Shown here: piece after piece, positions 1-64,000 of the stretch
How positions within the stretch are numbered: the first letter of the stretch is position 1
Layout of the letters: each line of letters begins with the position of its first letter
From: an uncultured Actinomycetes bacterium
GTDB lineage: Bacteria > Actinomycetota > Thermoleophilia > RBG-16-64-13
Direction of reading: 5' to 3'
Length of the DNA stretch: 64,000 nt
Assembly: GCA_963747275.1 (NCBI GenBank)
Contig: CAVVEI010000012.1
Location: forward strand, 19,066-83,065
Position numbers and translations under genes: made by a program
The notes under the pieces: generated by a model
Databases searched by the model: none
Told to the model about the DNA's origin: nothing
What the model saw: only the letters and a program-made list of their open reading frames with translations

Positions 1-735
1 GCCGGCGATGGGGCGTGACGGCGCCGTCATGCTGTTGCGCCGGCGGCCGCAGCCCACAGCCGTGTCGAAGGCGCAGCGCGCGGCGTAGCGGGACGGGCTT
101 GTCTTTGCTCTGCAGGAGTACGGCAGTGGCCAGGGGCTCGGAGAGCACGGCGTTCTGCACCTGGCCGGCCAGCAGGAGTTGCGAGGCCTCGGTGGGGTCG
201 GCGGCGTAGCGCAGCTGGAAGTCGGTGGCAGGATCCAGGCCTTCCTGGGCGGCCAGGTACTGGAACATCACGTCGGGCACGCTGCCCTGGAACGAGACCA
301 CCAGCGACTGGCCCTTGATGTCGGTGAAGCTGGCCGCGTCGGGGTCGCTGGTGATGAGATAGGTGATGTTCCACACCGAGATGTCGAGCAGACGGAGCTT
401 GATGCCCTTGTTGTAGAAGGTGGCGGCGTTGTTGCTGGGCACGGTGACGAAGTCGCCGTCGCCCCCGCCCAGGATGGCCTTGAGCTGGTCGGCGTTCTCC
501 CAGATGACCACCTCGGTGGAGGCGGCCACGTCGGCCAGCTTGTCGTTGGCCGCAAGGTAGGCCATGGGGATGGCCATGGGCCCCGGGGGCGCCACCAGGG
601 TGAGCTTGTCCAGCTTGACGGGGCGGTCGAGGTGGTCTCGGTGGACGATCCGCATCCGGCCACCGCGAGCAGGGAGGCGATCACGGCGACGAGCGCGCTC
701 ATAACGGCCAGGGTCTTGATCAGCTTGTTAGACAT
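1..735 (-). pseudogene. ABC-transporter substrate-binding lipoprotein (NMT1/TauA-like); C-terminus runs off window; frame broken as assembled
   Basis: ATG at 735 is preceded by GGAG. Lipoprotein signal MSNKLIKTLAVMSALVAVIASLLAVAGCGSS. The mature domain (VKLDKLTLVAPPGPMAIPMAYLAANDKL..FYNKGIKLRLLDISVWN..AGQVQNAVLSEPLAT) continues in another frame after the G-run at 620-623. The frame of the last ~100 nt is unclear. Confidence 0.6.
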
Positions 736-787
736 CGCTCCATATACCTTTCCTTGGGCGCCTCGGCGAACGCGCGTCGCGTGAACG

Positions 788-1036
788 TCAGCCGGAGAAG
801 TCCATGCGCTGCACGACAACGCCATCGATAGCCTTGAGTTCTTTGAAGAAGTCTTCGGTCTCGGCGCCAAAGGCGTCGACGATCAGCAGCCCGCTGGGCG
901 AGCAGCTGGTGCTGTCGGCATCGTGGAGTCCCAGACGGGTGCGGATGTTGCAGCCGTACTTGCTGAGAACCGCCTGCACTGCCGGCACGTTGTCCACTCG
1001 CTTGGTGATGTGTACGCCGAAGATGGTGTGCTGCAT
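788..1036 (-). CDS. small ACT/NikR-C-like protein, candidate TM1266-family iron-only-hydrogenase system regulator
   Basis: 82-aa ORF with SD GGAGGAGG just upstream of ATG 1036, divergent from rex. The pattern TIFGVHITKRVDNVPAVQAVLSKYGCNIRTRLGL..GLLIVDAFG recalls the TM1266 family that co-occurs with [FeFe]-hydrogenase genes. This recognition is from memory only. Confidence 0.5.
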   Translation of the reverse strand: MQHTIFGVHITKRVDNVPAVQAVLSKYGCNIRTRLGLHDADSTSCSPSGLLIVDAFGAETEDFFKELKAIDGVVVQRMDFSG

Positions 1037-1092
1037 GATGCCTCCTCCACTTCTGAAGCGCGTTTGCTCACCTATCTACCCGCCATTCTACA

Positions 1093-1154
1093 TTGACCTT
1101 GCTACCCCAAAGTAGTAGATTGTGAAACGCGTAACGGTGTTACATCTGTAACAA
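1093..1154 (+). promoter_or_regulatory. candidate sigma70-type promoter plus Rex-box-like operator upstream of rex
   Basis: TTGACC (1093-1098), 17 nt, TAGATT (1116-1121). This is followed directly by TGTGAAACGCG, a half match to the actinobacterial ROP consensus TGTGAACGCGTTCACA. Overlapping palindromes GTAAC-ggt-GTTAC and GTTACA-tc-TGTAAC lie at 1131-1152. Confidence 0.35.
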
Positions 1155-1203
1155 CTAGTTATCCACCTAACCATTTCGTCCGAAGGGACGCGTGCGAACC
1201 TAG

Positions 1204-2319
1204 GTGACCCCGGCAAGTAGACCGGCTGTCTCGCGCAAGACGGTAGGCAGGCTCAGCCTCTACCGTCGGCTCTTGGACGACCTCAGGGCCTCGGGCACCG
1301 CCAACATCTACTCCCATCAAGTCGCCCACCTCGCCGGAGTCAGCGCCGCCCAGGTGCGCCGGGACTTCATGGTCATAGGCTACTCGGGCAGTCCCAACCG
1401 CGGCTACGAGGTCGACACTTGCCTGGCCAGCATCGAGAGCCTTCTCGATGGCAGCATGCGCCAAGACGTGGCTCTGGTGGGTATGGGCCGCTTGGGCCAG
1501 TCACTGCTGGCGCACTTCGCGGGCAAGCGCCCACAGCTTCGCATCGCGGTGAGCTTCGACACCGACCCTCACTTGATAGGCACCTCGTTCGAGGGCTGCC
1601 CCGTGCACAGCGTGGCCGACATGGAGAGAGTGGTGGCCAAGAAGGGCATCCGCATAGCCATCATCGCCGTGCCTGCCCAGATGGGGCAAGAGGTGGCCGA
1701 CGGCTTGGTGCGGGCCGGCGTGCGCAGCATCGTCGACTTCACCGGTATCCCCCTGCGCGTGCCTGACGACGTGTGGGTGGACCACATGGACATCACCTCG
1801 GCCTTGGAGTCGGCCGCCTTCTTCGCCCGGCCGGAACAGACGTACGGCGACGCCGACGAGAACGGCAACGGCGAGAACGGTGACGAAGCCAACAGCGCAC
1901 CGGCCATGTATCCCATCATCCAGACCATCGACTCACTCCTGGCGGCGGCCAACATGAAACTGCAAGAACTTGCCCAGAAGATCGGCGCGGTGGTGCTCAC
2001 CACCGGCGATGCGGGCGAGCGCATGGTGACCAAGATCTACGCGGGCGACCGGGTGAGCGATCTGCTCAACGAGGCCTCCGACCAGACCCTGCTGGTCACC
2101 AACCTGGTGAACCTGCAGATGGTCCGCATGGCCGAGCTCATGGAGGTACCCGGCATCTGCTTCGTCGACGGCATAGATCCGGGCAGCGAAGTGATAGAGC
2201 TCGCCAACAAGAACGGCACCCTGCTGATGGTGTCACCACTGGGGGTCTTCGAGACCTGCGGCCTCATCTACCACCTGCTCGCCCGCGAGAGCCAAGAGGC
2301 CAAGGAACAGGGAGCGTAG
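1204..2319 (+). CDS. rex: redox-sensing repressor Rex fused to a C-terminal DRTGG-type domain
   Basis: N-terminal ~215 aa are Rex-like: RLSLYRRLL, SHQVAHLAGVSAAQVRRDF, Rossmann VALVGMGRLGQSL, IAIIAVPA. After an acidic Gly/Asn linker, the C-terminal ~110 aa (IYAGDRVSDLLNEASDQTLLVTNLVNLQMVRMA..GTLLMVSPLGVFETCGLIYHLL) are paralogous to the stand-alone DRTGG protein at 4017-4420. Confidence 0.85.
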   Translation: MTPASRPAVSRKTVGRLSLYRRLLDDLRASGTANIYSHQVAHLAGVSAAQVRRDFMVIGYSGSPNRGYEVDTCLASIESLLDGSMRQDVALVGMGRLGQSLLAHFAGKRPQLRIAVSFDTDPHLIGTSFEGCPVHSVADMERVVAKKGIRIAIIAVPAQMGQEVADGLVRAGVRSIVDFTGIPLRVPDDVWVDHMDITSALESAAFFARPEQTYGDADENGNGENGDEANSAPAMYPIIQTIDSLLAAANMKLQELAQKIGAVVLTTGDAGERMVTKIYAGDRVSDLLNEASDQTLLVTNLVNLQMVRMAELMEVPGICFVDGIDPGSEVIELANKNGTLLMVSPLGVFETCGLIYHLLARESQEAKEQGA

Positions 2320-2326
2320 GCGGCTC

Positions 2327-4017
2327 ATGGAGTTCGTGTCGTACGACATAGCCAGCATGGACTTCCGCCAAGGCGGGGCTGCTTCGCGCGCGCTCAAGGA
2401 GCGGCTGAAGCTCATCGGCGCCGACGCCGAGGCCATCCGCCGCACCATGATCGCCGCGTATGAGGCCGAGATGAACGTGGTCATACACTCGCTGGGTGGC
2501 CGCTGGAGGCCTCGCTCAGCGACTCGCAGGTAGATGTGGATGTGGTCGACTCGGGCCCCGGCATACCCGACATCGAGCGGGCCATGGTGCAGGGCTTCTC
2601 CACCGCGGGCGCCGAGGCACGCGCCTTGGGGTTCGGCGCGGGGATGGGCCTGCCCAACATCAAGAAGAACAGCGACCGGCTGCGCGTGACCTCCCGGATG
2701 GGTGAGGGCACCAGGTTGAGCTTCACCGTCTACCTGAAGCCCGGTGCGAGCGACGGGACACACCCCATCTCACTGTATGCCTCCGCCGACCGCTGCCGCG
2801 AATGCCGCGCCTGTTTGGCCGCGTGTCCCACCAAGGCCATGCGGGTGCGTGACGGCCGCCCCAGCGTTCTCGAGCACCTTTGCGTGGACTGCGCCGAGTG
2901 CATCGCCGCCTGTCCCTTCGAGGCCCTGGGCGTGCGCCAAGAAGTCGCGTCGCTGGATGAACTCACAGGCAAGAGCGACATGGTGCTCATGGTGCCCCCC
3001 GCGCTCCTCGCGGGGTGCGGCCCCGACTATCCGCCCGCAGCTGTCTGGGCTGCCCTTGAGGATCTGGGTTTCGCCCAAGTGGTCACCTCTGAGCCCTACG
3101 AACAAGCGTTGCGCGCGGCTACGACGGCCTTCGCGGGCCACCCCGGCGACGCCGACCCCGCGTCGAGGCGCACGCCCGCGATCTCGCCCTCCTGCCCGGC
3201 CGCGGTCGAGCTGATGCAGCTCCGCTTCCCCTCGCTGGTGCACTACCTGGCGCCGTTCGACTCACCCTGGGAAGCCGCAGCAGCAGCCCACGACGGCCGC
3301 TCTCTGGCCTGCGTCGTCTCCTGCCCCAGCCAGCGTTCGGCGCTGCTGGCGGCCCGCGCGGCTCTGCGGACGGCACAGCCCATGCGGAGGGCGCGCAGAT
3401 CCGCGACGAGTACCTGGCGCCTGAGGTGGTCCGCCAAGCCGTCATGGCCAAGCTGACACGAGCCGGCGCACGGGGCGCGGGCGCCCGACCCACCGACGGC
3501 GCCGGCGCCACCCGCAAGGCCGACGTGCCCCTTGTCGCGACCGACGCCGGCACGCTGGTGGTCACCGGCGCCGCGCACGTGCTCGCCGTGCTTGAAGAAG
3601 TCGAGGATGGGCTACTCACCGACGTCGATGTGATCGAACTCTATTTGTGTGAGGGCGGATGCTTCGGTTCGCCCCTGCTCTCCGAGGACCACCATGTGGC
3701 GGCGCGCCGCTGGGCCCAGGGCCGCGCCGCTCTCGAAGCCGCCGCGGAGTACCGGGCGGCCGCGCGGCGCCGCTGACGCGGCGCCGCGGCGCCGGCCGTA
3801 CGCCGCGCGGCCCGGCATCCGGCTCGATGCCGACATGGGCCGCGCCATCGAGAAGCTCGGCCGTCTGCAGGCCGTGGTCGACTCACTGCCCGGCAAGGAC
3901 TGCGGCGCCTGCGGGGCGCCCACCTGCGCCGCCTTGGCCGAGGACGTCGTCATGCAACGGGGCACCACCGGCCTGTGCCCGTATCTGAAGCCCGGCAAGA
4001 AGGAGGGTCGCGCCTGA
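2327..4017 (+). pseudogene. HATPase (anti-sigma-kinase-like) / 2x[4Fe-4S] ferredoxin / [FeFe]-hydrogenase H-domain-like / C-terminal FeS-domain protein; at least 3 frameshifts as assembled
   Basis: Homology runs through the ORF pieces 2327-2533, 2536-3456, 3426-3776 and 3649-4017. Motifs in order: AAYEAEMNVVIHSLGG|LEASLSDSQVDVDVVDSGPGIPDIE..GFGAGMGLPN; CRECRACLAACP and CVDCAECIAACP; ISPSCPAAVELMQLRFPSL; VVSCPSQ; ELYLCEGGCFGSP; LPGKDCGACGAPTCAALAEDV. Frame changes lie near 2506, 3340-3400 and 3700-3790. Confidence 0.7.
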
Positions 4018-4420
4018 TGAGACTTCGTGAACTGGCCAGCGTACTAGGACTCACAGAGTTGACGCCCGGCGGCACCGACTCCGGGCCTGCCGCGGCTCCC
4101 GGGCCGCTGCAGGCTCCGACGCCGCAGCGGCAGGTGACCCCGACATCACCAAAGCCTACGCCTCCGACCTGCTCTCCGACGTGCTGGCCAACGCGCCCGC
4201 CGGTGGAGTGCTGGTCACCCTGCAGGTGCACCTCAACGTCATCGCCGTCGCCGGCCATGCCGGGCTGGCCGCGGTCGTCTTCTCTTCGGGCCGCAAGCCC
4301 GAGGACGACGTCATCGCCAGGGCGGCCGAGGAGGGCCTGGCCCTCTTCGGCTCGCCGGCCGACACCTTCGACCTGGCGGGTCGCCTGTATGAGTTGGGCA
4401 TCAGGGGGAGCGGCGCTTGA
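4017..4420 (+). pseudogene. DRTGG domain protein (one frameshift as assembled)
   Basis: ATG 4017 overlaps the upstream TGA (TGATG), with SD AAGGAGGG. The N-terminus MRLRELASVLGLTELTPGG is in one frame. DITKAYASDLLSDVLANAPAGGVLVTLQVHLNVIAVAGHAGLAAVVFSSGRKPEDDVIARAAEEGLALFGSP..GRLYELG is in another. The switch is near 4075-4110. Confidence 0.75.
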
Positions 4421-4450
4421 CCGCACCGGCCGAACACGCCTGACCGCCCC

Positions 4451-5200
4451 CTGCGGTCGTACCGGGCCGATCTGCACATCCACACGGCCCTCTCGCCCTG
4501 CGCGTCAGACGAGATGACGCCGCCCGCCATCGTGGCGGCGGCGGCCAAGGCCGGCCTGGACGTCATAGCCATCTCTGACCACAACACAGCGGGCAACGTG
4601 GCCGCGGTGCAGGAGGCGGCCAAGGCCGCGGGCAACGGGCTGACCGTGCTGCCGGGCATGGAGATAACCAGCGCCGAAGAGGCCCACGTGCTCGGGGTGT
4701 TCCCCGACCTGCAGGCCGCCGAGGGCGCCGCGGCCGAGTTGCGTACCATGCTGCCCCGGGCCGATTCCGACTACTACGCCTTCTTCGGCGAGCAGCCGCT
4801 GCTGACGGCGGCGGGGTGCCAGGCGGGGGCCGAGACTGCCGCGCTGGCGGGTGCCTCGCCCTTGGACCTCACCTCCACCGTGGAGTTCATCCACCGGCTG
4901 GGCGGGCTGGCCATAGCCGCCCATGTGGACCGCAAAGCGTTCAGCGTCTACTCGCAGTTGGGCTTCTTCCCCCAAGAGGCCGGCTTCGACGGCGTGGAGG
5001 TCTCGCGCCACGTGTCCACAGACTCCCCGCGCCTGGAGGAGTACTCGGCCTTGGGGCTGCCGCTCATAGGCTGCTCCGACAGCCACTACCTGGAAGAGAT
5101 AGGCACGGCGACCACCGAGCTTCACCTCGCCGGGCCGGAGTTCTCTGAGCTGGCCCTGGCCCTTGCCGGAGCCGAGGGTAGGAGCGTGGCCCGTGCATGA
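4451..5200 (+). CDS. PHP-domain (polymerase/histidinol-phosphatase-like) metal-dependent phosphoesterase; start codon unresolved
   Basis: The motif YRADLHIHTALSPCASDEM lies upstream of the first ATG (4514). It is followed by GLDVIAISDHNT, GMEITSAEEAHVLG, AHVDR and GCSDSH. The frame opens right after the DRTGG stop (4418-4420) and has no ATG/GTG/TTG before 4514, only CTG at 4451. Confidence 0.75.
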   Translation: MRSYRADLHIHTALSPCASDEMTPPAIVAAAAKAGLDVIAISDHNTAGNVAAVQEAAKAAGNGLTVLPGMEITSAEEAHVLGVFPDLQAAEGAAAELRTMLPRADSDYYAFFGEQPLLTAAGCQAGAETAALAGASPLDLTSTVEFIHRLGGLAIAAHVDRKAFSVYSQLGFFPQEAGFDGVEVSRHVSTDSPRLEEYSALGLPLIGCSDSHYLEEIGTATTELHLAGPEFSELALALAGAEGRSVARA

Positions 5201-5681
5201 CCTATCTCTATATCTTCTCGAGTTGCTCGAGAACTCCATCCGCGCCGGCGCGCAGCAGGTGGAGATAGGCCTGCTCATGGACGAACAGGCCAACGAACTG
5301 CGCCTCACGGTGGATGACGACGGACAGGGCCTGAGCGCCTCACCTGATCGCGTCCTGGACCCCTTCTTCACCACCAAGGCCGACAAGAAGACCGGCTTGG
5401 GCCTCAGCCTGCTGAAGGCCGACGCCCAAGCGGCCGGGGGCGATCTGCTGATAGGTGCGTCGCCGACCCTGGGCGGCACCCGGGTCGAGACCCACATGGA
5501 CTTAGACCATGTCGATCGGATACCGGTCGGCGACATGGGCAGCACCATCACCGTGACCGCCTTCACCAACCCCGAGGTCCAGTTCGTGGTGGACCTCACC
5601 GGAGACCAGTTCTCCCCGCCGCTGCTGCGGGCCTCGCCCGCCGCCGCAGCCGAGAGGCTGGCTAAGGAGGCGGCGGCGTGA
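5193..5681 (+). CDS. histidine-kinase-like ATPase-only protein (HATPase_c)
   Basis: GTG 5193 overlaps the PHP stop (GTGCATGA), with GGAG upstream. Motifs: LLELLENSIRAGA (N-box), DDDGQGL (G1), FFTTK..GLGLSLL (G2). No HisKA or sensor domain is present. Confidence 0.75.
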   Translation: MHDLSLYLLELLENSIRAGAQQVEIGLLMDEQANELRLTVDDDGQGLSASPDRVLDPFFTTKADKKTGLGLSLLKADAQAAGGDLLIGASPTLGGTRVETHMDLDHVDRIPVGDMGSTITVTAFTNPEVQFVVDLTGDQFSPPLLRASPAAAAERLAKEAAA

Positions 5682-5734
5682 GCGAGGGTATACGTGGAGC
5701 GCCGGGTATGGAACCAACCGACAAGGAGTCGTGA

Positions 5735-6283
5735 ATGACCGCGGATAGTAAGGCAAAGAGCAGTACCTGCCAGGGCTGCGAGGAGGCCTCAGAGCAGGAA
5801 CTCCTTGCGCGCCTCGATGAAGTGCTCGAGCGCTACAAGGTGAGTCCCGGAGGACTCATCCCGGTCCTGCAACAGGCCCAGGGCATCTTCGGTTATCTGC
5901 CCGAGGTTGCCCTCAAGCGCATCGCCAAGGGTCTCTCTAAGTCGTACAGCGAGGTGGCCGGAGTGGTGAGCTTCTACTCCTTCTTCTCCACCGTACCTCG
6001 CGGCAAGCACATCATAAGAGTCTGCCTGGGTACCGCCTGCTACGTGCGCGGCGGCCTCGCGGTGCTGGACGCCGTTCGCGAGAAGCTGGGCATCGACGTG
6101 GGCGAGACCACCGAAGACCGGCAGTTCTCGCTCGAGGTGGCGCGCTGCTTCGGAGCCTGCGGTCTCGCTCCGGCTGTCTCTATAGACGAAGACGTCCACC
6201 GGCGCGTGCGCGCATCCCAGGTGGGACAGATACTTGCCCGCTACTACGAACAGGAAGAGGTGGCCCAGAATGTCGCCAGTTGA
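5735..6283 (+). CDS. hydC: NuoE-like [2Fe-2S] subunit of NAD(P)H-linked [FeFe]-hydrogenase (HydC/gamma type)
   Basis: SD AAGGAG. Motifs: LIPVLQQAQGIFGYLP, SFYSFF, IIRVCLGTACYVRG, ARCFGACGLAPAV. The four Cys match the 24-kDa-subunit fold. Confidence 0.85.
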   Translation: MTADSKAKSSTCQGCEEASEQELLARLDEVLERYKVSPGGLIPVLQQAQGIFGYLPEVALKRIAKGLSKSYSEVAGVVSFYSFFSTVPRGKHIIRVCLGTACYVRGGLAVLDAVREKLGIDVGETTEDRQFSLEVARCFGACGLAPAVSIDEDVHRRVRASQVGQILARYYEQEEVAQNVAS

Positions 6284-6674
6284 GGGGTCCGGTGCCGGCA
6301 AGATAAAGAGCCCTGCCGACCTGCTTGCCATAAAGGAGCGGACGCAGCGTGAGAACGCCCTGCGCGAGGACGGCTATCACGTCCTGGCCACCGTGCACAT
6401 GGGCACTTGCGGCATCGCAAGTGGTTCGCGCGAGGTCCTCTCGACCATGATCGCCGAACTCTCGGCCTCTGGACGCCTGGACGTGCGGGTCGCGACTTCG
6501 GGCTGCATAGGAGCCTGCGAGCACGAACCGGTGATGACGGTCGAGACTCTGGAGAAGGCCAAGGTGGTCTACGGCGACTTGGACGCCGAGAAGGCCAGAG
6601 AGATCTGGCGAGAGCACATCATGGACGGCAGACACGTGCCCAAGTACGTGGTCAGCTACGGAAGCGAGGCCTGA
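6270..6674 (+). CDS. thioredoxin-like [2Fe-2S] ferredoxin (HydD-like)
   Basis: ATG 6270 follows GAAGAGGTGG. Motifs VHMGTCGIASGS and SGCIGACEHEPVMTV are typical of the small ferredoxin found in Thermoanaerobacter-type hyd clusters. Confidence 0.75.
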   Translation: MSPVEGSGAGKIKSPADLLAIKERTQRENALREDGYHVLATVHMGTCGIASGSREVLSTMIAELSASGRLDVRVATSGCIGACEHEPVMTVETLEKAKVVYGDLDAEKAREIWREHIMDGRHVPKYVVSYGSEA

Positions 6675-6678
6675 GTCG

Positions 6679-9600
6679 ATGAGCGACAACGGCAAGACAC
6701 CCCACATGCACATAATGATGTGCTTCGGCACCGCCTGCCTCTCCTCAGGTGCCGAGCACGTCAAGGCCGCCCTCGAGGAACAGCTTCACCTCCAGGACGC
6801 GGACGCCGAGGTCGGCGTGATCGAGACAGGCTGTAACGGCTTCTGCGCCGGTGGCCCGCTCATGGTCATCTACCCCGGCGGCGTGTTCTACAACAAGGTC
6901 ACACCCGAGGACACTGCCGAGATCGTGGCCGAGCACGTGCTCAAAGGCCGTCCGGTGGAGAGGCTCATGTACGAGCACCCCACCACCAAGGCCCGCATAC
7001 CCCTGTTCAAAGACATCCCCTTCTTCGCCCGCCAGAACCTGCGCGTGCTGCGCAACAAGGGACGCATAGCGGCTGAAGAGATCGACGAGTACATAGCCAA
7101 CGACGGCTATGCCGGGCTGGCCAAGGCCCTCACCGAGATGACGCCCGAGGACATAGTCGAAGAGATCATGATGAGCGGCCTGCGCGGCCGCGGGGGCGCG
7201 GGCTTTCCCACCGGCCTCAAGTGGGAGTTCGCCTCCAAGGCCAAGGGCGACCAGAAGTACATACTCTGCAACGCCGACGAGGGCGACCCCGGGGCGTTCA
7301 TGGACCGCAGCATCCTGGAGAGCGACCCGCACGCGGTGCTCGAGGGCATGATGATCGGTGCGCGGGCCATCGGGGCCACCAAGGGCTACATCTACTGCCG
7401 GGCCGAGTATCCGCTGGCGCTGGAGCGCCTGGGCGTGGCCATCGCCGCCCTGCGTGAGTACGGCCTTCTCGGCAAGGGCATCCTGGGCACCGACTTCGAC
7501 TTCGACATCGAGATAGCCCAAGGCTCGGGCGCCTTCGTCTGCGGCGAGGAGACGGCGCTCATGACCTCCATCGAGGGCAAGCGCGGCGAGCCGCGCCCGC
7601 GGCCCCCGTTCCCGGCGCAGAAGGGTCTGTGGGGTCAGCCCTCGGTGCTCAACAACGTCGAGACGTTGGCCACCGTGCCCTCCATCATCAGGCTGGGGGC
7701 CGCATGGTTCCGCACCGCCGGCACTGAGAAGAGCCCTGGCACCAAGATCTTCGCCCTCTCGGGCAAGGTCAACAACGTCGGTCTGGTCGAAGTCGACATG
7801 GGTATCCCCCTGGGCGACATAATCTACGAAATAGCCGGGGGCATCCCGGGCGGCAAGCAGTTCAAGGCCGTGCAGTTGGGTGGTCCGTCTGGTGGCTCCA
7901 TTCCCCGTCAGCACTTGAACGTGCCGGTGGACTACGAGTCGGTGCAAGAGCTGGGCGCCATCATGGGCTCCGGCGGACTCATCGTCATGGACGAGGACAG
8001 CTGCATGGTCGACATGTCCCGCTTCTTCTTGGAGTTCACCCAAGAGGAGAGCTGCGGCAAGTGCGTGCCCTGCCGCGTGGGCACCAAGCGCATGCTCGAG
8101 ATCGTCACCCGCATCTGCAACGGCCAGGGCGAAGAGGGCGACATAGAGAAGCTCGAGGAGCTGGGCAAGGTGATCAAAGACACCGCCCTCTGCGGCCTCG
8201 GCCAGACCGCCCCCAACCCGGTGCTGGCCAACATCCGCTACTTCCGCAAGGAGTTCGAGGCAGCACATCCGCGACCATCGCTGCGAGGCGGGCGTCTGCT
8301 CGAGCATGTTCGTGGCCAAGTGCACCAACGCCTGCCCGGCGTCGGTGAACGTGCCCGGCTTCGTCAGCCTCATCGGCGAGAAGCGCTTCGACGAGGCCCT
8401 CCGCCTGCACCGCGAGCGCAACCCGCTGGCCAGCATCTGCGGCCGCGTCTGCTTCCATCCGTGCGAAAGCAAGTGCCAGCGCGGCACCATGGACGACCCG
8501 GTGGCTATCCGCGGTCTCAAGCGCTTCATGACCGAGCAGGAGAAGAAGCTGCAGGTTCCTGAGGTCCGCAAGAGCGCCGCAAACGCCGAGAAGAAGATCG
8601 CCATCATCGGCGGCGGTCCGGCCGGCCTCTCCTGCGCCTACTTCCTGGCGCGGCTGGGTTACGAGCCCACCATCTTCGAGCGCGAAGACCACGCCGGCGG
8701 CATGTTGGTGCAGGCCATCCCCTCGTACCGCCTGCCGCGCGAAGAGCTGGACCGCGAGATCAAGATGATCCAGGACCTGGGCGTGACCATAGAGACCGGC
8801 AAGGCTCTGGGCCGCGACTTCACCCTGGCCAGCCTCCGCAACCAGGGCTATCACGCCGCCTTCTTGGGCGTCGGCGCCCCCAAGGGCGTCGGCCTGGGAC
8901 TCTCCAAAGAAGAGGGCTCTGAGGCCGGCGAAGGCGTGGTCGATGCGCTCACCTTCTTGCGTGAGTACAACGTCAGCGGCAATCCCGCCGTGGGTCAAGA
9001 GGTCGCCGTGGTCGGCGGGGGCAACTCCGCTATCGACGCCGCCCGTACCGCCCTCCGCTTGGGCGCCAAGCACGTGAACATCATCTACCGCCGCCAGCGC
9101 GAGCAGATGCCCGCCTGGACCGAAGAGATACTGGCTGCCGACGAGGAGGGCATCACCCTGCTCACCCTGACGGCTCCCGAGACCATCAGACGCGACTCTT
9201 CCGGCAAGGTGGCCGGCATACTGTGTCAGAAGATGGTGCTGGGTGACTACGACTCGAGCGGCCGGCGCCGTCCGGTGCCGGGCCGCGACCCTCACTTCAT
9301 AGTGCCGTGCGACCAGGTGATAGCCGCCATCGGCCAGGCCCCCGAGCCGCGGATGCTCACCGGCGACCTACCCGTCGAGATGGATAACGGCTGGCTCAAG
9401 GCCGACGAGCGCACCGGCTCCACCAACCTGGACTGGGTGTTTGCCGGCGGCGACGCCGTCACCGGCCCGGCCTCGGTGGTCGAGGCCGTGGGCGCCGGCG
9501 AGCGCGCCGCGGTCTCCATTGACAAGTACCTCACCGGCGAAGAGCACGCCTTCTGGCGACGCGACCTCGCTGTGGACACCTTCTTCGACCCCGATGCCGA

Positions 9601-9811
9601 CCCGACCGAAACCCCCCGTGCCGCGGTCGTCTGCTTGGACGCCGAAGCCCGCGCGTGCACCTTCGACGAGGTCGAGCTGTCGTGGGACCTGCAGACTGCC
9701 TGCGCCGAAGCCAAGCGCTGTCTGCGCTGCGACTACGGCAAGATCCCCGCCGAGCCTGAGCTGGTGGGCGTCGCGGCAGCCGACTCTGATACACAAGGAG
9801 ACGTGGAGTAA
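6679..9811 (+). pseudogene. NuoF-like flavoprotein (HydB/beta type) fused to a GltD/NfnB-like FAD/NAD(P)H oxidoreductase module; one frameshift as assembled
   Basis: N-terminal Trx-like 2Fe-2S (MMCFGTACLSSG, ETGCNGFCAGGP). NuoF core: GRGGAGFPTGLKW, ILCNADEGDPGAF, ESCGKCVPCRVG, LCGLGQ. After ...YFRKEFEA the frame slips near 8261-8266. It continues HIRDHRCEAGVCSSMFVAKCTNACPA..ICGRVCFHPCESKCQRG..KIAIIGGGPAGLSCAYFL..VAVVGGGNSAIDAART..VFAGGD. Confidence 0.8.
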
Positions 9812-11583
9812 TGCCAAGCCTGACTGTAGATGGAATGAAGGTGGAAGTGCCTGAGAGCGCCAGCGTCCTGCAGGCCTGCCGCCAAGCCGGCGCCAAGGTG
9901 CCCACCCTGTGTCACCTGGAGGGCCATCCGGCCATCGGCGCCTGCCGCCTCTGCCTGGTGGAGTTGGAGGGCGCCCGCTCCCTGGTCGCCTCTTGCACCC
10001 AACCAGCCACCGACGGCATGGTGGTGCACACCAACACCCCGCGCGCGCGCCGCGCGCGCCACGCCGTGCTGGAGCTCATACTCTCCGAGCACGATGGTGA
10101 CTGCTACGCGTGCGTGCGCAGCGGTGACTGCGAACTGCGACAGTTGGCCCTCGACCTACATGTGGTCGAGATCAGCTATGAGGGCGAACGCACCCGCAAG
10201 ATGATCGACGAATCCACGCCCGCGCTGGTGCGCGACACCGGCAAGTGCGTCAGCTGCCGCCGTTGCGTGACCGCCTGCAACGAGATCCAGGGCGTGGGTG
10301 CCCTGTTCGCGCAGGGGCGCGGCTTCACCACAGTCATAGGCCCGGCCTTCGCCAGCAACTTGAGCGACGTGGTCTGCGTTCAATGCGGCCAATGCGCCGC
10401 CGTGTGCCCGGTGGGAGCCATCACCGAGAACAACGCCGTCGACCTGGCCTGGGCAGCCCTGGACGACCCCGCCAAGCATGTCATAGTGCAGACCGCGCCC
10501 GCCATCCGCGGCGCGCTGGGAGAGGAGTTCGGCTACGAGCCCGGTACCCTGGTCACCGGCAAGATGGTCTCGGCCTTGCGGCGTCTCGGGTTCGACGCCG
10601 TGTTCGACACCAACTTCACCGCCGACCTAACCATCATGGAAGAGGGCACCGAGCTGCTCACCCGCCTCAAGAAGGCTCTGGTGGACGGCGAGCAGGTGGC
10701 CCTGCCCATGTTCACCAGCTGCTCCCCGGGTTGGGTCAACTACATGGAGCACTTCAACCCCGACATGCTCCCTAACCTCTCCACCTGCAAGTCGCCCCAA
10801 CAGATGTTAGGCGCGCTGGCCAAGACCTACTACGCCGAGAAGCTGGGCAAGAAGCCTGAGGACATCGTGGTGGTCTCGGTGATGCCCTGCACCGCCAAGA
10901 AGTACGAGTGCGCCCGAGTGGAGATGGGCCGGGGCGGCGTAGCCGACGTCGACATGGTGCTCACCACCCGAGAGCTGGCGCGCATGATCAAGATGGCCGG
11001 CATAGACTTCCAGAACCTGCCCCCGCAGAAGATGGACCGCCCGCTGGGCATGTCCACCGGCGCGGCAGACATCTTTGCCGTCACCGGTGGAGTGATGGAG
11101 GCGGCGCTCCGCACCGCCTACGAGATAGTCACCGGCGAGGCCTTCCCCTTCGTCAACCTTCACGTGGCCCCCATCGAGGGGCTGCAGGGCGTCAAAGAAG
11201 CTTCGGTCAAGATCGAGAAGACCCTACCCGAGTGGAGCTTTCTCAAGGGCGCCACGCTCAACGTGGCCGTGGCCCACGGGTTGGGCAACGCCCAGAAGGT
11301 CATCGACCGCATAAAGAGCGGTGAGGCCACCTACCATTTCGTCGAAGTCATGACCTGCCCCGGCGGATGCATCGGTGGCGGCGGCCAGCCGCGCCTGACC
11401 TCCGACGCGGTGCGCGAGGCGCGCATACGAGCCATCTATGCCGAGGACGAGGGGCGCGAGCTACGCAAGTCGCACGAGAACCCCGACGTCAAAGCCTTGT
11501 ACGAGGAGTTCTTGGGTGAGCCTTTGGGGCACAAGTCTCACGAACTCTTGCACACCAAGTACGTGGAGAAAGACCGGGTCTAG
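9811..11583 (+). CDS. hydA: [FeFe]-hydrogenase catalytic subunit, multi-cluster (M3-type) HydA
   Basis: ATG overlaps the upstream TAA (TAATG), with SD AAGGAG. N-terminal 2Fe-2S (CHLEGHPAIGACRLC), His-ligated cluster region, CVSCRRCVTAC and CVQCGQCAAVCP. H-cluster motifs: L1 FTSCSPGW (non-canonical), L2 VMPCTAKKYE, L3 EVMTCPGGCIGGGGQP. C-terminal small-subunit-like tail. Confidence 0.9.
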   Translation: MPSLTVDGMKVEVPESASVLQACRQAGAKVPTLCHLEGHPAIGACRLCLVELEGARSLVASCTQPATDGMVVHTNTPRARRARHAVLELILSEHDGDCYACVRSGDCELRQLALDLHVVEISYEGERTRKMIDESTPALVRDTGKCVSCRRCVTACNEIQGVGALFAQGRGFTTVIGPAFASNLSDVVCVQCGQCAAVCPVGAITENNAVDLAWAALDDPAKHVIVQTAPAIRGALGEEFGYEPGTLVTGKMVSALRRLGFDAVFDTNFTADLTIMEEGTELLTRLKKALVDGEQVALPMFTSCSPGWVNYMEHFNPDMLPNLSTCKSPQQMLGALAKTYYAEKLGKKPEDIVVVSVMPCTAKKYECARVEMGRGGVADVDMVLTTRELARMIKMAGIDFQNLPPQKMDRPLGMSTGAADIFAVTGGVMEAALRTAYEIVTGEAFPFVNLHVAPIEGLQGVKEASVKIEKTLPEWSFLKGATLNVAVAHGLGNAQKVIDRIKSGEATYHFVEVMTCPGGCIGGGGQPRLTSDAVREARIRAIYAEDEGRELRKSHENPDVKALYEEFLGEPLGHKSHELLHTKYVEKDRV

Positions 11584-11634
11584 TATTGTGAGAAGACCTA
11601 GGCGTAAACCGGGCACACCGACAGTGGGGGCGTC

Positions 11635-12126
11635 ATGACCGACGACATGTCCGCGCTGATCCTGATAGTCGACGACGACTACGACTTTCTGGAGCTCAAC
11701 CGTATGGTGCTCGAGCGGGCAGGCTATCGCGTCACTACGGCAGCCGAACCCAAGCAGGCCCTCCTGCTCATGCAGCAGGAGCGGCCCGACCTGGTGATCA
11801 CCGACCTCATGATGACCACCCTTGATTCGGGCTTCTTGTTCGCGCGCGCCATCAAGGAGGACGAGCGCTACGCCGGAATACCCGTGATCATAGCCACCTC
11901 GGTCTCCAGCGCGCTCGGCCTGGACTTCAGACCCCGCACCGACGAAGACCGCGCCAACATGTTCGTGGACGCTTACTTTGACAAGCCGCTGGACCGGGCG
12001 CGGCTGCTGGCCACGGTCGCGGAGTTGCTCACGGCCTCGGGGCGCGCGGCCGCGCCGGGCAGCTCCGAAGCCGCCGCGCCGCGCGAAGCGCCGGCCGGCC
12101 CCGGCCGAGAGGCGCCGGAGGACTGA
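11635..12126 (+). CDS. stand-alone response-regulator receiver domain (no output domain)
   Basis: LILIVDDDYD, phospho-acceptor context DLVITDLMM, IIATSVSS, YFDKP. Ala/Pro-rich tail. The stop overlaps the start of the sensor kinase. Confidence 0.85.
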   Translation: MTDDMSALILIVDDDYDFLELNRMVLERAGYRVTTAAEPKQALLLMQQERPDLVITDLMMTTLDSGFLFARAIKEDERYAGIPVIIATSVSSALGLDFRPRTDEDRANMFVDAYFDKPLDRARLLATVAELLTASGRAAAPGSSEAAAPREAPAGPGREAPED

Positions 12127-14147
12127 TGCCCACCTGGGACAACCCCCTCATCACCATAGTCACCGACAAATGCCGCATGTGCTACGCCTGCGTGCGTGAG
12201 TGCCCGGCCAAGGCGATACAGGTGCAAGACGGGCAGGCCCAGGTAGTACAACCCCGCTGCATAGGCTGCGGCAACTGTCTGCGAGTGTGCACCCAGAACG
12301 CCAAACAGGTGCGCGACGACTCCGAGCGCATGTTCAACATCCTGGAGTCGGGCGCCAAGGTGGCCGCGCTGGTGGCACCCAGCTTTCCGGCTGAGTTCGA
12401 CGACGTCCGCCCAGGCACCCTGGTGGCCATGATCCGGTCGCTGGGGTTCGATTCGGTGCACGAGATATCGCTGGGCGCCGACCTGGTGGCTCAGGCCTAC
12501 AAGAAGCTTCTGGACGAGGACCCCGACGGCCGTTACATCGCCACTCCCTGCCCGGCGGTGGTCTCTTACGTGCGCAAGTATCATCCGCGACTGATCCCTA
12601 ACCTCGCCCCGCTGGTGTCGCCCATGGTCGCCATGGCGCGCGTGTTGCGGAGCGAGGTGGGCGAAGACCTGCAGGTGGTCTTCATAGGCCCCTGCGTGGC
12701 CAAGAAGCGGGCGTCTGTGGACTTCATCCATCACGAGTTCGAGGCGGTCCTCACCTTCGCCGAGCTGCGCGAGGTCTTCGCCGCCCGCGGCATGAAGCCT
12801 GAGGACTTTGCCGGTGACGACGACTTCGACCCTCCGTACGGTGGGCTCGGCATGGTCTTTCCGATCTCCGGAGGCCTGCTGCAGGCCGCCGACCTGAAGC
12901 AGGACCACCTCAGCGGTGATCTGGTCATCGCCGAAGGCAGAGACGAGTTCGTCTCCTCCATAAACGAGTTCGACGACGTGCGCACCGGCATCAGGCTGCT
13001 TGACGTGCTCGCCTGCCAAGGCTGCTATGCGGGGGCAGGTATGACCAGCGACGCGTCCCTGTTACAGCGCCGAGCGCTGGTCAGCGGCTACGCCAAGGAT
13101 AGGCTGGCAGACTACAGCGAAGCCGAGCTGGCCGAGGTGAACGGGGCGAGAGACAAGTACCGCAATATCGACATGTCGCGCGAGCACGAGCCAGACGAGC
13201 AGACGCTGGGGGGCGAGCCCACGCCCGAAGAACTGGACGAGATCTTGCAGCGCATGGGCAAGTCCAGACGCGAACACCTGCTCAACTGCGGCGCCTGCGG
13301 CTATGAGGGCTGTTTAGAGCATGCCCGCGCGGTCTATGCCGGACTTGCCGACTCAGAGATGTGTCTGCCACACTCCATCGAGCAGCTCCGCCAGGCCTAC
13401 GGCGAACTCGCAATCTCGCACCGCTCGCTCGAAGAGGCCAAAGAAGCCCTCGAGCGCTCGGGCAAACTGGCCAGCATGGGCCAACTGGCGGCCGGCATAG
13501 CCCACGAGGTCAACAACCCGCTGGGCACGCTGCTCTTACACGCCAACCTGCTGCTGGAGGAGTGCGACGAAAGCTCCGCCGACAAAGAAGACCTGGCGAC
13601 CATCGTCGACCAGGCCAACCGCTGCAAACGCATAATCTCCGGCCTGCTCAACTTCTCCCGCCAGAGCCGGGTACTCCGCCAACCCACCGACGTAGCCGAG
13701 CTGGTGGAGCGTACCATCCGCACCACCCCCTTCGCCGACAACGTCAAGGTCGTACTCGACAACAAGCTCGCCGACCCAGTCGCCGACCTCGACCCCGACC
13801 AGATGGTGCAGGTGTTCACCAACCTCTTCACCAACGCTCAGCAGGCCATGCCCGACGGGGGCACGCTTGCCATAGACTTGAGCGACGACCCCGCCACGGT
13901 CACCATCAAGGTCACCGATACCGGCGTGGGCATAGCGCCCGAACACATGCCCAACCTGTTCGACCCGTTCTTCAGCACCAAACCGCTGGGCATGGGCACC
14001 GGGTTGGGTCTCGCCGTGACCCACGGCATCGTCAAGATGCACAAGGGACACATAGTCGCTGAGTCCAACCACGACCCCGCTGCCGGCCCCACCTGGACCG
14101 CCCTCACCGTGACACTGCCGCGGCGCGAAGAGAAGGAGGGCGTCTAG
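12126..14147 (+). CDS. sensory [FeFe]-hydrogenase-like domain fused to histidine kinase (HydS-type sensor::HisKA-HATPase)
   Basis: CRMCYACVRECP and CIGCGNCLRVC. H-domain-like core: ATPCPAVVSYVRKYHP (degenerate L1), FIGPCVAKKRA (L2), LDVLACQGCYAG (L3). C-terminal Cys motif NCGACGYEGCLEHA..MCLP. Then SMGQLAAGIAHEVNNPL (H-box) and N/G1/G2 boxes (FTNAQQAM, DTGVGI, GTGLGLAV). Confidence 0.85.
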   Translation: MPTWDNPLITIVTDKCRMCYACVRECPAKAIQVQDGQAQVVQPRCIGCGNCLRVCTQNAKQVRDDSERMFNILESGAKVAALVAPSFPAEFDDVRPGTLVAMIRSLGFDSVHEISLGADLVAQAYKKLLDEDPDGRYIATPCPAVVSYVRKYHPRLIPNLAPLVSPMVAMARVLRSEVGEDLQVVFIGPCVAKKRASVDFIHHEFEAVLTFAELREVFAARGMKPEDFAGDDDFDPPYGGLGMVFPISGGLLQAADLKQDHLSGDLVIAEGRDEFVSSINEFDDVRTGIRLLDVLACQGCYAGAGMTSDASLLQRRALVSGYAKDRLADYSEAELAEVNGARDKYRNIDMSREHEPDEQTLGGEPTPEELDEILQRMGKSRREHLLNCGACGYEGCLEHARAVYAGLADSEMCLPHSIEQLRQAYGELAISHRSLEEAKEALERSGKLASMGQLAAGIAHEVNNPLGTLLLHANLLLEECDESSADKEDLATIVDQANRCKRIISGLLNFSRQSRVLRQPTDVAELVERTIRTTPFADNVKVVLDNKLADPVADLDPDQMVQVFTNLFTNAQQAMPDGGTLAIDLSDDPATVTIKVTDTGVGIAPEHMPNLFDPFFSTKPLGMGTGLGLAVTHGIVKMHKGHIVAESNHDPAAGPTWTALTVTLPRREEKEGV

Positions 14148-15305
14148 ATGCCCGGCCCTGCCCAAGTGCTACACGTGGCCATGGTGGACGACGAGGTCCC
14201 TCTCAGCTCGGCCGTCAAGCGCATCCTGGCCAAGTACAAGGCGCATGTCGATGCCGTCGACATCGACGTCACCTACACCTCGACGCAATTCGGCACCGCC
14301 GAAGACTTCCTGGCTAGCCTCAGCGAAGGCGCCGAGTTCGACCTGCTGCTGCTGGACCTCAAGCTGCCCGGCATGAACGGCCTGGACGTCCTCACCGAGT
14401 TGGGCAAAGGGGACCGCGAGCTTGTCACCGTGATGATCACCGCCTACGCCACCTTTGAGACGGCCGTGCAGGCCACCAAGCTGGGCGCCTTCGACTTCTT
14501 GCCCAAGCCCTTCTCGCCCGAGGAGCTCCGCTACTCGCTGCGCAAGGCCACCAATCAGCTCATAATCAGTCGCGAAGCGCGTCGCTTGGCCGAAGAGGAG
14601 CGGCAGGTGCGCTTCAACTTCATCTCCGTCTTGTCTCACGAACTCAAGGCGCCGCTCAACGCCATCGAGGGCTATCTCAAGCTACTGCAGGAGGACGAGC
14701 CGCCCGAACGCCTGCAGATGATCGACCGTAGCCTCATCCGCCTGGACGGCATGCGCAAGCTCATCTTCGACCTCCTGGACCTCACCCGCATAGAGTCGGG
14801 ACAGAAGGCGCGCCAGTTCGCCCCGGTGGACGTAGCCGCCGTCGCCCGCAAGACCATAGACCTGTTCGCCACCGAGGCCGCCGACCGCGACATCACCATC
14901 TTGCTCGACACGCCCCAGCCGGTCACCATGACGGCCGACGCCGGCGAGCTTGAGATCGTGTTCAACAACCTGGTCTCTAACGCGGTGAAGTACAACCGCG
15001 ACGGCGGCACCGTGACGGTCTCCCTTGACCGTCAAGAGGACACCGCACGCATCCAGGTGACCGACACCGGCATAGGCATGACCCCCGAGGAGAGTGCCAA
15101 GCTCTTCAACGAGTTCGTCCGCATAAAGAACGAAGATACGTTCAAGATCTTGGGGAGTGGCTTGGGCCTTTCGACCGTACGCAAGCTGGCTCATCTCTAC
15201 GGGGGCGAGGCCTCGGTCAAGAGCGAAAAGGGCGTGGGTAGCACCTTCACGGTGACGCTCAAGGACGCCGTGCAGCCCTCCGCGGAGACCGCAACTACGG
15301 CCTAG
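14148..15305 (+). CDS. hybrid histidine kinase (N-terminal receiver + HisKA + HATPase)
   Basis: SD AAGGAGGG. REC: VAMVDDE, LLLLDLKLPGMNG, MITAY, FLPKP. H-box FISVLSHELKAPLN. ATPase: NLVSNAVKYN, DTGIGM, GSGLGLS. Confidence 0.85.
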   Translation: MPGPAQVLHVAMVDDEVPLSSAVKRILAKYKAHVDAVDIDVTYTSTQFGTAEDFLASLSEGAEFDLLLLDLKLPGMNGLDVLTELGKGDRELVTVMITAYATFETAVQATKLGAFDFLPKPFSPEELRYSLRKATNQLIISREARRLAEEERQVRFNFISVLSHELKAPLNAIEGYLKLLQEDEPPERLQMIDRSLIRLDGMRKLIFDLLDLTRIESGQKARQFAPVDVAAVARKTIDLFATEAADRDITILLDTPQPVTMTADAGELEIVFNNLVSNAVKYNRDGGTVTVSLDRQEDTARIQVTDTGIGMTPEESAKLFNEFVRIKNEDTFKILGSGLGLSTVRKLAHLYGGEASVKSEKGVGSTFTVTLKDAVQPSAETATTA

Positions 15306-15330
15306 CCCGAGGAATGCCCGTCCGGCTTCT

Positions 15331-17196
15331 TCACTGCCCCTCGGCTGCCGGGCGGAACTGGGTCTCGTAGAGCTCGGCGTACGGACCACCAGCCTCTACC
15401 AACTCTTCGTGCGTGCCGCGCTCGACTACGCGTCCGTCGTCGATCACCAAGATCTGATCGGCGTCGCGCACCGTCGAGAGGCGGTGGGCTATCACCAACG
15501 AAGTCCGGCCTTCGAGGGCGGTCTTGAGGGCGGTCTGCAGCGCGACCTCTGACTCTGAGTCCAGGTGCGCGGTGGCTTCATCGAGTACGACCACATCCGG
15601 TGCCTTCAGCAGCAATCGAGCTATGGCCATGCGCTGTTTCTCCCCGCCAGACAGCCTGTATCCGCGATCGCCCACCACCGTGTCCAGACCATCGGCCAGG
15701 TCATCGACGAACGACAGTATCTGTGCGGCCGCGAGTGCCTCCCGCATCTCGGCCTCAGTGGCGCCGGGCTTCGCGTAGAGCAGGTTGTGGCGGATGCTTT
15801 CGTGGAACATGTGGGCATCCTGCGTGACCACCCCCACTATGGCCCGCAGCGAGTCGAGGGTGGCGTCGCGCACATCCACGCCAGATATCTCCACCGAGCC
15901 TTTGTCGACGTCATAGAGGCGCGGCACCAACTGGCTGATGGTCGTCTTGCCCGCCCCCGACGGACCGACCAAAGCCACCAGCTGCCCTGGTTCGGCTCTG
16001 AACGATATGTCTGAGAGCACCTCCTTGGGGATGCTCGCCTGGTTCGAAACCGCGACCGCCCCGAGCGAGGCCAGCGACACCTGCTCGGCAGTGGGGTAAG
16101 TGAACGCCACATGCCGGAACTCTACGGACGCGGGACCGCGGGGGATGGGAGCGGCAGAGGGCTTCTCGGTCACCATGGGCTCGATGTCCAACACCTCGAA
16201 CACCCGTTCGAACGAGACCAGGGCCATCATGATGTCTACGTGCATGTTGGAAAGAGCCGTAAGGGGACCGTACAGGCGACCCAGGTAGGCCGCAAGCGCC
16301 ACCAGAGTGCCCACGTCGAGTGCCCCACGTATGGTGAGCACACCGCCCCAACCATAGACCAGCGCCGTGGCCAAGGCCGCGGTGAGCGACAGGGCGACGA
16401 ACAGCACGCGCGTGGATACAGCTTGGATCACCCCTATCTCGCGTACCCGGCCCGCTCTGCCGGAGAAAGCCGTGTCTTCGTCGACCGGACGCCCGAACAG
16501 CTTGACCAGAAGCGCCCCCGCCACGTTGAAGCGCTCTACCATCATGTTGTTCATCTCGGCGTTCAGCTTGTACTCCTCGCGCACGATCTTCTGCAGACGC
16601 CGACCCAGCCAGCGCGCCGGAAACAGGAAGAGGGGCAACAGCGCCAGGGAGAGCAGCGTGATCTGCCAAGACAGCACGAACATGGCCGCCAGAACCAAGG
16701 TCACGCCGATGAGGTTGCCGATGACCGTCGAGAGGACCTCGGTGAAGGCCTGCTTGGCTCCCCTCACATCGACATTGAGGCGGCTGACCAAGGCCCCTGT
16801 TTGTGTGCGGGTGAAGAAGGCCAGCGGCATACGTTGCACGTGCGAGAAGATGCGGGTGCGCAGATCACAGACCAGACTCTCCCCCACGCGGGCCGAAACG
16901 TAGCGCTCGGCCAACGACACGGCTGCGTCGATTATGGCAAGCCCGGCCACGACCAAGGCCAAGACCACCACCAACCCGGTCCGGCGGTCGATTATGCCGC
17001 GGTTGATGATCTCCCTGTATATGAGAGGGTTGGCAGCCCCGATGGCGCCGCTGACGACCACCAGCACCACGAAGGTCGACAACAGGCCCTTGTACTGCGA
17101 CGCGAACCCAAGGATCCGGCGCACGGTCCCCTTGGCCAGCTTGCGACCGGCTACGTCTTCCCTCATAGACCGCACTACCTGCGCATGGGGTCTCAA
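15331..17196 (-). CDS. ABC exporter, fused permease/ATPase (MsbA/ABCB-like)
   Basis: Six-TM N-terminal half, then Walker A GPSGAGKTT, signature LSGGEKQR, Walker B VVVLDEATAHLD and H-loop IAHRLST. Confidence 0.85.
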   Translation of the reverse strand: MRPHAQVVRSMREDVAGRKLAKGTVRRILGFASQYKGLLSTFVVLVVVSGAIGAANPLIYREIINRGIIDRRTGLVVVLALVVAGLAIIDAAVSLAERYVSARVGESLVCDLRTRIFSHVQRMPLAFFTRTQTGALVSRLNVDVRGAKQAFTEVLSTVIGNLIGVTLVLAAMFVLSWQITLLSLALLPLFLFPARWLGRRLQKIVREEYKLNAEMNNMMVERFNVAGALLVKLFGRPVDEDTAFSGRAGRVREIGVIQAVSTRVLFVALSLTAALATALVYGWGGVLTIRGALDVGTLVALAAYLGRLYGPLTALSNMHVDIMMALVSFERVFEVLDIEPMVTEKPSAAPIPRGPASVEFRHVAFTYPTAEQVSLASLGAVAVSNQASIPKEVLSDISFRAEPGQLVALVGPSGAGKTTISQLVPRLYDVDKGSVEISGVDVRDATLDSLRAIVGVVTQDAHMFHESIRHNLLYAKPGATEAEMREALAAAQILSFVDDLADGLDTVVGDRGYRLSGGEKQRMAIARLLLKAPDVVVLDEATAHLDSESEVALQTALKTALEGRTSLVIAHRLSTVRDADQILVIDDGRVVERGTHEELVEAGGPYAELYETQFRPAAEGQ

Positions 17197-17401
17197 AATG
17201 TGTCCTTCTCTTCTCTGTTCATAACGCGGACCTTCTGTGCGCTTACGATATATCGTATTAGATTGTACCGCACGGTGTCGCGGCCGCCAAGACGCCCGGG
17301 GCAGTCAGCTCTCCTGCCCTTGATCGCTATCCACCCAAAGATTGATATCTACCCAGCGCTCCCCACGTGACAATGCGTACGAAGACCGGCCCGGAGGTAT
17401 A

Positions 17402-17704
17402 ATGAGCTCACCTAACGCACTACATGCAGTCGAGGTGCCCGCTATGCCCAGCATCGGTCTTCGCCATCTGAAAACCCATGCGTCCGAGATTCTGCGCGAC
17501 GTCGAAGAGAACGAGGCGAGGTACGTGGTCACCAGCAGAAACAAGCCTTTGGCCATCATCATCCCCTATTCCTCCCGCGAGGTGACGAAGCCCCTGAGCA
17601 AGGACGAGGCGTGGGAAACGTTCTTCGCAGCAGGGGAGCAGGTGAGGCAGGCGTGGCAGAGCCCCCTCACAGCCGTAGAGATCCTGCGCGATATGAGGCG
17701 GTAG
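17402..17704 (+). CDS. Phd/YefM-family antitoxin
   Basis: ATG 17402 with SD GGAGG. The pattern IGLRHLKTHASEILRDVEENEARYVVTSRNKPLAIIIP is typical of Phd/YefM. It ends 3 nt upstream of a PIN toxin gene. Confidence 0.7.
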   Translation: MSSPNALHAVEVPAMPSIGLRHLKTHASEILRDVEENEARYVVTSRNKPLAIIIPYSSREVTKPLSKDEAWETFFAAGEQVRQAWQSPLTAVEILRDMRR

Positions 17705-17707
17705 ACC

Positions 17708-18142
17708 ATGCTCGGCCGCGTCACGCTTGACGCGAGCGTAGCGGTTAGTGCCTTCAGTCCGACCGAGGCCAGCTCTGAGGACTGCTGTCGTCTCTTGGAG
17801 TTGTTGCGGCGCAACCAGACTGTGATCGTCGTACCCACCCTGATACGCCCCGAGTTAGCGGCAGCCATCCGCAGATCTACCGGAGACGCAAGCAAGGCCG
17901 AGGCTCTTGAGGAGGCCTTCGCCAAACTGCCCGGCGTGATCTTCCAGGACCTAGACGAGCGGATGGCAGCCGCAGCCGTCGAGATAGCCGCGGCTGCCGG
18001 GTTGAGAGGCGCCGATGCCGTGTACGCGGCCACCGCGCGCCACTTTGACGCGACACTAGTCACCCTCGATGAAGAGCAGAGAACGAGACTCCCTGCTGAC
18101 ATTGCCACCCTCTACCCTTCTGAGGTCCTAGAGGCCATGTAG
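17708..18142 (+). CDS. vapC: PIN-domain toxin VapC
   Basis: LDASVAV (first acidic residue), RPELAAAI, GADAVYAATA and LVTLDEE match the PIN acidic quartet layout. Paired with the upstream antitoxin. Confidence 0.7.
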   Translation: MLGRVTLDASVAVSAFSPTEASSEDCCRLLELLRRNQTVIVVPTLIRPELAAAIRRSTGDASKAEALEEAFAKLPGVIFQDLDERMAAAAVEIAAAAGLRGADAVYAATARHFDATLVTLDEEQRTRLPADIATLYPSEVLEAM

Positions 18143-18290
18143 CCGCGAATGGTGTTCGGGGCGGGACCTCTTGTACGCCCCACCCCCGGCCTCCACCTGA
18201 GATACTATTCGAATTGTCCGGTGGCCTCGCCCCGCACGAACGCGCGGGTCCGCCCCGGGATGAGCGCTGTTCTACCGAGGGAGTGCCACA

Positions 18291-18677
18291 GTGGTAAAGA
18301 TCCTTATCGTCGATGATGACCCGGACATGGTAGAAGCCAGCCGAATAGTCCTCGAGAGAGACGGCTACTCGGTGGAACACGCCTCCAACGTCGAAGAGGG
18401 CCTGCAGAAGCTCGCAGAGGCCAAGCCCGACCTGCTGATCCTGGACGTGATGATGGAAGAGCCCGACGACGGCCTGCGCTTCGCCAGGCAGGCGAGGCGT
18501 TTGGGCAACGATCTGCCGATACTCATGCTCACCAGCGTCAACCGCGCCCTTGGCATCCAGATAGGCAAAGACGAAGAGATGGTCCCGGTGGACGAGTTCG
18601 TGGAGAAGCCGGTCGACCCCGCCACCCTCTCAGCCAAAGTCAAGGAGTTGCTCGCCATGAGAGGAGCTGCCTCATGA
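18291..18677 (+). CDS. stand-alone response-regulator receiver domain, first gene of second hydrogenase operon
   Basis: GTG start after GAGGGAG. KILIVDDDPD, DLLILDVMM, LMLTSVNRALG, FVEKP. Paralogous to the receiver at 11635. The stop overlaps the next ATG (ATGA). Confidence 0.85.
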   Translation: MVKILIVDDDPDMVEASRIVLERDGYSVEHASNVEEGLQKLAEAKPDLLILDVMMEEPDDGLRFARQARRLGNDLPILMLTSVNRALGIQIGKDEEMVPVDEFVEKPVDPATLSAKVKELLAMRGAAS

Positions 18678-20374
18678 CTACCGCAGAACTGAAGCAGCTC
18701 CGTGGCGAGATAGTCGGCATCGCGGAGCACACCAACTTCAGCCGCGCCTCTCTGGTGCCCATCCTGCGCTTTATCAAGGAGAAGTACCGAGGCATCGACT
18801 CTGAGGCCATGCAGATCGCCGCCGACGTCTTGCGCATCGCCCCCGTAGAGGTCGACGCAGTCTCCACCTTCTACTCCTTCCTGAGCCCTGAAGTGCAAGG
18901 TCAGTTCGTGTTCCGGCTCTGCCAGACCTACTCCTGCGAGCTCGCGGGCAAGCAAGAGGTCGTGGCTCAGCTGGAGAAAGACTTGGGCATCAAGGTCGGC
19001 GAGACCTCGGCCGACGGAGCCTTCAGCCTGGAGTTCGCGAACTGTATGGGCATGTGCGACCAAGGGCCGGCTATGCTGGTGAACGACGAGCTCTACGCCA
19101 AACTGACGCCCAACAAGGTGCACGAGATAGTGGCCCACTACCGCAAGCGCCTTACCGACGACAAAGGCGCCACCCAGGCCGGCGCCACGCTCACCGCGGC
19201 GCTGCCCGAGGCCGCCAACCAGCTCACTTTTGCGGGGATCACCCCCGACGACGGGCTCAAGAAGGCGCTCGCCATGGGCCGCGGCGACTTGGTCGACCTG
19301 GTGCGCGACTCCAAACTCAAGGGGCGTGGCGGCGCGGGCTTTCCCACCGGCATCAAGTGGGACCTGGCGGCCGCCGAGAAGCGGCGCCCCAAGTACATCA
19401 TGTGTAACGCCGACGAGGGCGAGCCCGGCACCTTCAAAGACCGGCTGATACTCAGCCAGTACGCCGACCTGGTGATGGAGGGCATGACCATCGGCGCGCG
19501 GGCCATCGGCGCAGCGCTCGGGCTCATATACCTCCGCGCCGAGTACGCCTACCTGCGGCCACACCTGCTGGAGGTCATCGCGCGGCGCCGCGAGGCCGGC
19601 CTTCTGGGTCAGAACATCGGCGGCATCGAGGACTTCAACTTCAACATAATGGTGGCCATGGGCGCCGGCGCGTACGTGTGCGGCGAAGAGACGGCCCTTA
19701 TCGAATCCCTTGAGGGCTTCCGCGGCGAGCCGCGCAACCGCCCGCCCTTCCCGGTGGTCTCGGGCTTTCTCAACCGGCCCTCGGTGGTCAACAATGTCGA
19801 GACCCTGGCCTGGGTGCCCTGCATCCTCTCCAAGGGCGTGGACTGGTTCAAGAGCGTGGGCACCGACGCCTCCAAGGGCCACAAGCTGTTCAGCATCTCC
19901 GGCGATTGCGAGCGCCCCGGCGTGTATGAGTTCCCCTTCGGCATCACGGTAGCCGAGTTGCTGAAGACCGTAGGCGGCGAGAACGCCAAGGCCGTGCAGA
20001 TAGGCGGCGCCTCCGGGCGCTGCGTACCGCGTAAGGACTTCGAACGCCGCTTGGCCTTCGAAGACATCGCCACCGGCGGCTCGCTGATAGTCATCGGCCC
20101 TGCCCGCGACATGCTCGATCTGGCCCGCAACCTGATGGAGTTCTTCGTCGACGAGTCGTGCGGCCAGTGCACACCCTGCCGGGTGGGCAACCATAAGCTG
20201 CTGGAAGGGGTAGAGATGCTCCAAGCCGGCACCTGCACCGACGAGTACCTAGATGAATTGAGGGGTCTCGCCAACACCATGCAGGTCGCCTCCAAGTGCG
20301 GCCTGGGACAGGCCAGTTCGGTGGCGCTACTTTCTATACTCGAGCACTTCGGAGATGAGATCCATGCCCGATAA
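18674..20374 (+). CDS. NuoE-NuoF fusion flavoprotein (diaphorase subunit of second [FeFe]-hydrogenase)
   Basis: NuoE part: SLVPILRFIKEKY, STFYSF, FRLCQTYSCEL, ANCMGMCDQGPA. NuoF part: GRGGAGFPTGIKW, IMCNADEGEPGTF, ESCGQCTPCRVG, KCGLGQ. No C-terminal ferredoxin or GltD module. Confidence 0.85.
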   Translation: MTTAELKQLRGEIVGIAEHTNFSRASLVPILRFIKEKYRGIDSEAMQIAADVLRIAPVEVDAVSTFYSFLSPEVQGQFVFRLCQTYSCELAGKQEVVAQLEKDLGIKVGETSADGAFSLEFANCMGMCDQGPAMLVNDELYAKLTPNKVHEIVAHYRKRLTDDKGATQAGATLTAALPEAANQLTFAGITPDDGLKKALAMGRGDLVDLVRDSKLKGRGGAGFPTGIKWDLAAAEKRRPKYIMCNADEGEPGTFKDRLILSQYADLVMEGMTIGARAIGAALGLIYLRAEYAYLRPHLLEVIARRREAGLLGQNIGGIEDFNFNIMVAMGAGAYVCGEETALIESLEGFRGEPRNRPPFPVVSGFLNRPSVVNNVETLAWVPCILSKGVDWFKSVGTDASKGHKLFSISGDCERPGVYEFPFGITVAELLKTVGGENAKAVQIGGASGRCVPRKDFERRLAFEDIATGGSLIVIGPARDMLDLARNLMEFFVDESCGQCTPCRVGNHKLLEGVEMLQAGTCTDEYLDELRGLANTMQVASKCGLGQASSVALLSILEHFGDEIHAR

Positions 20375-22292
20375 GTCGACCCTCCCAACCAGACGAGCTC
20401 CGCTCAGCCAGCTCTTTCAGCCCGACCTGGAGCCCGAGGCTCCGGCGGCGGACGCAATCGGGGCCACTATCCCGGTCACCATAGACGGCATCGAGACCAA
20501 GGTGCCTATGGGCACCACCATCCTCGAGGCAGCCAAGGCCCTGGGCGTGCGCATACCCACTCTCTGCTACCACCCGGACCTCGAAGTGGCCGGCATCTGC
20601 CGCATCTGCGTGGTCGAGGTGGAGGGGCAGCGGAACCTGCAGGCCGCGTGCGCCTACCCGATCACGGCACCGCTCAAGGTGAACACCTACTCCAAGGCGG
20701 TGCGCATCGCCCGCCGGCATGTTCTCGACCTGCTGCTCAGTGAGCACTGCGGCGACTGCTACGCCTGCATCCGCAACGGTCACTGCGAACTCCAGGCCCT
20801 GGCCGAAGAATACGGAGTGGACAAGTTCCGGTTCGGGCACGAGGAGGTCCCCGTTCCGGTGGACGAATCGAGCTACTCGGTCGTCCGCGACATGAACAAG
20901 TGCATCCGCTGCCGCCGTTGCGTACGCACCTGCATCGACATGCAGGAGGTGGGCGTGCTGGAGGCCACCAACCGCTCCAACCGGGTGGACGTCTCTACCT
21001 TCAAGCACATCCCCTTGGCCGAGGCCGTCTGCATCAACTGCGGACAGTGCATAAACCGCTGCCCCACCGCTGCGCTCTACGCGCATCCGGCATTGGCACC
21101 CGTCTGGCAGGCCTTGGACGATCCGACCAAGCATGTGGTGGTACAGACTGCCCCGTCGCCGCGGGCAGCCATGGGCGAGATGTTCGGCCTAGAGCCAGGC
21201 ACCACCGTCACCTACCAGATGAACACGGCCCTCAGGCGCATGGGCTTCGACCACGTGTTCGACACCAACTTCACCGCCGACCTCACCATAATCGAGGAGG
21301 GTACCGAGCTCCTGCTGAGGCTGCACAAGGCCTTGGTCGAAGGTGACACGAAGGCGGCCCTGCCCCAGTTCACCAGCTGCTCACCGGGTTGGGTGAAGTA
21401 TTGCGAGCACTTCTATCCCGAGTACATCCCCAACCTCTCCACGGCCAAGTCGCCACAACAGATGTTCGGGGCGCTCATCAAGACCTTCTACGCGCAGAAG
21501 ATGGGTGTAGACCCCAAGGACATAGTCAGCGTGGCCATCATGCCCTGCTCGGCCAAGAAGTTCGAGTGCAACCGCCCCGAGATGAACGCCTCGGGCTATC
21601 AGGACGTCGACTTCGGCCTGACCACCCGCGAGCTGGGCGCCATGTTCCGGCAGGCCGGCCTCGATGTGCCGTCGCTGCCCCGCTCTGACTTCGACGACCC
21701 GTTCGGCGGAGCCACCGGCTCCGGCCTCATCTTCGGAGCAACGGGCGGGGTCATGGAGTCGGCTCTGCGCACGGTCATCGAGTTGGTGACCGGCCAGAAG
21801 GTGGAGAACCTCTATGAACACGGCGACATCTTGCCCGTCCGCGGTTTCGACGGCGTCCGTTACGCGGAGCTCAAGATCCAAGAGGTCGGTCCGGTACCCG
21901 AGCTACTCGCGCACCTGGTGCCCAACTGGAACTGGCTCAAGGGAGCCACCCTCAAGGTGGCCGTGGCCCACGGCACCGCCAACGCCCACAAGGTGATGGA
22001 AGACATCAAGGCCGGCGGCAAGTTCGCGGAGTGCCACTTCATAGAGTTCATGGCCTGCCCGGGCGGATGCCTGGGCGGTGGCGGCCAGCCCATGCCCACC
22101 AATGCAGAGATCCGGGCGGCGAGGGCCAAGGCCATCTACGGCGAAGACCGGCAGATGACCGTGCGCAAGTCGTACGAGAACCCGGCGGTGCTGCGCGTCT
22201 ACAAGGAGTTCCTCACCGACGGACCCTGCGGGCACAAGAGCCACCAACTGCTGCACACGCACTACACCAACCGCGGCAAACACATCTCGTAG
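20355..22292 (+). CDS. hydA: [FeFe]-hydrogenase catalytic subunit, second paralogue
   Basis: Alternative start at ATG 20364 (GGAG upstream). CYHPDLEVAGICRIC, CIRCRRCVRTC, CINCGQCINRCP. L1 FTSCSPGW (non-canonical), L2 IMPCSAKKFE, L3 EFMACPGGCLGGGGQP. C-terminal small-subunit-like tail. Confidence 0.9.
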   Translation: MRSMPDKSTLPTRRAPLSQLFQPDLEPEAPAADAIGATIPVTIDGIETKVPMGTTILEAAKALGVRIPTLCYHPDLEVAGICRICVVEVEGQRNLQAACAYPITAPLKVNTYSKAVRIARRHVLDLLLSEHCGDCYACIRNGHCELQALAEEYGVDKFRFGHEEVPVPVDESSYSVVRDMNKCIRCRRCVRTCIDMQEVGVLEATNRSNRVDVSTFKHIPLAEAVCINCGQCINRCPTAALYAHPALAPVWQALDDPTKHVVVQTAPSPRAAMGEMFGLEPGTTVTYQMNTALRRMGFDHVFDTNFTADLTIIEEGTELLLRLHKALVEGDTKAALPQFTSCSPGWVKYCEHFYPEYIPNLSTAKSPQQMFGALIKTFYAQKMGVDPKDIVSVAIMPCSAKKFECNRPEMNASGYQDVDFGLTTRELGAMFRQAGLDVPSLPRSDFDDPFGGATGSGLIFGATGGVMESALRTVIELVTGQKVENLYEHGDILPVRGFDGVRYAELKIQEVGPVPELLAHLVPNWNWLKGATLKVAVAHGTANAHKVMEDIKAGGKFAECHFIEFMACPGGCLGGGGQPMPTNAEIRAARAKAIYGEDRQMTVRKSYENPAVLRVYKEFLTDGPCGHKSHQLLHTHYTNRGKHIS

Positions 22293-22295
22293 TGT

Positions 22296-22443
22296 AAGGG
22301 GGCAGGCTGCCCGCTCGAAACCGCGTTCGAGTGGGTCAGCCCACCCTCTGCGCTCGAAACCGCGTTCGAGTACTCGCGACCATCCGAGCCCAGAGGGTGG
22401 GCTGACACTTTCTAGGGGCAATCTCGCAAGTTGCCTGCCCCCT
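22296..22443. repeat. nested inverted/direct repeat element between convergent genes (possible bidirectional terminator or miniature repeat element)
   Basis: Outer arms aGGGGGCAGGC (22297-22307) and GCCTGCCCCCt (22433-22443). Perfect 16-bp arms GTCAGCCCACCCTCTG (22335-22350) and CAGAGGGTGGGCTGAC (22391-22406). A 21-nt direct repeat CGCTCGAAACCGCGTTCGAGT occurs at 22312 and 22351. Each copy is itself a hairpin (CTCGAA-accgcg-TTCGAG). Confidence 0.6.
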
Positions 22444-22492
22444 CACCACTCTTCGCAATCGCCATGCTCCGCGCAGCTGCTCGGCGAAGCCC

Positions 22493-23074
22493 CTATTCCT
22501 TGGCCGGGGCCTCGTCCGCCGCCTGGGCTTGCTCTGTGAGTTGAGGCTGGTCAGTCGTCGCAGCCTCGGGCTTCGCGCTCTCTTTGGCTTCGGAGACCCG
22601 CGGTGCGTCAGCGATTCTAACCTCGGGCGCAGGCTGCGCGGGCTTCACTTCCATCGCGGGAGTCCCGATAGTCGGCACCTGCCTCAAGGCCCTTAGCTTG
22701 CGGTCGCTGGTGATCGCCCGGCCCGCCAGGGTGGCTATCAGGAAGAAGCCCACCACACCTATCGATATCCAGAGGTAGTCAGACTGAAAGGGGGTCAAGA
22801 GCGGCGTCCTCAGACTGGAAAGGCCGGGGTCCGCCGCAAAGAGCCCCCTGACCACGCCCAGACCGATGAGCAAGAGCAGTGACTGCCAATAGCGCCTGAT
22901 CAGCGGCCAGACGAAGCCCAGTAGACCTGCGCCTATGACCGTCACCAGGTTGAGCACCGGCTTCGCGCTGTCCATATCCGTGCCCACATCGTGGGTCATA
23001 TAGAAGACCGTGGCCACGAAGGCCCCGACCACCACAAAGAGAATCACTCTGCATAGCCAGACAAGAAGACGCAT
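22493..23074 (-). CDS. hypothetical integral membrane protein (about 4 TM) with acidic/Ala-Pro-rich tail
   Basis: Strong SD GGAGGGAG. Hydrophobic segments VILFVVVGAFVATVFY, LVTVIGAGLLGFVW, SLLLLIGLGVV and ISIGVVGFFLIATLAG. No recognisable family. Confidence 0.6.
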   Translation of the reverse strand: MRLLVWLCRVILFVVVGAFVATVFYMTHDVGTDMDSAKPVLNLVTVIGAGLLGFVWPLIRRYWQSLLLLIGLGVVRGLFAADPGLSSLRTPLLTPFQSDYLWISIGVVGFFLIATLAGRAITSDRKLRALRQVPTIGTPAMEVKPAQPAPEVRIADAPRVSEAKESAKPEAATTDQPQLTEQAQAADEAPAKE

Positions 23075-23258
23075 ATAGCTCCCTCCTCAGAGAGTGTCGC
23101 GCTTACCCACTCCGGACGCCGGCCGCCGATAACGGACCGGCCACCAAGGGTTGTTCCCGAGTTGAGTCTCTCACAATCGCCCCCTCTGGGCTCAAGTCCG
23201 CTGTTAACAGGGCCGATACTCTCGCTATCGACAAAGTACGCGCGTCTGGGCAAGGGGT

Positions 23259-24836
23259 ATGGCTGACAAGATCGTTCTACTAGATGGGGGCCGCACCCAC
23301 GACATCGTGCTCTTGGAGGGTACCGACCCTTTCTTGGTGCGCCTCCTTGGGTCGGCTCCTTCACGTCCGGCCGTGACGTTTCTTCGCACCATGCAGAACG
23401 CCGAGGGCAGGCAATGCGTGGGGGTCTTCATAGGCGACCAACATGTCGGCTACCTCTCCGAGGAAACCGCCCACGGGGTGTCGGCCACTATCCAGGCCTG
23501 TGAGCTCGATGGCGCGGTTGCGAGGGCACGAGGCGACCTGATAGCCGCCTGGGACCGACCGGGCAAGGTGAACCTCAGAGTGAACCTGGCCGATCCTCAG
23601 AATCTGCTCTGCGTACCTGAATCCGAGTCGGAGAACCGGCCGATCGATCTGCTGCAGGCGGATTCAACAGAGAGACGGGGCCCTGCCCCCGGAGCAGCGG
23701 CCCTGCTCTTTGCCTCGTTGGATGACGTGCCAGACACCTGGGTCCCGTCCCTGGGCGCCCTCCCTTCTGACTCATCGCAGGACGCCTCGGTGCTTATGAG
23801 GGCCCCGACGACTCTCGAGGCGGCCTCCGAACCCGGAGTGCATTCTGGTTGGACCGAAGAATATCCGGAGTGGCCTTCTCCCAAGCCCAAGTCCATGACG
23901 GATGCGGAGCCGGCGACTTCACCGTCCCCACAGTCGCTCTTGGCCACCCGCGGGGTATGGTTGGGAGCTACTCCCACCCCTGCCCAAGCGCAGGGCACGG
24001 GTTGGCTGAGCTCGGCAGGAGAGGCATCGTCGGGCTCGAGCCTGGGCTCGACCGCCGCGGCGCCCCCAACGCCGGCCAATGGAGCCGCCCCATCTTGGCA
24101 AGACATGGCGGAGCGGACCCGCGCAGACCAGGGCGGCAGGGTCGACCCAGAAGGGGAGATAGTCGCCGCCTGGACTTCTTCGCCCCCCGCGCCGCAGTCG
24201 ACGCCATCGGTGCAGCCAAACGCGCGACCGAAGACGGCCAGGGCGTGGATGCTACCGGTGCTGGCCGTGCTGGGGGTCGTGGCGATCGCACTGGTGGTCT
24301 GGAAGTTCGAGTTTGCGCCCAAGACCTACACCAACGATACTTACGGCTACTCTTTCTCATATCCGGGGCGCTGGGAGATGGCAGACGAGACCGGCGTTTT
24401 CGCGGGCTTCACCGACCAGGCGTCGGGGGTCTCGCTACTCTCGATGTCGGCGGCCGGATATGGGATAGGCGATTCCAGGAAGCCCGACGAATTGGCAGCG
24501 GTGGGCGTGTTCATGTTCACACCCGGGGCGTTGGGTGATGAGTCGCAGTTGGGGACGACGATGCAGACCAACTACAGCCAAGCAGAACTCGCGGGCTCCG
24601 GAGTCACGATTATCGAGCCCGTAACCGCCGTCACTATCGGCGGCCTCCCTGGGTATCAGACGAGCCTCTCCATGGTCGCCGGCACTCTCTCTCTCAGTGC
24701 CACGCTTTGCATGTTGGTCGGCTCGGACTCAACCTACATGCTAATCGCTATGTCGACCTCCGACGAGTGGGCTGGAGCCCAGAAGGGCTTCGACCGCTTC
24801 TTCGACAGCTTCGAGCCTGGCGACGCAAGCGGTTAG
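23259..24836 (+). CDS. hypothetical single-pass membrane protein: N-terminal HIRAN-like region, Pro/Ser/Ala-rich linker, TM, extracytoplasmic PsbP/DcrB-like domain
   Basis: SD AAGGGG. N-terminus: VGVFIGDQHVGYLSEETAHGVSATIQ. TM: WMLPVLAVLGVVAIALVVW. C-terminus: YTNDTYGYSFSYPGRWEM. Domain calls are tentative. Confidence 0.55.
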   Translation: MADKIVLLDGGRTHDIVLLEGTDPFLVRLLGSAPSRPAVTFLRTMQNAEGRQCVGVFIGDQHVGYLSEETAHGVSATIQACELDGAVARARGDLIAAWDRPGKVNLRVNLADPQNLLCVPESESENRPIDLLQADSTERRGPAPGAAALLFASLDDVPDTWVPSLGALPSDSSQDASVLMRAPTTLEAASEPGVHSGWTEEYPEWPSPKPKSMTDAEPATSPSPQSLLATRGVWLGATPTPAQAQGTGWLSSAGEASSGSSLGSTAAAPPTPANGAAPSWQDMAERTRADQGGRVDPEGEIVAAWTSSPPAPQSTPSVQPNARPKTARAWMLPVLAVLGVVAIALVVWKFEFAPKTYTNDTYGYSFSYPGRWEMADETGVFAGFTDQASGVSLLSMSAAGYGIGDSRKPDELAAVGVFMFTPGALGDESQLGTTMQTNYSQAELAGSGVTIIEPVTAVTIGGLPGYQTSLSMVAGTLSLSATLCMLVGSDSTYMLIAMSTSDEWAGAQKGFDRFFDSFEPGDASG

Positions 24837-24938
24837 ACCGCGCCGCCCCACGCGACGCTTCCCACAGTAGAGCAATGGGTATAAGCTGTCGGCATGTACC
24901 CGGCCTCTCGGCATCAGATCTACGGGAAAGGATCTGCC

Positions 24939-25340
24939 ATGGGACTTCTCAAAGACCTCAAAGACATGAAGAACGTTGTCGCAGCCGCGCCTAGCATGGT
25001 CGAAGAAGCACAGAAGATGGCGGCCAACGCACAGACGATGGCTGCTCAACAGCAACAAGCCGCGGCAGCCATGATGGCTCAGCAGCAGCAGGCCGCGGCT
25101 GCACCCGCAGTGGGACCTGACTTCGATCCAGTCGCTGGGGTCAGCCTCGAGCAGTACGCCGAGGTGGCCAAGGGTCTGGCCGAGTACAACTACGACCAAG
25201 CCATGGCCGTCCAGATCGCAGGCATGAAGGGCATCGCCGCCGACGCCTGGCAGACCGCCTCCGATACTTGGACCGCGCGGATGAAGGCCAACCCTGCCGT
25301 CGCGCAACGCTTCAACGCCCTCTACACTGGTCGTGCGTGA
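24939..25340 (+). CDS. hypothetical protein (Gln/Ala-rich)
   Basis: ATG 24939 after GGAAAGGA. MGLLKDLKDMKNV..QQQQAAAAMMAQQQQAAAA. The stop overlaps the next start. The N-terminus resembles that of the next gene. Confidence 0.5.
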   Translation: MGLLKDLKDMKNVVAAAPSMVEEAQKMAANAQTMAAQQQQAAAAMMAQQQQAAAAPAVGPDFDPVAGVSLEQYAEVAKGLAEYNYDQAMAVQIAGMKGIAADAWQTASDTWTARMKANPAVAQRFNALYTGRA

Positions 25341-25738
25341 TGGGCTTTCTGGGTGACATAAACAAGCTGAACCAGCAGGCCAAGGAGATGAGCAAGGGCT
25401 GGGACCCCGGCGCACAGATGCAGGATGCGATGGCCAAGATGAAAGCGCTCAACGAGTCGATGAGTGACGCCAACCAGGCCATGACAGACGGGGTGCCAGG
25501 CACCGCGCAGGTCGTCGCTGTCGGGCCGAGCACCGGCATGGTGAACATGAACCCTCTGATGCAGGTGGAACTCCTTGTGACTCCGCAGGGCGGCATGCCC
25601 CGTCCCGTCTCCAGGCAGCTGCTCGTTCCGATGCAACACCTGGCGCGGCTGCAGGTCGGAGCCACACTCCCCGTCATGGTAAGCCAGTCTGACCCTGATG
25701 GTGTCGCGATTATGTGGGATCAGCCCGCGGCGATTTGA
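25340..25738 (+). CDS. hypothetical protein
   Basis: ATG 25340 overlaps the upstream TGA by 1 nt (GTGATG). MGFLGDINKLNQQAKEM.. The codon usage is GC3-rich like the neighbouring genes. Confidence 0.5.
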   Translation: MGFLGDINKLNQQAKEMSKGWDPGAQMQDAMAKMKALNESMSDANQAMTDGVPGTAQVVAVGPSTGMVNMNPLMQVELLVTPQGGMPRPVSRQLLVPMQHLARLQVGATLPVMVSQSDPDGVAIMWDQPAAI

Positions 25739-27180
25739 GCGAGAAGAAGCCACCGGCGAAGCGGAGCACGGGACGCATAGTCCTCTGGGTGAGCTTGAGC
25801 CTGGTGGTCGCGCTGCTGGTCGCGGCTGGTGGCTTCTATCTCTGGTATCAGAGCTTGGTACGATCTTCCAACGCCCGGGTGGGGCCGGAAGTGATTGCCG
25901 CACTGGGCGAACAGCCGACCTCCACGACGCTCGCAGGATCGCCCACCGGTGCGATGACTTTCGCAGACCCGGACAGCATGAACCTCGTGCTCCTGGGTTC
26001 GGACACGCGCTCGACCACCGGCAAGGGCGGCCGCTCTGACACCATCATCCTGGTGCACATCGACAGCAAGAACGACTTTCTCTCCCTGCTGTCCATACCC
26101 CGCGACCTGAGAGTCAAGATCCCCGGGAGAGGCTACAACAAGATCAACGCGGCCTATGCATACGGGGGTCCCGCGCTGGTTATTCGCACGGTCCAATCGG
26201 CCCTGGGCGTCGACCTCAACCACTTCGCCGAGACCGACTTCGGGGGTTTTAAGGCTATCGCCGACGCTCTCGGTGGAGTCTATGTGGACGTGGACCGCAC
26301 CTACGACGACGGCAAGATCCAACTGCGACCCGGATACCAGCTGCTTGACGGACAGAACGCCCTACGCTTCTGTAGAACAAGGCATGACCGCAACATCGAT
26401 TTCGGGCGTATGCAGAGGCAGCAACGCTTCCTGTCGGCCGTCCGCGAGCAGGCCATGGGCTGGAACCTCGCCTTCAAGCTGCCCTCGCTCATCCGCTCCA
26501 CCTTTGACAGCGTCGACACCGACCTCACCGCCAACGAGATACTCAGGCTGGCTTGGTGGGCGGTCAAGTTGGATGGCAGCCGCATGAAGATGACCACCCT
26601 CATCACCTCCACCGGTACCCTCGATGGCATTTCTTTCGTGCTCGCAACCGACAAACAGATCGCCTCCGCAGTCAATGACTTTCTCACCCCGCCGCGAGCC
26701 GTCGAGGCCGACGCCCAGACCGAGCCGCAGCTACTCCTTGCCGCTCAAAAGCTCGTGCCCGAGCCCCCCCGAGCTCCTCCGGCAGGCGATGCTTGGCGAA
26801 AACTTGAGGCCAAAGCGGGGTTCCCCCTGATGGCCCCCACCTACCTCCCACCCAAGTGCGCCTACTCATATCAGCGCAGCTACTCCCTCGGTTCCGGCGA
26901 ACACGCACGGCCCGCCGTCAGGGTAGGGTACCGGCTGGCCAAGAAAGACCAGTATCTGGGAGTGGGAGCTACCACTTGGCTGAAGGCACCTTTGGCCAGC
27001 GCCGGCAGAGAGGTAAGACTGGGCGGCACTGTGTTCACTATCGTCGGCACCGCCACCAAAGCGGACCACATATGGTGGATCAAGGACGACGTGCTCTACT
27101 GGGTCGCCAACACTCTAATGTACGAAGTCTCACGCGAACAATTGCTCGCTGTGGCCATCTCGGCCGTGAACGTCCGCTAG
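25714..27180 (+). CDS. LytR-CpsA-Psr (LCP) family cell-envelope phosphotransferase with C-terminal extension
   Basis: N-terminal TM (IVLWVSLSLVVALLVAAGGF). LCP core: NLVLLGSDTR..GRSDTIILVHID, LLSIPRDL, INAAYAYGG, GVDLNHFAETDFGGF, RFCRTRH..DFGRMQRQQ. The start is GTG 25714 or TTG 25735. Confidence 0.8.
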   Translation: MGSARGDLSEKKPPAKRSTGRIVLWVSLSLVVALLVAAGGFYLWYQSLVRSSNARVGPEVIAALGEQPTSTTLAGSPTGAMTFADPDSMNLVLLGSDTRSTTGKGGRSDTIILVHIDSKNDFLSLLSIPRDLRVKIPGRGYNKINAAYAYGGPALVIRTVQSALGVDLNHFAETDFGGFKAIADALGGVYVDVDRTYDDGKIQLRPGYQLLDGQNALRFCRTRHDRNIDFGRMQRQQRFLSAVREQAMGWNLAFKLPSLIRSTFDSVDTDLTANEILRLAWWAVKLDGSRMKMTTLITSTGTLDGISFVLATDKQIASAVNDFLTPPRAVEADAQTEPQLLLAAQKLVPEPPRAPPAGDAWRKLEAKAGFPLMAPTYLPPKCAYSYQRSYSLGSGEHARPAVRVGYRLAKKDQYLGVGATTWLKAPLASAGREVRLGGTVFTIVGTATKADHIWWIKDDVLYWVANTLMYEVSREQLLAVAISAVNVR

Positions 27181-28034
27181 GCCTTCCGCTTCACGAAAGT
27201 GCCCGCTTCGAGGTCTCCCCAGGCCTCTTCCAACTGCTCACGCGTGTTCATGACTATCGGGCCCGCCCAGGCGATCGGCTCACCCAGGGGCTTGCCCGAG
27301 ACCAACATGAAGCGCGCGCCCGACTCTCCCGCAGTCACGGTAACCTGATCGCCATCGCCGAACAGAATCAGCGTCCCGTGCCCGGCGGTGACTCGTTGCC
27401 CGGCGGCGCCAAAACTCCCCTCCCCCTCGAACAGATAGGCGAACACCGTGTGCCCCACCACCGTGGGATGGGTCCAGGTCACAGTTCGGTCGATCGTGAC
27501 ATCCAAGTACTCCGGGTCCACAGTGATGTCAGAGACCGGGCCCACCGTGTCGCCCACCCTTCCGGCTATTGCACGCACCCAGGCACCCTCCGCCTCCACC
27601 TCCGGTATCTCTGCAGCCTCGATGCCCCGGTAGCGTGGATCCCGCATCTTATGCGCAGCCGGCAGGTTGGCCCACAACTGAAAGCCGCCCATGCGGCCGC
27701 TCTCGAGCCCGCGGGGCATCTCCTGGTGGATGATGCCGCTACCGGCCGTCATCCATTGCACGTCCCCGGCACAGATGGTCCCTTTGTTGCCCATGGAGTC
27801 GCCATGGTCGACCTCGCCCTCGAGCATGTAAGTGATGGTCTCGATGCCCCGATGCGGATGCCACGGAAAGCCCAACTCGTAGTCGGTCGGCCGTTCACCC
27901 CGAAAATCGTCGAGCATCAGAAAGGGGTCGAAGAGAGTGTCGTCACCGTGCCCGAAAGCCCTCCGTAGGTGAACGCCGGCCCCCTCGATGGTGGGCACCG
28001 ACTCCCGCAGCAGTCTGATGTCGCGTGTGGCCAT
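27177..28034 (-). CDS. pirin-family protein
   Basis: ATG 28034 after GAAGGGG. FDPFLMLDDF, GFPWHPHRGIETITYMLEG, VQWMTAGSGIIHQEMP. Confidence 0.85.
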   Translation of the reverse strand: MATRDIRLLRESVPTIEGAGVHLRRAFGHGDDTLFDPFLMLDDFRGERPTDYELGFPWHPHRGIETITYMLEGEVDHGDSMGNKGTICAGDVQWMTAGSGIIHQEMPRGLESGRMGGFQLWANLPAAHKMRDPRYRGIEAAEIPEVEAEGAWVRAIAGRVGDTVGPVSDITVDPEYLDVTIDRTVTWTHPTVVGHTVFAYLFEGEGSFGAAGQRVTAGHGTLILFGDGDQVTVTAGESGARFMLVSGKPLGEPIAWAGPIVMNTREQLEEAWGDLEAGTFVKRKA

Positions 28035-28117
28035 GACATACCCCTTCACGATCACCTGTCCGGACGCCCAGGTAGCATTCCCGGTCGGCAGGGACAGCGA
28101 AACCTGGAGGTGTACAA

Positions 28118-29107
28118 ATGGACACGCCGACTGTGGTGCTTGTGGCTCTCGCCGTGTTGGTCGCGGTGCTGAGCGTCTTCATTGTCATCGCGGTGCTCGG
28201 CACGACGCGTCTGCGCGCGCAGGTAGACACCGTCGCCGAGCGGCTGCCCGACTCAGAGGACTTCGCGGTGCTCTCCCAACGTCTCTGGGACGTGGAACAG
28301 AGCAGCCGGTCATCATACGCGCAGATCTCTCACACGCTGGGCGGACTGGCTGTAGCCGCGCAACAGATGGTCGATGTGGGCCACAAGGTGTCGAGTCTGG
28401 AGGACCTGTTGCGTCCTCCGAAGTTGCGGGGCGGCATGGGTGAGACGCTTCTGGCCGAGCTCTTGGCCCAGATACTCCCCGACAAGGCCTACCGCCTGCA
28501 GCATCGCTTCGCCTCCGGTGAGCGGGTGGACGCGGTCATCTGCCTAGGCGACGCGCTCGTGCCGGTGGACGCCAAATTCCCATTGGAGTCTTTCCGCAGG
28601 TTGGTGGCCATCAAAGATGAGGCCGAGGCAGCGCGAGAGCGCAGGGCCTTCATGCGAGTGGTCAAGGGCCACATCGACCAGGTGGCCTGGAAGTACATAC
28701 TCCCCGACGAGCACACTTACGACTTCGCCCTCATGTACATCCCCGCCGAGAACGTCTACTACGAAACCATCCTCAAGGATGACTCAGAGGACGGGCTCTT
28801 CCCCTTCGCGCTCGAGAAGCGGGTGATACCGGTCAGCCCAAACTCGTTTTATGCCTACCTGCAGGTGATAATCCACGGGCTCAAGGGGCTGCAGATAGAG
28901 GAGCGAGCCCGCGAGATCATGGACCACTTGAACAGGCTCACTGTGGACGAGTGCCGGTTTCGCGAGGAGTTCGACGTGCTGGGCACCCACCTGCAGAACG
29001 CGCGTAAGAAGTACGAGGACGCGCAGCGCAGGCTGGATCGCTTCGAGGACAAACTGCTCACCACTGCCGATATAGGAGCGACGTCGGCGCTAGAGGCCGA
29101 GAACTAG
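28118..29107 (+). CDS. rmuC: DNA recombination protein RmuC
   Basis: SD GGAGGTG. N-terminal TM. RGGMGETLLAELL, VDAVICLGDALVPVDAKFPLE, FALMYIPAENVYYE, VIPVSPNSFYAYLQ. Confidence 0.85.
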   Translation: MDTPTVVLVALAVLVAVLSVFIVIAVLGTTRLRAQVDTVAERLPDSEDFAVLSQRLWDVEQSSRSSYAQISHTLGGLAVAAQQMVDVGHKVSSLEDLLRPPKLRGGMGETLLAELLAQILPDKAYRLQHRFASGERVDAVICLGDALVPVDAKFPLESFRRLVAIKDEAEAARERRAFMRVVKGHIDQVAWKYILPDEHTYDFALMYIPAENVYYETILKDDSEDGLFPFALEKRVIPVSPNSFYAYLQVIIHGLKGLQIEERAREIMDHLNRLTVDECRFREEFDVLGTHLQNARKKYEDAQRRLDRFEDKLLTTADIGATSALEAEN

Positions 29108-29164
29108 CTCTGGGGGTCTGGGGGCGAGGTCCTCACCCAAGCGGGCCGCGACGTTGTTGTGGCC

Positions 29165-30034
29165 TCAGTGGCCCGGGCCGCTACCGCCACTACCGCCGCT
29201 CGTCCCCGTGCCGTTGCCACCGGTGGTGTCGGTGTTTCCAGGCCCCTGGCCATCGCCGCTGGGGTCGTTTCCCGTCGGAAGTCCTGGCCCAGAGCCGCCG
29301 TCTGTCTGGCCTTGAGCGTCGAACGTGCCACCCAGATCGTCGAGAGCCTGCCCAAAGTCCTTGGACCCAGGCTCGGTGGACCCCATCTGCCGGAGTCGCT
29401 CGGCCACGAGCGCCCTGCCCTCTGGTGTCTGCGGTCCCTCGCCCTCGCCAGCAGCATCCGCGGCAGCCCAGAGAGCTTCAGCGGCTGCGCGCAGACCTTG
29501 GTCATCGGCGGCCATGTTGGCGATCGCATCACCGGCATGAGTCAGCCCCGCCTCCACCCGGCCTCGCTCCACCAGCAGCCCCGCCTCATTCAGACGCTCC
29601 TTGAGCCCGCCGTCACCAAGCCCGACCTTCTCCAGCGCCCGATCGAGATCGTAGAGAGCGTCGCCTGGGGCAGCTCCGTTGGCCGCGTATGCCACCCCGG
29701 CCGAAGCAGAGACCATCAAGACCAGGGCCGCAAGGGTACCGGCCATTGCCGGCCGAAGACGTGACCGGCTGCGCCTGCGGACATCCGTGGGCATAGCGCC
29801 CGGCGCTCTCTGGCCCTCAGTATCGGGCACCAGTTTGGCAGCCTGCGTGGCAAAAGCCTGGGCTTCGCTCTCTGTAGGAGGGAACTCGCCCAGATGCTGC
29901 AGGGCACGGACCGTGGCGGCCAGCTCGGCGGTATCTTCCGGCCCAGAGCCCAGGCCGGATAGCAGGCGCTCCACGTCACCGCGGCTAACACCGCGACCAA
30001 GAGCCCCACCGGTTTTTGTCCTGCTGCTCACCAC
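29165..30034 (-). CDS. anti-sigma-factor-like membrane protein with DUF5667-type domain and Gly-rich tail
   Basis: Lies immediately downstream of the ECF sigma gene. TM: MAGTLAALVLMVSASAGVAYA. PGDALYDLDRALEKVGLGDGG is paralogous to 30783-31322. The tail is GNGTGTSGGSGGSGPGH. Confidence 0.6.
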   Translation of the reverse strand: MVSSRTKTGGALGRGVSRGDVERLLSGLGSGPEDTAELAATVRALQHLGEFPPTESEAQAFATQAAKLVPDTEGQRAPGAMPTDVRRRSRSRLRPAMAGTLAALVLMVSASAGVAYAANGAAPGDALYDLDRALEKVGLGDGGLKERLNEAGLLVERGRVEAGLTHAGDAIANMAADDQGLRAAAEALWAAADAAGEGEGPQTPEGRALVAERLRQMGSTEPGSKDFGQALDDLGGTFDAQGQTDGGSGPGLPTGNDPSGDGQGPGNTDTTGGNGTGTSGGSGGSGPGH

Positions 30035-30097
30035 ACCACCTCCGAGATGGCTGTCGGCCGTCTCACATACCTATAAGCGTAAGATGCGCTCATTGCG

Positions 30098-30643
30098 TTA
30101 CTCTGACTCGCCCAGTATCTGCTGGAGGGCAAGCAACGCTCGATGCTGAAGCGCCCTTACTGCACCGGCCCTACGACCAAGCACCTCCGCTGTCTGCTCG
30201 GCGCTCAGGCCACCGATGACTCGCAGGGCGAGCACGGCTCGTTGGTCATCGGTCAGGTGGCTGAGAGCTTAGACTACCTGCACTGTGGCCATACGGTCCA
30301 AGGCCTCGTCCTCAGTATTGCCGCCTTCGACGTCCGGCATCGACTCGACCAGCGCGATTGACTGGGGGCGTTTGCCGGCAGCCCTCCAAGAATCCACCAA
30401 CCTCCGGTGAGCGATCACGAAGACCCAGGCCCGGAAGCCCTTCTCGTCGCCCTTGAACGACTGGACGTCTCGAGCGACTTGTAGAAAGGTCTCGCTGGCG
30501 AGATCCTCCGGTTCCAGAGCACCGCGCACGATGAAGTAGCCCTTGACCGATCCGGCCAGATCCCTATAGACGGCGACCCAGGCCCATTCAGCGCCGGCCT
30601 TGGCCGCCATCAGCACCCGCTCGAAGTCAGGGCCTAGAACCAT
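30098..30643 (-). pseudogene. ECF (group 4) sigma-70 factor interrupted by an in-frame TAA
   Basis: Region 2: FLQVARDVQSFKGDEKGFRAWVFVIAHRRLVDSWR. An in-frame TAA lies at 30269-30271. Region 4 follows in the same frame: ALSHLTDDQRAVLALRVIGGLSAEQTAEVLGRRAGAVRALQHRALLAL. The final stop is at 30098-30100. Confidence 0.75.
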
Positions 30644-30782
30644 GCGCCCCCGTGATCGTAGTCGTGTCTCGCTGGACGCCTAGTATGCACCATGTGAGTA
30701 GAGTGCCACAGTCGCCGCGGCGACTGTGGCACTCGTACCTGCATCTGAGGGTCGTTGTGAGACCCTCATCCACGGCGGGCTG

Positions 30783-31322
30783 CTACTTGCCGCCCTTGCT
30801 ACCCTCACCGTTCTGGTTCTGCACCGCGGTACCGCTCTGATCCTGGGTCTGCGTCTGAGTCTGGCTTTGAGTCTGCGTCTGCGTCTGCGTCTGATCCTGC
30901 GTCTGGGTCTGGGCCTGGGTGCAGGTCTGCAGCATCTCTCTCACTCGCGCCTGTATCTGGTCGGACTCACCTTGATTGGCGGTCTGGAGAGCTGTCTGCA
31001 ACGCGTTGGCAGCGGACACGAGAGCACCGTTGGCCTGCCCGTTCTCGTCCAGACCGGCCCGATTCTGAAGAGCCTGCTCCGCGTGGGCGAGTCCCCGGTC
31101 GATCTCACCGCGCTGGACCAACTTGGCGGCCTCTTGCACACGCTCCTGCACCCCGCCGTCACCAAGACCGACGCGTTCCATAGCGCAGTCGAGCTTGTAG
31201 AGAGCGTCGCCCGGGGCAGCGCCGTCGGCGGCAAACCCGACACCAGTAAGGCTCCCCGCTGCCACGACCGCCGACGCCACGACCGCCGCCAGCTTCGTGC
31301 TCAAAATCGCTGTCAAGAACAT
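30783..31322 (-). CDS. secreted/anchored DUF5667-type protein with Thr-Gln repeat tail
   Basis: N-terminal hydrophobic segment. PGDALYKLDCAMERVGLGDGG is paralogous to the anti-sigma-like protein. The C-terminus is QAQTQTQDQTQTQTQTQSQTQTQTQDQ. Confidence 0.6.
   Translation of the reverse strand: MFLTAILSTKLAAVVASAVVAAGSLTGVGFAADGAAPGDALYKLDCAMERVGLGDGGVQERVQEAAKLVQRGEIDRGLAHAEQALQNRAGLDENGQANGALVSAANALQTALQTANQGESDQIQARVREMLQTCTQAQTQTQDQTQTQTQTQSQTQTQTQDQSGTAVQNQNGEGSKGGK
30838..30920. repeat. imperfect hexanucleotide tandem repeat (GTCTGN)n encoding (TQ)n
   Basis: gtctgcgtctgagtctgg..gtctgcgtctgcgtctgcgtctgatcctgcgtctgggtctggg, inside CDS 30783-31322. Confidence 0.7.
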
Positions 31323-31485
31323 CTCGTAACCCTCCTCTGTAATGCGTTCCTTGCATCCGCGTAATCGTGAGTGGCCTGAGAAGTGTTACGCCCGCTTCGT
31401 GATGTGGGCACTTGGCGCGAAGCAGCCAGACACATCCCCGATTCGCTATAATGCAAGTGTGTGCAAAACCCAAGAGAGGACAGTT

Positions 31486-32205
31486 GTGGCCCGACCCGCC
31501 AAATGGAGATGTCTAGAGGGCACACCGGGTACGAGGGCCTTTGGCCCTGCGGGCGTGCCCTTGAGAGGATTGAAGAAGGTCCGGCTGGCGTTCGATGAGC
31601 TCGAAAGCCTCCGACTGCTCCATCTGGAGGGGCTCACTCAGGCCGAAGCAGGGCAGAGGCTGGGAGTGTCAGCCTCCACGGTTAGTCGCATGGCGGACCG
31701 AGCCCATCGGGCAGTCACCGAAGCGCTGGTGTCAGGCAAAGCGGTGTGCATCGAGGGTGGCCCGGTCACGGTAGTACGTACTCAGGACTCCTCGGCCTTG
31801 GTGGCCCGCGAGGGCGCCCTGGCTACAGAAACCACAGGCAAAGGAGATAACATGATCGTAGCAGTGCCCTATCTGGATGGAACGGTCAATGCCCACTTCG
31901 GCAGCACGCAGGCCTTTCTGGTAGCAGAGACGTCTGATGGCGAGATCACCCGTACCTCGGTCTTCGAGGTTCAGGGCATGCAACATAACCACGCCGGCAT
32001 CGCGGGCTTCTTGAAGGAACAAGGTGTACAAGTCATCTTGGCTGGTGGCATGGGTGCACCCATGCAACAGGCGCTCAAACTCCAGGGCTTCGAGCTGTAC
32101 TGCGGAGTCGGTGGTCCGGCCCTTGAAGCGATCGAGGCCTTGCTGCGCGGAGAGATCGTGCACTCTGAGGCGACCTGCGGGCACCATCACGGAGACGACC
32201 ACTAG
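31486..32205 (+). CDS. DUF134 (UPF0251) DNA-binding-like domain fused in frame to a NifX/NifB-C-like (dinitrogenase FeMo-cofactor-binding family) domain
   Basis: GTG 31486 after AGAGAGGA. ARPAKWRC..FGPAG..LAFDELESLRLLHLEGLTQAEAGQRLGVSASTVSRM..GKAVCIEGGP. With no intervening stop it continues MIVAVPYLDGTVNAHFGSTQAFLV..VILAGGMGAPMQQAL. An SD (AAAGGAG) precedes the internal ATG 31851. Confidence 0.65.
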   Translation: MARPAKWRCLEGTPGTRAFGPAGVPLRGLKKVRLAFDELESLRLLHLEGLTQAEAGQRLGVSASTVSRMADRAHRAVTEALVSGKAVCIEGGPVTVVRTQDSSALVAREGALATETTGKGDNMIVAVPYLDGTVNAHFGSTQAFLVAETSDGEITRTSVFEVQGMQHNHAGIAGFLKEQGVQVILAGGMGAPMQQALKLQGFELYCGVGGPALEAIEALLRGEIVHSEATCGHHHGDDH

Positions 32206-32241
32206 GATTCACGGAACTACGAGCCAAGGGGGCGCATCCGC

Positions 32242-33513
32242 ATGAAGCGCAAAGGGCCGGGAGCACTTCAGTGGACACGCTACGCGGTACAGACCGTGAT
32301 AGCGCTGTTCGTGTTGATGATAGCCATCGCCAGTACCACCGGCGAACGCTGGGCGGCCAACCTGCACACCATCTGCCCCTTCGGGGGAGTGGTGAACCTC
32401 TACACGTACTTCTCCGACGGAGGGTACGTGGCCAAGCTGCACTCGGCGGTGTTCATAATGCTGATAGCCCTCCTGGTTGGTCTAGTGCTCACCGGCAAGT
32501 CCTTCTGCGGTTGGATCTGCCCCTTGGGTTCGGTTCAACAAGGTCTGGGTTGGGTGGGCGCTCGTCTGTGGCGACGCGCGTACAACCGTGTCCCGCGCTG
32601 GCTGGAAAGAGTGCTCCAACTTCTGAAGTGGGCCGTGCTCATCTGGGTGCTTGTCCAGACAGCGCGCAGCGCCAAGCTGGTTTTTCAGGAGTGGGACCCC
32701 TACTACAACCTCTACCACATCTGGACAGACGAGATAGCCCTGAGCGGCTACATCGTCACCGGCGTGACTCTGATCCTGGCGCTCTTCATACCTCGACCAT
32801 TTTGCCGCTACGCCTGCCCTCTGGGTGCCTTCAACGGTATCTTCAACTCTTTCTCGTTCATAAGCATCAAGCGAGAGGCCGCGACCTGCACCGACTGCGG
32901 TCGCTGCTCAAAGGTCTGTCCGGTGAACATAGACCTCTGCGCGAGCACGAACATACGCCACATCGAGTGCACCCGCTGCCTCAAGTGTATTGACGTGTGC
33001 CCCCAGAACGGCAAGGCAGGTGACACGCTCAAGCTGCACACGTGGTTCAGCGAACTAGCGAGACTTCGCGCCAAGACGGCCGGTGACGCAGCTGAGACGG
33101 GCGCCGCCGCTCCTGATACTGCTGGTGGCACGCCGAGGCGGGCGGTACCGAAGTGGCTGTTCGCTCTGCTCGCGGTGGCAGCCTTCGCCCTCCCCATACT
33201 GCTGACCGTCCTCACCGACGACTTCCGTATCACCGGCGGACGCGGTGGTGGCGGTGGCAGGGGTGGGGGTGGGGGACAAGGGCAGGAGTCGGTCGAGCCG
33301 GTCACCGAGGCCACGGCCGGCGGGACGGTGGTAGTGCGGGGGAGTACGACGCTCGCCGACATCGAGGCCCAAGGGGCTGATGTCGGCGCGCTGCTGCAGG
33401 CGTTCGGCATGCCTACGGACACCCCGCTCGACACGCGGCTCCGGGAACTCACCGAGGTCTATGGCTTCACAATAGAGGACCTTCGCGCCTACCTGGCAGA
33501 TGCCGGCCAGTAG
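32242..33513 (+). CDS. polytopic 4Fe-4S-binding membrane protein (NapH/MauN-like) with Gly-rich linker and C-terminal soluble domain
   Basis: CGWICPLGSVQQ, CRYACPLGAF, CTDCGRCSKVCP, CTRCLKCIDVCP, several TM helices, and GGRGGGGGRGGGGGQGQE. Confidence 0.7.
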   Translation: MKRKGPGALQWTRYAVQTVIALFVLMIAIASTTGERWAANLHTICPFGGVVNLYTYFSDGGYVAKLHSAVFIMLIALLVGLVLTGKSFCGWICPLGSVQQGLGWVGARLWRRAYNRVPRWLERVLQLLKWAVLIWVLVQTARSAKLVFQEWDPYYNLYHIWTDEIALSGYIVTGVTLILALFIPRPFCRYACPLGAFNGIFNSFSFISIKREAATCTDCGRCSKVCPVNIDLCASTNIRHIECTRCLKCIDVCPQNGKAGDTLKLHTWFSELARLRAKTAGDAAETGAAAPDTAGGTPRRAVPKWLFALLAVAAFALPILLTVLTDDFRITGGRGGGGGRGGGGGQGQESVEPVTEATAGGTVVVRGSTTLADIEAQGADVGALLQAFGMPTDTPLDTRLRELTEVYGFTIEDLRAYLADAGQ

Positions 33514-33554
33514 GCACATCTGCCCTCCTCTCTGAGAAGCCTTTGCAGAAACAG

Positions 33555-33580
33555 AAACGCCGGCCCGAAGGCCGGCGTTT
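33555..33580. terminator. bidirectional rho-independent terminator
   Basis: AAACGCCGGCC-cgaa-GGCCGGCGTTT is a perfect 11-bp stem flanked by A/T runs on both sides. It lies between convergent genes. Confidence 0.75.
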
Positions 33581-33605
33581 CGTCATTTCGCGTTGGGCGC
33601 GAGAA

Positions 33606-33974
33606 CTACCAGCGACTGCCGCCGCTGCGACCGCCGCCGCCGCCGTAGCCGCCGCCACCGCCGCCACCGCCGTAGCCGCCGCCACCGCCGTAGCCGCCGC
33701 CGCCGGACCTAGGCGCACGAGGCACCATTTCCTTGGCCACGTCGACCTTTATGGCCCTGCCGTCGAGCTGAGTGCCGTCGAGGGCGCTCTTGGCCTTCTC
33801 GGCCTCTTCGGGCGAAGCCATCTCGACGAAACCGAAGCCCTTGGGGCGGCCCGTGTCGCGGTCGGTGATCAGGTTTACCGAGGTTACTTCGCCGTGGGCC
33901 CCGAACGCGGTCCTGATGGACGCCTCGGACGTGTCGTAGCTTAGATTGCCCACGTACAGTTTTGATGAACTCAC
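33606..33974 (-). CDS. RRM-type RNA-binding protein with Gly-rich (GGY) tail
   Basis: RNP2 KLYVGNLSY, RNP1 KGFGFVEM, and C-terminal GGGGYGGGGGYGGGGGGGGYGGGGG. Confidence 0.85.
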   Translation of the reverse strand: MSSSKLYVGNLSYDTSEASIRTAFGAHGEVTSVNLITDRDTGRPKGFGFVEMASPEEAEKAKSALDGTQLDGRAIKVDVAKEMVPRAPRSGGGGYGGGGGYGGGGGGGGYGGGGGRSGGSRW

Positions 33975-34093
33975 TTTCAGCCTCCAAATACGGAGTGATA
34001 TTGCGACATACGAGAGAAAAGACTGGAGACTGAGCGGAGAGAACTGAAAGGCTCGTCGCTGCGCCTAGAGCTTCCTAACGGATGCTGGGCGGC

Positions 34094-34102
34094 AGTATAG
34101 CA
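34094..34102 (-). promoter_or_regulatory. candidate extended -10 promoter element for the RRM-protein gene
   Basis: The minus strand reads TGcTATACT about 120 nt upstream of ATG 33974. A TTGACA lies only 13 nt upstream, which is non-canonical spacing. Confidence 0.3.
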
Positions 34103-34461
34103 CGCCCGGAGTTGTCAAGCTCCCCGCGTGCGGGTCCGCCGGGCCGGAGATGATACACTCAGGTCCACGAAGCTTCTCCTCACTTACCTCCCCCCAGCAC
34201 CCGCACAGCAGTAGCACGAGAGGATATCCGTCATGAGGATCGAGATCCGCGAGGCACAAACGTCGACTTCTGAGCGGCCTCTGTGGCTTTGGCGGCTATG
34301 GTGCAACGGCCGTATGTCCCAAGGCTTCAGCTCTTCGCAGAAAGAGGCCGACGACCAAGCCAAGCTCGAACAGTCACGTTTAGGCCACCACTGGGGAGCA
34401 GCCTCAAGGTTCAGGCCCTAGGCGCCGCTGCTCGGCGACCCGAGCGGGCAGACCCCGGGAG

Positions 34462-36147
34462 CTAGACCTCCACCACTATTGGGATGACCATCGGTCGGCT
34501 GCGGGTTCGCTCCCAAAGCACTTGCGAAAGCGAGTCGTGCACGGCCTTCTTGATGACAGCCTGGTCGGTGGCCCCTTCTTTGTGAGTCCTGGCCAGCCGC
34601 TGCCGGATGCGAGCCTGAGCCTCGGCAACGACCCTGTCTCCTTCAGGGCCCAAAGTCAGACCGCGCGTGATCAACTCCGGATCGGACATCAAACGACCGG
34701 TCTGGCTGTCTATGGTGATCACCACGGTCGCTATGCCATCCTTGGCCAAGACCTGCCGGTCGCGCAGTATCACTTGGCCCACGTCGCCCACCCCCAGACC
34801 GTCGACATAGACCACCCCGTGCTCCACGCTCTCGGTGACCCTCGCCGTCGACTTACTGAGCTCCAAGACATCGCCATTGCCAAGCACGAAAACGTTCTTC
34901 TTCGGTATGCCTACCTCCTGTGCCAGCGCGGCGTGAGCGACCAGATGCCGGGTCTCACCGTGCACGGGCATGAAGAAACGGGGGCGGACCAGGTTCAGCA
35001 TCAGCTTGAGCTCCTCAGCAGCGGCATGGCCCGACACGTGCACGTGTAGGGTGCCCTTGTGCGCCACGGTGGCACCGGCTTTGGCCAGCCGGTTGATTAC
35101 CCTGTTGACCGCTTTCTCGTTGCCCGGCACCGGCGTGGCCGCGATGACCACTGTGTCGTCGGGCTCGACATTCACGGTCTTGTGGTCGCCGTTGGCCATG
35201 CGCGCCAACGCCGAGAGGGGCTCGCCCTGACTGCCCGTGCACATCACAAGCACCTTGCGTGGCGGCATCTTGGCCGCCTGCTCGGGCTCTATGATGTCGC
35301 GATCGTCGATGGACAGATAGCCCAGGTCGCGGGCTATCTGCGAGTTGGTGATCATCGACCGCCCGATGAAGGCCACTTTGCGCCCTGATCCGACGGCCGC
35401 GTCGCAGATCTGTTGAACGCGGTGCACGTGACTCGCGAAAGAGGCCGCCAACACCCGGCCCGCGGCCCTCTCGATGACTTCGCGCAACACCGGGCCAACA
35501 GAGGCCTCCGACATGGTCACGCCAGGTGTCTCGGCGTTGGTCGAGTCAGACAAGAGCAGGTCGACCCCCACCTTGGCGAACTTGGTGAGCGCAGCGTAAT
35601 CCACCAGACGTCCGTCGATGGGAGTCTGGTCCAGCTTGAAGTCGCCTGTGTGCACTACGTTGGCCACCGGCGTGCGTATGAAGACCCCCACTCCGTCGGG
35701 TATGGAGTGGTTCACGGCGAAGAAGTCGAACGCGAACGATCCGACCGAGACGTGACTCCCCCCATGCACCTCCTGCAGCTTGACCGCCTTCGGCTTGATG
35801 CCGTGCTCTTCGAACTTGCCCTGGATCAGACCGAGAGTCAGCTTGGTGCCCATCACCGGCACCCGCCGGTCAAGTGCTTTGAGCAGATAGGGGAGAGCCC
35901 CGGTGTGGTCCTCGTGTCCATGGGTGATGACTATGGCGCGCAGCTTGGCCTGGCGCTTCACCACATAGGAGTAATCGGGCAGGATAAGGTCGACCCCCGG
36001 ATGATCGTCGTCGGGGAACATCAGGCCGGCGTCAATGACCACCATCTCATCCGCATACTCGAAGACGGTCATGTTCTTGCCTATGCCGTCAAGCCCCCCC
36101 AGGGGGATGATGCGCAGGTTGCGTTCAGGATTAGATGCTTGATTCAT
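34462..36147 (-). CDS. rnj: ribonuclease J
   Basis: IIPLGGLDGIGKNMTVFEY, VIDAGLMFP, metallo-beta-lactamase motif ITHGHEDHTGALPYLL, the beta-CASP region and a C-terminal domain. 561 aa, intact. Confidence 0.9.
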   Translation of the reverse strand: MNQASNPERNLRIIPLGGLDGIGKNMTVFEYADEMVVIDAGLMFPDDDHPGVDLILPDYSYVVKRQAKLRAIVITHGHEDHTGALPYLLKALDRRVPVMGTKLTLGLIQGKFEEHGIKPKAVKLQEVHGGSHVSVGSFAFDFFAVNHSIPDGVGVFIRTPVANVVHTGDFKLDQTPIDGRLVDYAALTKFAKVGVDLLLSDSTNAETPGVTMSEASVGPVLREVIERAAGRVLAASFASHVHRVQQICDAAVGSGRKVAFIGRSMITNSQIARDLGYLSIDDRDIIEPEQAAKMPPRKVLVMCTGSQGEPLSALARMANGDHKTVNVEPDDTVVIAATPVPGNEKAVNRVINRLAKAGATVAHKGTLHVHVSGHAAAEELKLMLNLVRPRFFMPVHGETRHLVAHAALAQEVGIPKKNVFVLGNGDVLELSKSTARVTESVEHGVVYVDGLGVGDVGQVILRDRQVLAKDGIATVVITIDSQTGRLMSDPELITRGLTLGPEGDRVVAEAQARIRQRLARTHKEGATDQAVIKKAVHDSLSQVLWERTRSRPMVIPIVVEV

Positions 36148-36212
36148 GGGCTCCTATTATCGCCCAGAACACTACGTAGCGTCTGCTTCGCTCTTGCCCC
36201 TCGGCCCTCCGC

Positions 36213-36767
36213 CTACGCCAGGTGGTCCACCAAGATCTTGACCCCTATGCCGACCAGCACCAGCCCGCCGAAGCGCTCCGCCCACACCCCGAACCGCCTG
36301 CCCAGTCTGCAGCCGAACATGGCGCCCAGGGCGCTCAGCACGGCCGCTACCAGGCCGATCACCAGGCTGGGTATCCACACAGAGACATCGAGAAACGCCA
36401 GGCTCAACCCCACCGCCAGCGCGTCGATGCTGGTAGCCACCGCCAGCAGGAGCAGGGTCCAGCCCCGGGTCGGGTCCTTGCACGATTCTTCGCTGGAGCG
36501 AAACGACTCCCAGAGCATCTTGCCGCCGATGAGGGCCAAAAGTCCGAAGGCCACCCAGTGATCGAAAGCCTGCACCCACTTCGACAGACTGCGCCCGGCC
36601 AACCAGCCGGCCACCGGCATGAGGAACTGAAAGAGACCGAAGCTCAGAGCCAATCGGGCCACGTGACGATAGTCGAGGGCTTTCACCTGCACGCCCGCGG
36701 CTACAGATACCGCGAATGCGTCCATGGCCAGACCGAAAGCAATGCCCAATGTGTACCAGAAGCTCAA
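36213..36767 (-). CDS. mntP: manganese efflux pump MntP
   Basis: GIAFGLAMDAFAVSV and SIDALAVGLSLAF are the duplicated DUF204 motifs. TTG 36767 gives an N-terminus of family-typical length. The alternative ATG 36836 would overlap the upstream gene. Confidence 0.8.
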   Translation of the reverse strand: MSFWYTLGIAFGLAMDAFAVSVAAGVQVKALDYRHVARLALSFGLFQFLMPVAGWLAGRSLSKWVQAFDHWVAFGLLALIGGKMLWESFRSSEESCKDPTRGWTLLLLAVATSIDALAVGLSLAFLDVSVWIPSLVIGLVAAVLSALGAMFGCRLGRRFGVWAERFGGLVLVGIGVKILVDHLA

Positions 36768-36774
36768 GCGAGGC

Positions 36775-37425
36775 TCACCGTGGCCGAGCCACCAGCATGC
36801 CTCGGCACGAGCGGACGACGTACACTCCTGAACCATAAACGGCCAACTCCGCCTGCAGCCCCTCGGGGGTAGACACCACCAGCGAGTCATTACCTACGCG
36901 GTCGACGCGCAGCTCGTATGTGCCGTCTGCAAGCCTCACCAGTGAGTCGGCGCTTGCGGCATTCGAGACAGCTAGCTGGAGCTGCTCAAGGGCTTCGGAG
37001 AGCGCAGCGTTCTGCACCTTGAGGGCCTCCGTCTTGAGTCTCATGGTCGGGAGGTCAAGCGTCGCAGCCGCTGCGAAGTACTCCTCCGCCAGTTGGAGAA
37101 AAGCCTCGGTGGTCTCCACCACTTCGACATGCTCGGTCGTCACTTCTGCCGGAGGTTTCATCTGCTTGAGCTCGGCAAGAAGCTCGTCAGCACGATCAAG
37201 GTATGCGCGAGTCGCCGGCTCGTCCCATGAAGGCGCACCCGACGAGCTGACTTGATACTCGGGAAAAGGTACCGCGAAGAGCTGGTCGACCCACTCATCC
37301 ATGGCGGTGTTGTATTCGTCGATCCGGAGGGGGGAATCCCCCGCCGAGCCCTCCCCACAGCCTCCGGCCGGCGCGACCAGTGAGCAGAGAACTAGCAGCG
37401 TCAAGAGCGAAAGAGCCTTCCTCAC
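36775..37425 (-). CDS. hypothetical lipoprotein
   Basis: GTG 37425. Signal VRKALSLLTLLVLCSLVAPAGGCGEG with lipobox. The mature part is helical and acidic, with no recognised family. Confidence 0.55.
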   Translation of the reverse strand: MRKALSLLTLLVLCSLVAPAGGCGEGSAGDSPLRIDEYNTAMDEWVDQLFAVPFPEYQVSSSGAPSWDEPATRAYLDRADELLAELKQMKPPAEVTTEHVEVVETTEAFLQLAEEYFAAAATLDLPTMRLKTEALKVQNAALSEALEQLQLAVSNAASADSLVRLADGTYELRVDRVGNDSLVVSTPEGLQAELAVYGSGVYVVRSCRGMLVARPR

Positions 37426-37472
37426 CGTGCCCCCCGGTATGGCGTGATATCGGTTCTCAATTTGCCGCCACC

Positions 37473-37853
37473 TCAGCCGGAAGTATCGACATAGCCACAC
37501 AAGGAGCAAGGGCGGCCGTCAGCCACAATAGGAGGTGGCTTCAGTCTCCGAGTGACGATCACTCCGGCGACGATCAGCCCGACGGCCAAACCTAGTACGC
37601 CGTATGTCCAGTGGGACACTTGGGACCAACTGGGGTATCGCCCCCGCGCATCCGCTATCGTCGCCGCAAGCACGACGACGCCAAGCACGACCAGTAGCTG
37701 GGGGGAGTGAGACCGCCACGACTCAGGCCTCGAATCCAGGGGCTCAAACGTAAGGTGGCCGCATTGTGGGCATTTCACAGGTCCCACCAGATCTACCGCC
37801 CTCTTCCACCTTGGAGTGAATAGTAGTGGTGCGCACCGAAAGCACCTGCGCAT
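37473..37853 (-). CDS. hypothetical zinc-ribbon membrane protein
   Basis: CFRC..CPQCG at the N-terminus, two hydrophobic helices (LLVVLGVVVLAATIA, GVLGLAVGLIVAGVIV) and a C-terminal CSLCG. Confidence 0.45.
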   Translation of the reverse strand: MRRCFRCAPLLFTPRWKRAVDLVGPVKCPQCGHLTFEPLDSRPESWRSHSPQLLVVLGVVVLAATIADARGRYPSWSQVSHWTYGVLGLAVGLIVAGVIVTRRLKPPPIVADGRPCSLCGYVDTSG

Positions 37854-37921
37854 ACGCTAGCACGCCGCAGGGGACTCCGGCTGGTGGGCGATACTGGACA
37901 GCCTTCGAACGCTCGAGGGTG

Positions 37922-38080
37922 TCAGCTGTCGTGCTCCGCACGGCTATTGACCACCGACTTGCGGGACCGATGGCCCCGCCAACGGTTCTTGATATCCGGC
38001 CACTTCACCAGGAGGACAAGCTCGATCGCGTATACCACGAGAATCCCGGACACGATCAGCGCCTTGGTGCCGACTTCCAC
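37922..38080 (-). CDS. small single-pass membrane protein (52 aa), paralogue of 38186-38332
   Basis: My own translation, since the ORF is below the track cutoff: VEVGTKALIVSGILVVYAIELVLLVKWPDIKNRWRGHRSRKSVVNSRAEHDS. It shares the TM + KW..I..W....SRK architecture with its neighbour. Confidence 0.4.
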   Translation of the reverse strand: MEVGTKALIVSGILVVYAIELVLLVKWPDIKNRWRGHRSRKSVVNSRAEHDS

Positions 38081-38185
38081 GACTAGCCGCTGGCCCTTTT
38101 GTCAGGGAGTTGAGCGTGTGCCGAGGCGCAGCGACAGGTGTCTCGCTCCGAGAATGGTCGGGCTGTGGAAGGGCCCGACTTGAAG

Positions 38186-38332
38186 CTAGGCGCCACTCTT
38201 CGCTGAGTTCTTGCGGGACTGCGTAGCTCTGAGCCACTTCATAATCTCGCGCCACTTGCCCACTACCACCATGATGAGCACCCATACCGCCAAATCAGCA
38301 ATCACAATCCCCACTTGTGCGCCAGGTCCCAT
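38186..38332 (-). CDS. small single-pass membrane protein (48 aa)
   Basis: ATG 38332 after GAAAGGAA. MGPGAQVGIVIADLAVWVLIMVVVGKWREIMKWLRATQSRKNSAKSGA. Confidence 0.45.
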   Translation of the reverse strand: MGPGAQVGIVIADLAVWVLIMVVVGKWREIMKWLRATQSRKNSAKSGA

Positions 38333-38635
38333 AGCTCGTGACCATTCCTTTCTACCTACGTCGTTCCACCCTCTGGAAGATATCCACTTCGGCGAAGTAG
38401 TACTAGCGTACTACTTGCGTAAGATGCAGCATAGCTGTTTTGTGCCTGAATACAAGCTCTTTTGTCACCAACCGTAATACGATGCTGAGCATATCTCTCA
38501 TACCGTGGCGGTTGCGATAGGGCCTGATCCGTATTGATCTGGCCATGCATTCCTCGAACGAATGAGGCGATTGCGTCTGGTACACTCGTACGGCGTGTGA
38601 TCAGAAGCGCGCACACCCAGAGCTGGAGGACAGGC

Positions 38636-38884
38636 GTGGCAAGACGCGAATTCGAGATCCAGCGCCTATCGATCACTCTTCCGCGAGAAGACGTCGAGAC
38701 GCTTCGTGAACTGGCAACCCTGACCGGGCGTCCGATCTCTCACATCGTCAGCCAGTTCTGCAAACCGGAACTGGCGATTGCTCGGCAGATACTCTCCCTG
38801 GGTCGAGCGCACGATCCGCTCCTGTGGGATACCGTCGGCCGGCTGATGTCCGAGCCTGACGTGACCGACCCGGAGGTGTCCTGA
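38636..38884 (+). CDS. ribbon-helix-helix (CopG/Arc-like) protein
   Basis: GTG 38636 after GGAGGA. The N-terminal beta-strand plus helices (RLSITLPREDVETLRELATLTGRPISHIVSQF) are typical of RHH. Confidence 0.6.
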   Translation: MARREFEIQRLSITLPREDVETLRELATLTGRPISHIVSQFCKPELAIARQILSLGRAHDPLLWDTVGRLMSEPDVTDPEVS

Positions 38885-38915
38885 GATACATGCGGATGCG
38901 TCGACGAGCGATCGG

Positions 38916-39939
38916 CTACTCCCCTTGCCAGATCACCCTGCCGGTCTTGTCTACGTAGTCAGACCTGATTGAGTCATCGTCCTTGACCTGCACGGCGGCC
39001 AAACCCTCGGAGAAGTCCCAGGCGTAGTCGAACTGCGGTTGGATGACCCAGGCGCCAGTCTTGTCGATATAGCCCCACTTCATGGCGTCTGTAGTGCCCA
39101 CCGCCACCGCCGCGAGACCTTCGGAGAACTCGTAGGCCCCGACAAACTGCGGTTGGATGACCCAGACGCCGGTCTTGTCGACGTAACCCAAACTGGCGGA
39201 CTCTTTCGACGTCGACTGTAGTGGCATGAGACCCTCAGAGAAGCCTGTGGCCGGTATGTAGGAGTTGGAGGCCCATGTGTCATGAGTGGCCGCTTCCAGT
39301 TCAGTGACCCACGCGCCCGTCCGGTCGATGAACCCCCGTTTGCCTCCCCTTTCTACGTAGGCCAAGCCTTCGGAGAAGTCGTAGGCAAGGTCGAAAGGCC
39401 CGAGTACCGTCGCCCCAGTCTTGTCGATGAAACTCTGGGAGGAGTAGTCCTCGCTTACAGTCACTACGGCCAGACCCTCATGAAAGGCCGGGACACTGAT
39501 GTAGTACTGCATCGGTATCACCAGGGAGCCGGCGGTGTCGATGAAGCCGAACTCCATATAGCGGTACCCGTCCAGGCCCGTCCTTCTCCCCACCGCGGCC
39601 AGACCATCGGAGAAGTCGAAGGCCGTGTCGAACTGCGGCTCGATTACCCAGGCACCGGATCTTGTCGATTTAGCCGAACTTAGGCTCGCCGCTCACCACG
39701 ACCCCCACCGCCGCCAAACCCTCCGAGAAGCCGGGAGAGCCGACCCGCATGTCGAACTGCGGTTGGATCTTGACGGTGCCGGTGTTGTCGATGAAGCCCC
39801 ACTTCCCGTCGACCATGACAGGGTAGAGCTGGGCGGCCTCGGCGGTGATGGCGGTATCTGCCGAGCCGCATCCCGGAAGCACCAGAGCACAAGCCAGGAC
39901 AAGAGCGGCAACAAGTACCACCAGCCTATGCACGGTCAT
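38916..39939 (-). pseudogene. WG-repeat (KWG-type) lipoprotein, interrupted by in-frame TAA plus adjacent frameshift
   Basis: ATG 39939. Signal MTVHRLVVLVAALVLACALVLPGCGS. Repeats: KWGFIDNTG..FSEGLAAV, then FG-TAA(39670-39672)-IDK with a 1-nt slip near 39657-39662, then AWVIEPQFD..FSDGLAAV, WGYIDKTGAWVIQPQF and others. Confidence 0.75.
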
Positions 39940-40049
39940 GGATCCCCCCATGGTTCGCGCGCGCACATCAGCGACGCCTACACTATAGGGCATCCACCGC
40001 GAACAGAGACTTCGAACAACGCGAGCTTGTGATGGGTGACTACCGGCGT

Positions 40050-40394
40050 CTATCGAGGCTCGCGGAAGAGTCGGGCGTGAAGCGGGGTGCCTATCACCAT
40101 GCGAGAAGCGCCCAAGTCGATGACTATGTTGCGGCATCGGCAGGTGGCTGCATCTGTCTGGCGTGGCAAGGACGGCACGACTACGCCGCACCTCAGACAC
40201 TCGTACAGTAGGTCGGGCGCAGCCGGGTATCCCTCGCTCGGGTCGAAGGGAATGTACGTCCTGTGGGCGGCACGGGTGTCCGTGTCTTGGATAGGGTATG
40301 AGGGGTATGCGATTGGCTGGCTCTTCGCCTTCGAGTCACGGCGCGCAGCTACATATTCGAGTATCGCGGTGGCGACTATCTCGATCGGGTTCAT
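40050..40394 (-). CDS. hypothetical protein (114 aa, Cys-containing)
   Basis: ATG 40394 after GGAGGG. MNPIEIVATAILEYVAARRD..LYECLRCGVVVPS..ATCRCRN. No family recognised. Confidence 0.45.
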   Translation of the reverse strand: MNPIEIVATAILEYVAARRDSKAKSQPIAYPSYPIQDTDTRAAHRTYIPFDPSEGYPAAPDLLYECLRCGVVVPSLPRQTDAATCRCRNIVIDLGASRMVIGTPLHARLFREPR

Positions 40395-40461
40395 GCGGAG
40401 GGCCCTCCTAGGTGCTCTTCGAGCATCGTCGACATAAGCCGGTAGAACAACCTGAGTTCTA

Positions 40462-41004
40462 CTATCTGAAGATGAGTGTCGCCGTAAGTGAGTTGTCACC
40501 CACATACATTTCGTCCGGCACCGGCCCTGCCCATATCTCAAGCGTGGCTTTCTCGCCGGGGCTGGTGGGCCCGAGGGCAGAGACCGCAATCACAGCCGTG
40601 GCTCCGGCCTTGACCACCGGCACGACGATTCGTTGCGACTGCGGCGCTGACGAGTCCGACACAAGGGTCGCAACGATCGACATTTGCTGTTCGTCTACAT
40701 TGCCAGAGTTCTCGACGGTCACTGTGATGGTCAGGTCCCCGTCGGCCTCCAGATAGTAGACCTCACCCGATACGATCTCCGCATTGTCCGACAGAAACGC
40801 CGCGCGCTCCAGCGCTACGCCGTGTGTCGCCTCAAGCCCAACGGCAGCCTGAGTCATGGTGGTGCGGGCAACTGGGGTGATGGTGGTCGACTTGCCGTCG
40901 GTCGAGCCTCCGCAGGCCACGATGGTGAGAACAAGCAGTGTCAAGATAGGACCGATTAGCGGGAGCGTCGAGGTCTTTGTGGGTACGCTGCCACAAGCTC
41001 GCAT
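40462..41004 (-). CDS. lipoprotein with CARDB-like beta-sandwich domain
   Basis: ATG 41004 after GGGGGGAGAG. Signal with lipobox LTIVACGGS. GDLTITVTVENSGNVDEQQMSIVATL is CARDB-like. Confidence 0.55.
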   Translation of the reverse strand: MRACGSVPTKTSTLPLIGPILTLLVLTIVACGGSTDGKSTTITPVARTTMTQAAVGLEATHGVALERAAFLSDNAEIVSGEVYYLEADGDLTITVTVENSGNVDEQQMSIVATLVSDSSAPQSQRIVVPVVKAGATAVIAVSALGPTSPGEKATLEIWAGPVPDEMYVGDNSLTATLIFR

Positions 41005-41068
41005 AGCTGTCTCTCCCCCCGATTTTAGTGCGCACGCTATTTGACAATACACGGAGTCTACGACACCG

Positions 41069-41165
41069 CTACTCCCCTTGCCAGACAACCTTGCCGGTCT
41101 TGTCTACGCAGCCAGACCTTCGAACATGCCGGCTTGACACCGGGTGAGAAGTCGCCCGGACGGCG
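41069..41165 (-). pseudogene. 3' remnant of a second WG-repeat gene
   Basis: 41069-41119 is about 90% identical to the 3' end of the WG gene (38916-38966) and encodes ..VDKTGKVVWQGE* versus ..VDKTGRVIWQGE*. Upstream, DFSPGV resembles DFSEGL but is out of frame, and no N-terminal part exists. Confidence 0.6.
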
Positions 41166-41256
41166 CTAGACTGTGGCAAGAGCCAACTCCAGATGGCCGT
41201 GGCTGTGCCAGACCCGATATTTTGATGGGTCAAGCGAGTGCGAATGAAAGGGGCCC

Positions 41257-41970
41257 GTGGTGAAAGCTGAACATGCGCGCCAATCTGCCACTCTGCGTCT
41301 GCTTGCCTGCGCTGTTGCCATTATGGTCATCCTGGGTACTGGGAGGGCCGTGAGCGTGGCCTTGGCGGCGACGGTCGCTCCGACCATCCCAGCAGCTGCC
41401 CAGAACCTGCAGGCTAGACCTCCTGCGCCCCCCACCGTCACCGACGTCACTCCCAGCAAGGGCTCGACTGCTGGGGGCACCAAAGTCGTGATCACCGGCA
41501 CTGGGTTCACCGATGCGGATGCGGTCACCTTCGGCGGCACTGTGGCCACGATCATCGGTATCGATTCAGACACCCAGATTACCGTCACAGCCCCAGCCCA
41601 TGCTTCCGGCACCGTCCACGTACAGGTCACGGCGGCGTCGAAGCTCGTGAGCGCGACCACGCGCGCCGACGTATTCACCTACATAGCCCTTCCGCCCGCT
41701 AGGGCCACGACCACCGTGGCCCCGATCACCGTGACCCCGATCACCAATACCCAGATCACCGTGGCCCCGATCACCGTGGCCACGACCGCGGTGCCCCCGA
41801 CCACCGTCATGGTGACTACCACGCTTGTCGCGACCGGGACAGAAGACAACGGTCTCTCGAGCGGCTGGATCGCCTTCATCGTGGCAATAGGGCTGATAGC
41901 TTTGATCGGTCTGGGTGCGATGGGCTACGCGCTACTCAAAGGCGGCAGGAAGGGCGGACCGGCAGCGTAG
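41257..41970 (+). CDS. cell-surface IPT/TIG-domain protein with Thr/Val/Pro-rich stalk and C-terminal TM anchor
   Basis: Signal LRLLACAVAIMVILG. IPT/TIG: PTVTDVTPSKGSTAGGTKVVITGTGFTDADAVTFGG..ITVTAPAHASGTVHVQVT. Stalk with the repeated APITV unit. Anchor: WIAFIVAIGLIALIGLGAMGYALL. Confidence 0.7.
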   Translation: MVKAEHARQSATLRLLACAVAIMVILGTGRAVSVALAATVAPTIPAAAQNLQARPPAPPTVTDVTPSKGSTAGGTKVVITGTGFTDADAVTFGGTVATIIGIDSDTQITVTAPAHASGTVHVQVTAASKLVSATTRADVFTYIALPPARATTTVAPITVTPITNTQITVAPITVATTAVPPTTVMVTTTLVATGTEDNGLSSGWIAFIVAIGLIALIGLGAMGYALLKGGRKGGPAA

Positions 41971-42077
41971 GCTGCGCTTGCAGCTGGCGCAGGGCACACA
42001 TCGTCACCATACCGAAGATTCATAGCGAGCGGGCCGCCAGCAAGACTTGGTGGGCGCCGGTCGGGGGCTCGGGGTCA

Positions 42078-42149
42078 TGGGCGATACTGGATTTGAACCA
42101 GTGACTTCTGCAGTGTGAATGCAGCGCTCTCCCACTGAGCTAATCGCCC
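42078..42149 (-). tRNA. tRNA-Val (anticodon CAC)
   Basis: Minus strand: GGGCGAT-TA-GCTCAGTGGGAGAGC-G-CTGCA-TTCACAC-TGCAG-AAGTC-ACTGG-TTCAAAT-CCAGT-ATCGCCC-A. Full cloverleaf with the conserved GG and TTC loops. CCA is not encoded. Confidence 0.9.
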
Positions 42150-42283
42150 GCAGTAGGGGCTCGAATAATAGCAGCAGCGCGCGCAGGCCGCCAAGACCGG
42201 GCCGCCCCGAGCGGGCTTACCGAAAGGCAGAACGGGGAACAAAGACAACCGAGACGGTGAAGATTTCCTCGGGAGGAATCCTG

Positions 42284-42526
42284 ATGCACGATGACCAGCC
42301 GGTCGCCAAGACTCTAGATTGTGTGGGTCTGTTCTGCCCAGAGCCCCTGTTCCAGACCCGCGAGGCCATGGACGGCCTGGCCGATGGCGACATCCTCGAG
42401 GTGTTCGCGGACGATCCCGCCGCCGAAGAAGACCTGACCCGGTTTGCCAAGCGGGCTGGCCACGAGGTGCTCTTGGTCGAGGATCAGGCCGATAGCAAGA
42501 GATTCCTTCTGCGCAAAGCTAGCTAG
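42284..42526 (+). CDS. TusA/SirA-family sulfur-carrier protein
   Basis: ATG 42284 after GGGAGGA. Active-site context LDCVGLFCPEPLFQTREAM (CPxP). Confidence 0.8.
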   Translation: MHDDQPVAKTLDCVGLFCPEPLFQTREAMDGLADGDILEVFADDPAAEEDLTRFAKRAGHEVLLVEDQADSKRFLLRKAS

Positions 42527-42538
42527 GAGGCGAGAGCC

Positions 42539-42901
42539 GTGAAAGACGAAAAGACCATCCTCTACGTGCAGACCAGCGACCAGCCCGAGCGCCAGTACTC
42601 CCCGCTCGTCTTGGCCCTAGCGGCCAAGGCCATGGACCTCAAGCCCATGGTCTACTACTTGGGCATGGGCCTCAAGGTGCTGCGGCCGGGCGAGGCCGAC
42701 AAGCTCCAGTTGGGCTCGTTCCCCAGTGTCAAAGACATGCTCGACAAGACTCTGAGCATGAACATACCCATATACGTGTGCGAGGCCTCCAAGCAGATGC
42801 TGGGCTGGGAGACTGCGGAACTGATCCCGGGAGTCAAGATAGTGGGCGCGGCCACTCTGAACGACCTTGCCCTGGACGCCGGCGCCACCATGTGGTTCTA
42901 G
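42539..42901 (+). CDS. DsrE/DsrF-family protein
   Basis: GTG start. ILYVQTSDQPERQYSPLVLALAAKAMDLKPMVYYLGMGL..IPIYVCEASKQMLG fits the DsrE fold with the conserved Cys. Confidence 0.7.
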   Translation: MKDEKTILYVQTSDQPERQYSPLVLALAAKAMDLKPMVYYLGMGLKVLRPGEADKLQLGSFPSVKDMLDKTLSMNIPIYVCEASKQMLGWETAELIPGVKIVGAATLNDLALDAGATMWF

Positions 42902-42911
42902 GCCGCGCCGC

Positions 42912-44105
42912 ATGCCCGCGCCCCTACCCGCACCCCTACGCCAAGACGAAGTCTATCTGGACTACCAGTCGGCCCGGCCCGTGGACCCGCGGGTGGTCGA
43001 GGCCATGCTGCCGTACTTCGGTGAGCGCTTCGGTAACCCCGCGTCGCTGCACGCGGTGGGCGACCGGGCCACCGATGCCTTGGAGTCCAGCCGCGCTGAA
43101 GTAGCCCGCTTCTTGTCGGCAAGCCCTGACGAGATCGTGTTCACGTCAGGCGCTACGGAGTCCAACAACCTGGCCCTGCTGGGCTACGCCAGGCGCAACC
43201 GGCGCTCGGGCGACCACGTGGTCATCTCTGAGGTGGAGCACATCTCGCTGCACAACATCGGCAAGCAGTTGGAGAAGGAGGGTTTCGCGGTCAGCAAGGT
43301 GCCCCCCGACCAGTTCGGCCGCATAGACCCCGACAAACTCCGCTCGCGCATCAAAGACGAGACCATCCTGGTGTCGGTGTGCTGGGCCAGCAACGAGATA
43401 GGCACCGTGCAGCCCATTCCCGCGATCGCGCAGATGCTCAAGGGCACCGGAGTGGCGCTGCACGTGGACGCAGTGGCAGCCGAGGGTCAGCTACCCCTGG
43501 ACATGTCTGCGGTGCCGGTGGACCTGCTGACCCTCTCCAGCAACGACATCTACGGGCCGCCCGGCCTGGGGGCGCTCTTTGTCCGCGAGGAAGTGAAGCT
43601 CGCGCCCGTATCCATAGGCGGCGGCCAGGAGCGAGGGCTGCGTTCGGGCACCGAGAACCTGCCGGCCATAGTCGGCATGGCCGCCGCGGCCCGCATCGCG
43701 GCAGAGGAGCTGCCCACCGAGGCGCCCCGGCTGGCCGCCCTGCGCGACCGGCTTATCCGCGAGGTTATGGCCGCCATCCCCGACGTGCACCTCAACGGCC
43801 ATCCGGTCGAACGCCTGCCCAACAACGCCCACCTCCGCTTCGCAGGCATCGAGGGCGAGTCACTGGTGTTGTCTCTCAGAGACGCCGGCGTAGCGGCCTC
43901 CACCGGCTCGGCCTGCTCCTCCAAGACGCTCGAGCCCTCGCACACCCTCATCTCCTGCGGGCTGCTGCACGAAGAAGCCCACGGTTCGCTGGAGTTCACC
44001 TTCGGACGGTTCAGCCAAGACTCCGATATCGACCGCGTGCTGGCCGTCCTGCCCGGCATTGTCAAACGGTTGCGGGACATGTCCCCGCTATACAAGAAGT
44101 CCTAG
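42912..44105 (+). CDS. class-V aminotransferase-fold cysteine-desulfurase homologue (IscS/NifS-like) lacking the canonical PLP-binding His-Lys
   Basis: YLDYQSARP, FTSGATESNN, ISEVEHISL, HVDA, GGGQERGLRSGTEN and the active-site loop GSACSS are present. Where IscS has SGHKIYGPKG this protein reads SSNDIYGPPG (N-D codons at 43542-43547). Confidence 0.75.
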   Translation: MPAPLPAPLRQDEVYLDYQSARPVDPRVVEAMLPYFGERFGNPASLHAVGDRATDALESSRAEVARFLSASPDEIVFTSGATESNNLALLGYARRNRRSGDHVVISEVEHISLHNIGKQLEKEGFAVSKVPPDQFGRIDPDKLRSRIKDETILVSVCWASNEIGTVQPIPAIAQMLKGTGVALHVDAVAAEGQLPLDMSAVPVDLLTLSSNDIYGPPGLGALFVREEVKLAPVSIGGGQERGLRSGTENLPAIVGMAAAARIAAEELPTEAPRLAALRDRLIREVMAAIPDVHLNGHPVERLPNNAHLRFAGIEGESLVLSLRDAGVAASTGSACSSKTLEPSHTLISCGLLHEEAHGSLEFTFGRFSQDSDIDRVLAVLPGIVKRLRDMSPLYKKS

Positions 44106-44116
44106 GGGGTACCCAG

Positions 44117-44920
44117 ATGAAATCCACACAGTACTCAGAGAAGACTCTCGACCACTTCCGCAACCCCCGCAACGTGGGCACCTTGGAGGGCGACGACGTC
44201 GCCATCGGCCGCGTGGGCAACCCGGTCTGCGGAGACCTCATGGAGATGTACGTGCGGGTCAAGGACGACCGCATAGCCGACATCAAGTTCCAGACCTTCG
44301 GCTGCGGCTCGGCCGTGGCCACCTCCAGCATGACCACCGAGTTGGTCATGGGCAAGACGCTGGACGAAGCCCTGGAGGTCACCCGCGCCGACGTGGCCGA
44401 CGCGCTCGACGGGCTGCCCCCCATCAAGATGCACTGCAGCAACTTGGCGGCCGACGCCCTGCACGACGCCATCAAGAACTGGCGCTCGGGCACGCGCCTC
44501 GCTCCCCTGGGCGAGGAGGCCATAGCCGCCGCCGGCAAGGGCTGCGGCGCCCGCGAGGTGACGGCGGTTCAGGGCCTGGACGAGTTCGCGGGCAAGGGCG
44601 TCTACACCTCGGTCGACGACCCGGCGACCCTCACCGACAAGCGGGTGCTGGTGCTCGACAAGGGGGTTGCTTCAGCGCAGTTGGCCCTGGAGCTGACCAA
44701 GGTCACCCCGCGCGTGGTCTTCGTCACCGAGCTCGACGCTCTGGGCCTCCCCGCCGAACTGGCGGCCTAGGTCAAGCGCTCAGACATCAAGACCCTGTAC
44801 CAGTCGCGGCTGCTGGCCGTGCGCGGCGAGGGCGAGGTGGAGAGGGTACTCATACACGATCTGGACGAAGACGACGAGTACGAACTCTTCGTCGATGCAG
44901 TGGTGCTGTTGGAGGCTTGA
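44117..44920 (+). pseudogene. IscU/NifU-type scaffold domain fused to a degenerate thioredoxin-reductase-like NAD(P)H-domain; in-frame TAG
   Basis: IscU part: GNPVCGDLM, FQTFGCGSAVATSS, IKMHCSNLAADAL. Extension: GKGVYTSVDDPATLTDKRVLVLDKGVASAQLALELTKVTPRVVFV..AA-TAG(44768-44770)-VKRSDIKTLYQSRLLAVRGEGEVERVLIHDLDEDDEYELFVDAVVLLE. The whole is one continuous frame. Confidence 0.65.
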
Positions 44921-44953
44921 CGGCCGAGGACGGTCCCTCCTCCGGCGCGGAGC

Positions 44954-47532
44954 TCACACCCTGAAGCGCCGCAGCCTCAGCGAGTTGGAGAGCACGCTCA
45001 CCGAGGAGAGCGCCATGGCCACCGCCGCGTACACCGGGTCGAGCAAGATGCCGAAGGCCGGGTAGAGCACTCCCGCCGCCACCGGGATGAGGGCGACGTT
45101 GTAGCCGAAGGCCCAGCCCAAATTCTGCTTGATTATTCGCATAGTCGCCCGGCTGAGACGGATGGCGGTACCGATGGGAGTGAGATCACCGCGCATGAGG
45201 GTCACATCGGCCGTCTCCATGGCCACGTCGGTACCGGTGCCTATGGCCAGGCCGATATCGGCTTGAGCCAGGGCCGGCGCGTCGTTTATGCCGTCGCCCA
45301 CCATGCCCACCACCTTGCCGGCAGCCTGCAGGTCTTTGATCGCCTGGGCCTTGCTCTCCGGCAAGACCTCAGCGAGCACGTTGGTGATTCCGGCCAGCTT
45401 GGCCACAGCTTCGGCCGTCTGCCGGTTGTCACCGGTGAGCATGAAGACCTCCAGCCCCAGACCCTGCAGCTCACGCACCGCCGCCACCGAGTCAGACTTG
45501 AGCACGTCGGCCACGCCTATCACGCCCGCCACCTTGCCCTCCACTACCACGAACATGGGGGTCTTGCCGTCGACAGCCATCTTGTCCGCGGCCGCTCCGA
45601 GCTCTCCGGGGGAGTGACCCCGTTCGTCCAGGAACCGCCGGTTGCCAAGCAACACCCGGACCGCCTTCTCTCCGGCTGAGCGTCGCCTCGATGCCCATGC
45701 CGGGCACGGCGGAGAACTCCTTGACCTCGAGCAACTCCAACCCCTGCGCCCGAGCAGCCTCCACGATAGCCTCGCCCAACGGATGCTCCGAACCCCGCTC
45801 GGCAGACGCGGCCAGTAGGAGCACCTCCCGCGCGGCGGCTTCGCGCGCCACCACCACATCGGTGACCTGAGGCTTGCCCTGGGTGAGGGTCCCGGTCTTG
45901 TCGAGCACCACCACGTCCAACTTGTGCGCCCGCTCCAGGGCTTCGCCGGAGCGGATGAGTATCCCGTTCTCGGCCCCCTTGCCCGTGCCCACCACGATGG
46001 CGGTGGGCGTAGCCAGGCCCATGGCGCAAGGGCAGGCGATGATCAGAACCGAGACGAAGGCCAGCATGGCCAGTGTGAAGACGGGGTCGGGTCCCAAGAA
46101 GTACCACAACAAGAAGGTGGCGATGGCGATCACCAGCACCACGGGCACGAAGATGCTGGCCACATAGTCGGCCAGTCTCTGGATAGGAGCCTTCGAGCCC
46201 TGAGCCTCCTCGACCAGCCGCACGATCTGGGCGAGGGCGGTGTCGCGCCCCACCTTGGTGGCGCGAAAACGGAACGACCCCGTGCGGTTGAGGGTCGCCC
46301 CGATGACTTCGTCACCAGGTCCTTTCTCCACCGGCAGCGACTCACCGGTGAGCATCGATTCGTCCACCGCCGAGCGGCCCTCGAGCACCTCGCCGTCCAC
46401 TGGTATCTTCTCGCCCGGCCGCACCACCACCACATCGCCCACCAGCACTTCGTCGACCGGGATGTCCATCTCCAGCGCAGCGCGCCAGCCGCCGCCGGAC
46501 GCAGCACCCGCGCCGTCTTGGGCTGCAGGCCTATGAGCCGCCGCATGGCCGCCGAAGTCTTGCCTTTGGCCCGCGCCTCCAGATAGCGTCCCAGCAGGAT
46601 CAGCCCGATGATGAGCACCGCCGAGTCGTAGTACACCGCGGCCTCGAAGCCCGCGCCCGCGGCGCCTTCGAACGCGCCTGGGAAGAACGTGACCGCCGCC
46701 GAGTATAGGTAGGCAGCCGAGGTGCCGACCGCGATCAGCGTGTTCATGTCGCTGGTCTTGTGTCGCAAGGCAGCCCACGCTCCGCGATAGAACTGCCAGC
46801 CTGCCCAGAACTGCACCGGCGTGGCCAGGATGAACTGTATGCGCCACTGCCACTCCATGTGCAGCCAGGAGTGGGGTATGAGCATCATGAGCATGAGCAC
46901 TGCCCCCACCACGAGGGCCAGCACGAACTTGACCATCAGCATGCGCACGCGCTTCCGCCGAGCCGCCTCGGCGACGGCCGTGGGGTCTGCGGCGGCCTCA
47001 CCGCCGGCGCCCGCGCCGTCCGCGCCGGCGGCCCCCAACACCAGCGTGTATCCGGCGCCCTTCACCACTTTGGCTATCTCAGCCGGGCTCACGGCGCCGG
47101 GCAGGTAGCTGACCGTGAGCTTCTCCGTGGCCAGGTTGACCGTGGCCTCGGTCACTCCCGGCACCCGCTGGACCACGCGGCCCACCCGCACCGCGCAGTT
47201 GGCGCAATCCATACCCAGCACCGGGAAGGTGGCCGTAGTGGCCGGCACGTTGTACCCGGCCTGCCGCGATGGCCGTCTACCACTTCGCCGGTGGAGGTGC
47301 GATGGGGGTTGTAGGTGACGGTCGCCCGCTCGACCGCCAAGGTTGACGGCCGACTGTCACACCCTGGGCACTCCCGCGATGGCCTTCTCCACCCGCGCCA
47401 CGCAGGCTGCGCAGTTCATGCCCTCCACGGGCAACTGCACCGTGTAGCTACCCGGCAGGCGGTGGTCCTCGTGGCCGACGCCTCGTGGCCCTCGTGCTCA
47501 GACACGTGATTGCGGTGTTCCTTCTCGTCCAT
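44954..47532 (-). pseudogene. copA: copper-translocating P1B-type ATPase CopA, many frameshifts as assembled
   Basis: His-rich N-terminus and two HMA domains (GMNCAACVARV, GMDCANCAVRV). CPC ([13 protein letters not shown]), DKTGTLT, MLTGDN and VGDGINDAPALA. Homology jumps between the three frames near 47478, 47270-47370 (several), 46500 and 45680. Confidence 0.85.
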
Positions 47533-47657
47533 CGGGGTTGAGTGTGCCCCGGTGGAGTGGCGGTCAAACGCCCTCGCGCGCCTCACGCCCGTTTGCCCCG
47601 GCAGCGCGGTGCGACTCCTCTCAGAGTGAAGTGATCACTCTCACCCCATAGAGCCAT

Positions 47658-47729
47658 GATCGCTGAGGTATGCCCGCGGAGTGGTCGAGAGCCTGCGAAC
47701 GCGGTCGGAGCGGGCATGCCTCAGCGATC
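47658..47729. terminator. long hairpin abutting the sigA stop codon (candidate terminator / repeat element)
   Basis: GATCGCTGAGGtATGCCCGC (47658-47677) pairs with GCGGGCATgCCTCAGCGATC (47710-47729). That is 19/20 bp with a 32-nt loop. A second small hairpin AGAGTGA-agtga-TCACTCT lies at about 47621-47641. Confidence 0.5.
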
Positions 47730-48857
<1,128 letters not shown>

Positions 48858-48858
48858 C

Positions 48859-49278
48859 TTATGGGGTCCGCGGCTTCGGGCAGCCGTCGCCGAGCCATCT
48901 GGTCCCGTAGTCACGCATGTGTTCTATGAGGGGGATCAGGTCGTGGCCCATCTCGGTGAGCGAGTATTCCACCCTGGGAGGGACCTCGGCGTAGCTCTTG
49001 CGCGTGACTATGCCGGCCTTCTCCAAGCTCTTGAGCCGCTCAGAGAGCGTCTTGGGACTGATGCCGGTGAGCGACCGTTCAAGAATGCTGAAGCGGTTGA
49101 TGCCGGCGGCGAGGTCGCGCAGAATGAGCAGGGTCCACTTGCCTGAGATGATGTCCGCGGTCTTAAGGACAGGGCACGACTCTGAGTGCGCAACTGGGGA
49201 GTGCACTTCGCCGGCACCTCTCAAGTGACTGGTATTGCCTGACCACCCCTTGGCACTGGCTTGCCTACCGGGTCCCAA
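48859..49278 (-). CDS. HxlR-family winged-helix transcriptional regulator
   Basis: [68 protein letters not shown]. The true start may be GTG 49206. Confidence 0.8.
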
Positions 49279-49403
49279 AGGTAAGGCAAGGTACCAGACA
49301 ACACTTCAGTTTTCAACCTCGCAAGGACGCATTTCTGGCAGTTTTGCGGGGTTTTCGCGAAGTCGGGCCCGGCGCCCAGCGGACCTGCGAGGTAGTGCCG
49401 GCC

Positions 49404-50861
49404 CTATCCGGCGAGGTGCTTGCGCAAGAGTTCGCCCGTCATCTGCGGATTGGCCTGCCCGCGGGTCTCCTTCATGATCTGACCCACGAAGAAGCCCAAG
49501 GCCTTCTCCTTGCCCTGTCGGAACTCCTCGGCCGGACCAGGGTTGCCGGCTACCACGCGGATGACTATGGCCTCCAGTTCGCCCGCATCAGAGATCTGGC
49601 CCAGCCCCTTCTCGGCCACTATCTCGGCCGCGCTCTGGCCGGTGGCAGCCATGGCCTCGAAGACCTCCTTGGCCATCTTGCCCGACAACGTGCCGTCGCT
49701 CACCAACCCCAGCATCTCAGAGAGCTCGGTGACGCTCACCGGACAGCGGTCGGCCGCCAAGCCGGCCGCATTGAGACAGGCCAGCACTTCGCCCAGCACC
49801 CAGTTGGCCGAGAGACGGGCATCGCCTGTGGCAGCGGCCAGGGCCTCGAAGTAGTCACCCAACGGCTTGTCGGTGGAGAGCAGCGCGGCATCCTTGGCCG
49901 TAAGGCCGTAGTCACGCGCCAGCCTCTCCTTGCGCGCGGCCGGCAGCTCGGGCAGCGCTGGCGCGCACCCGGTCCACATAGGCCTGGTCGAGCTCCAGGG
50001 GGGTCAGATCGGGTTCGGGGAAGTAGCGATAGTCGTGAGCCTCTTCTTTGCTGCGCAGGGTATGTACGGCTCCGGTGGCCGGGTCGAAGTGCACCGTCTC
50101 TTGGACTATGCGCTCGCCCGACTCGAGCGCGTCCAATTGTCGCTCTATCTCGGCCTCGACTCCGCGCTGCAAGAAGCGGAACGAGTTCATGTTCTTGAGC
50201 TCGGTCTTGGTACCCAGAGGGTCCCCGGGTCTGCGGAGCGAGACGTTCGCGTCGCAACGCATGGAGCCCTCTTCCATGTTGACGTCGGACACGCCCAGTT
50301 GTTGGACGATGTCCCGCAGTTGCGTGGCGTAGGCGCGCGCCTGCTCGGGAGTGCGCATGTCGGGCTCGCTGACTATCTCTATGAGCGGAGTACCGCAACG
50401 GTTGAAGTCGGCCAGCGAGTAGTCGGCCCCGTCTATGCGGCCCGAGGCACCGCCGGCGTGCACCAGCTTGCCGGCGTCCTCTTCCATGTGCACGCGGGTT
50501 ATGCCCACCCGGTAGGTGCTGCCGTCCTCCAACTCCACGTCCAGGTGGCCGCCGACACCCAGGGGCAGGTCGTACTGCGAGATCTGATAGGCCTTGGGCA
50601 TATCCGGATAGAAGTAGTTCTTGCGGTGGAAGATGGTGCGCGGCGCTATCTCGCAGTCCAGCGCCAAGGCGATGCGTGTGGCGTACTCGACCGCCGTCTG
50701 GTTGACCACCGGCAGCACGCCCGGATGCCCCAGGCAGAGCGGACAGACCTTGGTGTTGGGTGCTCGCCGAACGTCACCTCGCAACCGCAGAACATCTTGG
50801 TGCGGGTGTTCAGCTGCACGTGCATCTCCAGGCCTATGACAGCTTCGTAGCCATCTCTCAT
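49404..50861 (-). pseudogene. gatB: Asp/Glu-tRNA amidotransferase subunit B, two frameshifts as assembled
   Basis: [33 protein letters not shown] | [44 protein letters not shown] | [34 protein letters not shown]. The breaks lie near 50762 and 49960. Confidence 0.9.
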
Positions 50862-52368
50862 GACGAGGCCCCGCTACCGGCGCCGGGCCGGCCGCGCCGA
50901 GCGGCGCCGCCACGTCCACCTTGAGCGCCTGCTCGACGGCGTGAGCCGCGTCGAACAGTCCGCGCTCGCTGAAGTGCGGAGCTATGATCTGCAGACCTAC
51001 GGGCAGACCGTCGGAGAATCCGGCCGGCACGCTGATGCCCGGCAGCGCCGCCAGGTTGACCGGGATAGTGCAGAGGTCGGAGAGATACATGGCCAGCGGG
51101 TCGGCCGTGCGCTCGCCTATCTTGAAGGCCACCGTGGGGGAGGTGGGCGAGATCAAGAAGTCGAAACGCTCGAAGGCTTTGGCAAAGTCTTGGATTATGA
51201 GGGTGCGGGTCCGCTGCGCCTGAGCGTAGTAGGCGTCGTAGTAGCCGGCGGAGAGGGCATAGGTGCCTATCATGATGCGGCGCTTGACCTCGGGGCCGAA
51301 GCCCTCGCTGCGGGTGCGCACGTACATTTCGTAGAGGTCCGAGGCGTCGGCGGCGCGATGGCCGTAACGCACCCCGTCGAAACGGGCCAGGTTGGAGCTG
51401 GCCTCGGACGGCGCGATGAGGTAGTAGGCGGCCACGCCGCGCTCGACGCTGGGCAGGCTCACCTCTTCGCAGGTGCCGCCCAAAGCCTCGATGTCGGCGA
51501 CCGCCGCGGCGAAGACGTCGCGCACACCGGGCTCGGCAGCGTCGCCGATGTACTCCTTGATGATGCCGAACCGCAGACCTTTGAGGTCGGTGCGCTCGGG
51601 CACGCCGGCCGGCTCGGTCAGACCGGTGCTGGTGGAGTCGCGAGGGTCTTTGCCGGCGACCAAGTCCAGGAGCGCCGCGGCGTCCTTGGTGTCACGCGTG
51701 AGCGGACCTATCTGGTCCAGCGAGCTGGCGAAGGCGATGAGGCCATAACGGCTGACCGCGCCGTACGTGGGCTTCATGCCCACCACACCACACAGCGAGG
51801 CTGGTTGGCGGATGGAGCCGCCGGTGTCGCTGCCCAGGGCCCAGGGGGCCTCGGAGGCGGCGACACAGGCGGCGGAGCCGCCACTGGAGCCGCCCGGCAC
51901 CCGGTCGAGGTCCCAGGGGTTGTGTGTGACCTGATAGGCGGAGTTCTCGGTGGAGCTGCCCATGGCGAACTCGTCCATGTTGAGCTTGCCCAAGAAGATG
52001 AGTCCGGCCTGCCGCAGCTTGGCGACCACGGTGGCGTCGTACGGAGGCACGTAGCCTTTGAGGATGCGGGAGGCACAGGTCGTCTCCATGCCCTTGACGC
52101 AGAGGACGTCCTTGAGACCTATAGGTACGCCTTCCCAGGGAAGCCGCTCACCCTTCGGCTTGGCGTCCACCGAGCGGGCGGCGCTGAGCGCGCCCGCCTC
52201 ATCCACCAGCAGATAGGCCTTGACCTCACCGTCCACGGCCACGATGCGGTCCAGGTACGCCTGCGTCAGCTCGACTGCCGAGACCTGCCCGGCAGCGAGC
52301 AGCGCCCGGCACTCATGGGCTGTGAGCCCCGTGACGTCTATCGCCGTCCCACTGCTCGTCGAACCCAC
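50858..52368 (-). pseudogene. gatA: Asp/Glu-tRNA amidotransferase subunit A; 3' end lacks its stop as assembled
   Basis: Amidase signature [22 protein letters not shown]. As assembled the frame reads through into gatB, giving the 818-aa ORF. A -1 shift in the last ~30 nt would end it ..GSGASS-TGA at 50858-50860, overlapping the gatB ATG (ATGA). Confidence 0.85.
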
Positions 52369-52374
52369 CGCGGC

Positions 52375-52656
52375 CTAGCCTATCCGGGGCACCACGAACT
52401 GCCCCCGCTCCACCTGCGGACCGTTGCCCACCGCCTCTTCGTGAGTCAGCCCAGGCACCGGCTCGTCCGCGCGCAGGACGTTCTTGAGCGGTACCGCGTG
52501 CGAGGTGGGTTCCAAACCCGAGAGATCCAGCTCAGAGAGCTGCTCCACGTACTCGATGATCTTGCTCAGCTCAGGCTGCAGACGGGCGAGCTCGTCTTCG
52601 TCGAAGCGCAGACGCGCGAGGCGCGCGACATGTTCGACTTGTTCGCGGGAGATCAT
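52375..52656 (-). CDS. gatC: Asp/Glu-tRNA amidotransferase subunit C
   Basis: MISREQVEHVARLARLRFDEDEL..IIEYVEQLSELD..VLRADE. ATG 52677 is the alternative upstream start. Confidence 0.85.
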   Translation of the reverse strand: MISREQVEHVARLARLRFDEDELARLQPELSKIIEYVEQLSELDLSGLEPTSHAVPLKNVLRADEPVPGLTHEEAVGNGPQVERGQFVVPRIG

Positions 52657-52796
52657 GATGGCCTGGATTATAGCCAAATGAATGGGCGCCCTGGCAAGGC
52701 GCCCGAGAGGAGAAAGGAGAGCCTTGTGTGGAGGGCTCTCGCCCCTACTATCGGCGCCGAGGCCTATTGCTTTAGCAGAAGCCTGCCTGGCAAAAG

Positions 52797-52822
52797 AAAA
52801 GCCCCGCCGAAGCGGGGCTTTT
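52797..52822 (-). terminator. rho-independent terminator of the cold-shock gene
   Basis: AAAAGCCCCGC-cgaa-GCGGGGCTTTT is an 11-bp stem. On the minus strand it is followed by TTTTCTTTTG. Confidence 0.8.
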
Positions 52823-52852
52823 GTCTCAGCTAGAGATCTCTCTCTAAGTGGG

Positions 52853-53068
52853 TCAAACGGGCGCGACGTTCGCCGCCTGAAGGCCTTTCGGACCTTGGAC
52901 TACGTCGAAAGTAACAGCCTGTCCCTCCGCAAGCGTCCTGAAACCCTCTACTTGGACTTCACTGAAGTGTACGAAGAGATCTTCACCCTCCGGCTGCTCA
53001 ATGAATCCGTAGCCCTTTTCGGGACTAAACCACTTGACAGTCCCCTCAGCCAACCCTACAACCTCCAT
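52853..53068 (-). CDS. cold-shock protein (CspA family)
   Basis: [15 protein letters not shown] (RNP1) and DLFVHFS (RNP2). 71 aa. Confidence 0.9.
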
Positions 53069-53199
53069 GTACTCGGGGCGACGTTATTCGGCCCACCCCA
53101 CTCAAAACACGCGGTCCGGCAATTCCGGGCACGCGGCGCCACAATAGCTGAACCTGAGGGCTGGGTCAAGGCTCAAAAAGGCGGAATCTGGAAAACTTG

Positions 53200-54313
53200 C
53201 TAACTGTCGATATCGCGCAGCGCCTGGGCGTCTCGATAGTGCTTCAGACGATTGAGGGTCTTGGCTTCCACTTGACGGATCCGCTCTCTGGTGACGCCAA
53301 AACGCTCACCCACCTCCTCCAGGGTGCGAGGCCGTTCTCCCTTGAGCCCGAAGCGCAGTTCGAGCACCTTGCGGTCTCGCGCGGGTAGGCTGTCCAACAC
53401 CTTGAAGAGCTCCTCCCGGCGCATCTGGCGAAACACGACCTCCAGCGGCTGGTCGGCGTCGCTGCCGGCTATGAAGTCGCCCAGCTCAGAGTCGTCCTCG
53501 TCGCCCACGGGCGTCTCCAGCGACACGGGCTCTTGAGCCGCCTTCTGTATGTCTCTCACCTTGTTGGCTGTGCCCTAGCGCGTCGGCCATCTCTTTGACG
53601 GTAGGCTCGTGGCCGCTCTTCTGCAGGAGCTCGCGCTGGATGCGGTTCAGCTTGTTCATGGTCTCCACCGCGTGCACGGGCACCCGTATGGTGCGGGCCT
53701 GGTCGGCTATGGCCCGAGTGACGGCCTGCCGTATCCACCAGGTAGCGTAGGTGGAGAACTTGTATCCCAGCGTGTAGTCGAACTTCTCCACTGCCCGGAT
53801 CAGACCCAGGTTGCCCTCCTGGATGAGGTCCAAGAACAGGAGCCCCCGACCCATGTAACGCTTGGCGATCGAGACCACCAGCCGCAGGTTGGCCTCGGTC
53901 AGCCTGCGCTTGGCCTCCATGTCCTGCTGCTCCACCCGCTTGGCCAGCTCTATCTCCTGCTTCGACGTGAGCAGAGGCACCTTGCCGATCTCGCGCAGGT
54001 ACATGCGCACCGGGTCGTCGACGGTGTGGTCTATGGTCACGTCCAGAAGGCTCAAGAACTCCTCTTGCTCGGAGAAGTCATCAGGCTCCTCGGCCTCTTC
54101 TTCGACCACCTCGACGCCCAGGTCGCCCAACAGCGAGTAGATGAACTCCACGTCGTCCGGGGGCAGGTCGGCCTCATGGACTAGGGCGTTCACGTCGTCG
54201 AGCGTCAGAGAGCCCTGCTCCTTGGCCCTCTCCAAGGCGCCTTGCAGTACCTCGACGGTGACGTCGCGGGCGCCGTCGCTGTCGTCTGCGGCTATGTCAG
54301 AGTCGCTCAGCAT
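53200..54313 (-). pseudogene. second RpoD-like sigma-70 factor (in the dnaG operon position), one frameshift as assembled
   Basis: [65 protein letters not shown]. Break at the CCC/GGG run 53573-53575 (..EMADALG|[23 protein letters not shown]). Region 4: [32 protein letters not shown]. Confidence 0.85.
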
Positions 54314-54431
54314 CTGGGTCCAACTTGTTTATGCTTGCCGGTCAGGTGTGGTGCGCATTCTGCAGCAGTCGCTCGCGCGCTTCGAGTGGCGACCATCGTC
54401 GCCCTCTTTTTAGGGTCGCACGGAGACGCGT

Positions 54432-56134
54432 TCATCTGCCGTCGTAGTGCTGCTCCTGCAGGCGCAGATGCAGCTCTTCCAGGGCCGCGGCGGAAAGACT
54501 GCGCGATCGGCCTCCATCACCAGGCGGACGAACAAGGGCCCAGCTTCTGAGTCCCCCTTGCGGGCCTGTATCTCAGCGCCGCCAGCACCGCGTCTCGGTC
54601 ACCTCGGGCCCGACCGCTGATGGCCTCCTTCAGCCCCGCGAAGACCTCGCGCTTGCTTGGGTCGGCAAAGTGCTCGGGCGTGAGCACCTCCATGACCGTG
54701 CCCAGCCCGGTCCAGGTTGCATACTGCCGCCATCAGGAAGTCCCGCTCGTGGAGGACTCTTTGCCCAATACCCTCCGGGCGAGAGGGGTCTCCGCACCGC
54801 TCTCCCCTCTGGAGGCTCCCGAACGCCCTCGAGTGGGTGGTCCTGACTGCAGCAGCAGGGTCACGCTCTCCGGAGTGAGTCGCAGGGGGTCGGCCAAGAG
54901 AGGTATCTCTTCTTCGCGCTCCTTGACCGAGGTGGCGCCTGCCATGATCTCGCGCACCTCCTCGAACACGCGCACGCGGCCGTCCGCCGTGGAGGTGTCC
55001 CCCTTGGCCAGGGCCTGACGAAGCTCGAAGCCGAGCAGCGAGATCTTGCTCCTTGACGAGCTCGTCGACCGCTCTTGCCCCCCGGCGACCGCCACGTCGG
55101 CCGGGTCTTTGCCGGCGGGCAGCACCGCGCACATGGGGCGCAGGGAGTGACCGCGGGCCAGTTGCCCCGAGCGGAGCATGGCCTCGGTACCCGCCCTGTC
55201 GGCGTCGAACATGAAGGTCACGTTCTTGGCGAAGCGCATCATCAGAGCCTATCTGGGCGTCGGTGAGCGCGGTGCCCATGGAGGCCACCACGTTGCCGGT
55301 GCCCGCCTGAGCGAGAGCCAGACACTCTGTGTAACCCTCGACCACGATCACCTCGTCCGAGTCGGCCACAGCCTTTCTCGCCTGATACAGCCCATAAAGC
55401 AGACGCCCTTTCTGATACAAAGGCCCCTCGGGGGAGTTCAGATACTTGGGCAGTCTCGTCGGTGAGCGTCCTCCCCCCAAAGCCCACTACCCTGCCCCGG
55501 TGATCCACCAGGGGGAACATCAGCCGCCCGCGAAAACGGTCGTACGTCTTGCCGTTCTGGCGCACTAAGAGACCCGCGTCCTCCAGCTCGCGCTCGGTGA
55601 ACCCCTCCTTGGTGGCCCGGGCGTGCAGCCCTCTCCATCCGGAGGCGAGTAAGCCCACCCGGTAGGTCTCGCAGATGGCCTTGCCGAGCCCGCGCTTCTC
55701 CAGGTAGTCCCTGCCCCTTGGCCCTCCTTCGATTCCCAAAGGAGGTGCTGATAAAACTTGGCGGTTCGGTCTAGCAGTTGCAGCAGTCGTGAGTCCCGCT
55801 CTTTGCGGCCTGCATCCGGTCCGCTGCCCTCCTCGTACTTGACGGGCACCCCGAAGCGCTCACCCAGCTGCTCGATGGCCTCAGAGAAGGTCAGGTTCTC
55901 GATCTTCTCCAGGAACCGGACGATATCGCCGCCCTCGCCACAACCGAAGCAGTAGTAGAGCCCCTTGTCGGCGCTGACGGTGAACGAGGGGGTCTTCTCC
56001 TGATGGAACGGGCAGAGACCCAGATGAGTGGCCCCGCGTTTGCGCAGGCTGGTGTAGCCAGCCACGACCTCCACGATGATTGGCGGCCGAGAGGACCTGC
56101 CTGCACGCTCTCGTCCTTGATGAACGGGGCTCAC
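54432..56134 (-). pseudogene. dnaG: DNA primase DnaG, at least 6 frameshifts as assembled
   Basis: GTG 56134 overlaps the dgt stop (GTGA). Zinc ribbon GLCPFHQEKTPSFTVSADKGLYYCFGCGEGGD. RNA-polymerase domain FRGRLMFPLVDHRGRVVGFGGR. Toprim VIVVEGYTECLALAQAG..FMFDADRAG. The C-terminus ..LVMEADRA..LEELHLRLQEQHYDGR is spread over all three frames. Confidence 0.85.
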
Positions 56135-57289
56135 AGGTCGCCCCAGCATCTGGGCATGAAGAGCTCCAGATAGAGCCTCTGCGCGTAGCGATCGGTCATG
56201 CCGGCCACGTGGTCGGCGACTGCGCGCACCAATCAGTGCGGTCGCCCCCCGCGCCGCCGGCCTGCGGCGGCGGCGACGGCAGCGCACTCGGGGTGCTCCA
56301 AGTAGTAGCGCATGAGCTGAGTCAGCAACCGCCGGACCCGCTCACCGCCGGCCTGCTCGAGCGCCCGCGGATAGACAGTGGCGAAGAGGAACTCGCGCAA
56401 TTCGGCCATGGCAGCTCCGACTGCCGGCGTCTGGACGATGCCCGGCGGCGCGGTGCCCGGCGAGACCGCGGCCGACGCCGGGGCGCGGCGCCGCGGCATC
56501 GCCGCGGCCGCGCCTGGCCGGCCGGTGGCGCGAGGCGCTCTCCTCGGCCTCGGCGCTGGCGTCCACCAGGTCGTGCACCAAGCGGTCTATGCGCTCGCTG
56601 CCCGTCTCACCCAGCAGGGCGACCGGTCCGGCGGGCAGATCGTCCATGGTGATCGAGTCCCGGCGCGCAGCGCGTCGTCGATGTCGTGGTTGACGTAGGC
56701 GATACGGTCGGCCAGGTGGACTATCTCGGCTTCCAGCGTGGCGGGGCTGGCGTTGTCGCCGGAGTGGTGCCGGATGCCGTCGACCACCTCCCAGGTGAGG
56801 TTGAGCCCCTGGCCGTCGTTCTCCAAGATCTCGACCACCCGGGCGCTCTGCTCGTTGTGCTGGAAGCCGCCCAGCCCCATCTCCGCGCAGCACGTCGTCG
56901 AGCACGCTCTCGCCGGCGTGACCGAAGGGAGTGTGGCCCAGATCGTGGCCGAGCGCGATAGCCTCGGCCAGGTCTTCGTTGAGGCGTAGCGCCCGGGCAG
57001 CAGTGCGGGCGATGCCGGACACCTCGAGGGTGTGCGTGAGCCGGGTGCGATAGTGGTCGCCCTCGGGCGAGATGAAGACTTGGGTCTTGTGCTTGAGCCG
57101 GCGGAACGACTTGCTGTGGACTATGCGGTCGCGGTCGCGCTGATAGGGGGTGCGCAGCCCGCAGGGCTCCTCAGGTCGCTCCGCTCCTCTAGAGGCCGCG
57201 GAGCGCTGCGCGCGTGGCGACAGACCCGCCTCGTACAGGTCGGCGGACAACCGGACTCGTCCTGCACACTCCCGCTTCAATCGGCACAC
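56131..57289 (-). pseudogene. dgt: dGTPase-like HD-domain triphosphohydrolase (Dgt family), several frameshifts as assembled
   Basis: [73 protein letters not shown] and C-terminal AGMTDRYAQRLYLELF. The pieces lie in different frames. Confidence 0.8.
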
Positions 57290-57401
57290 CCTCCCGGCGT
57301 CCGCGCAGGCTCAAGGCTCGCACGCATTCCGCTGGTCAGTCTACAACTTCCGGAGGACGGTGGAGCCGCGCGCTGTGACAGCCCGCGGGCGAGAATGTCA
57401 C

Positions 57402-57432
57402 GGGGCGCGCCGCGCAACGCGCGGCGCGCCCC
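57402..57432. terminator. GC-rich hairpin downstream of ppdK
   Basis: GGGGCGCGCCGCG-caacg-CGCGGCGCGCCCC is a perfect 13-bp stem 12 nt past the ppdK stop. There is no clear U-tract. Confidence 0.45.
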
Positions 57433-57443
57433 GAAAGGTCTCG

Positions 57444-60123
<2,680 letters not shown>

Positions 60124-60365
60124 CAGCCAGGCTCCCTTCGAGTCTGCTCCATTTGCTGCGATTTCTTGCCCTCCCCCAAAGACCTCGTATGATACCAAGC
60201 CGGGCCTCGTTTGCACGGCCAAGACGGCGCAGGCCTCGCTCAACACCGGGAGTGGCATCTTCCTGCCGCGCCTAGGCGGCGTCAGTCGTGCGCGTTGGTC
60301 GACGCGTCGCTTCGTCTCTGATAGCGTAGTCTTCAGCGAGGACCTCCGCGCACCGAGGACGGTCG

Positions 60366-61774
60366 ATGAAGATCCGCAAGTACGACGCCGTGATCATAGG
60401 GGCCGGACAGGCCGGCGTGCCTCTGGCAAAGGAACTGGCAGAGTTCGGATGGCACACTGCGCTCGTTGAAAGCGTCCACGTGGGCGGAACGTGTGTGAAC
60501 GAGGGCTGCACCCCGAGTAAGACGCTGGTAGCCTCGGCGCGGGTCGGCTACCTCGCCCGCCGGGCCGGCGAATATGGCATCGTCACGGGCGACGTGTCTG
60601 TGGACATGGCTGCCGTATATCGCCGCAAGCAGGCCATCGTCGACAGCTGGCGTGACGGTAGCCAGAAGCAGCTGGAGTCCACCCCGAACCTGGACCTCCT
60701 CCTGGGCGAGGCGGCTTTCACGGGTCCGCATCAGCTCGGTGTGCACATGAACGACGGCGCGACGATAGACGTCGAGTCCGCCCGCATCTTCATCAACACG
60801 GGCTGCCGCCCCGCGGTGCCCGCGCTGCCTGGTCTCGCGAGCGTGCCCCATCTGGACTCCACGACTGTCATGGACCTCCAATCTGTCCCCGACCACCTGC
60901 TCATCCTCGGTGGTGGGTATGTTGCAGTGGAGTTCGCCCAGATGTTCCGGCGCTTCGGGAGCCGGGTCACCTTGATTCAGAAACCGCGATAGGCTGCTGC
61001 CCCACGAAGACGCCGATGTGGCTGAGGCCCTGGCCGGCATCCTGCGGGAGGACGGCATTGCCCTGCTACCTGTCGGCCAGCGCGCTCTCGGTCGCCCGCG
61101 GCCAAGGCAACAGCGTGGTTGCGGAAGTGAAGCAGGCCTCGGGCACGACGCGATTGGATTGTTCGCACTTGCTGATCGCCACCGGGCGAGTCCCCGACAC
61201 CGAAAGGCTCGACCTTGCCGCGGCGGGGCTCGACGTCGACGAGGGAGGCTTCATACCGGTGAACGATCGGCTGGAGACCGCGGCAGAGGGCGTGTACGCG
61301 TTGGGGGACGTCAAGGGCGGACCGGCCTTCACACACATCTCTTACGACGACTTCCGCATCGTGCGAGACAACCTCCTTCGAGGCGGATCAAGGAGCACCC
61401 GCGACCGCCTGGTGCCATACACGGTCTTCACCGACCCGGAACTAGGGAGGGTCGGCCTCTCCGAGCGAGAGGCAGTGGAGCAAGGTGTCAAGGCTCTTGT
61501 CTACAGCATGCCCATGGGGTACGTAGGCAGAGCTCTCGAGACCGGCGAAGCGCGCGGTCTGCTCAAGGTGATCGTCGATGCCGACGAAGACCGTATACTC
61601 GGTTGCGCGGTACTGGGCATCGCCGGAGGCGAGGTCATGTCGGTGCTGCAGATGGCCATGATGGGCGGGGTGACGGCCTCTCAGCTTCACGATGCCGTGT
61701 TCGCTCACCCTGTCGTCGCTGAAGCGCTCAACAACCTGCTGATGCCTGGACGGGGCCGGCCGCCAGTCGGGTAG
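60366..61774 (+). pseudogene. class-I FAD-dependent pyridine nucleotide-disulfide oxidoreductase (mercuric-reductase/RclA-like), two frameshifts as assembled
   Basis: YDAVIIGAGQAG, redox disulfide GGTCVNEGCTPSK, ILGGGYVAVEFAQMF, breaks near 60985 and 61065, YALGDVKGGPAFTH, dimerisation domain FTDPELGRVGLSE..HAHP-like FAHPVVAE. Confidence 0.8.
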
Positions 61775-61836
61775 CTTCAACCTGCGTACCCGCGGATCTA
61801 GTGACCAACGGGACAACCCTTCGAGAAGGAGCTCCA

Positions 61837-62808
61837 ATGAGAAGAGCACTGATACTCATCGTCTGCATCGGCGCCGCCGTCCTGGCCGTGGCTCTGTCCG
61901 GTTGCGGCGACGAACCGTCAACGGGAACGACTCCCACAGTAGCGTCTGTGCAGGGTCCGGTCGTGCGCGTCGGCTCCCTCCTCGATTCCGAAGGCACGCT
62001 CCTCGGCTCGATGGTGATCCAGATGCTCGAGGCCAACGGCATCAGGACGCAGGACAAGACCAAGCTCGGCACTCCAGAAGTCGTGCGGGCAGCGTTGCTG
62101 GCCGGTGAGATCGACGCGACCATCGACTATACGGGCTCGGGACAGTACTACCACGCGGGCGAGGAGGGGGACCCCAAGTGGAAGAACGCGACGCAGGCCT
62201 ACGAAGCCACGAAGCAGCTCGACAAGGAGGCCAACGATCTTGTGTGGCTCGTTCCCGCGCCGGCCAACAACAGCGAGTTCATAGCCACTACCGAGAGCTT
62301 GGCCGAGGCTGAGGGCATAGCCACTATGTCTGACTTCGCCGACTATGTGAACCGGGGCGCCGCCGTCAAGCTCATCGCCGCTCAGAGCTGGATCGATAAC
62401 CCGCTGGGCCTCAAGGGCTACGAGACGGCCTATGGATTCACTCTGAAGAACGACCAGCTCGTCTCCCTCTCCACCGGCAACACGGCCGAGATGCTTCTGG
62501 CGCTCGCCAAAGGTACCGACGGTGTCAACTTTTCGCTGGCGTACGGCACTGACGGGCAGCTCAACGAACTCGACCTGTTGATCATCACCGATACCAAGGG
62601 CATCCCCCCGGTCTATGAGCCTGCGCCCGTCTTCAGAGGGCAAGTCATTGCCGCATACCCCCAGATCGCGGCGATACTATCGCCGGTGTTCCTAAGCCTC
62701 GACCAGGCCAAGCTACAGGGGCTGAACGCCCGCATCGCCTTCGGCGGCGAGGATCCCCGGGCCGTGGCCACCTCGTACTTGGAGGCAAATGGGTTCCTCC
62801 CCAAGTAG
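61837..62808 (+). CDS. glycine-betaine/choline-type ABC transporter substrate-binding lipoprotein (OpuBC/OsmF-like)
   Basis: ATG 61837 after AAGGAG. Signal MRRALILIVCIGAAVLAVALSGCG. VRVGSLLDSEGTLLGSMVIQMLEANG, IDATIDYTGSG, and the C-terminus ..ATSYLEANGFLPK. Confidence 0.8.
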   Translation: MRRALILIVCIGAAVLAVALSGCGDEPSTGTTPTVASVQGPVVRVGSLLDSEGTLLGSMVIQMLEANGIRTQDKTKLGTPEVVRAALLAGEIDATIDYTGSGQYYHAGEEGDPKWKNATQAYEATKQLDKEANDLVWLVPAPANNSEFIATTESLAEAEGIATMSDFADYVNRGAAVKLIAAQSWIDNPLGLKGYETAYGFTLKNDQLVSLSTGNTAEMLLALAKGTDGVNFSLAYGTDGQLNELDLLIITDTKGIPPVYEPAPVFRGQVIAAYPQIAAILSPVFLSLDQAKLQGLNARIAFGGEDPRAVATSYLEANGFLPK

Positions 62809-62829
62809 CTCGCGCACCACTTCGCGGCC

Positions 62830-64000
62830 CAACGGCCGGTAGTCTTTGGGCGGATCGGGCCCCCTCGCTGGCGGTCGGCCTGGCCGGCAGCCTGATCGGC
62901 ACGGCTACTCTGTTGGCGGGTCCCTTCGTGTGGTTCCGGCCCAACCGCATCTTGGAGGGCGAAGTCGGAGGAGGCAGTCGTTGCTCTGGGGACGCTCGGA
63001 TGGGTGGTGTTCACCCTCTGGCTGCTCGCAGGGCTGGCCCTCTTCGTTTCGAGCCGGAGTAGAGCTCGGGGACCGTCCGCTGCGGCCCGTGTGGTATTGG
63101 TCACCGCGGCCCTGCTGTTGATCCTCGCTCAGACCAGCCGAGCCGGCGCCGCTTTCGCGCTCAGCGAGGGGCAGGCGGCCCGCACTTCCTTCGGATGGGC
63201 CTTCTACGTCTTCCTATTCGCCGTCTACTTGGTACTCCACGCGGCCACGAGCGACATCCGCAGTCACCCGGCGCGGCTGGCTCTCGATAGCCCTCCCCCT
63301 CGCCGGCGTGGTGCTCCTCGCTGCCTTGGGAGGAATGAGCGACTTGGGCATCGTCCGCGAGTGGGCCCTCACTCGGTCCACCTTCACTCGGGAGTTGGTG
63401 CGCCATCTCTTCTACGCTTCGGGGGCCACCATCGGTGCAATAGTCATCGGGGTGCCGTTGGGCATCTTGTCCGCACGCCATACTCGGGTGCGTTCGGTCG
63501 TCATGGGTGCGCTCAATCTGGGGCAGGTACTGCCCGTGCTGGCTTTCATCGGCATCATGATGCCCATAATCGGGGCCATCACCTCCCGTTGGACCGGACT
63601 CAGGTCGCTTGGTATCGCCGGCATCGGCTGGGCGCCGGTGATGGTGGTGCTGCTCGTCTATGCGATCTTCCCAGTCACCCGCAATACTCTCGTGGCCATC
63701 CGCCAACTCGATCCGGCTCTTCTCGACGCCGCGAGAGGCATGGGCATGGGACGCAGCCGGTCGCTCATAGAGGTGGAGTTGCCGCTGGCCTTTCCGGTGG
63801 TGCTGGCCGGCATTCGGATCGCCCTGGTGCAGAGCACGGGAGGAGCGATCATCGCAGCCTTCGTCGGTGGTGGCGGTCTTGGCACCTTTCTGTTCCTCGG
63901 CCTGGAGCAGACCAGCATGGACCTGGTATTGGTGGGCGTCTTACCCATCGCGGCTATGGCCCTGCTCTTCGACGCCCTGCTGAGAGTCGTGGAGCGAGTC
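62830..64000 (+). pseudogene. ABC transporter permease (OpuBB/ProW-like), start unresolved, N-terminal part frameshifted, continues past window end
   Basis: From about 63290 an open frame reads ..GATIGAIVIGVPLGILSARH..LPVLAFIGIMMP..GWAPVMVVLLVYAIFPVTRNTLVAIRQLDPALLDAARGMGMGRSRSLIEVELPLAFPVVLAGIRIALVQSTGGAII (EAA-type loop). Upstream TM segments (LAVGLAGSLIGTATLLAGPFVWF..) sit in other frames. Confidence 0.75.

What the first reader, a model, noticed from the sequence alone, without database searches (positions are those of the whole stretch)
1093..2319. Rex repressor carrying a C-terminal DRTGG domain, with a Rex-box-like operator over its own candidate promoter
Canonical Rex is about 210 aa (winged helix plus NADH Rossmann fold). 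Here the Rex core is followed by an acidic linker and a ~110-aa domain. That domain is demonstrably paralogous, within this window, to the stand-alone DRTGG protein of the hydrogenase regulatory module. Compare IYAGDRVSDLLNEASDQTLLVTNLVNL..FETCGLIYHL with AYASDLLSDVLANAPAGGVLVTLQVHL..FDLAGRLYEL.

The fusion physically joins NADH/NAD+ sensing to a module whose function next to [FeFe]-hydrogenases is unknown.

Upstream, TTGACC-17-TAGATT is followed at once by TGTGAAACGCG, half of the ROP consensus, and by GTTACA-tc-TGTAAC palindromes.
Basis: partly seen in the sequence, partly recalled or inferred. Interest (0 to 1): 0.6.

Follow-up and report, generated by a model that had tools for sequence, protein, structure and literature searches.

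The report
Rex repressor fused to hydrogenase-cassette DRTGG
The NADH-sensing repressor Rex of this uncultured Thermoleophilia bacterium is permanently joined to a small DRTGG protein that in other bacteria is the separate first gene of the regulatory cassette around a putative hydrogen-sensing [FeFe] hydrogenase, which points to a testable link between that sensor and gene control.

Summary
Confirmed. ORF 1204-2319 (+, 371 aa) is a complete Rex: a winged helix plus an NAD(H) Rossmann fold, scoring 187.6 bits against a cut-off of 126. It is followed by a disordered acidic linker and a roughly 110-aa DRTGG-fold domain.

The fusion is not an assembly artefact. More than 100 protein clusters and at least 80 species-level MAGs carry the same single ORF, and almost all are labelled Thermoleophilia, Gaiellales or Actinomycetota.

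The domain is paralogous to the window's stand-alone DRTGG gene (BLASTP 8e-15; hhalign E 1.4e-16). A tree refines this. The domain is the orthologue of "DRTGG-1", which in other phyla is a free 117-aa protein. There it is encoded directly upstream of a SpoIIAB-like ATPase/hydrogenase-like Fe-S sensor gene, in the cassette DRTGG-1 | sensor | DRTGG-2 | PHP | HATPase | hydrogenase.

In 79 of the 81 promoters examined (the window and 80 orthologous loci), a Rex-box-like 18-mer directly follows the -10 hexamer. It is canonical in deeper clades. In this clade only the left half is canonical.

Rex is the first gene of the hydrogenase operon. That the DRTGG domain carries a second input from the cassette (H2 or redox) is inference, not shown.

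It is a new variant of a known kind, with moderately high interest.

The parts
1093..1121 (+). Candidate sigma-70-type promoter of rex: TTGACC (1093-1098), 17-nt spacer, TAGATT (1116-1121)
   Evidence: the only promoter-like match in 700-12200. The -35 and -10 hexamers are found at the same place in the window and in 78 of 80 orthologous loci.
1120..1137 (+). Box 1, a Rex-box-like 18-mer, TTGTGAA-ACGC-GTAACGG. It overlaps the last 2 nt of the -10 hexamer. The left half is canonical and the right half is divergent (4 mismatches to TTGTGAANNNNTTCACAA).
   Evidence: At the same position deeper clades carry TTGTGAATCGATTCACAG or CTGTGAATCACTTCACAA (1 mismatch). The consensus is taken from PMC6391272.
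1131..1153 (+). Second conserved cis element: overlapping inverted repeats GTAAC-GGT-GTTAC (1131-1143) and TGTTACA-TC-TGTAACA (1138-1153). The latter resembles the clostridial Rex box TTGTTAA-N4-TTAACAA.
   Evidence: CGTT/AACG-centred inverted repeats follow box 1 in nearly all orthologous promoters, with compensatory variants such as GGAACG-C-CGTTCC. The element is unique in the 2.08-Mb genome. Clostridial-type boxes are listed in PMC5886521. Its function is unknown.
1204..2319 (+). rex-DRTGG1 fusion gene, 371 aa, GTG start
1222..1836 (+). Rex core (residues 7-211): winged helix 9-55, Rossmann fold 88-180 with G93-x-G95-x-x-G98 and D119, and the C-terminal helix MDITSALESAAFFA
1837..1905 (+). 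Acidic low-complexity linker (residues 212-234), variable in length and sequence among orthologues
   Evidence: alignment. (pLDDT <50 over 211-238; pTM 0.47 for the full-length model).
1906..1953 (+). Conserved helix preceding the DRTGG domain (residues 235-250, MYPIIQTIDSLLAAAN). It is specific to the fusion proteins and absent from free DRTGG-1.
   Evidence: free proteins align from profile column 19 onwards.
1954..2283 (+). DRTGG-1 domain (residues 251-360). Invariant residues include YAGDRVSDLL (279-288), C319 and FETCG (349-353).
2327..4017 (+). Next gene, 7 nt downstream: SpoIIAB-like HATPase_c_2 domain, 2x[4Fe-4S], hydrogenase H-domain-like region, and a C-terminal Cx2Cx4Cx16C cluster motif (3901-3978). 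It is broken by three frame changes in this assembly.
   Evidence: Intact orthologues are 561-604 aa. The motif is described for group C/D putative sensory hydrogenases in PMC8163306.
4017..4420 (+). It has one frame change near 4086-4138 in this assembly.
   Evidence: The orthologue passes the Pfam DRTGG gathering score (30.0 bits).
4445..5681 (+). PHP phosphoesterase (matched by the orthologue over 4445-5197; the start codon is unclear) and a bare HATPase_c protein (5163-5681)
5735..11583 (+). Hydrogenase structural genes: NuoE-like, 2Fe-2S ferredoxin-like, NuoF-GltD fusion (frame change at 8262-8264), and HydA
   Evidence: No other promoter-like site and no convincing terminator between 1204 and 11583.
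788..1036 (-). Divergent 82-aa CPF_0552-family gene that shares the intergenic region
   Evidence: NF052672, 85.8 bits against a cut-off of 85. Synteny is conserved.

Best explanation
**Shown.**
- The gene encodes a full Rex repressor: a winged-helix DNA-binding domain, an NAD(H)-binding Rossmann domain and the C-terminal swapped helix.
- A flexible acidic linker tethers it to DRTGG-1. In other phyla DRTGG-1 is the free first gene of a conserved five-gene cassette preceding NADH-linked [FeFe]-hydrogenase operons: DRTGG-1 | SpoIIAB-like ATPase fused to or followed by a hydrogenase-like Fe-S sensor | DRTGG-2 | PHP phosphoesterase | HATPase.
- The fusion is the only Rex found in this genome. It is the first gene of the cassette-plus-hydrogenase gene string.
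- A Rex-type operator directly follows the -10 hexamer of its promoter.

**Inferred (strong).** At a low NADH/NAD+ ratio the protein binds this operator and represses its own transcription, and with it the cassette and hydrogenase genes. NADH releases it, as in characterised Rex proteins.

**Inferred (weaker).** The DRTGG-1 domain is the docking or acceptor surface for the product of the next gene, the SpoIIAB-like ATPase joined to a group-D-like putative sensory hydrogenase, and/or for DRTGG-2. The repressor would then combine NADH with a second signal (H2 or Fe-S redox state) that reports the other substrates of the enzyme it controls.
For: **Rex identity.**

**One conserved ORF.**
- 120 listed protein clusters of 307-409 aa, with 82-100% query coverage and 63-90% identity.
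- At least 80 species-level genomes from independent short- and long-read assemblies.
- Invariant residues are spread through both halves of the protein.

**DRTGG fold.**

**Homology to DRTGG-2.**. DRTGG-2 itself passes the Pfam cut-off.

**Orthology to free DRTGG-1.**
- A profile search of 1.84 billion proteins finds a family of about 117-aa proteins that align from their Met1.
- In about 35 of the 45 metagenome loci over 4 kb, this protein lies directly upstream of the HATPase-Fer4-Hyd-like gene. Where the contig reaches far enough, DRTGG-2, PHP (in most), HATPase, NuoE, ferredoxin and NuoF follow.
- In the tree, the Rex C-termini plus DRTGG-1 are split from DRTGG-2 with 100/100 support.
- No free DRTGG-1 is left in the own genome.

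**Synteny in Thermoleophilia.**

**SpoIIAB-like N-terminus of the neighbouring gene.** HATPase_c_2 at 27.9 and 34 bits (cut-off 27.4). spIIAB at 42.5 bits, which is far below that model's own cut-off of 135.

**Operator.**. The recognition helix QVRRD is identical in all clades.

**Single Rex in the genome.**

**Single promoter-like site and tight gene spacing.**

**Precedent.** Rex represses [FeFe]-hydrogenase genes and its own gene in C. bescii, shown by EMSA (PMC6391272). DRTGG domains make homotypic DRTGG-DRTGG' contacts in CBS-pyrophosphatase (bioRxiv 10.1101/2020.04.07.028951).
Against: - No experiment or expression data exist for any member.
- In this clade box 1 has four mismatches to the Rex consensus, all in its right half. 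No canonical Rex box (2 or fewer mismatches) exists anywhere in the 2.08-Mb, 80.6%-complete genome. Binding here is therefore extrapolated from sister clades.
- The Pfam DRTGG score of the window's domain is under the gathering threshold.
- No structure or interaction prediction links the DRTGG domain to the neighbouring proteins. The full-length model shows two independent domains.
- The cassette genes downstream carry at least five frame changes in this assembly. If they are real, the system is decaying in this genome.
- Membership of the neighbouring sensor in hydrogenase group D was not tested by phylogeny.
Confidence: 0.6

Rival explanations
1. The DRTGG domain is only an extra self-association module. 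DRTGG-DRTGG' contacts would join two Rex dimers, so that the protein binds the composite operator cooperatively (box 1 plus the downstream CGTT/AACG inverted repeats). No input would come from the cassette proteins.
For: - DRTGG domains form homotypic dimer contacts in CBS-pyrophosphatase (bioRxiv 10.1101/2020.04.07.028951).
- A second conserved inverted-repeat element directly follows the Rex box in nearly all fusion-family promoters.
- In the window this second element resembles a clostridial-type Rex box.
Against: - The domain is the orthologue of a free cassette protein that, in other phyla, is encoded away from any Rex. Its ancestral role is therefore cassette-related.
- In deeper clades the second element does not resemble a Rex box.
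- The long disordered linker does not suggest a fixed tetramer geometry.
Confidence: 0.2
2. The DRTGG domain is an independent small-molecule sensor, for example for a nucleotide or another phosphorylated metabolite. It would add a metabolic input to Rex without any protein partner.
For: - The conserved residues (GDRxSD after strand 1, TN after strand 2, C319 in strand 3, SP...FETCG after strand 4) follow the strands of the predicted parallel sheet. That is where Rossmann-like folds usually bind ligands (this placement is inference).
- SpxR, another transcription factor with a DRTGG domain, is assumed to bind metabolites (PMC9888711).
- CBS-pyrophosphatases that contain DRTGG respond to diadenosine polyphosphates, and those without it do not (bioRxiv 10.1101/2020.04.07.028951).
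Against: No ligand is known for any DRTGG domain. The strict gene-order link of DRTGG-1 to the SpoIIAB-like ATPase gene points to a protein partner.
Confidence: 0.12
3. The conserved sequence just after the -10 hexamer is not a functional Rex operator in this clade. Either another regulator binds the GTAAC/GTTAC repeats or they form a leader RNA hairpin. The fusion protein would then act elsewhere or not as an autoregulator.
For: - The right half of box 1 is degenerate (4 mismatches).
- The GTAAC/GTTAC repeats are conserved on their own.
- The predicted leader can form a hairpin over 1131-1160.
Against: - The canonical left half TTGTGAA occurs at the same position in the window and all 27 loci of its clade. 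Full canonical boxes occur at the same position in deeper clades that have an identical recognition helix.
- The leader fold is not significant (z -1.77), and there is no Rfam match.
- No other DNA-binding regulator is encoded in the cluster.
Confidence: 0.1
4. The fusion is an artefact: a lost stop codon or an indel in an error-prone assembly joins two separate genes.
For: This window has at least five frame changes within 8 kb downstream. The DRTGG part begins with a Met that corresponds to the start of the free homologues.
Against: The same uninterrupted ORF occurs in more than 100 clusters and in 80 or more species, from SPAdes, MEGAHIT and long-read assemblies. It has a conserved fusion-specific helix in front of the domain, and no free DRTGG-1 gene is left in the genome.
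Confidence: 0.01

Closest known systems
Canonical Rex repressors (B. subtilis 2VT2, S. agalactiae 3KEO, T. aquaticus 3IKT/1XCB, S. coelicolor Rex)
   Same: The core has the same architecture of about 210 aa and aligns over its whole length (E 3e-34 to 2e-27). It has the GxGxxG motif and an acidic residue at the end of strand 2, the recognition helix QVRRD, and a TTGTGAA-type operator on its own promoter.
   Different: It carries an extra 160 aa: an acidic linker, a conserved helix and a DRTGG domain. It appears to be a local regulator, because no other Rex-like site was found in the genome. In this clade the right half of the operator is divergent.
Rex of Caldicellulosiruptor bescii and other Firmicutes and Thermotogae, which control [FeFe]-hydrogenase genes (PMC6391272; PMC5886521)
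   Same: Rex represses the hydrogenase structural genes and autoregulates. The operator is TTGTGAANNNNTTCACAA or TTGTTAANNNNTTAACAA.
   Different: There rex is a separate gene of normal length, located away from the hyd operon. Here it is the first cistron of the operon and is fused to a cassette protein.
Cassette around group D (M2e) putative sensory [FeFe] hydrogenases, e.g. TamHydS of Thermoanaerobacter mathranii (PMC8163306; PMC13104023)
   Same: The gene next to rex has N-terminal 2x[4Fe-4S], an H-domain-like region and the C-terminal Cx2Cx4Cx16C motif. It lies upstream of a NuoE/NuoF/HydA-type hydrogenase and next to a histidine-kinase-like ATPase, as described for TamHydS.
   Different: [quoted passage not shown] Here the ATPase is fused to the sensor and the regulator is Rex fused to DRTGG-1. 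Group D membership of the window's sensor was not tested by phylogeny.
DRTGG domains of CBS-pyrophosphatase (3L2B/3L31) and of AF1212 (2IOJ)
   Same: Same fold (Foldseek E 1e-6 to 3e-5; TM 0.78 normalised to 2IOJ). The GDR motif after strand 1 is present.
   Different: Only 17-20% identity. The TGG of the name-giving motif is replaced by VDG. Two cysteines (C319, C352) are specific to the lineage. The context is a transcription factor.
SpxR of Streptococcus (HTH + DRTGG + CBS pair + HotDog; PMC9888711)
   Same: It is a transcription factor that contains a DRTGG domain.
   Different: The DNA-binding family, partner domains and biology are unrelated. The DRTGG domain there is not linked to hydrogenase cassettes.
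SpoIIAA/SpoIIAB and RsbV/RsbW partner-switching modules (own knowledge; an analogy, not homology of the DRTGG part)
   Same: Gene order is a small antagonist-like protein followed by an HATPase_c_2 kinase. A phosphoesterase is encoded in the same cassette.
   Different: The small protein has a DRTGG fold, not STAS. The phosphatase candidate is PHP, not PP2C. No sigma factor is involved, and the output would be Rex.

Membership tests
Rex (NCBIfam NF003995 / PRK05472) | Whole-protein score above the curated cut-off | tested here: met
   187.6 bits against a cut-off of 126, residues 7-211.
Rex | N-terminal winged-helix DNA-binding domain (Put_DNA-bind_N) | tested here: met
   PF06971, 49.5 bits against a cut-off of 27, residues 9-55. 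The recognition helix AAQVRRD aligns with SATIRRD of 2VT2.
Rex | NAD(H)-binding Rossmann domain with GxGxxG and an acidic residue after strand 2 | tested here: met
   PF02629, 57.8 bits, residues 88-180. G93, G95, G98 and D119 are invariant in 26 orthologues.
Rex | C-terminal helix of the dimer (domain swap) | tested here: met
   The alignment with 2VT2 and 3KEO runs to residue 209, close to the ends of those chains. MDITSxLE is invariant.
Rex | Binds an 18-bp inverted repeat TTGTGAA-N4-TTCACAA | tested here: inconclusive
   The window's box 1 has 4 mismatches, all in its right half. Orthologous promoters of deeper clades have 1-3 mismatches at the same position. No binding assay was possible.
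Rex | DNA binding relieved by NADH | not testable with these tools
   Needs EMSA or footprinting with and without NADH/NAD+.
DRTGG domain (Pfam PF07085) | Profile score above the gathering threshold | tested here: not met
   18.6 bits (whole protein) and 21.6 bits (domain alone) against 25.2, although profile positions 1-103 of 105 are covered. All 20 orthologues hit, best E 4.4e-6.
DRTGG domain (Pfam PF07085) | Homology to accepted members | tested here: met
   hhalign probability 98.8%, E 1.4e-16 to the DRTGG-2 family, whose member scores 30.0 bits, above 25.2. The profile also hits the DRTGG region of 3L2B in the PDB.
DRTGG domain (Pfam PF07085) | DRTGG fold | tested here: met
   The AF2 model has pLDDT 87.8. 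Foldseek ranks 1-5 are 3L2B, 3L31 and 2IOJ (E 1e-6 to 3e-5, probability 1.0), followed by the N-domain of HPr kinase.
DRTGG-1 of the hydrogenase cassette (a group defined here, not a curated family) | Clusters with the free DRTGG-1 proteins and not with DRTGG-2 | tested here: met
   The split has 100/100 support on both sides. The free proteins score up to 151 bits with the Rex C-terminal profile.
DRTGG-1 of the hydrogenase cassette | Encoded directly upstream of the HATPase_c_2-Fer4-Hyd-like gene | tested here: met
   The stop at 2319 is followed by the next start at 2327. The order is the same and in the free version.
Partner-switching module (SpoIIAA/SpoIIAB type) | Antagonist with a STAS fold, phosphorylated on a conserved serine by the kinase | tested here: not met
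   The fold is DRTGG, not STAS. Phosphorylation is not testable here. This is considered only as a functional analogy.

The most novel reading that the evidence does not exclude
The cassette DRTGG-1 | SpoIIAB-like ATPase + group-D-like HydS | DRTGG-2 | PHP | HATPase would be a previously unrecognised partner-switching or phospho-relay system.

- DRTGG domains would take the role of STAS antagonists.
- A PHP esterase would take the role of the PP2C phosphatase.
- Rex would be the output.

The Thermoleophilia fusion would then be the Rosetta stone showing that putative sensory group D [FeFe] hydrogenases signal to transcription through DRTGG-1 and Rex. Rex would become a dual sensor of NADH and H2.
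Probability: 0.2. Interest if true: 0.85.

Novelty: new variant of a known kind. Interest (0 to 1): 0.66.

Why it matters
**The open question.** Group D (M2e) [FeFe] hydrogenases such as TamHydS are thought to be H2 sensors, but they lack a PAS domain. Their signalling route and partners are explicitly stated to be unknown (PMC8163306; PMC13104023). The small DRTGG, PHP and HATPase genes that accompany them upstream of NADH-linked hydrogenases have no assigned function.

**What the fusions offer.** A natural, lineage-wide fusion of one of these cassette proteins to Rex nominates concrete partners and an output. So does the fusion of the SpoIIAB-like ATPase to the sensor in the next gene. Together they turn the question into simple binding, phosphorylation and footprinting experiments.

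**Physiological logic.** An enzyme of this type that uses NADH and reduced ferredoxin to make H2 would be controlled by a repressor that senses NADH directly and H2 or Fe-S redox state through the cassette.

**Annotation.** Databases currently label these 350-400-aa proteins simply as Rex, and no DRTGG domain is recorded for them. I found no paper that links Rex to a DRTGG domain in this way: one paper holds both words, in unrelated contexts.

Tried and rejected
1. **Artefactual fusion.** Rejected.
2. **Recent duplication of the window's stand-alone DRTGG as the origin of the Rex tail.** Rejected by the tree. The tail belongs to the DRTGG-1 lineage.
3. **Genome-wide Rex regulon.**
   - No site within 2 mismatches of TTGTGAANNNNTTCACAA was found.
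   - No second copy of any sub-motif of the composite operator was found, apart from two isolated TAAC-N3-GTTA palindromes that I did not follow up.
   - No regulon beyond this operon could be defined.
4. **A known RNA element in the leader.** No Rfam match. The leader fold is not significant (z -1.77).
5. **An unfused rex next to a free DRTGG-1, as the intermediate state.**
   - None was found in 80 metagenome loci. Where an upstream neighbour was recognised it was often a sigma-54-dependent response regulator.
   - None was found in 401 Actinomycetota genomes.
6. **Full-length AF2 model, to look for a fixed docking of the two halves.** pTM 0.47 with a disordered linker, so it gives no information on docking.
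7. **First attempt at a metagenome scan with a 30-sequence alignment.** This failed because the alignment was too diverse. I repeated it with 7 sequences.
Full report
**1. The observation**

The window (64.6% G+C) has an ORF at 1204-2319 on the + strand, with a GTG start, encoding 371 aa.

- NCBIfam names residues 7-211 a Rex repressor, at 187.6 bits against a cut-off of 126.
- Pfam finds the winged helix (Put_DNA-bind_N, residues 9-55) and the Rossmann domain (CoA_binding, residues 88-180).
- The core aligns over its whole length with solved Rex proteins: 2VT2 at E 3.3e-34, 3KEO, and 3IKT, the entry I recall as the T. aquaticus DNA complex. These alignments end at residue about 209, close to the C-termini of those chains.
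- About 160 residues are therefore extra.
- G93-x-G95-x-x-G98, D119 and the C-terminal MDITSxLE helix are invariant among 26 orthologues. Nothing suggests that NAD(H) sensing is lost.

**2. The extra part**

Residues 212-234 are acidic and of low complexity. They vary in length among orthologues and are disordered in the full-length AlphaFold model (pLDDT <50 over 211-238; pTM 0.47).

A conserved helix (235-250) follows, and then a domain spanning 251-360.

- **Pfam.** DRTGG matches this domain over the whole profile, but below the gathering score (18.6 and 21.6 bits against 25.2).
- **Three further tests settle the assignment.**
  - All 20 orthologue C-termini hit DRTGG, best E 4.4e-6.
  - Their profile hits only the DRTGG region of CBS-pyrophosphatase in the PDB.
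  - An AlphaFold model of the domain (pLDDT 87.8) has as its best Foldseek matches the solved DRTGG domains 3L2B/3L31 (E 1e-6) and 2IOJ (TM 0.78 normalised to the target). The related N-domain of HPr kinase comes next.
- **Comparison with the stand-alone gene.** BLASTP gives 35% identity over 94 aa, E 8e-15. The profile-profile comparison gives probability 98.8%, E 1.4e-16 over 110 columns. An orthologue of the stand-alone protein passes the Pfam threshold (30.0 bits).

**3. Is the fusion real?**

The question matters because this assembly has at least five frame changes in the next 8 kb. The fusion is nevertheless real.

- The protein search returns 120 listed clusters of 307-409 aa, with 82-100% coverage and 63-90% identity. 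Where named, they are called only "Rex".
- A scan of one genome per species finds 102 stretches encoding a relative of the query. I examined 80 of these. They come from short-read and long-read assemblies, and almost all are labelled Thermoleophilia, Gaiellales or Actinomycetota.
- The C-terminal domain is more conserved than the linker. YAGDRVSDLL, C319 and FETCG are invariant.
- The genome has one Rex only.
- In a sample of 401 Actinomycetota genomes, the fusion occurs in three: the own genome, one of the same family and one of the same class.

**4. What the fused domain is**

A profile of the Rex C-termini, searched against 1.84 billion representative proteins, finds fragments of the same fusion proteins. 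It also finds a large family of free proteins of about 117 aa that align from their first methionine (up to 151 bits). They share YAGDRxSDLL, TLLVTNL, VPxICL and FETCGRLY.

I fetched 80 metagenome loci that encode such proteins and labelled the neighbours with the window's own proteins as queries.

- In about 35 of the 45 loci longer than 4 kb, the free protein lies directly upstream of the HATPase-Fer4-hydrogenase-like gene.
- Where the contig reaches far enough, the order continues: **DRTGG-1 | HATPase-Fer4-hydrogenase-like protein | DRTGG-2 | PHP (in most) | HATPase | NuoE | ferredoxin | NuoF**.
- A sigma-54-dependent response regulator often lies upstream.
- Rex was never found there.

A maximum-likelihood tree separates the Rex C-termini plus free DRTGG-1 from DRTGG-2 of both Thermoleophilia and the metagenome loci. 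Support is 100/100 on both sides.

So the Rex tail is not a duplicate of the window's stand-alone gene. That gene is DRTGG-2. The Rex tail is the cassette's first gene, fused to the regulator upstream of it. The Met at residue 251 corresponds to the old start codon. No free DRTGG-1 remains in the genome.

**5. The surroundings**

Three relatives with long contigs show the same order:

- CPF_0552-family gene (divergent)
- rex-DRTGG1
- HATPase-Fer4-Fe_hyd_lg_C-FeS protein (561-604 aa)
- DRTGG-2 (115 aa)
- PHP
- HATPase
- NuoE-like
- 2Fe-2S protein
- NuoF-GltD fusion
- HydA
- receiver plus HydS-type histidine kinase

About 70 of the fetched loci have DRTGG-2 some 2.7-3 kb downstream of the rex start.

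The gene next to rex starts 7 nt after the rex stop.

- Its N-terminus matches HATPase_c_2, just above that cut-off (27.9 and 34 bits against 27.4). It also matches the anti-sigma F factor model spIIAB at 42.5 bits, far below that model's cut-off of 135.
- Its C-terminus carries Cx2Cx4Cx16C at 3901-3978. This is the motif described for putative sensory group C and D [FeFe] hydrogenases (PMC8163306).
- That paper and a 2026 study state that the signalling route and partners of group D enzymes are unknown (PMC8163306; PMC13104023).
- I did not test group D membership by phylogeny.

**6. The operator**

*Promoter.* TTGACC-17-TAGATT (1093-1121) is the only sigma-70-like site in 700-12200. One such match is what chance gives. 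No convincing terminator separates rex from hydA.

*Conservation.* The same promoter is recognisable in the window and in 78 of 80 orthologous loci. An 18-mer always starts two bases before the end of the -10 hexamer.

| Clade | 18-mer | Mismatches to TTGTGAANNNNTTCACAA |
|---|---|---|
| Deeper clades | TTGTGAATCGATTCACAG or CTGTGAATCACTTCACAA | 1 |
| Deeper clades | TCGTGACAGATTTCACAG | 3 |
| The window's own group | TTGTGAA-ACGC-GTAACGG (1120-1137) | 4, all in the right half |

The consensus is taken from PMC6391272. Other loci of the window's wider clade have 2-6 mismatches, but all keep the TTGTGAA left half. The recognition helix QVRRD is the same in all clades.

*Second element.* Directly downstream lies a second conserved element made of CGTT/AACG-centred inverted repeats.

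- In the window these are GTAAC-GGT-GTTAC and TGTTACA-TC-TGTAACA (1131-1153).
- Relatives carry compensatory variants such as GGAACG-C-CGTTCC.
- The window's version resembles the clostridial Rex box TTGTTAA-N4-TTAACAA (PMC5886521). The versions in deeper clades do not.
- Its function is unexplained.

*Other checks.* No Rfam family matches, and the leader fold is not significant. The composite operator is unique in the genome, and no canonical Rex box exists elsewhere. This Rex looks like a dedicated regulator of this operon. The genome is only 80.6% complete.

**7. How it most likely works**

*Shown:* the architecture, the orthology of the tail, the gene order, and the conserved operator position.

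*Inferred from established Rex biology* (EMSA-validated repression of hyd genes and of rex in C. bescii, PMC6391272): the protein represses its own promoter, and probably the whole gene string as far as hydA, when NADH/NAD+ is low.

*Inferred from the fusion and gene order only:* the DRTGG-1 domain couples the repressor to the cassette. The most likely partner is the SpoIIAB-like ATPase domain of the next gene's product. The DRTGG-2 paralogue is another candidate, because DRTGG domains make homotypic contacts in CBS-pyrophosphatase (bioRxiv 10.1101/2020.04.07.028951). Whether the coupling is by binding, by phosphorylation (S285 is invariant in both paralogue families) or through the two lineage-specific cysteines (C319, C352) is open.

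**8. Comparison and novelty**

It is a member of the Rex family by every sequence criterion tested, and its tail is a DRTGG-fold domain. Rex control of hydrogenase genes is known. A Rex with a DRTGG domain is not described in the searchable literature: only one paper holds both words, in unrelated contexts, and 18 papers mention DRTGG at all. The only other transcription factor with a DRTGG domain that I found is SpxR, which is unrelated.

Earlier notes of this scan report the same fusion in other genomes and reach similar readings. They are not independent evidence. One of them pointed me to the TamHydS papers, which I then read.

**Verdict:** a new variant of a known kind, with real value as a lead to the partners of putative sensory hydrogenases.

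Noticed in passing
window 2482-2503, 3333-3375, 3722-3748, 4086-4138, 8262-8264: There are five frame changes in genes that are intact in relatives: the HATPase/HydS-like gene (three), DRTGG-2 (one) and NuoF-GltD (one). They are either indel errors of a long-read assembly or real decay. The rex-DRTGG gene itself has none.
   Followed up: partly
window 1131-1153 and the same position in L005-L084: A second conserved cis element lies just after the Rex box. It consists of CGTT/AACG-centred inverted repeats with compensatory changes between clades, for example GTAACG-G-CGTTAC, GGAACG-C-CGTTCC, GTTCGTT-CTGT-AACGAAC and CGTTAC|GTAACG. Whatever binds it, or any RNA role, is unknown.
   Followed up: partly
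window 788-1036 (-): An 82-aa CPF_0552-family gene is divergently transcribed from the same intergenic region. This arrangement is conserved in all three long relatives, so the gene may share the operator.
   Followed up: no
window 2158-2160 and 2257-2259 (C319, C352): Two cysteines are invariant in the Rex-fused domain. One is invariant and the other nearly invariant in free DRTGG-1. Both are absent from DRTGG-2. They could form a thiol switch or a metal or Fe-S site.
   Followed up: no
L085, L111, L116, L117, L123, L126, L140, L143, L153, L163, L164: In other phyla the gene upstream of free DRTGG-1 is often a sigma-54-dependent (NtrC-type) response regulator. Different lineages may therefore pair the same cassette with different transcription factors.
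   Followed up: partly
L176 (G182:C1:116000-131000): Another actinobacterial lineage has the cassette unfused, with a shorter sensor gene (about 310 aa). It sits between NuoF and a HydA-like gene, with no Rex nearby.
   Followed up: partly
window 3901-3978: The C-terminus of the gene next to rex carries Cx2Cx4Cx16C, the cluster motif reported for putative sensory group C/D [FeFe] hydrogenases. Its N-terminus is a SpoIIAB-like ATPase, which is a second fusion in the same cassette.
   Followed up: partly
L042 (JBLMXT010000113.1): One fusion-bearing 5.4-kb contig is binned in a MAG labelled Deltaproteobacteria. All other carriers are labelled as actinobacteria of some rank, so this is probably a binning error.
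   Followed up: no
G000:C12:132272 and G000:C14:133257: These are the only other TAAC-N3-GTTA palindromes in the genome (TAACAGCGTTA and TAACCCCGTTA). I did not examine their neighbouring genes.
   Followed up: no
P0128 (339 aa): A database protein joins the DRTGG-1 part of a Rex fusion to an EAL-like sequence. It is probably a chimeric contig rather than a new architecture.
   Followed up: no

What the first reader, a model, noticed from the sequence alone, without database searches (positions are those of the whole stretch)
6679..9811. HydB (NuoF-like) subunit fused to a GltD/NfnB-like NAD(P)H-FAD module in a HydABC-type hydrogenase operon
The usual C-terminal 2x[4Fe-4S] ferredoxin end of bifurcating-hydrogenase beta subunits is replaced. 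Past the single frame slip near 8261-8266, the NuoF core continues into the Cys-rich N-terminus and two Rossmann folds typical of glutamate-synthase small-chain / NfnB proteins. These are CTNACPA..ICGRVCFHPCESKCQRG, IIGGGPAGLSCAYFL and VVGGGNSAIDAART.

One complex would then hold an NADH/FMN site, a second NAD(P)H/FAD site and the H-cluster subunit. That suggests a hydrogenase-transhydrogenase hybrid (H2 / NADH / NADPH / ferredoxin).

GltD-like modules linked to hydrogenase-related proteins are known, for example glutamate-synthase-linked [FeFe] groups and Stn-type transhydrogenases. This exact arrangement, with a second GltD-less operon 9 kb away, deserves a look.
Basis: partly seen in the sequence, partly recalled or inferred. 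Interest (0 to 1): 0.6.

Follow-up and report, generated by a model that had tools for sequence, protein, structure and literature searches.

The report
Hydrogenase subunit fused to NADPH module
The two overlapping reading frames are one gene for a hydrogenase electron-transfer subunit whose usual ferredoxin-type end is replaced by an NADPH/FAD module; the break is most likely an assembly error, and the fusion is a widespread enzyme type described by sequence in 2024 but never tested biochemically.

Summary
Window 6679-8262 (frame 1) and 8264-9811 (frame 2) together encode a 1043-aa HydB/NuoF-like protein. It runs straight into a GltD/NfnL-like module with 2x[4Fe-4S], FAD and NAD(P)H sites. 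One extra base near 8263 breaks the frame.

The slip is most likely a long-read assembly error:
- It cuts through a conserved metal-binding motif.
- Both halves are under strong purifying selection.
- Most same-genus orthologues (eight of those listed) are intact.
- Neighbouring genes in this window carry further frame breaks.

The fusion is not rare. At least 569 species-representative genomes from many phyla carry it, nearly always in the order NuoE, (small ferredoxin), NuoF::GltD, HydA. Zheng & Huang (mSystems 2024) already described it as "sub-type I BfuB". No biochemistry exists.

The FAD module is of the Stn/NfnA kind, not the NfnB kind. It shows the same circular permutation and an invariant Lys where NfnB has Glu. 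My best reading is that NADP(H) takes the place of ferredoxin as the third partner of an H2/NAD(H) enzyme.

Side finding: this genome and nearly its whole genus lack the HydE/F/G maturases.

Verdict: a new member of a known, uncharacterised kind, of modest interest.

The parts
1204..2319 (+). Rex-type redox-sensing repressor with a C-terminal extension, at the head of the locus
   Evidence: Pfam finds Put_DNA-bind_N and CoA_binding. It is syntenic in relatives.
5735..6283 (+). HydC/BfuC, a NuoE-like subunit carrying the C1 [2Fe-2S] cluster
   Evidence: Pfam 2Fe-2S_thioredx, E = 4e-46. It lies upstream of the fused gene in nearly all related loci.
6234..6674 (+). Small thioredoxin-like [2Fe-2S] protein, HndB-like. 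The true start is probably downstream of 6234.
   Evidence: Weak Pfam 2Fe-2S_thioredx match: 23.6 bits against a cut-off of 24.8. It is conserved at this position in Actinomycetota, Spirochaetia and Myxococcota loci and absent in many Planctomycetota loci.
6679..8262 (+). HydB/BfuB core, residues 1-528, read in frame 1. It holds the N-terminal [2Fe-2S] domain (B5; 6703-6933), the FMN/NADH domain (7171-7680), SLBB, and the [4Fe-4S] B1 region (from 8011).
   Evidence: The best solved relatives are A. mobile NiFe-HydB (7T2R_B, E = 6e-241) and A. woodii HydB. Cys15, 20, 52, 56, 442, 459, 462, 465, 480 and 505 are conserved in 97-100% of 38 family members.
8261..8264 (+). One extra base that shifts the frame by +1 (GAGGCAGCAC where the relative has GAGGCC-CAC)
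   Evidence: It is the only uncompensated indel in the gene when aligned with L008.
8264..8299 (+). B2 metal-site motif H529-x5-C535-x4-C540. The slip separates it from its partner ligands C442 and C480.
   Evidence: H529, C535 and C540 are 100% conserved. The site definition comes from PMC12018979.
8279..8548 (+). DPD_II / Fer4_20 domain. Six of the eight Cys of the two [4Fe-4S] clusters are here (C548, C552, C587, C591, C595, C599), plus the invariant K614.
   Evidence: Pfam Fer4_20, E = 1e-21. Conservation is shown.
8594..9499 (+). FAD-binding and NAD(P)H-binding Rossmann folds (GGGPAG, GGGNSAIDAART, YRRxRxxMPA)
   Evidence: Pfam Pyr_redox_2, E = 2e-30. The motifs are 97-100% conserved. It aligns with Csac NfnA, Tsi NfnA, Tm NfnB and StnC.
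9716..9730 (+). C-terminal RCLRC, the last two cluster Cys. It sits at the end of the module as in NfnA/StnC, which is a circular permutation relative to NfnB.
   Evidence: in 4YLF_B the same segment aligns to residues 13-43. C1014 and C1017 are 97% conserved.
9811..11583 (+). HydA, an M3-type [FeFe]-hydrogenase catalytic subunit with motifs TSCSPGW, MPCTAKKYE and EVMTCPGGCIGGGGQP. Its start codon overlaps the HydB stop codon.
   Evidence: Pfam Fe_hyd_lg_C, E = 2e-99. The best solved relative is A. woodii HydA1 (7Q4V_A, E = 1e-186), which has the same TSCSPGW.
18674..22292 (+). Second hydrogenase operon: a NuoE-NuoF fusion (566 aa, no B5 domain, no C-terminal domain) followed by a 645-aa HydA
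   Evidence: The architecture matches S. aciditrophicus HydAB, in which HydB is a fusion of the gamma and beta subunits.

Best explanation
Window 6679-9811 is a single gene for a roughly 1043-aa HydB/BfuB-type subunit.

Shown by sequence:
- The subunit keeps the whole NuoF-like core: the N-terminal [2Fe-2S] B5 cluster, the FMN/NAD(H) site, the [4Fe-4S] B1 cluster and the B2 hinge site.
- The ferredoxin-like B3/B4 domain that normally follows B2 is replaced by a Stn/NfnA-type module. This module has two [4Fe-4S] clusters, FAD and an NADPH-type dinucleotide site.
- With NuoE-like HydC, a small [2Fe-2S] protein and an H-cluster HydA, it forms a hydrogenase of the described but uncharacterised 'sub-type I BfuABC' kind.

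Inferred:
- The +1 frame slip at about 8263 is an assembly or base-calling error, not biology (about 0.85).
- Electrons pass between the H-cluster and FMN through the HydA clusters and B1.
- NAD(H) reacts at FMN.
- The branch that in canonical enzymes leaves through C1/B2 to B3/B4 and ferredoxin here leads through the two DPD_II clusters to FAD and NADP(H).
- The FAD is then a plain hydride entry/exit site, as in StnC/NfnA, not a second bifurcating flavin.
- The enzyme therefore couples H2 with both NAD(H) and NADP(H) without ferredoxin. Under cellular ratios NADP(H) (about -380 mV) would be the low-potential partner and NAD(H) (about -280 mV) the high-potential partner.

In this organism such an enzyme could feed NADPH to C1 metabolism, or it could vent NADH plus NADPH as H2.
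For: One gene, slip artefactual:
- The repaired junction matches intact homologues across the join, with one substitution (R for H) a few residues further on.
- dN/dS against L008 is 0.085 upstream and 0.128 downstream of the slip, with no stop in 514 codons.
- The slip separates H529/C535/C540 from C442/C480 of one metal site.
- The downstream frame has no start codon before 8306, which would drop those ligands.
- The orthologue lies in an open frame of 1032-1098 aa in eight same-genus genomes. It is broken or shortened only in few-contig assemblies: G000, G010, G012 and G013.
- The window has at least four more frame breaks in upstream genes relative to L007. L007 in turn is broken where the window is intact.

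Family:
- More than 8000 candidate homologues were found, about 90 of the 120 listed being full-length at roughly 1000-1063 aa.
- At least 569 species-representative genomes carry a relative.
- HydA lies downstream on the same strand in about 72 of 80 loci, and all three H-cluster motifs are found in 65 of 80.
- All cofactor residues are conserved.
- The literature description is in PMC11406978.

Stn-type module:
- Best solved relatives are Csac NfnA residues 103-567 (E = 8e-108) and Tsi NfnA, ahead of Tm NfnB and GltD.
- It shares their permutation, with RCLxC at the C-terminal end.
- K614 is invariant and aligns with StnC K170, where Tm NfnB has Glu.
- In Stn/NfnABC this FAD does not bifurcate.

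Core of the bifurcating type:
- The N-terminal part scores 630-805 bits against solved BfuB subunits, but about 400 bits against Nqo1 and 381-389 bits against FDH beta subunits.
- C480, the extra B2 ligand of A. mobile HydB, is invariant.

Context:
- A GltD-module-bearing FdhA-like gene sits next to formate-THF ligase on C4.
- The potentials used come from Table 1 of PMC9304861.
Against: - No reads could be examined, so a genuine frameshift in this strain is not excluded.
- The extra base is not in a homopolymer, the commonest long-read error context.
- No member of the family has been purified. Cofactor content, NADPH specificity and any energy coupling are inferred from sequence only.
- Sequence cannot tell a bifurcating from a non-bifurcating FAD. 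The Arg near N5 is conserved in both kinds.
- The module keeps C587, which NfnB has and NfnA/StnC lack.
- A ferredoxin could still dock on the DPD_II clusters, as it does in NfnSL.
- The genome, and nearly the whole genus, lacks recognisable HydE/F/G. How, or whether, HydA receives its [2Fe] subcluster is unexplained.
- The small [2Fe-2S] protein has no assigned place in this scheme.
Confidence: 0.6

Rival explanations
1. The frameshift is real in this strain. The gene is a recent pseudogene, or it yields a truncated HydB of 528 native residues plus a 99-residue out-of-frame tail, without the FAD module.
For: The sequence as given carries the extra base. The site is not a homopolymer. Reads could not be checked.
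Against: dN/dS is 0.13 and there is no stop over 514 downstream codons. The slip cuts a conserved metal site. Frame breaks are frequent in this assembly and in sister few-contig assemblies, at different places. No break is seen in the five many-contig assemblies where the gene is not cut short by a contig end.
Confidence: 0.1
2. The FAD of the fused module is a second, canonical bifurcating flavin of the NfnB kind, so the enzyme has two bifurcation centres and still uses ferredoxin. This is the proposal of Zheng & Huang 2024.
For: It was proposed in PMC11406978. The module is 40-45% identical to Tm NfnB, keeps the Arg of the YRLP motif and keeps the NfnB-like Cys587. In NfnSL the two [4Fe-4S] clusters hand electrons to ferredoxin.
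Against: There is no NfnA/NfnS-type partner ([2Fe-2S] plus second FAD) in the operon. The module has the permutation and the invariant Lys of StnC/NfnA, whose FAD does not bifurcate, in place of the Glu of NfnB. Its clusters sit where they are needed as a wire to the core.
Confidence: 0.15
3. It is a simple dual-coenzyme hydrogenase with no energy coupling. Either NADH at FMN or NADPH at FAD exchanges electrons with the H-cluster independently, as in the non-bifurcating HydABC of Syntrophomonas wolfei.
For: HydB proteins that lack the B3/B4 domain are non-bifurcating. The B3/B4 domain is absent here.
Against: The core keeps B5, B2 (with the extra Cys480) and C1, which are the marks of bifurcating BfuBC cores. 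It scores far higher against BfuB subunits than against non-bifurcating NuoF or FDH-beta. The same window already encodes a minimal non-bifurcating HydAB-type enzyme.
Confidence: 0.2
4. The locus does not make an active hydrogenase in this genus because the H-cluster cannot be matured. HydA then acts only as an Fe-S conduit, or the complex has another role such as NADH/NADPH transhydrogenation.
For: HydG, HydF and HydE are not found in the genome. In 12 same-genus genomes HydF is found in 0 and HydG in 1, although these genomes carry 3-5 Fe_hyd_lg_C genes each.
Against: All three H-cluster motifs are intact and conserved. Sensory HydS-like genes accompany the operons. Archaea and some eukaryotes make active [FeFe] hydrogenases without HydEFG. 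MAG binning may lose the maturase genes: G005 has HydG on a 1.6-kb contig.
Confidence: 0.1
5. The slip is a programmed +1 ribosomal frameshift.
For: None beyond the presence of the slip itself.
Against: Close relatives have no slip at this site. There is no slippery or stop-codon context; frame 1 stays open for another 99 codons.
Confidence: 0.01

Closest known systems
Sub-type I BfuABC group A3 [FeFe]-hydrogenase of Hydrogenedentota (Zheng & Huang, mSystems 2024, PMC11406978)
   Same: It has the same BfuB architecture: the B3/B4 ferredoxin domain is replaced by DPD_II (2x[4Fe-4S]) plus a C-terminal FAD/NAD(P) domain. The HydA partner is M3a-type with Ser at the fifth P1 position. A Hydrogenedentales locus (L062) is among the direct homologues.
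   Different: Here the host is an Actinomycetota MAG. The operon carries an extra small [2Fe-2S] gene and an upstream Rex/HATPase/PHP accessory set. This copy has a frame slip. That paper gives no biochemistry and favours a second bifurcating FAD, which the Stn-like features found here argue against.
Electron-bifurcating HydABC(D) of Acetobacterium woodii / Thermoanaerobacter kivui / Thermotoga maritima, and NiFe-HydABCSL of Acetomicrobium mobile (PDB 7Q4V, 8A6T, 7P5H, 7T2R)
   Same: The HydA, HydC and HydB cores are close relatives (E = 1e-186 for HydA1; 6e-241 for A. mobile HydB). The B5, B1, B2 and FMN sites are kept.
   Different: Those enzymes end HydB with the B3/B4 ferredoxin-like domain that passes electrons to ferredoxin. 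Here that domain is absent and an FAD/NADPH module takes its place.
Stn / Nfn-Bfu (NfnABC) transhydrogenases of Sporomusa ovata, Caldicellulosiruptor saccharolyticus and Thermococcus sibiricus (PDB 8OH5, 9BOV, 9N5U)
   Same: The FAD/NADPH module is most similar to theirs (E = 8e-108 to NfnA residues 103-567). It shares the circular permutation and the Lys at the cluster-ligand position. They have the same BfuBC-type core.
   Different: In Stn/Nfn the module is inserted in the NuoG-like A subunit, which has no H-cluster, and BfuB keeps B3/B4 for ferredoxin. Here the module is on the B subunit and the A subunit is a true HydA.
NfnAB / NfnSL (Thermotoga maritima 4YLF, Pyrococcus furiosus 5JCA) and glutamate synthase small subunit GltD
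   Same: They share the fold and motifs of the 2x[4Fe-4S]-FAD-NADPH module (E = 1e-93 to Tm NfnB; 3e-59 to GltD).
   Different: No NfnA/S partner is present. The module is permuted. Lys stands in place of the Glu ligand. It is fused to a NuoF-like protein.
HndABCD NADP-reducing hydrogenase of Desulfovibrio fructosivorans (from my own knowledge; not tested here)
   Same: The four-gene order is the same: NuoE-like, small [2Fe-2S] protein, NuoF-like, HydA.
   Different: As I recall it, HndC ends in a ferredoxin-like domain and has no FAD module.
Archaeal group F hybrid hydrogenase HydB with a glutamate-synthase-like domain (Greening et al., Cell 2024, PMC11216029)
   Same: It is a NuoF-like HydB modelled with a glutamate synthase chain as template for an extra domain.
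   Different: It is an archaeal complex that also holds a [NiFe] hydrogenase. Relatedness to this fusion was not tested here.

Membership tests
Sub-type I BfuB (Zheng & Huang 2024) | NuoF-like core with the B5, FMN, B1 and B2 sites | tested here: met
   Pfam domains are present. Cys15/20/52/56, 459/462/465/505, 442/480/535/540 and His529 are conserved.
Sub-type I BfuB (Zheng & Huang 2024) | B3/B4 domain replaced by DPD_II plus a C-terminal FAD/NAD(P)-binding domain | tested here: met
   Fer4_20 at residues 534-623 and Pyr_redox_2 at 639-940 follow directly on NADH_4Fe-4S. The contrast with canonical paralogues is shown.
Sub-type I BfuB (Zheng & Huang 2024) | Encoded beside BfuC and an H-cluster BfuA | tested here: met
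   NuoE-like gene at 5735-6283 and HydA at 9811-11583.
Canonical Bfu family (Schut et al. 2022) | BfuB with the complete cofactor set, including the C-terminal B3/B4 ferredoxin-like domain that serves ferredoxin | tested here: not met
   There are no CxxCxxCxxxCP pairs after the B2 motif.
Canonical Bfu family (Schut et al. 2022) | Electron bifurcation between NAD+ and ferredoxin | not testable with these tools
   This needs enzyme assays.
Stn / Nfn-Bfu transhydrogenase | GltD-like NADPH/FAD module inserted in the NuoG-like A subunit, which lacks an H-cluster | tested here: not met
   The module is on the NuoF-like subunit, and the A subunit has all H-cluster motifs.
Stn / Nfn-Bfu transhydrogenase | Module features: permuted order (RCLxC last) and a conserved Lys at the proximal-cluster ligand position | tested here: met
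   Alignments to 9BOV_A, 9N5U_A and 8OH5_C. K614 is present in 38 of 38 sequences. K170 of StnC is described.
NfnAB / NfnSL | Large subunit paired with a small [2Fe-2S]/FAD NAD(H)-binding subunit; Glu ligand on the proximal cluster | tested here: not met
   No such gene is in the operon. Lys stands where Tm NfnB has Glu.
Group A2 'glutamate-synthase-linked' [FeFe] hydrogenase (definition from my own knowledge) | HydA paired with a separate GltD-like subunit and without NuoE/NuoF subunits | tested here: not met
   NuoE and NuoF parts are present and GltD is fused to NuoF.
GltD/NfnL-type FAD-NADPH module | Eight cluster Cys, the FAD GxGxxG motif, the NADPH GxGxxA motif with YRR, and the GGD motif | tested here: met
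   C548/552/587/591/595/599/1014/1017, G644-G649, G779-A784, Y803-R805 and G923-D925 are 97-100% conserved.
[FeFe] hydrogenase catalytic subunit (HydA at 9811-11583) | H-cluster motifs P1, P2 and P3 | tested here: met
   TSCSPGW, MPCTAKKYE and EVMTCPGGCIGGGGQP. A. woodii HydA1, an active enzyme, has the same P1 variant.
[FeFe] hydrogenase catalytic subunit (HydA at 9811-11583) | HydE/HydF/HydG maturases present in the genome | tested here: not met
   for this genome (80.6% complete). for the genus.

The most novel reading that the evidence does not exclude
This widespread fused-HydB family may be a ferredoxin-independent hydrogenase that splits or joins electrons between the two pyridine nucleotides: 2 H2 + NAD+ + NADP+ <-> NADH + NADPH + 2 H+. 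NADP(H) at a non-bifurcating Stn-type FAD would occupy the low-potential exit that ferredoxin uses in every characterised Bfu enzyme. That would be a new third-partner logic for the FMN/Fe-S bifurcation site. In this genus the enzyme would also have to be matured without HydEFG.
Probability: 0.3. Interest if true: 0.65.

Novelty: new member of a known kind. Interest (0 to 1): 0.3.

Why it matters
The fused subunit defines a very common hydrogenase type that nobody has assayed. It occurs in hundreds of species of Planctomycetota, Verrucomicrobiota, Omnitrophota, Actinomycetota, Bacteroidota and other phyla.

If NADP(H) really replaces ferredoxin at the exit of the bifurcating core, genome-based models that score these operons as 'group A3, NADH/ferredoxin-bifurcating' mis-assign electron flow in many anoxic habitats.

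For this window alone the practical message is narrower. The gene is intact in biology but broken in the assembly, so automatic annotation will call it a pseudogene or two genes. The lack of maturases across the genus is a separate lead that bears on the open question of HydEFG-independent H-cluster assembly.

Tried and rejected
- A pattern scan of metagenome contigs for the junction, allowing one or two bases at the slip, found a single distant contig with the one-base (intact) form. It found no second copy of this strain.
- Nucleotide alignment with L008 to catalogue every frame break was too noisy outside the conserved genes, at 77% identity. I therefore relied on frame changes of tblastn segments.
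- A shared error motif was considered, since GCAGC occurs at two indel sites, but it was not pursued.
- dN/dS was obtained for L008 only. My splitting script failed on the other loci.
- I looked for any biochemical paper on a NuoF::GltD hydrogenase in searches. Only the bioinformatic description and the archaeal hybrid turned up. Schut 2022 and Losey 2020 do not mention the fusion.
- Rejected readings: Stn membership, because the module is on the wrong subunit; group A2; NfnAB; programmed frameshifting.
- Structure prediction was not run. The tool returns no coordinates, so cluster-to-cluster distances could not be measured, and the sequence matches to solved structures were already decisive.


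Full report
**What is in the sequence.** ORF listing shows two long, overlapping + strand frames: 6679-8562 (frame 1) and 8306-9811 (frame 2). Translating 6679-8262 and 8264-9811 and joining them gives a 1043-aa protein. Its junction...RYFRKEFEA|HIRDHRCEAGVC..., matches intact 1042-aa homologues across the join, apart from one substitution a few residues further on (HIRDHR here, HIRDHH in the homologues). The homologues are 91% identical over residues 400-800.

At DNA level the window reads GAGGCAGCACATC where the syntenic relative reads GAGGCC-CACATC. Along the whole gene this is the only indel that is not compensated within a few bases.

Pfam gives exactly the predicted order: 2Fe-2S_thioredx (residues 9-85), Complex1_51K (165-334), SLBB, NADH_4Fe-4S (445-529), Fer4_20 (534-623), Pyr_redox_2 (639-940). 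The neighbours are:
- a NuoE-like gene at 5735-6283;
- a small thioredoxin-like [2Fe-2S] gene at 6234-6674;
- a 590-aa HydA at 9811-11583 with TSCSPGW, MPCTAKKYE and EVMTCPGGCIGGGGQP.

The indirect evidence points to an assembly error.

1. The slip falls inside the conserved B2 metal-site motif, not at a domain boundary. H529, C535 and C540 would be separated from C442 and C480. The downstream frame has no start codon before 8306, beyond those ligands.
2. Against the closest intact orthologue, dN/dS is 0.085 upstream and 0.128 downstream of the slip, with no stop in 514 codons.
3. The orthologue sits in an open frame of 1032-1098 aa in eight same-genus genomes. Shortened or split frames occur only in assemblies of about 10-24 contigs: this genome, G010, G012 and G013. 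In G012 the break is at a different place.
4. Relative to L007, the window's upstream HATPase/Fe-S/H-domain gene appears in frames 2, 1, 3 and 1, and the HATPase-NuoE stretch changes frame. L007 in turn is fragmented across the sensor-kinase and second-operon genes that are intact in the window.

The closest relatives carry 'MFD...contig_N' names. From my own knowledge this is the long-read Microflora Danica MAG set. The window's genome, at 24 contigs for 2.08 Mb, looks like the same kind of assembly.

A programmed frameshift is excluded in practice, because relatives lack the slip and there is no slippery or stop context. I put the artefact at about 0.85 and a genuine recent frameshift at about 0.1.

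**How common is the fusion?** The homologue search hit its ceiling of 8000 candidates. About 90 of the 120 best hits are full-length proteins of roughly 1000-1063 aa with the complete domain set.

They come from Actinomycetota, Planctomycetota, Verrucomicrobiota/Kiritimatiellales, Omnitrophota, Bacteroidota, Spirochaetota, Myxococcota, Acidobacteriota, Hydrogenedentota and others. They include a record not labelled as a MAG, Pontiellaceae bacterium B1224.

Among the 80 loci fetched:
- a NuoE homologue lies just upstream in nearly all;
- a HydA homologue of 63-89% identity lies just downstream on the same strand in about 72;
- 65 contain an ORF with all three H-cluster motifs under a strict pattern, and 62 of those have TSCSP;
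- the rest are mostly cut by contig ends.

In a 38-sequence alignment spanning several phyla, every Cys assigned to B5, B1, B2 and the two DPD_II clusters is conserved in 97-100% of sequences. So are the FMN-site motifs, both GxGxxG/A motifs, YRRxRxxMPA and GGD.

**What replaces what.** The same genome carries two canonical BfuB paralogues:
- C5, followed by a PFOR-like A subunit;
- C13, followed by an FdhA-like A subunit.

After the shared motif YFRxE(F/L)xxH(V/I)xxxxCxxxxC, these continue with two CxxCxxCxxxCP ferredoxin motifs. The window protein instead continues with CTNACP...CGRVCFHPCESKC. The swap point is thus a few residues after B2.

Against solved structures, the core (residues 10-544) is closest to A. 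mobile NiFe-HydB (805 bits), followed by A. woodii HydB (738 bits). StnB, Csac NfnB, T. kivui HydB, Tsi NfnB and T. maritima HydB follow at 630-660 bits. Nqo1 scores only about 400 bits and FDH beta subunits 381-389 bits. C480 corresponds to the extra Cys that gives A. mobile HydB a [2Fe-2S] cluster rather than Zn at B2. It is invariant in the family.

**The FAD module is of the Stn/NfnA kind.** The C-terminal half is closest to residues 103-567 of C. saccharolyticus NfnA (E = 8e-108). T. sibiricus NfnA, T. maritima NfnB and StnC follow. GltD and dihydropyrimidine dehydrogenase are far behind. Two features tie it to the NfnA/StnC form.
- The segment ...F.EVE......A..EA.RCL.C is N-terminal in NfnB (residues 13-43 of 4YLF_B). 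[quoted passage not shown] This is a circular permutation.
- The residue aligned with StnC K170 is Lys in 38 of 38 family members. The Stn paper reports K170 as a strictly conserved ligand of the proximal cluster. T. maritima NfnB has Glu at that position.

In Stn and NfnABC this FAD is a non-bifurcating NADPH entry site, and bifurcation resides in the FMN/Fe-S core. Note that in Stn the module sits in the NuoG-like StnC and the NuoF homologue is StnB.

**Prior description.** Zheng & Huang (mSystems 2024) split Hydrogenedentota group A3 hydrogenases into five sub-types. [quoted passage not shown] They add that no such enzyme has been characterised and speculate about a second bifurcating centre. 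They also note that Ser at the fifth P1 position is common.

Greening et al. (Cell 2024) modelled an archaeal hybrid-hydrogenase HydB with a glutamate-synthase chain as template for an extra domain. The Bfu family paper and the paper on non-bifurcating beta subunits do not mention the fusion. I found no biochemical study.

**Most likely mechanism (inferred).** HydA oxidises or forms H2. Its Fe-S chain connects through B1 to FMN, where NAD(H) reacts. The branch that canonically runs C1/B2, B3, B4 to ferredoxin here runs into the two DPD_II clusters and FAD, where NADP(H) reacts.

With the potentials tabulated by Schut et al. (NAD about -280 mV, NADP about -380 mV, H2 -414 mV at 1 bar), H2 at roughly 100-200 Pa lies between the two nucleotide couples by my own Nernst estimate. 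Coupled co-reduction of NAD+ and NADP+ by H2, or joint oxidation of NADH and NADPH to H2, is therefore thermodynamically sensible, with NADP(H) in ferredoxin's role.

The rivals are:
- an uncoupled dual-coenzyme enzyme;
- a two-centre enzyme that still uses ferredoxin;
- an enzyme that is not an active hydrogenase in this genus.

Context fits an NADPH-consuming C1 metabolism. On contig C4, a 1393-aa FdhA-like protein with the same GltD-type insertion lies next to formate-THF ligase and a B12-binding protein.

**The second operon.** 18674-20374 encodes a NuoE-NuoF fusion of 566 aa with no B5 domain and no C-terminal domain. A 645-aa HydA follows. This is the architecture of the non-bifurcating, NADH-dependent HydAB of Syntrophus aciditrophicus. 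The two operons lie 8-9 kb apart in several same-genus genomes as well, so the pairing is a genus trait and not a peculiarity of this window.

**An unexplained side observation.** The genome is 80.6% complete and has six Fe_hyd_lg_C matches. It has no HydG, and no HydF above the family cut-off. tblastn with the HydE, HydF, HydG and aspartase-like genes that flank the orthologous operon in a same-class genome (L100) finds nothing.

Across 12 same-genus genomes, six of them more than 90% complete:
- HydF is found in none;
- HydG is found in one, on a 1.6-kb contig;
- eleven carry 3-5 strong hydrogenase-domain genes.

Maturase-free [FeFe] hydrogenase hosts are documented for archaea and some eukaryotes. 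I did not find this stated for a bacterial lineage, but I did not search for it specifically.

**Verdict.** This copy differs mainly by a probable assembly error. Novelty: a new member of a known kind. Interest: 0.3.

Noticed in passing
whole genome G000 and same-genus genomes G001-G012: No HydE/HydF/HydG maturase genes were found in this genome. In 12 same-genus genomes HydF occurs in 0 and HydG in 1, the latter on a 1.6-kb contig. Yet these genomes carry 3-5 strong [FeFe]-hydrogenase-domain genes each, with intact H-cluster motifs. A same-class genome (G020, locus L100) has hydE, hydF and hydG directly beside its HydB::GltD-HydA operon.
   Followed up: partly
window 2324-4011: The HATPase/Fer4/H-domain-like/FeS accessory gene is intact (571 aa) in relative L007. 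In the window it is spread over frames 2, 1, 3 and 1, which means at least three frame breaks. These are probably further assembly indels.
   Followed up: partly
window 5193-6283: The HATPase_c gene and the NuoE-like gene are in different frames here (3, then 2, changing at about 5678-5696). In L007 they form one 363-aa ORF. In the short-read relative L011 they are also in different frames. It is unclear which state is real.
   Followed up: partly
window 10714-10734 and 21372-21392: Both HydA paralogues have TSCSPGW in place of TSCCPxW. This is not unusual. The structurally characterised A. woodii HydA1 (7Q4V_A) has the same motif. So do 62 of 65 HydA partners of the fused HydB family. Zheng & Huang report Ser as common in four of five sub-types.
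   Followed up: yes
G000 contig C4, locus L099 6902-11083: A 1393-aa protein has a GltD-type module (Fer4_20 plus Pyr_redox_2) inserted between an N-terminal [2Fe-2S] domain and a full molybdopterin formate-dehydrogenase-like body. Formate-THF ligase, a B12-binding protein and a GntR regulator lie next to it. It may be an NADPH-linked formate dehydrogenase of a Wood-Ljungdahl-type pathway.
   Followed up: partly
G000 contig C5 32224-39269 and contig C13 261029-266117: There are two further Bfu-type clusters with canonical BfuB (B3/B4 domain present). On C5, a PFOR-alpha-like gene, NuoE and BfuB are followed by a 1041-aa A subunit that combines a GltD-like insertion lacking the YRR motif with a TPP/PFOR-beta-like end. 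On C13 the order is NuoE, BfuB and an 897-aa FdhA-like subunit.
   Followed up: partly
window 18674-22292: The second hydrogenase operon has the S. aciditrophicus HydAB architecture: a NuoE-NuoF fusion with no B5 and no B3/B4, followed by HydA. That enzyme is non-bifurcating and NADH-dependent. The spacing of about 8-9 kb from the first operon recurs in same-genus genomes.
   Followed up: partly
G012 contig C5 41295-42801: In another few-contig same-genus assembly, the orthologous FAD module is split into two overlapping frames at a different position. This supports assembly-type indels as the cause of such breaks.
   Followed up: no
locus L014 (Actinomycetota MAG AS10tlH2TH_230): This related locus has the fused HydB gene but no HydA homologue directly downstream within 6 kb. 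It may be a variant operon without the catalytic subunit.
   Followed up: no

What the first reader, a model, noticed from the sequence alone, without database searches (positions are those of the whole stretch)
11635..15305. Sensory [FeFe]-hydrogenase domain fused directly to a histidine kinase, inside a receiver / sensor-kinase / hybrid-kinase phosphorelay with no visible output domain
ORF 12126-14147 combines several modules. It has two ferredoxin CxxCxxCxxxCP motifs and an H-domain-like core in which the cluster-binding Cys of L1/L2/L3 are kept (ATPCPAV, GPCVAKK, LACQGC). The canonical TSCCP proton-relay Cys is absent. A C-terminal 4-Cys motif, a coiled coil, an H-box (AHEVNNPL) and a full HATPase follow.

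Its start overlaps the stop of an output-less receiver (TGATG), and a REC-HisKA-HATPase hybrid kinase follows directly. The trio sits between two catalytic hydrogenase operons.

Sensory hydrogenases (HydS-type) and a genomically predicted 'histidine-kinase-linked' subclass are established. To my knowledge no such fusion or its downstream relay has been characterised. No DNA-binding response regulator is encoded anywhere in this window.
Basis: partly seen in the sequence, partly recalled or inferred. Interest (0 to 1): 0.7.

Follow-up and report, generated by a model that had tools for sequence, protein, structure and literature searches.

The report
Hydrogen-sensor hydrogenase fused to a kinase
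A hydrogenase-like sensor protein is fused directly to a signalling kinase and sits with three small receiver proteins between two hydrogen-metabolising enzyme operons; this would let researchers test directly how bacteria sense hydrogen with [FeFe] hydrogenases, which is still unproven.

Summary
ORF 12126-14147 (673 aa) reads: two [4Fe-4S] motifs, an [FeFe]-hydrogenase H-domain, a C-terminal Cx2Cx4Cx16C cluster, a coiled coil, then HisKA and HATPase_c. All 16 cluster cysteines are invariant in 113 homologues. The proton-relay Cys is Pro and M353 is Gly, as in group C sensory hydrogenases such as TmHydS. The PAS domain of that group is replaced by a kinase core.

The kinase gene is translationally coupled to a lone receiver upstream and a REC-HisKA-HATPase kinase downstream. 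A third lone receiver overlaps the first gene of the second hydrogenase operon. The window holds no DNA-binding response regulator, only a Rex repressor.

Across at least 11 phylum-level lineages, 44 of 54 kinase-fused loci keep a lone REC plus a REC-kinase. Only 2 carry an NtrC-type regulator instead.

The spacing from cluster to phospho-His follows a heptad series, which points to coiled-coil signalling. Family matches suggest the order HydS-HK, then REC-kinase, then lone receivers.

The fusion has been noted in MAG papers but never tested, and I found no description of the relay. I rate it a new variant of a known kind, of moderately high interest.

The parts
11635..12126 (+). REC1: stand-alone receiver (163 aa; D13/D14, phospho-Asp D57, T88, K117) with a disordered Ala/Pro-rich tail and no output domain. 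Its stop overlaps the start of the kinase gene (TGATG).
   Evidence: Pfam Response_reg 63.8 bits. Junction read. Catalytic residues located and conserved in 67/67 lone receivers of related loci.
12126..14147 (+). HydS-HK: sensory-type [FeFe]-hydrogenase module fused to a histidine kinase (673 aa, cytoplasmic).
   Evidence: Pfam architecture. More than 120 homologous clusters share the architecture. Foldseek matches [FeFe] hydrogenases for the N-terminal ~410-440 columns and ZraS/CckA/HK853 for the C-terminal part, all with probability 1.00.
12150..12302 (+). Two [4Fe-4S] ferredoxin motifs (C16, C19, C22, C26 and C45, C48, C51, C55).
   Evidence: Fer4_10/Fer4_7 hits. All 8 Cys are invariant in 113 homologues.
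12357..13034 (+). H-domain. L1 is IATPCPAV (Pro141 at the C299 relay position; C142 = C300). L2 is FIGPCVAKK (Gly188 = M353, C190, K193 = K358). L3 is DVLACQGC (Leu295 = M497, C297, C300; Cx2C spacing). The A84-P85-S86 motif is kept.
   Evidence: Fe_hyd_lg_C E = 9.6e-37. Aligned to the two catalytic HydAs of the window. Residues invariant across 59-100% and 39-74% identity homologues. AlphaFold pLDDT ~85-95 over aa 62-350.
13281..13370 (+). C-terminal cluster motif C388-x2-C391-x4-C396-x16-C413 (PF04060). This is the motif shared by group C and D sensory hydrogenases.
   Evidence: PF04060 32.9 bits. Motif definition from PMC8163306. The four Cys are invariant.
13365..13505 (+). Signalling helix / coiled coil from the last cluster ligand (C413) to the phospho-accepting His460, 47 residues.
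   Evidence: Predicted helices 414-429 and 435-479. Spacing is 47 aa in 120/120 close homologues. In distant ones it falls on 33/40/47/54/68 in 82 of 85 direct fusions.
13476..14126 (+). Kinase core: HisKA (H460 in AHEVNNPL) and HATPase_c (N566/N570, D598xGxG, F612-F616, G622-G628). AtoS/ZraS-like.
   Evidence: HisKA 51.1 bits, HATPase_c 78.4 bits. Boxes invariant. Best PDB hit ZraS, E = 4.7e-34. Best NCBIfam hits AtoS and ZraS, below cut-off.
14148..15305 (+). REC-HK: NtrC-like receiver (D14/D15, D70, T98, K120) joined by a fixed 44-residue helix to a PhoR/HK853-like HisKA (H164) and HATPase_c core. The start codon directly follows the HydS-HK stop.
   Evidence: Pfam. Receiver best matches NtrC1/DctD/NtrC/LuxO and the core matches HK853. 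Core closest to PhoR/PnpS. The K-to-H spacing is 44 in 37 of 38 direct fusions. Junction read.
18291..18677 (+). REC3: stand-alone receiver (128 aa; D8/D9, D52, T81, K106). Its stop overlaps (ATGA) the start of the NuoE/F gene of the second hydrogenase operon.
   Evidence: Pfam 78.3 bits. Junction read. The REC3-type gene ends -6 to +18 nt from a HydC/NuoE gene (longest-ORF start calls place three at -49 to -175) in all 14 loci that have it. Receiver closest to PhoP/YycF/MtrA/RR468 types.
5735..11583 (+). Context: hydrogenase operon 1. NuoE-like 5735-6283, 2Fe-2S protein 6234-6674, NuoF 6679-8562, GltD-like (longest ORF 8306-9811, start uncertain), HydA1 9811-11583.
   Evidence: Pfam. HydA1 passes NCBIfam NF040763, 869.6 bits against 765.
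18674..22292 (+). Context: hydrogenase operon 2. NuoE-NuoF fusion 18674-20374 and HydA2 20355-22292.
   Evidence: Pfam. HydA2 passes NF040763, 793.3 bits.
1204..2319 (+). Context: Rex redox-sensing repressor (with a C-terminal extension) at the head of the supercluster. A Rex-box-like palindrome TGTTACATCTGTAACA lies at 1138-1153.
   Evidence: Pfam Put_DNA-bind_N + CoA_binding. NCBIfam Rex 187.6 bits against 126. Palindrome found. Rex is at the same position in L002, L003 and L007.
2327..4017 (+). Context: second sensory-type gene (HATPase_c - 2x Fer4 - H-domain - Cx2Cx4Cx16C). It is broken over at least 3 frameshifts in this assembly.
   Evidence: ORFs. Partial Pfam hits. tblastn against the intact 568-aa orthologue of L003.
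15331..18142 (.). Lineage-specific insertion between REC-HK and REC3: ABC exporter 15331-17196 (-) and a Phd/PIN toxin-antitoxin pair 17342-18142 (+).
   Evidence: Pfam. Absent from the syntenic loci L001-L004, where REC3 follows REC-HK directly.

Best explanation
ORF 12126-14147 is a cytoplasmic H2 (or H2/electron-pressure) sensor kinase.

**Step 1, shown by sequence.** A group C type sensory [FeFe]-hydrogenase module has its usual PAS domain replaced by a HisKA/HATPase core. The module comprises two N-terminal [4Fe-4S] clusters, an H-cluster domain without the proton-relay Cys, and a C-terminal [4Fe-4S] cluster.

**Step 2, inferred from anatomy.** H2 binding or oxidation at the slow H-cluster changes the redox or conformational state of the sensor. 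A rigid coiled coil starts at the last ligand of the C-terminal cluster. It passes the change to the DHp helix and alters autophosphorylation at His460.

**Step 3, inferred from family-level matching.**
- The AtoS/ZraS-type kinase phosphorylates the NtrC-like receiver of the next protein (REC-HK, Asp70).
- That receiver controls its own PhoR/HK853-type kinase core (His164) through a fixed 44-residue helix.
- This second kinase phosphorylates the two OmpR/RR468-like lone receivers, REC1 (Asp57) and REC3 (Asp52).

**Step 4, speculative.**
- The lone receivers act by protein-protein contact rather than by binding DNA.
- REC3 is co-translated with the second NADH-dependent/bifurcating hydrogenase, which makes that hydrogenase its likely target.
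- Transcription of the supercluster is handled separately by Rex.
- The net effect would be to balance the two flanking hydrogenases according to the H2 level.
For: **The protein is a sensory-type hydrogenase fused to a kinase**
- Domain architecture and scores.
- H-domain alignment with the window's own catalytic HydAs.
- Sixteen invariant cluster Cys in 113 homologues.
- A84-P85-S86, K193 and the kinase boxes are invariant.
- Pro at C299 and Gly at M353 fall within the reported residue spectrum of HydDB sensory hydrogenases (Pro ~10%, Gly ~51%): PMC10055695.
- The Cx2Cx4Cx16C motif equals the group C/D signature: PMC8163306.
- Fold match to CbA5H, HydABC and CpI, and to ZraS.

**The module is a portable sensory input**
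- The same Fer4-H-FeS module aligns end to end with proteins whose C-termini are PAS, sigma54-AAA+-HTH, PAS-sigma54 or GGDEF-HD.

**Link to hydrogen metabolism**
- A catalytic HydA lies immediately upstream in 39 of 54 loci.
- HydE/G/F follow the trio in L007.
- The supercluster order is conserved in Thermoleophilia and Ignavibacteriota.

**Coiled-coil transmission**
- The Cys413-His460 spacing is 47 aa in 120/120 close homologues. It lies on a 7-residue series in 82/85 distant ones.
- Helices are predicted across this stretch.

**Order of the cascade**
- The kinase core is closest to ZraS/AtoS.
- The REC-HK receiver is closest to NtrC1/DctD/NtrC/LuxO. It clusters with the NtrC-type regulators that replace REC-HK in L045 and L048.
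- The REC-HK core is closest to PhoR/PnpS/HK853.
- REC1 and REC3 are closest to PhoB/MtrA/YycF/RR468 receivers.
- All receiver catalytic residues are conserved, in 67 lone RECs and 51 REC-HKs.

**REC3 and hydrogenase 2**
- ATGA overlap in the window.
- Adjacency to HydC in 14/14 loci of two phyla.
Against: - There is no experimental evidence that any [FeFe] HydS protein signals. The sensory role is still called putative (PMC8924675).
[quoted passage not shown] A simple redox relay through that cluster is therefore doubtful.
- Partner assignment rests on kinase and receiver subfamily resemblance and on gene order, not on specificity-residue covariation or assays.
- Gene adjacency would equally fit HydS-HK phosphorylating REC1 directly.
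- L3 has Cx2C instead of the canonical Cx3C spacing. The consequence for H-cluster geometry is unknown.
- Only 64 kb of the genome was seen. A DNA-binding partner encoded elsewhere cannot be excluded.
- HydEFG maturases are not in the window.
- The AlphaFold model is poor for the Fer4 part and the DHp helices (pLDDT < 50).
Confidence: 0.6

Rival explanations
1. This is an ordinary transcriptional two-component system whose DNA-binding regulator is an orphan encoded outside the window. HydS-HK and/or REC-HK phosphorylate that regulator. The lone receivers are phosphate sinks or connectors that shape the response.
For: - In two Clostridia loci (L045, L048) an NtrC-type REC-sigma54-HTH regulator follows the fused kinase directly. 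L005 has one 4 kb away.
- The kinase core is of the AtoS/ZraS type, which normally serves NtrC-type regulators.
- The [NiFe] H2 sensors work this way (HydDB group 2b, PMC5037454).
- Only 64 kb was examined.
Against: - 44 of 54 loci from at least 11 lineages keep REC plus REC-HK and no DNA-binding regulator within ~6 kb.
- This holds even where the whole hydrogenase and maturase regulon is in one cluster (L007).
- REC3 is translationally coupled to hydrogenase structural genes in two phyla. That is hard to explain for a mere sink.
- Actinobacteria generally lack sigma54 (my own knowledge, not tested here).
Confidence: 0.25
2. The module senses cellular redox state (reduced ferredoxin or NAD(P)H electron pressure), or O2/CO, rather than H2. 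The H-domain may hold only its [4Fe-4S] subcluster, as in Nar1/NARF-like proteins. The kinase would then report Fe-S redox state.
For: - Five predicted Fe-S sites surround a degenerate active-site pocket: relay Cys lost, M353 to Gly, M497 to Leu, shortened Cx2C.
- At least one distant relative lacks the L1 Cys (P0189).
- The sensory function of HydS is unproven.
Against: - The four H-cluster Cys, the Lys that binds a CN ligand (K193) and the APS motif are invariant over 39-100% identity.
- TmHydS has the same kinds of substitution, and it binds a functional H-cluster and turns over H2 (PMC10055695).
- The trio is embedded among HydA and HydEFG genes.
Confidence: 0.12
3. The ORF is a chance fusion, a pseudogene or an assembly artefact in an error-prone MAG, and does not encode a functional protein.
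For: The window shows many apparent frameshifts in other genes: the second HydS-type gene 2327-4017, GatA/GatB, a sigma-70 gene and lpdA.
Against: - The 673-aa ORF is uninterrupted and matches full-length homologues (most 666-688 aa) from independent assemblies.
- It shows the genome's coding GC3 pattern.
- Every catalytic and ligand residue is kept.
- The fusion recurs in about 45 of the 150 best-scoring 50%-identity representatives.
Confidence: 0.01

Closest known systems
TmHydS, the putative sensory group C (M2f) [FeFe] hydrogenase of Thermotoga maritima
   Same: - Two N-terminal [4Fe-4S] motifs, an H-domain with all four cluster Cys, and the C-terminal Cx2Cx4Cx16C cluster.
- The relay Cys C299 is lost and M353 is Gly.
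- The gene lies next to a bifurcating group A hydrogenase.
- PAS-type relatives of the same architecture (L063, L075, L080) align end to end at 36-39% identity.
   Different: - No PAS domain. A coiled coil leads straight into HisKA/HATPase.
- Pro rather than Ala at C299, and Leu rather than Ser at M497.
- The signalling partner is therefore built in, whereas TmHydS partners are unknown.
TamHydS, the group D (M2e) putative sensory hydrogenase of Thermoanaerobacter mathranii
   Same: - The C-terminal 4-Cys cluster and the lost proton pathway.
[quoted passage not shown]
- Leu at M497.
   Different: - TamHydS has no fused signalling domain.
- The window's second sensory gene (2327-4017; intact in L003 as HATPase_c-Fer4-H-FeS) looks like the closer counterpart of that type, not the HydS-HK.
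- The sensor HMM covers the HydS-HK relatives fully, but covers that second type only partly.
Kinase-fused group C hydrogenases noted in MAG surveys (Elusimicrobia lineage V, bioRxiv 10.1101/765248; Ca. Lernaella stagnicola, PMC9324843)
   Same: - The same idea: a group C hydrogenase carrying a histidine-kinase/HATPase domain.
- It lies next to a trimeric group A hydrogenase, with Rex nearby.
- An Elusimicrobium MAG locus (L034) has the same REC and REC-HK companions.
   Different: - Those papers give one sentence each.
- They offer no analysis of ligands, linker, companion receivers or second kinase, and no experiments.
[NiFe] H2-sensing systems HoxBC-HoxJ-HoxA (Cupriavidus) and HupUV-HupT-HupR (Rhodobacter); HydDB group 2b
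   Same: The logic is the same: a slow, sensor-grade hydrogenase controls a histidine kinase that governs hydrogenase genes (PMC5037454; details from established knowledge).
   Different: - A different metal site and fold.
- There the sensor and kinase are separate proteins joined through a PAS domain.
- The output is an NtrC-type DNA-binding regulator.
- Here the sensor is covalently fused, and the neighbours are a second kinase and lone receivers.
HydDB [FeFe] group C1, 'histidine kinase-linked (putative)'
   Same: A putative sensory [FeFe] hydrogenase associated with a histidine kinase.
   Different: - In the one described case (Vallitalea) the kinase is a separate neighbouring gene (PMC6163223).
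- A kinase-fused protein was classified C3 by HydDB in PMC9324843.
- The subgroup of the window protein could not be determined here.
Two-component pairs with lone receivers and multikinase networks (HK853-RR468, ThkA-TrrA); coiled-coil sensor kinases such as YF1/FixL chimeras
   Same: - REC-HK's core resembles HK853, and REC3 resembles RR468/TrrA-type receivers.
- A heptad-periodic linker between sensor and DHp is the hallmark of coiled-coil signal transmission (the principle is from my own knowledge of LOV-kinase linker studies).
   Different: - The input is a hydrogenase module.
- Two kinases act in series with no HPt domain.
- The targets of the lone receivers are unknown.

Membership tests
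[FeFe]-hydrogenase H-domain (Pfam PF02906) | Profile match above the curated threshold | tested here: met
   127.4 bits against 22.1, E = 9.6e-37, covering profile positions 2-244 of 245.
[FeFe]-hydrogenase H-domain (Pfam PF02906) | Four Cys that bind the H-cluster (CpI C300, C355, C499, C503) | tested here: met
   C142, C190, C297 and C300 align with the catalytic HydAs and are invariant in 113 homologues. The spacing of the last pair is Cx2C rather than Cx3C.
[FeFe]-hydrogenase H-domain (Pfam PF02906) | Residues that hold the CN ligands of the [2Fe] subsite (Lys358; Ala-Pro-Ser motif) | tested here: met
   K193 and A84-P85-S86 are invariant in alignments A4 and A5. Mapping to CpI numbering is by alignment to the window's HydAs plus established motif knowledge.
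[FeFe]-hydrogenase H-domain (Pfam PF02906) | Hydrogenase fold | tested here: met
   Foldseek probability 1.00 and ~400-450 aligned columns to CbA5H, T. kivui and T. maritima HydA, and CpI. pLDDT ~85-95 over aa 62-350.
[FeFe]-hydrogenase H-domain (Pfam PF02906) | Actual incorporation of the [2Fe] subcluster and H2 turnover | not testable with these tools
   This needs maturation followed by FTIR/EPR and activity assays.
Putative sensory [FeFe] hydrogenases, group C (M2f, TmHydS type) | N-terminal two-[4Fe-4S] domain plus C-terminal Cx2Cx4Cx16C motif | tested here: met
   Fer4 hits and PF04060. Exact spacing C388/C391/C396/C413. Motif definition in PMC8163306.
Putative sensory [FeFe] hydrogenases, group C (M2f, TmHydS type) | Proton-relay Cys299 not conserved; Met353 replaced by a small residue | tested here: met
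   Pro141 and Gly188. Reported frequencies in HydDB sensory sequences are Pro ~10% and Gly ~51% (PMC10055695).
Putative sensory [FeFe] hydrogenases, group C (M2f, TmHydS type) | PAS domain after the C-terminal cluster | tested here: not met
   No PAS hit at E <= 0.01. HisKA starts at aa 451. PAS is present in relatives L063, L075 and L080. The protein is therefore a non-PAS variant of the group.
Putative sensory [FeFe] hydrogenases, group C (M2f, TmHydS type) | Encoded next to a group A (bifurcating) hydrogenase | tested here: met
   HydA1 ends 52 nt upstream of REC1. A HydA lies immediately upstream in 39/54 related loci.
Putative sensory [FeFe] hydrogenases, group C (M2f, TmHydS type) | Placement by the HydDB classifier or phylogeny (C1, C2, C3 or D) | not testable with these tools
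   HydDB is not available. Indirectly, full-length sensor alignment to PAS-type relatives, and only partial alignment to the D-like neighbour gene.
HisKA-class histidine kinase | H-box His in a DHp domain plus N, G1, F and G2 boxes of the ATP-binding domain | tested here: met
   HisKA 51.1 bits and HATPase_c 78.4 bits. H460, N566/N570, D598-G600-G602, F612/F615/F616 and G622-G628 are invariant in 60 sequences. PDB ZraS E = 4.7e-34.
HisKA-class histidine kinase | Autophosphorylation and phosphotransfer | not testable with these tools
   Biochemical assay required.
Classical multi-step phosphorelay (HK-REC-HPt-REC) | A histidine phosphotransfer (HPt) domain or protein | tested here: not met
   No HPt family reaches threshold in any of the four proteins. 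There is only a sub-threshold PF10090 hit (18.7 bits against 22.9) over the ATPase region. The second His-containing protein has a complete kinase core.
[NiFe]-type H2-sensing two-component system (HoxBC/HoxJ/HoxA) | Separate [NiFe] sensor dimer, PAS-kinase and NtrC-type DNA-binding regulator | tested here: not met
   The sensor is an [FeFe] H-domain fused to the kinase. No NtrC-type regulator is in the window. Such a regulator is adjacent in only 2 of 54 related loci. It works like this system but is not a member.

The most novel reading that the evidence does not exclude
The HydS-HK / REC / REC-HK / REC module is an ancient, widely transferred H2-driven two-kinase cascade.

Its end-points are lone receivers that act after translation on the hydrogenase complexes themselves. 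REC3 would be a phospho-switchable accessory subunit of the second NADH-dependent/bifurcating HydABC. Hydrogen level would then gate enzyme activity or assembly directly, rather than gating transcription.

That would be the first two-component system known to control a hydrogenase by protein-protein contact. It would also be the first defined signalling output of any [FeFe] sensory hydrogenase.
Probability: 0.2. Interest if true: 0.85.

Novelty: new variant of a known kind. Interest (0 to 1): 0.6.

Why it matters
Whether group C and D [FeFe] hydrogenases really sense H2, and how they pass the signal on, is still open. A 2026 study of TamHydS concluded that finding the interaction partners is the critical next step (PMC13104023).

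In this protein family the partner is fused to the sensor. A simple read-out, H2-dependent autophosphorylation and phosphotransfer to three neighbouring receivers, would test the sensing hypothesis directly.

The heptad-locked linker gives a concrete structural model for transmission from the C-terminal cluster.

The module is conserved in at least 11 lineages, it lacks a DNA-binding output, and one receiver is tightly coupled to hydrogenase structural genes. Together these suggest a regulatory layer on bifurcating hydrogenases that has not been described.

The module could also serve as a genetically encoded H2 biosensor.

Tried and rejected
- **Source contig.** The look-up of the identical protein P0001 failed. 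The cluster look-up returned no names or accessions. The organism is therefore inferred only from homologues labelled Thermoleophilia or Actinomycetia.
- **Rex operators.** The Streptomyces-type consensus gave only an intragenic chance-level hit. The Clostridial-type consensus and a degenerate palindrome gave one credible site at 1137-1154. Neither found a site before REC1 or REC3.
- **Promoters and terminators.** The scan of 11-19 kb was uninformative: one promoter-like site on the minus strand and no terminators. The organism is probably outside the scope of the consensus.
- **Greening et al. 2016 (ISME J).** The survey that defined group C is not in the searchable library. Group definitions were taken from HydDB and later papers.
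- **TSCSP motif of both catalytic HydAs.** I first suspected an anomaly, a lost [4Fe-4S]H ligand. I rejected this because the same motif occurs in the solved, active A. woodii HydA1 (7q4v) and in 40 neighbouring HydAs.
- **Pseudogene or artefact reading of the kinase ORF.** Rejected on the evidence.
- **Specificity-residue analysis of kinase-receiver pairing.** Not attempted, because no covariation model was available. Partner order rests on subfamily resemblance only.

Full report
**1. What is in the sequence**

Three ORFs occupy 11635-15305 on the + strand, exactly as described. They show the coding GC3 pattern of this ~64% GC genome.
- 11635-12126 (163 aa) is a receiver-only protein.
- 12126-14147 (673 aa) combines, in order (Pfam):
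  - a Fer4 dicluster (aa 9-59);
  - Fe_hyd_lg_C (aa 78-303, 127 bits, E = 1e-36);
  - PF04060 'FeS' (aa 386-415);
  - HisKA (aa 451-513);
  - HATPase_c (aa 556-667).
- 14148-15305 (385 aa) is REC-HisKA-HATPase_c.

The genes are translationally coupled. The first junction reads TGATG. The TAG stop of the kinase is followed at once by the next ATG, with a GGAGG eight bases upstream.

A third receiver-only gene lies at 18291-18677. It overlaps (ATGA) the NuoE/F gene of the second hydrogenase operon.

**2. Is the N-terminal half a real H-domain?**

I aligned it with the two catalytic HydAs of the same window.
- L1 reads IATPCPAV. Cys142 sits at the [4Fe-4S]H ligand position. Pro141 sits at the proton-relay position (CpI C299).
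- L2 reads FIGPCVAKK. Gly188 replaces M353. Cys190 and Lys193 are kept.
- L3 reads DVLACQGC. Leu295 replaces M497. Cys297 and Cys300 are kept, with Cx2C rather than Cx3C spacing.
- The C-terminal motif is exactly Cx2Cx4Cx16C. Land et al. give this as the signature shared by group C and D sensory hydrogenases (PMC8163306).
- Pro at C299 and Gly at M353 lie within the residue spectrum reported for HydDB sensory sequences (PMC10055695).

All 16 cluster cysteines are invariant in 113 full-length homologues of 59-100% identity. The Ala-Pro-Ser motif, Lys193 and every kinase box are invariant as well.

An AlphaFold model is confident for the H-domain and the ATPase domain. It is poor for the cofactor-dependent Fer4 part and the dimer-dependent DHp. 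Foldseek matches the N-terminal part to CbA5H, HydABC HydA subunits and CpI. It matches the C-terminal part to ZraS, CckA and HK853, all at probability 1.00.

One small correction: the second ferredoxin motif ends in Cys-Thr, not Cys-Pro.

**3. The neighbourhood**

The trio lies inside a hydrogenase supercluster. In order:
- Rex (1204-2319), preceded by a Rex-box-like palindrome at 1138-1153.
- A second sensory-type gene, HATPase_c-Fer4-H-FeS (2327-4017). It is broken by at least three frameshifts here and is intact in L003.
- A DRTGG-like gene, a PHP gene and a small HATPase_c gene.
- NuoE, a 2Fe-2S protein, NuoF, a GltD-like protein and HydA1.
- The trio.
- An ABC exporter on the opposite strand and a Phd/PIN pair.
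- REC3, a NuoE-F fusion and HydA2.

Both HydAs pass NCBI's 'NADH-dependent [FeFe] hydrogenase, group A6' model.

No further receiver domain exists anywhere in the 64 kb. No DNA-binding response regulator was found among the other ORFs.

Several housekeeping genes look frameshifted. The assembly is probably error-prone. The kinase ORF itself is intact and close in length to its full-length homologues.

**4. Relatives**
- The protein has more than 120 90%-identity clusters of the same architecture. They come mostly from MAGs labelled Thermoleophilia or Actinomycetia.
- Four syntenic loci at 65-77% identity show the same order from Rex to HydA2. In them REC3 follows REC-HK directly, so the ABC/toxin-antitoxin block is an insertion specific to this genome.
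- A search with the sensor part alone (aa 1-430) finds 1013 50%-identity clusters at E <= 1e-30.
- Among 66 of the best representatives, all carry Fe_hyd_lg_C and 65 carry PF04060. The outputs differ:
  - 21-22 HisKA/HATPase;
  - 14 sigma54-AAA+ (9 with HTH_8);
  - 12 PAS;
  - 4 GGDEF.
- Individual examples confirm these outputs:
  - PAS only, the TmHydS architecture;
  - sigma54-AAA+-HTH;
  - PAS-sigma54-HTH;
  - GGDEF-HD.

The Fer4-H-FeS unit therefore behaves as a portable input module. That is independent support for a sensory role.

**5. The companions are conserved, and a DNA-binding regulator is not**

A scan of species-representative genomes returned 79 loci from many phyla. I called ORFs in them and searched them with local HMMs for the sensor, the kinase core and receivers. 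Of 54 kinase-fused loci with at least 2.2 kb downstream:
- 44 have both a lone receiver and a REC-kinase next to the fused kinase.
- 50 have the REC-kinase.
- 39 have a catalytic HydA immediately upstream.
- Only two, both Clostridia MAGs, have an NtrC-type REC-sigma54-HTH regulator instead.

The lineages include Thermoleophilia/Actinomycetes, Myxococcota, Planctomycetota (including a Kuenenia MAG), Hydrogenedentota, Bdellovibrionales and Verrucomicrobiota. They also include Bacteroidota, Desulfobacterota, Elusimicrobiota, Ignavibacteriota and Acidobacteriota.

Two loci illustrate the context.
- In the Kuenenia MAG the order is Rex, NuoE, NuoF, HydA, HydS-HK, REC, REC-HK, HydE, HydG, a lyase, HydF.
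- In an Ignavibacteriales MAG it is NuoE, NuoF, HydA1, HydS-HK, REC, REC-PAS-HK, REC, NuoE, NuoF, HydA2.

**6. How it most likely works**

*Transmission.* The distance from the last cluster ligand (Cys413) to the phospho-accepting His460 is 47 residues in all 120 close homologues. In distant direct fusions it is 33, 40, 47, 54 or 68 in 82 of 85 cases, a series with a step of seven.

Helices are predicted across this stretch. This is the signature of a continuous coiled coil that fixes the register between sensor and DHp. The principle is known from engineered LOV-kinase linkers (my own knowledge).

The C-terminal cluster of TamHydS is not reduced by H2 (PMC13104023). The signal is therefore more likely conformational than a simple reduction of that cluster.

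*Order of the cascade.*
- The fused kinase core is closest to ZraS and AtoS. These kinases serve NtrC-type receivers.
- The receiver of REC-HK is closest to NtrC1, DctD, NtrC and LuxO.
- That receiver clusters with the NtrC-type regulators that take its place in the Clostridia loci: 33-38% mean identity, against 23-27% to the lone receivers.
- The kinase core of REC-HK is closest to PhoR, PnpS and HK853.
- REC1 and REC3 form one superfamily with the lone receivers of other phyla. They are closest to PhoB, MtrA, YycF and RR468-type receivers.
- The REC-to-His spacing in REC-HK is 44 residues in 37 of 38 direct fusions.
- All receiver catalytic residues are conserved, in 67 lone RECs and 51 REC-HKs.

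The best-supported reading is a chain from H2 to HydS-HK His460, then REC-HK Asp70, then REC-HK His164, then REC1 Asp57 and REC3 Asp52. This is inference from family resemblance and gene order. It is not shown.

*Output.* REC3-type genes end within -6 to +18 nt of a HydC/NuoE gene (three more negative values come from over-extended ORF start calls) in all 14 loci that have one: six Thermoleophilia and eight Ignavibacteriota. A receiver co-translated with hydrogenase subunits suggests action on the enzyme complex rather than on DNA. Transcription would be left to Rex. This last step is speculative.

**7. Comparison with what is known**
- HydDB lists [FeFe] group C1 as 'histidine kinase-linked (putative)'. 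In the described case the kinase is a separate gene.
- Kinase-fused group C proteins have been noticed in Elusimicrobia MAGs, with Rex nearby. One was also noticed in Ca. Lernaella, where HydDB called it C3.
- Only PAS-type TmHydS and the domain-less TamHydS have been studied biochemically. Their sensory role is still called putative, and their partners are unknown.
- Searches for autophosphorylation work, or for the domain combination, found nothing.
- Functionally the closest system is the [NiFe] HoxBC-HoxJ-HoxA sensor. It is unrelated in fold and ends in a DNA-binding regulator.
- No HPt domain is present. This is a two-kinase cascade, not a classical phosphorelay.

**8. Verdict**

The observation and the interpretation are sound. 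The protein is a new member of an already noticed kinase-fused branch of sensory [FeFe] hydrogenases.

Three features appear to be undescribed:
- the conserved four-protein relay that lacks a DNA-binding output;
- the heptad-locked linker;
- the coupling of REC3 to hydrogenase structural genes.

I rate it a new variant of a known kind, with interest 0.6. The main value is that it makes the open question of [FeFe] H2 sensing directly testable.

**Limits**
- The locus survey was capped at 600 pattern matches.
- ORF calling was simple (longest ORF per stop).
- The receiver HMM was built from three sequences.
- Only 64 kb of the source genome was available.

Noticed in passing
window 9811-11583 and 20355-22292: Both catalytic HydAs carry FTSCSPGW instead of the textbook TSCCP motif, so Ser sits where the [4Fe-4S]H ligand Cys300 aligns. 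The same motif occurs in 40 of ~64 neighbouring HydAs of related loci and in the solved A. woodii bifurcating HydA1 (7q4v). It is a common natural variant, not an anomaly.
   Followed up: yes
window 2327-4017: A second sensory-type gene encodes an N-terminal HATPase_c (no HisKA) fused to 2x Fer4, an H-domain and Cx2Cx4Cx16C. It needs at least 3 frameshifts here but is intact (568-615 aa) in L001 and L003. It is a different kind of kinase-like fusion to a sensory hydrogenase, followed by DRTGG-like, PHP and small HATPase_c genes.
   Followed up: partly
window 49912-52368, 53486-54313, 54733-55242, 60366-61774: Several housekeeping genes look fused or broken: a GatA-GatB single ORF with a separate GatB tail, a truncated sigma-70 gene, primase fragments and a split dihydrolipoamide dehydrogenase. 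This suggests indel errors in the assembly.
   Followed up: no
L071 9998-12208, L060 2108-4318, L073 9992-12613, L083 9956-12358: The same Fer4-H-FeS sensor module is fused directly to sigma54-AAA+-HTH activators, with or without PAS, and to a GGDEF-HD protein (Desulforadius tongensis). These would be one-component H2-responsive regulators.
   Followed up: partly
window 15331-18142: An ABC exporter on the minus strand and a Phd/YefM-PIN toxin-antitoxin pair are inserted between REC-HK and REC3. They are absent from the four syntenic loci L001-L004.
   Followed up: yes
window 1137-1154 and 1204-2319: A perfect palindrome TGTTACATCTGTAACA, resembling a Rex operator, lies ~50 nt upstream of a 371-aa Rex ORF. 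The C-terminal 150 aa of that ORF look like a DRTGG-type domain. This is either a real fusion or another frameshift artefact.
   Followed up: partly
window 8306-9811 / L001 4537-7665: In relatives NuoF and a GltD-like NAD(P)H-binding protein form one 1035-1042-aa polypeptide. In the window they appear as overlapping ORFs 6679-8562 and 8306-9811. Hydrogenase 1 probably has an extra pyridine-nucleotide site that hydrogenase 2 lacks.
   Followed up: no
P0189 (representative protein): At least one kinase-fused relative lacks the L1 cysteine (…IDSTGPVMISY…). Some members may therefore have lost the H-cluster.
   Followed up: no
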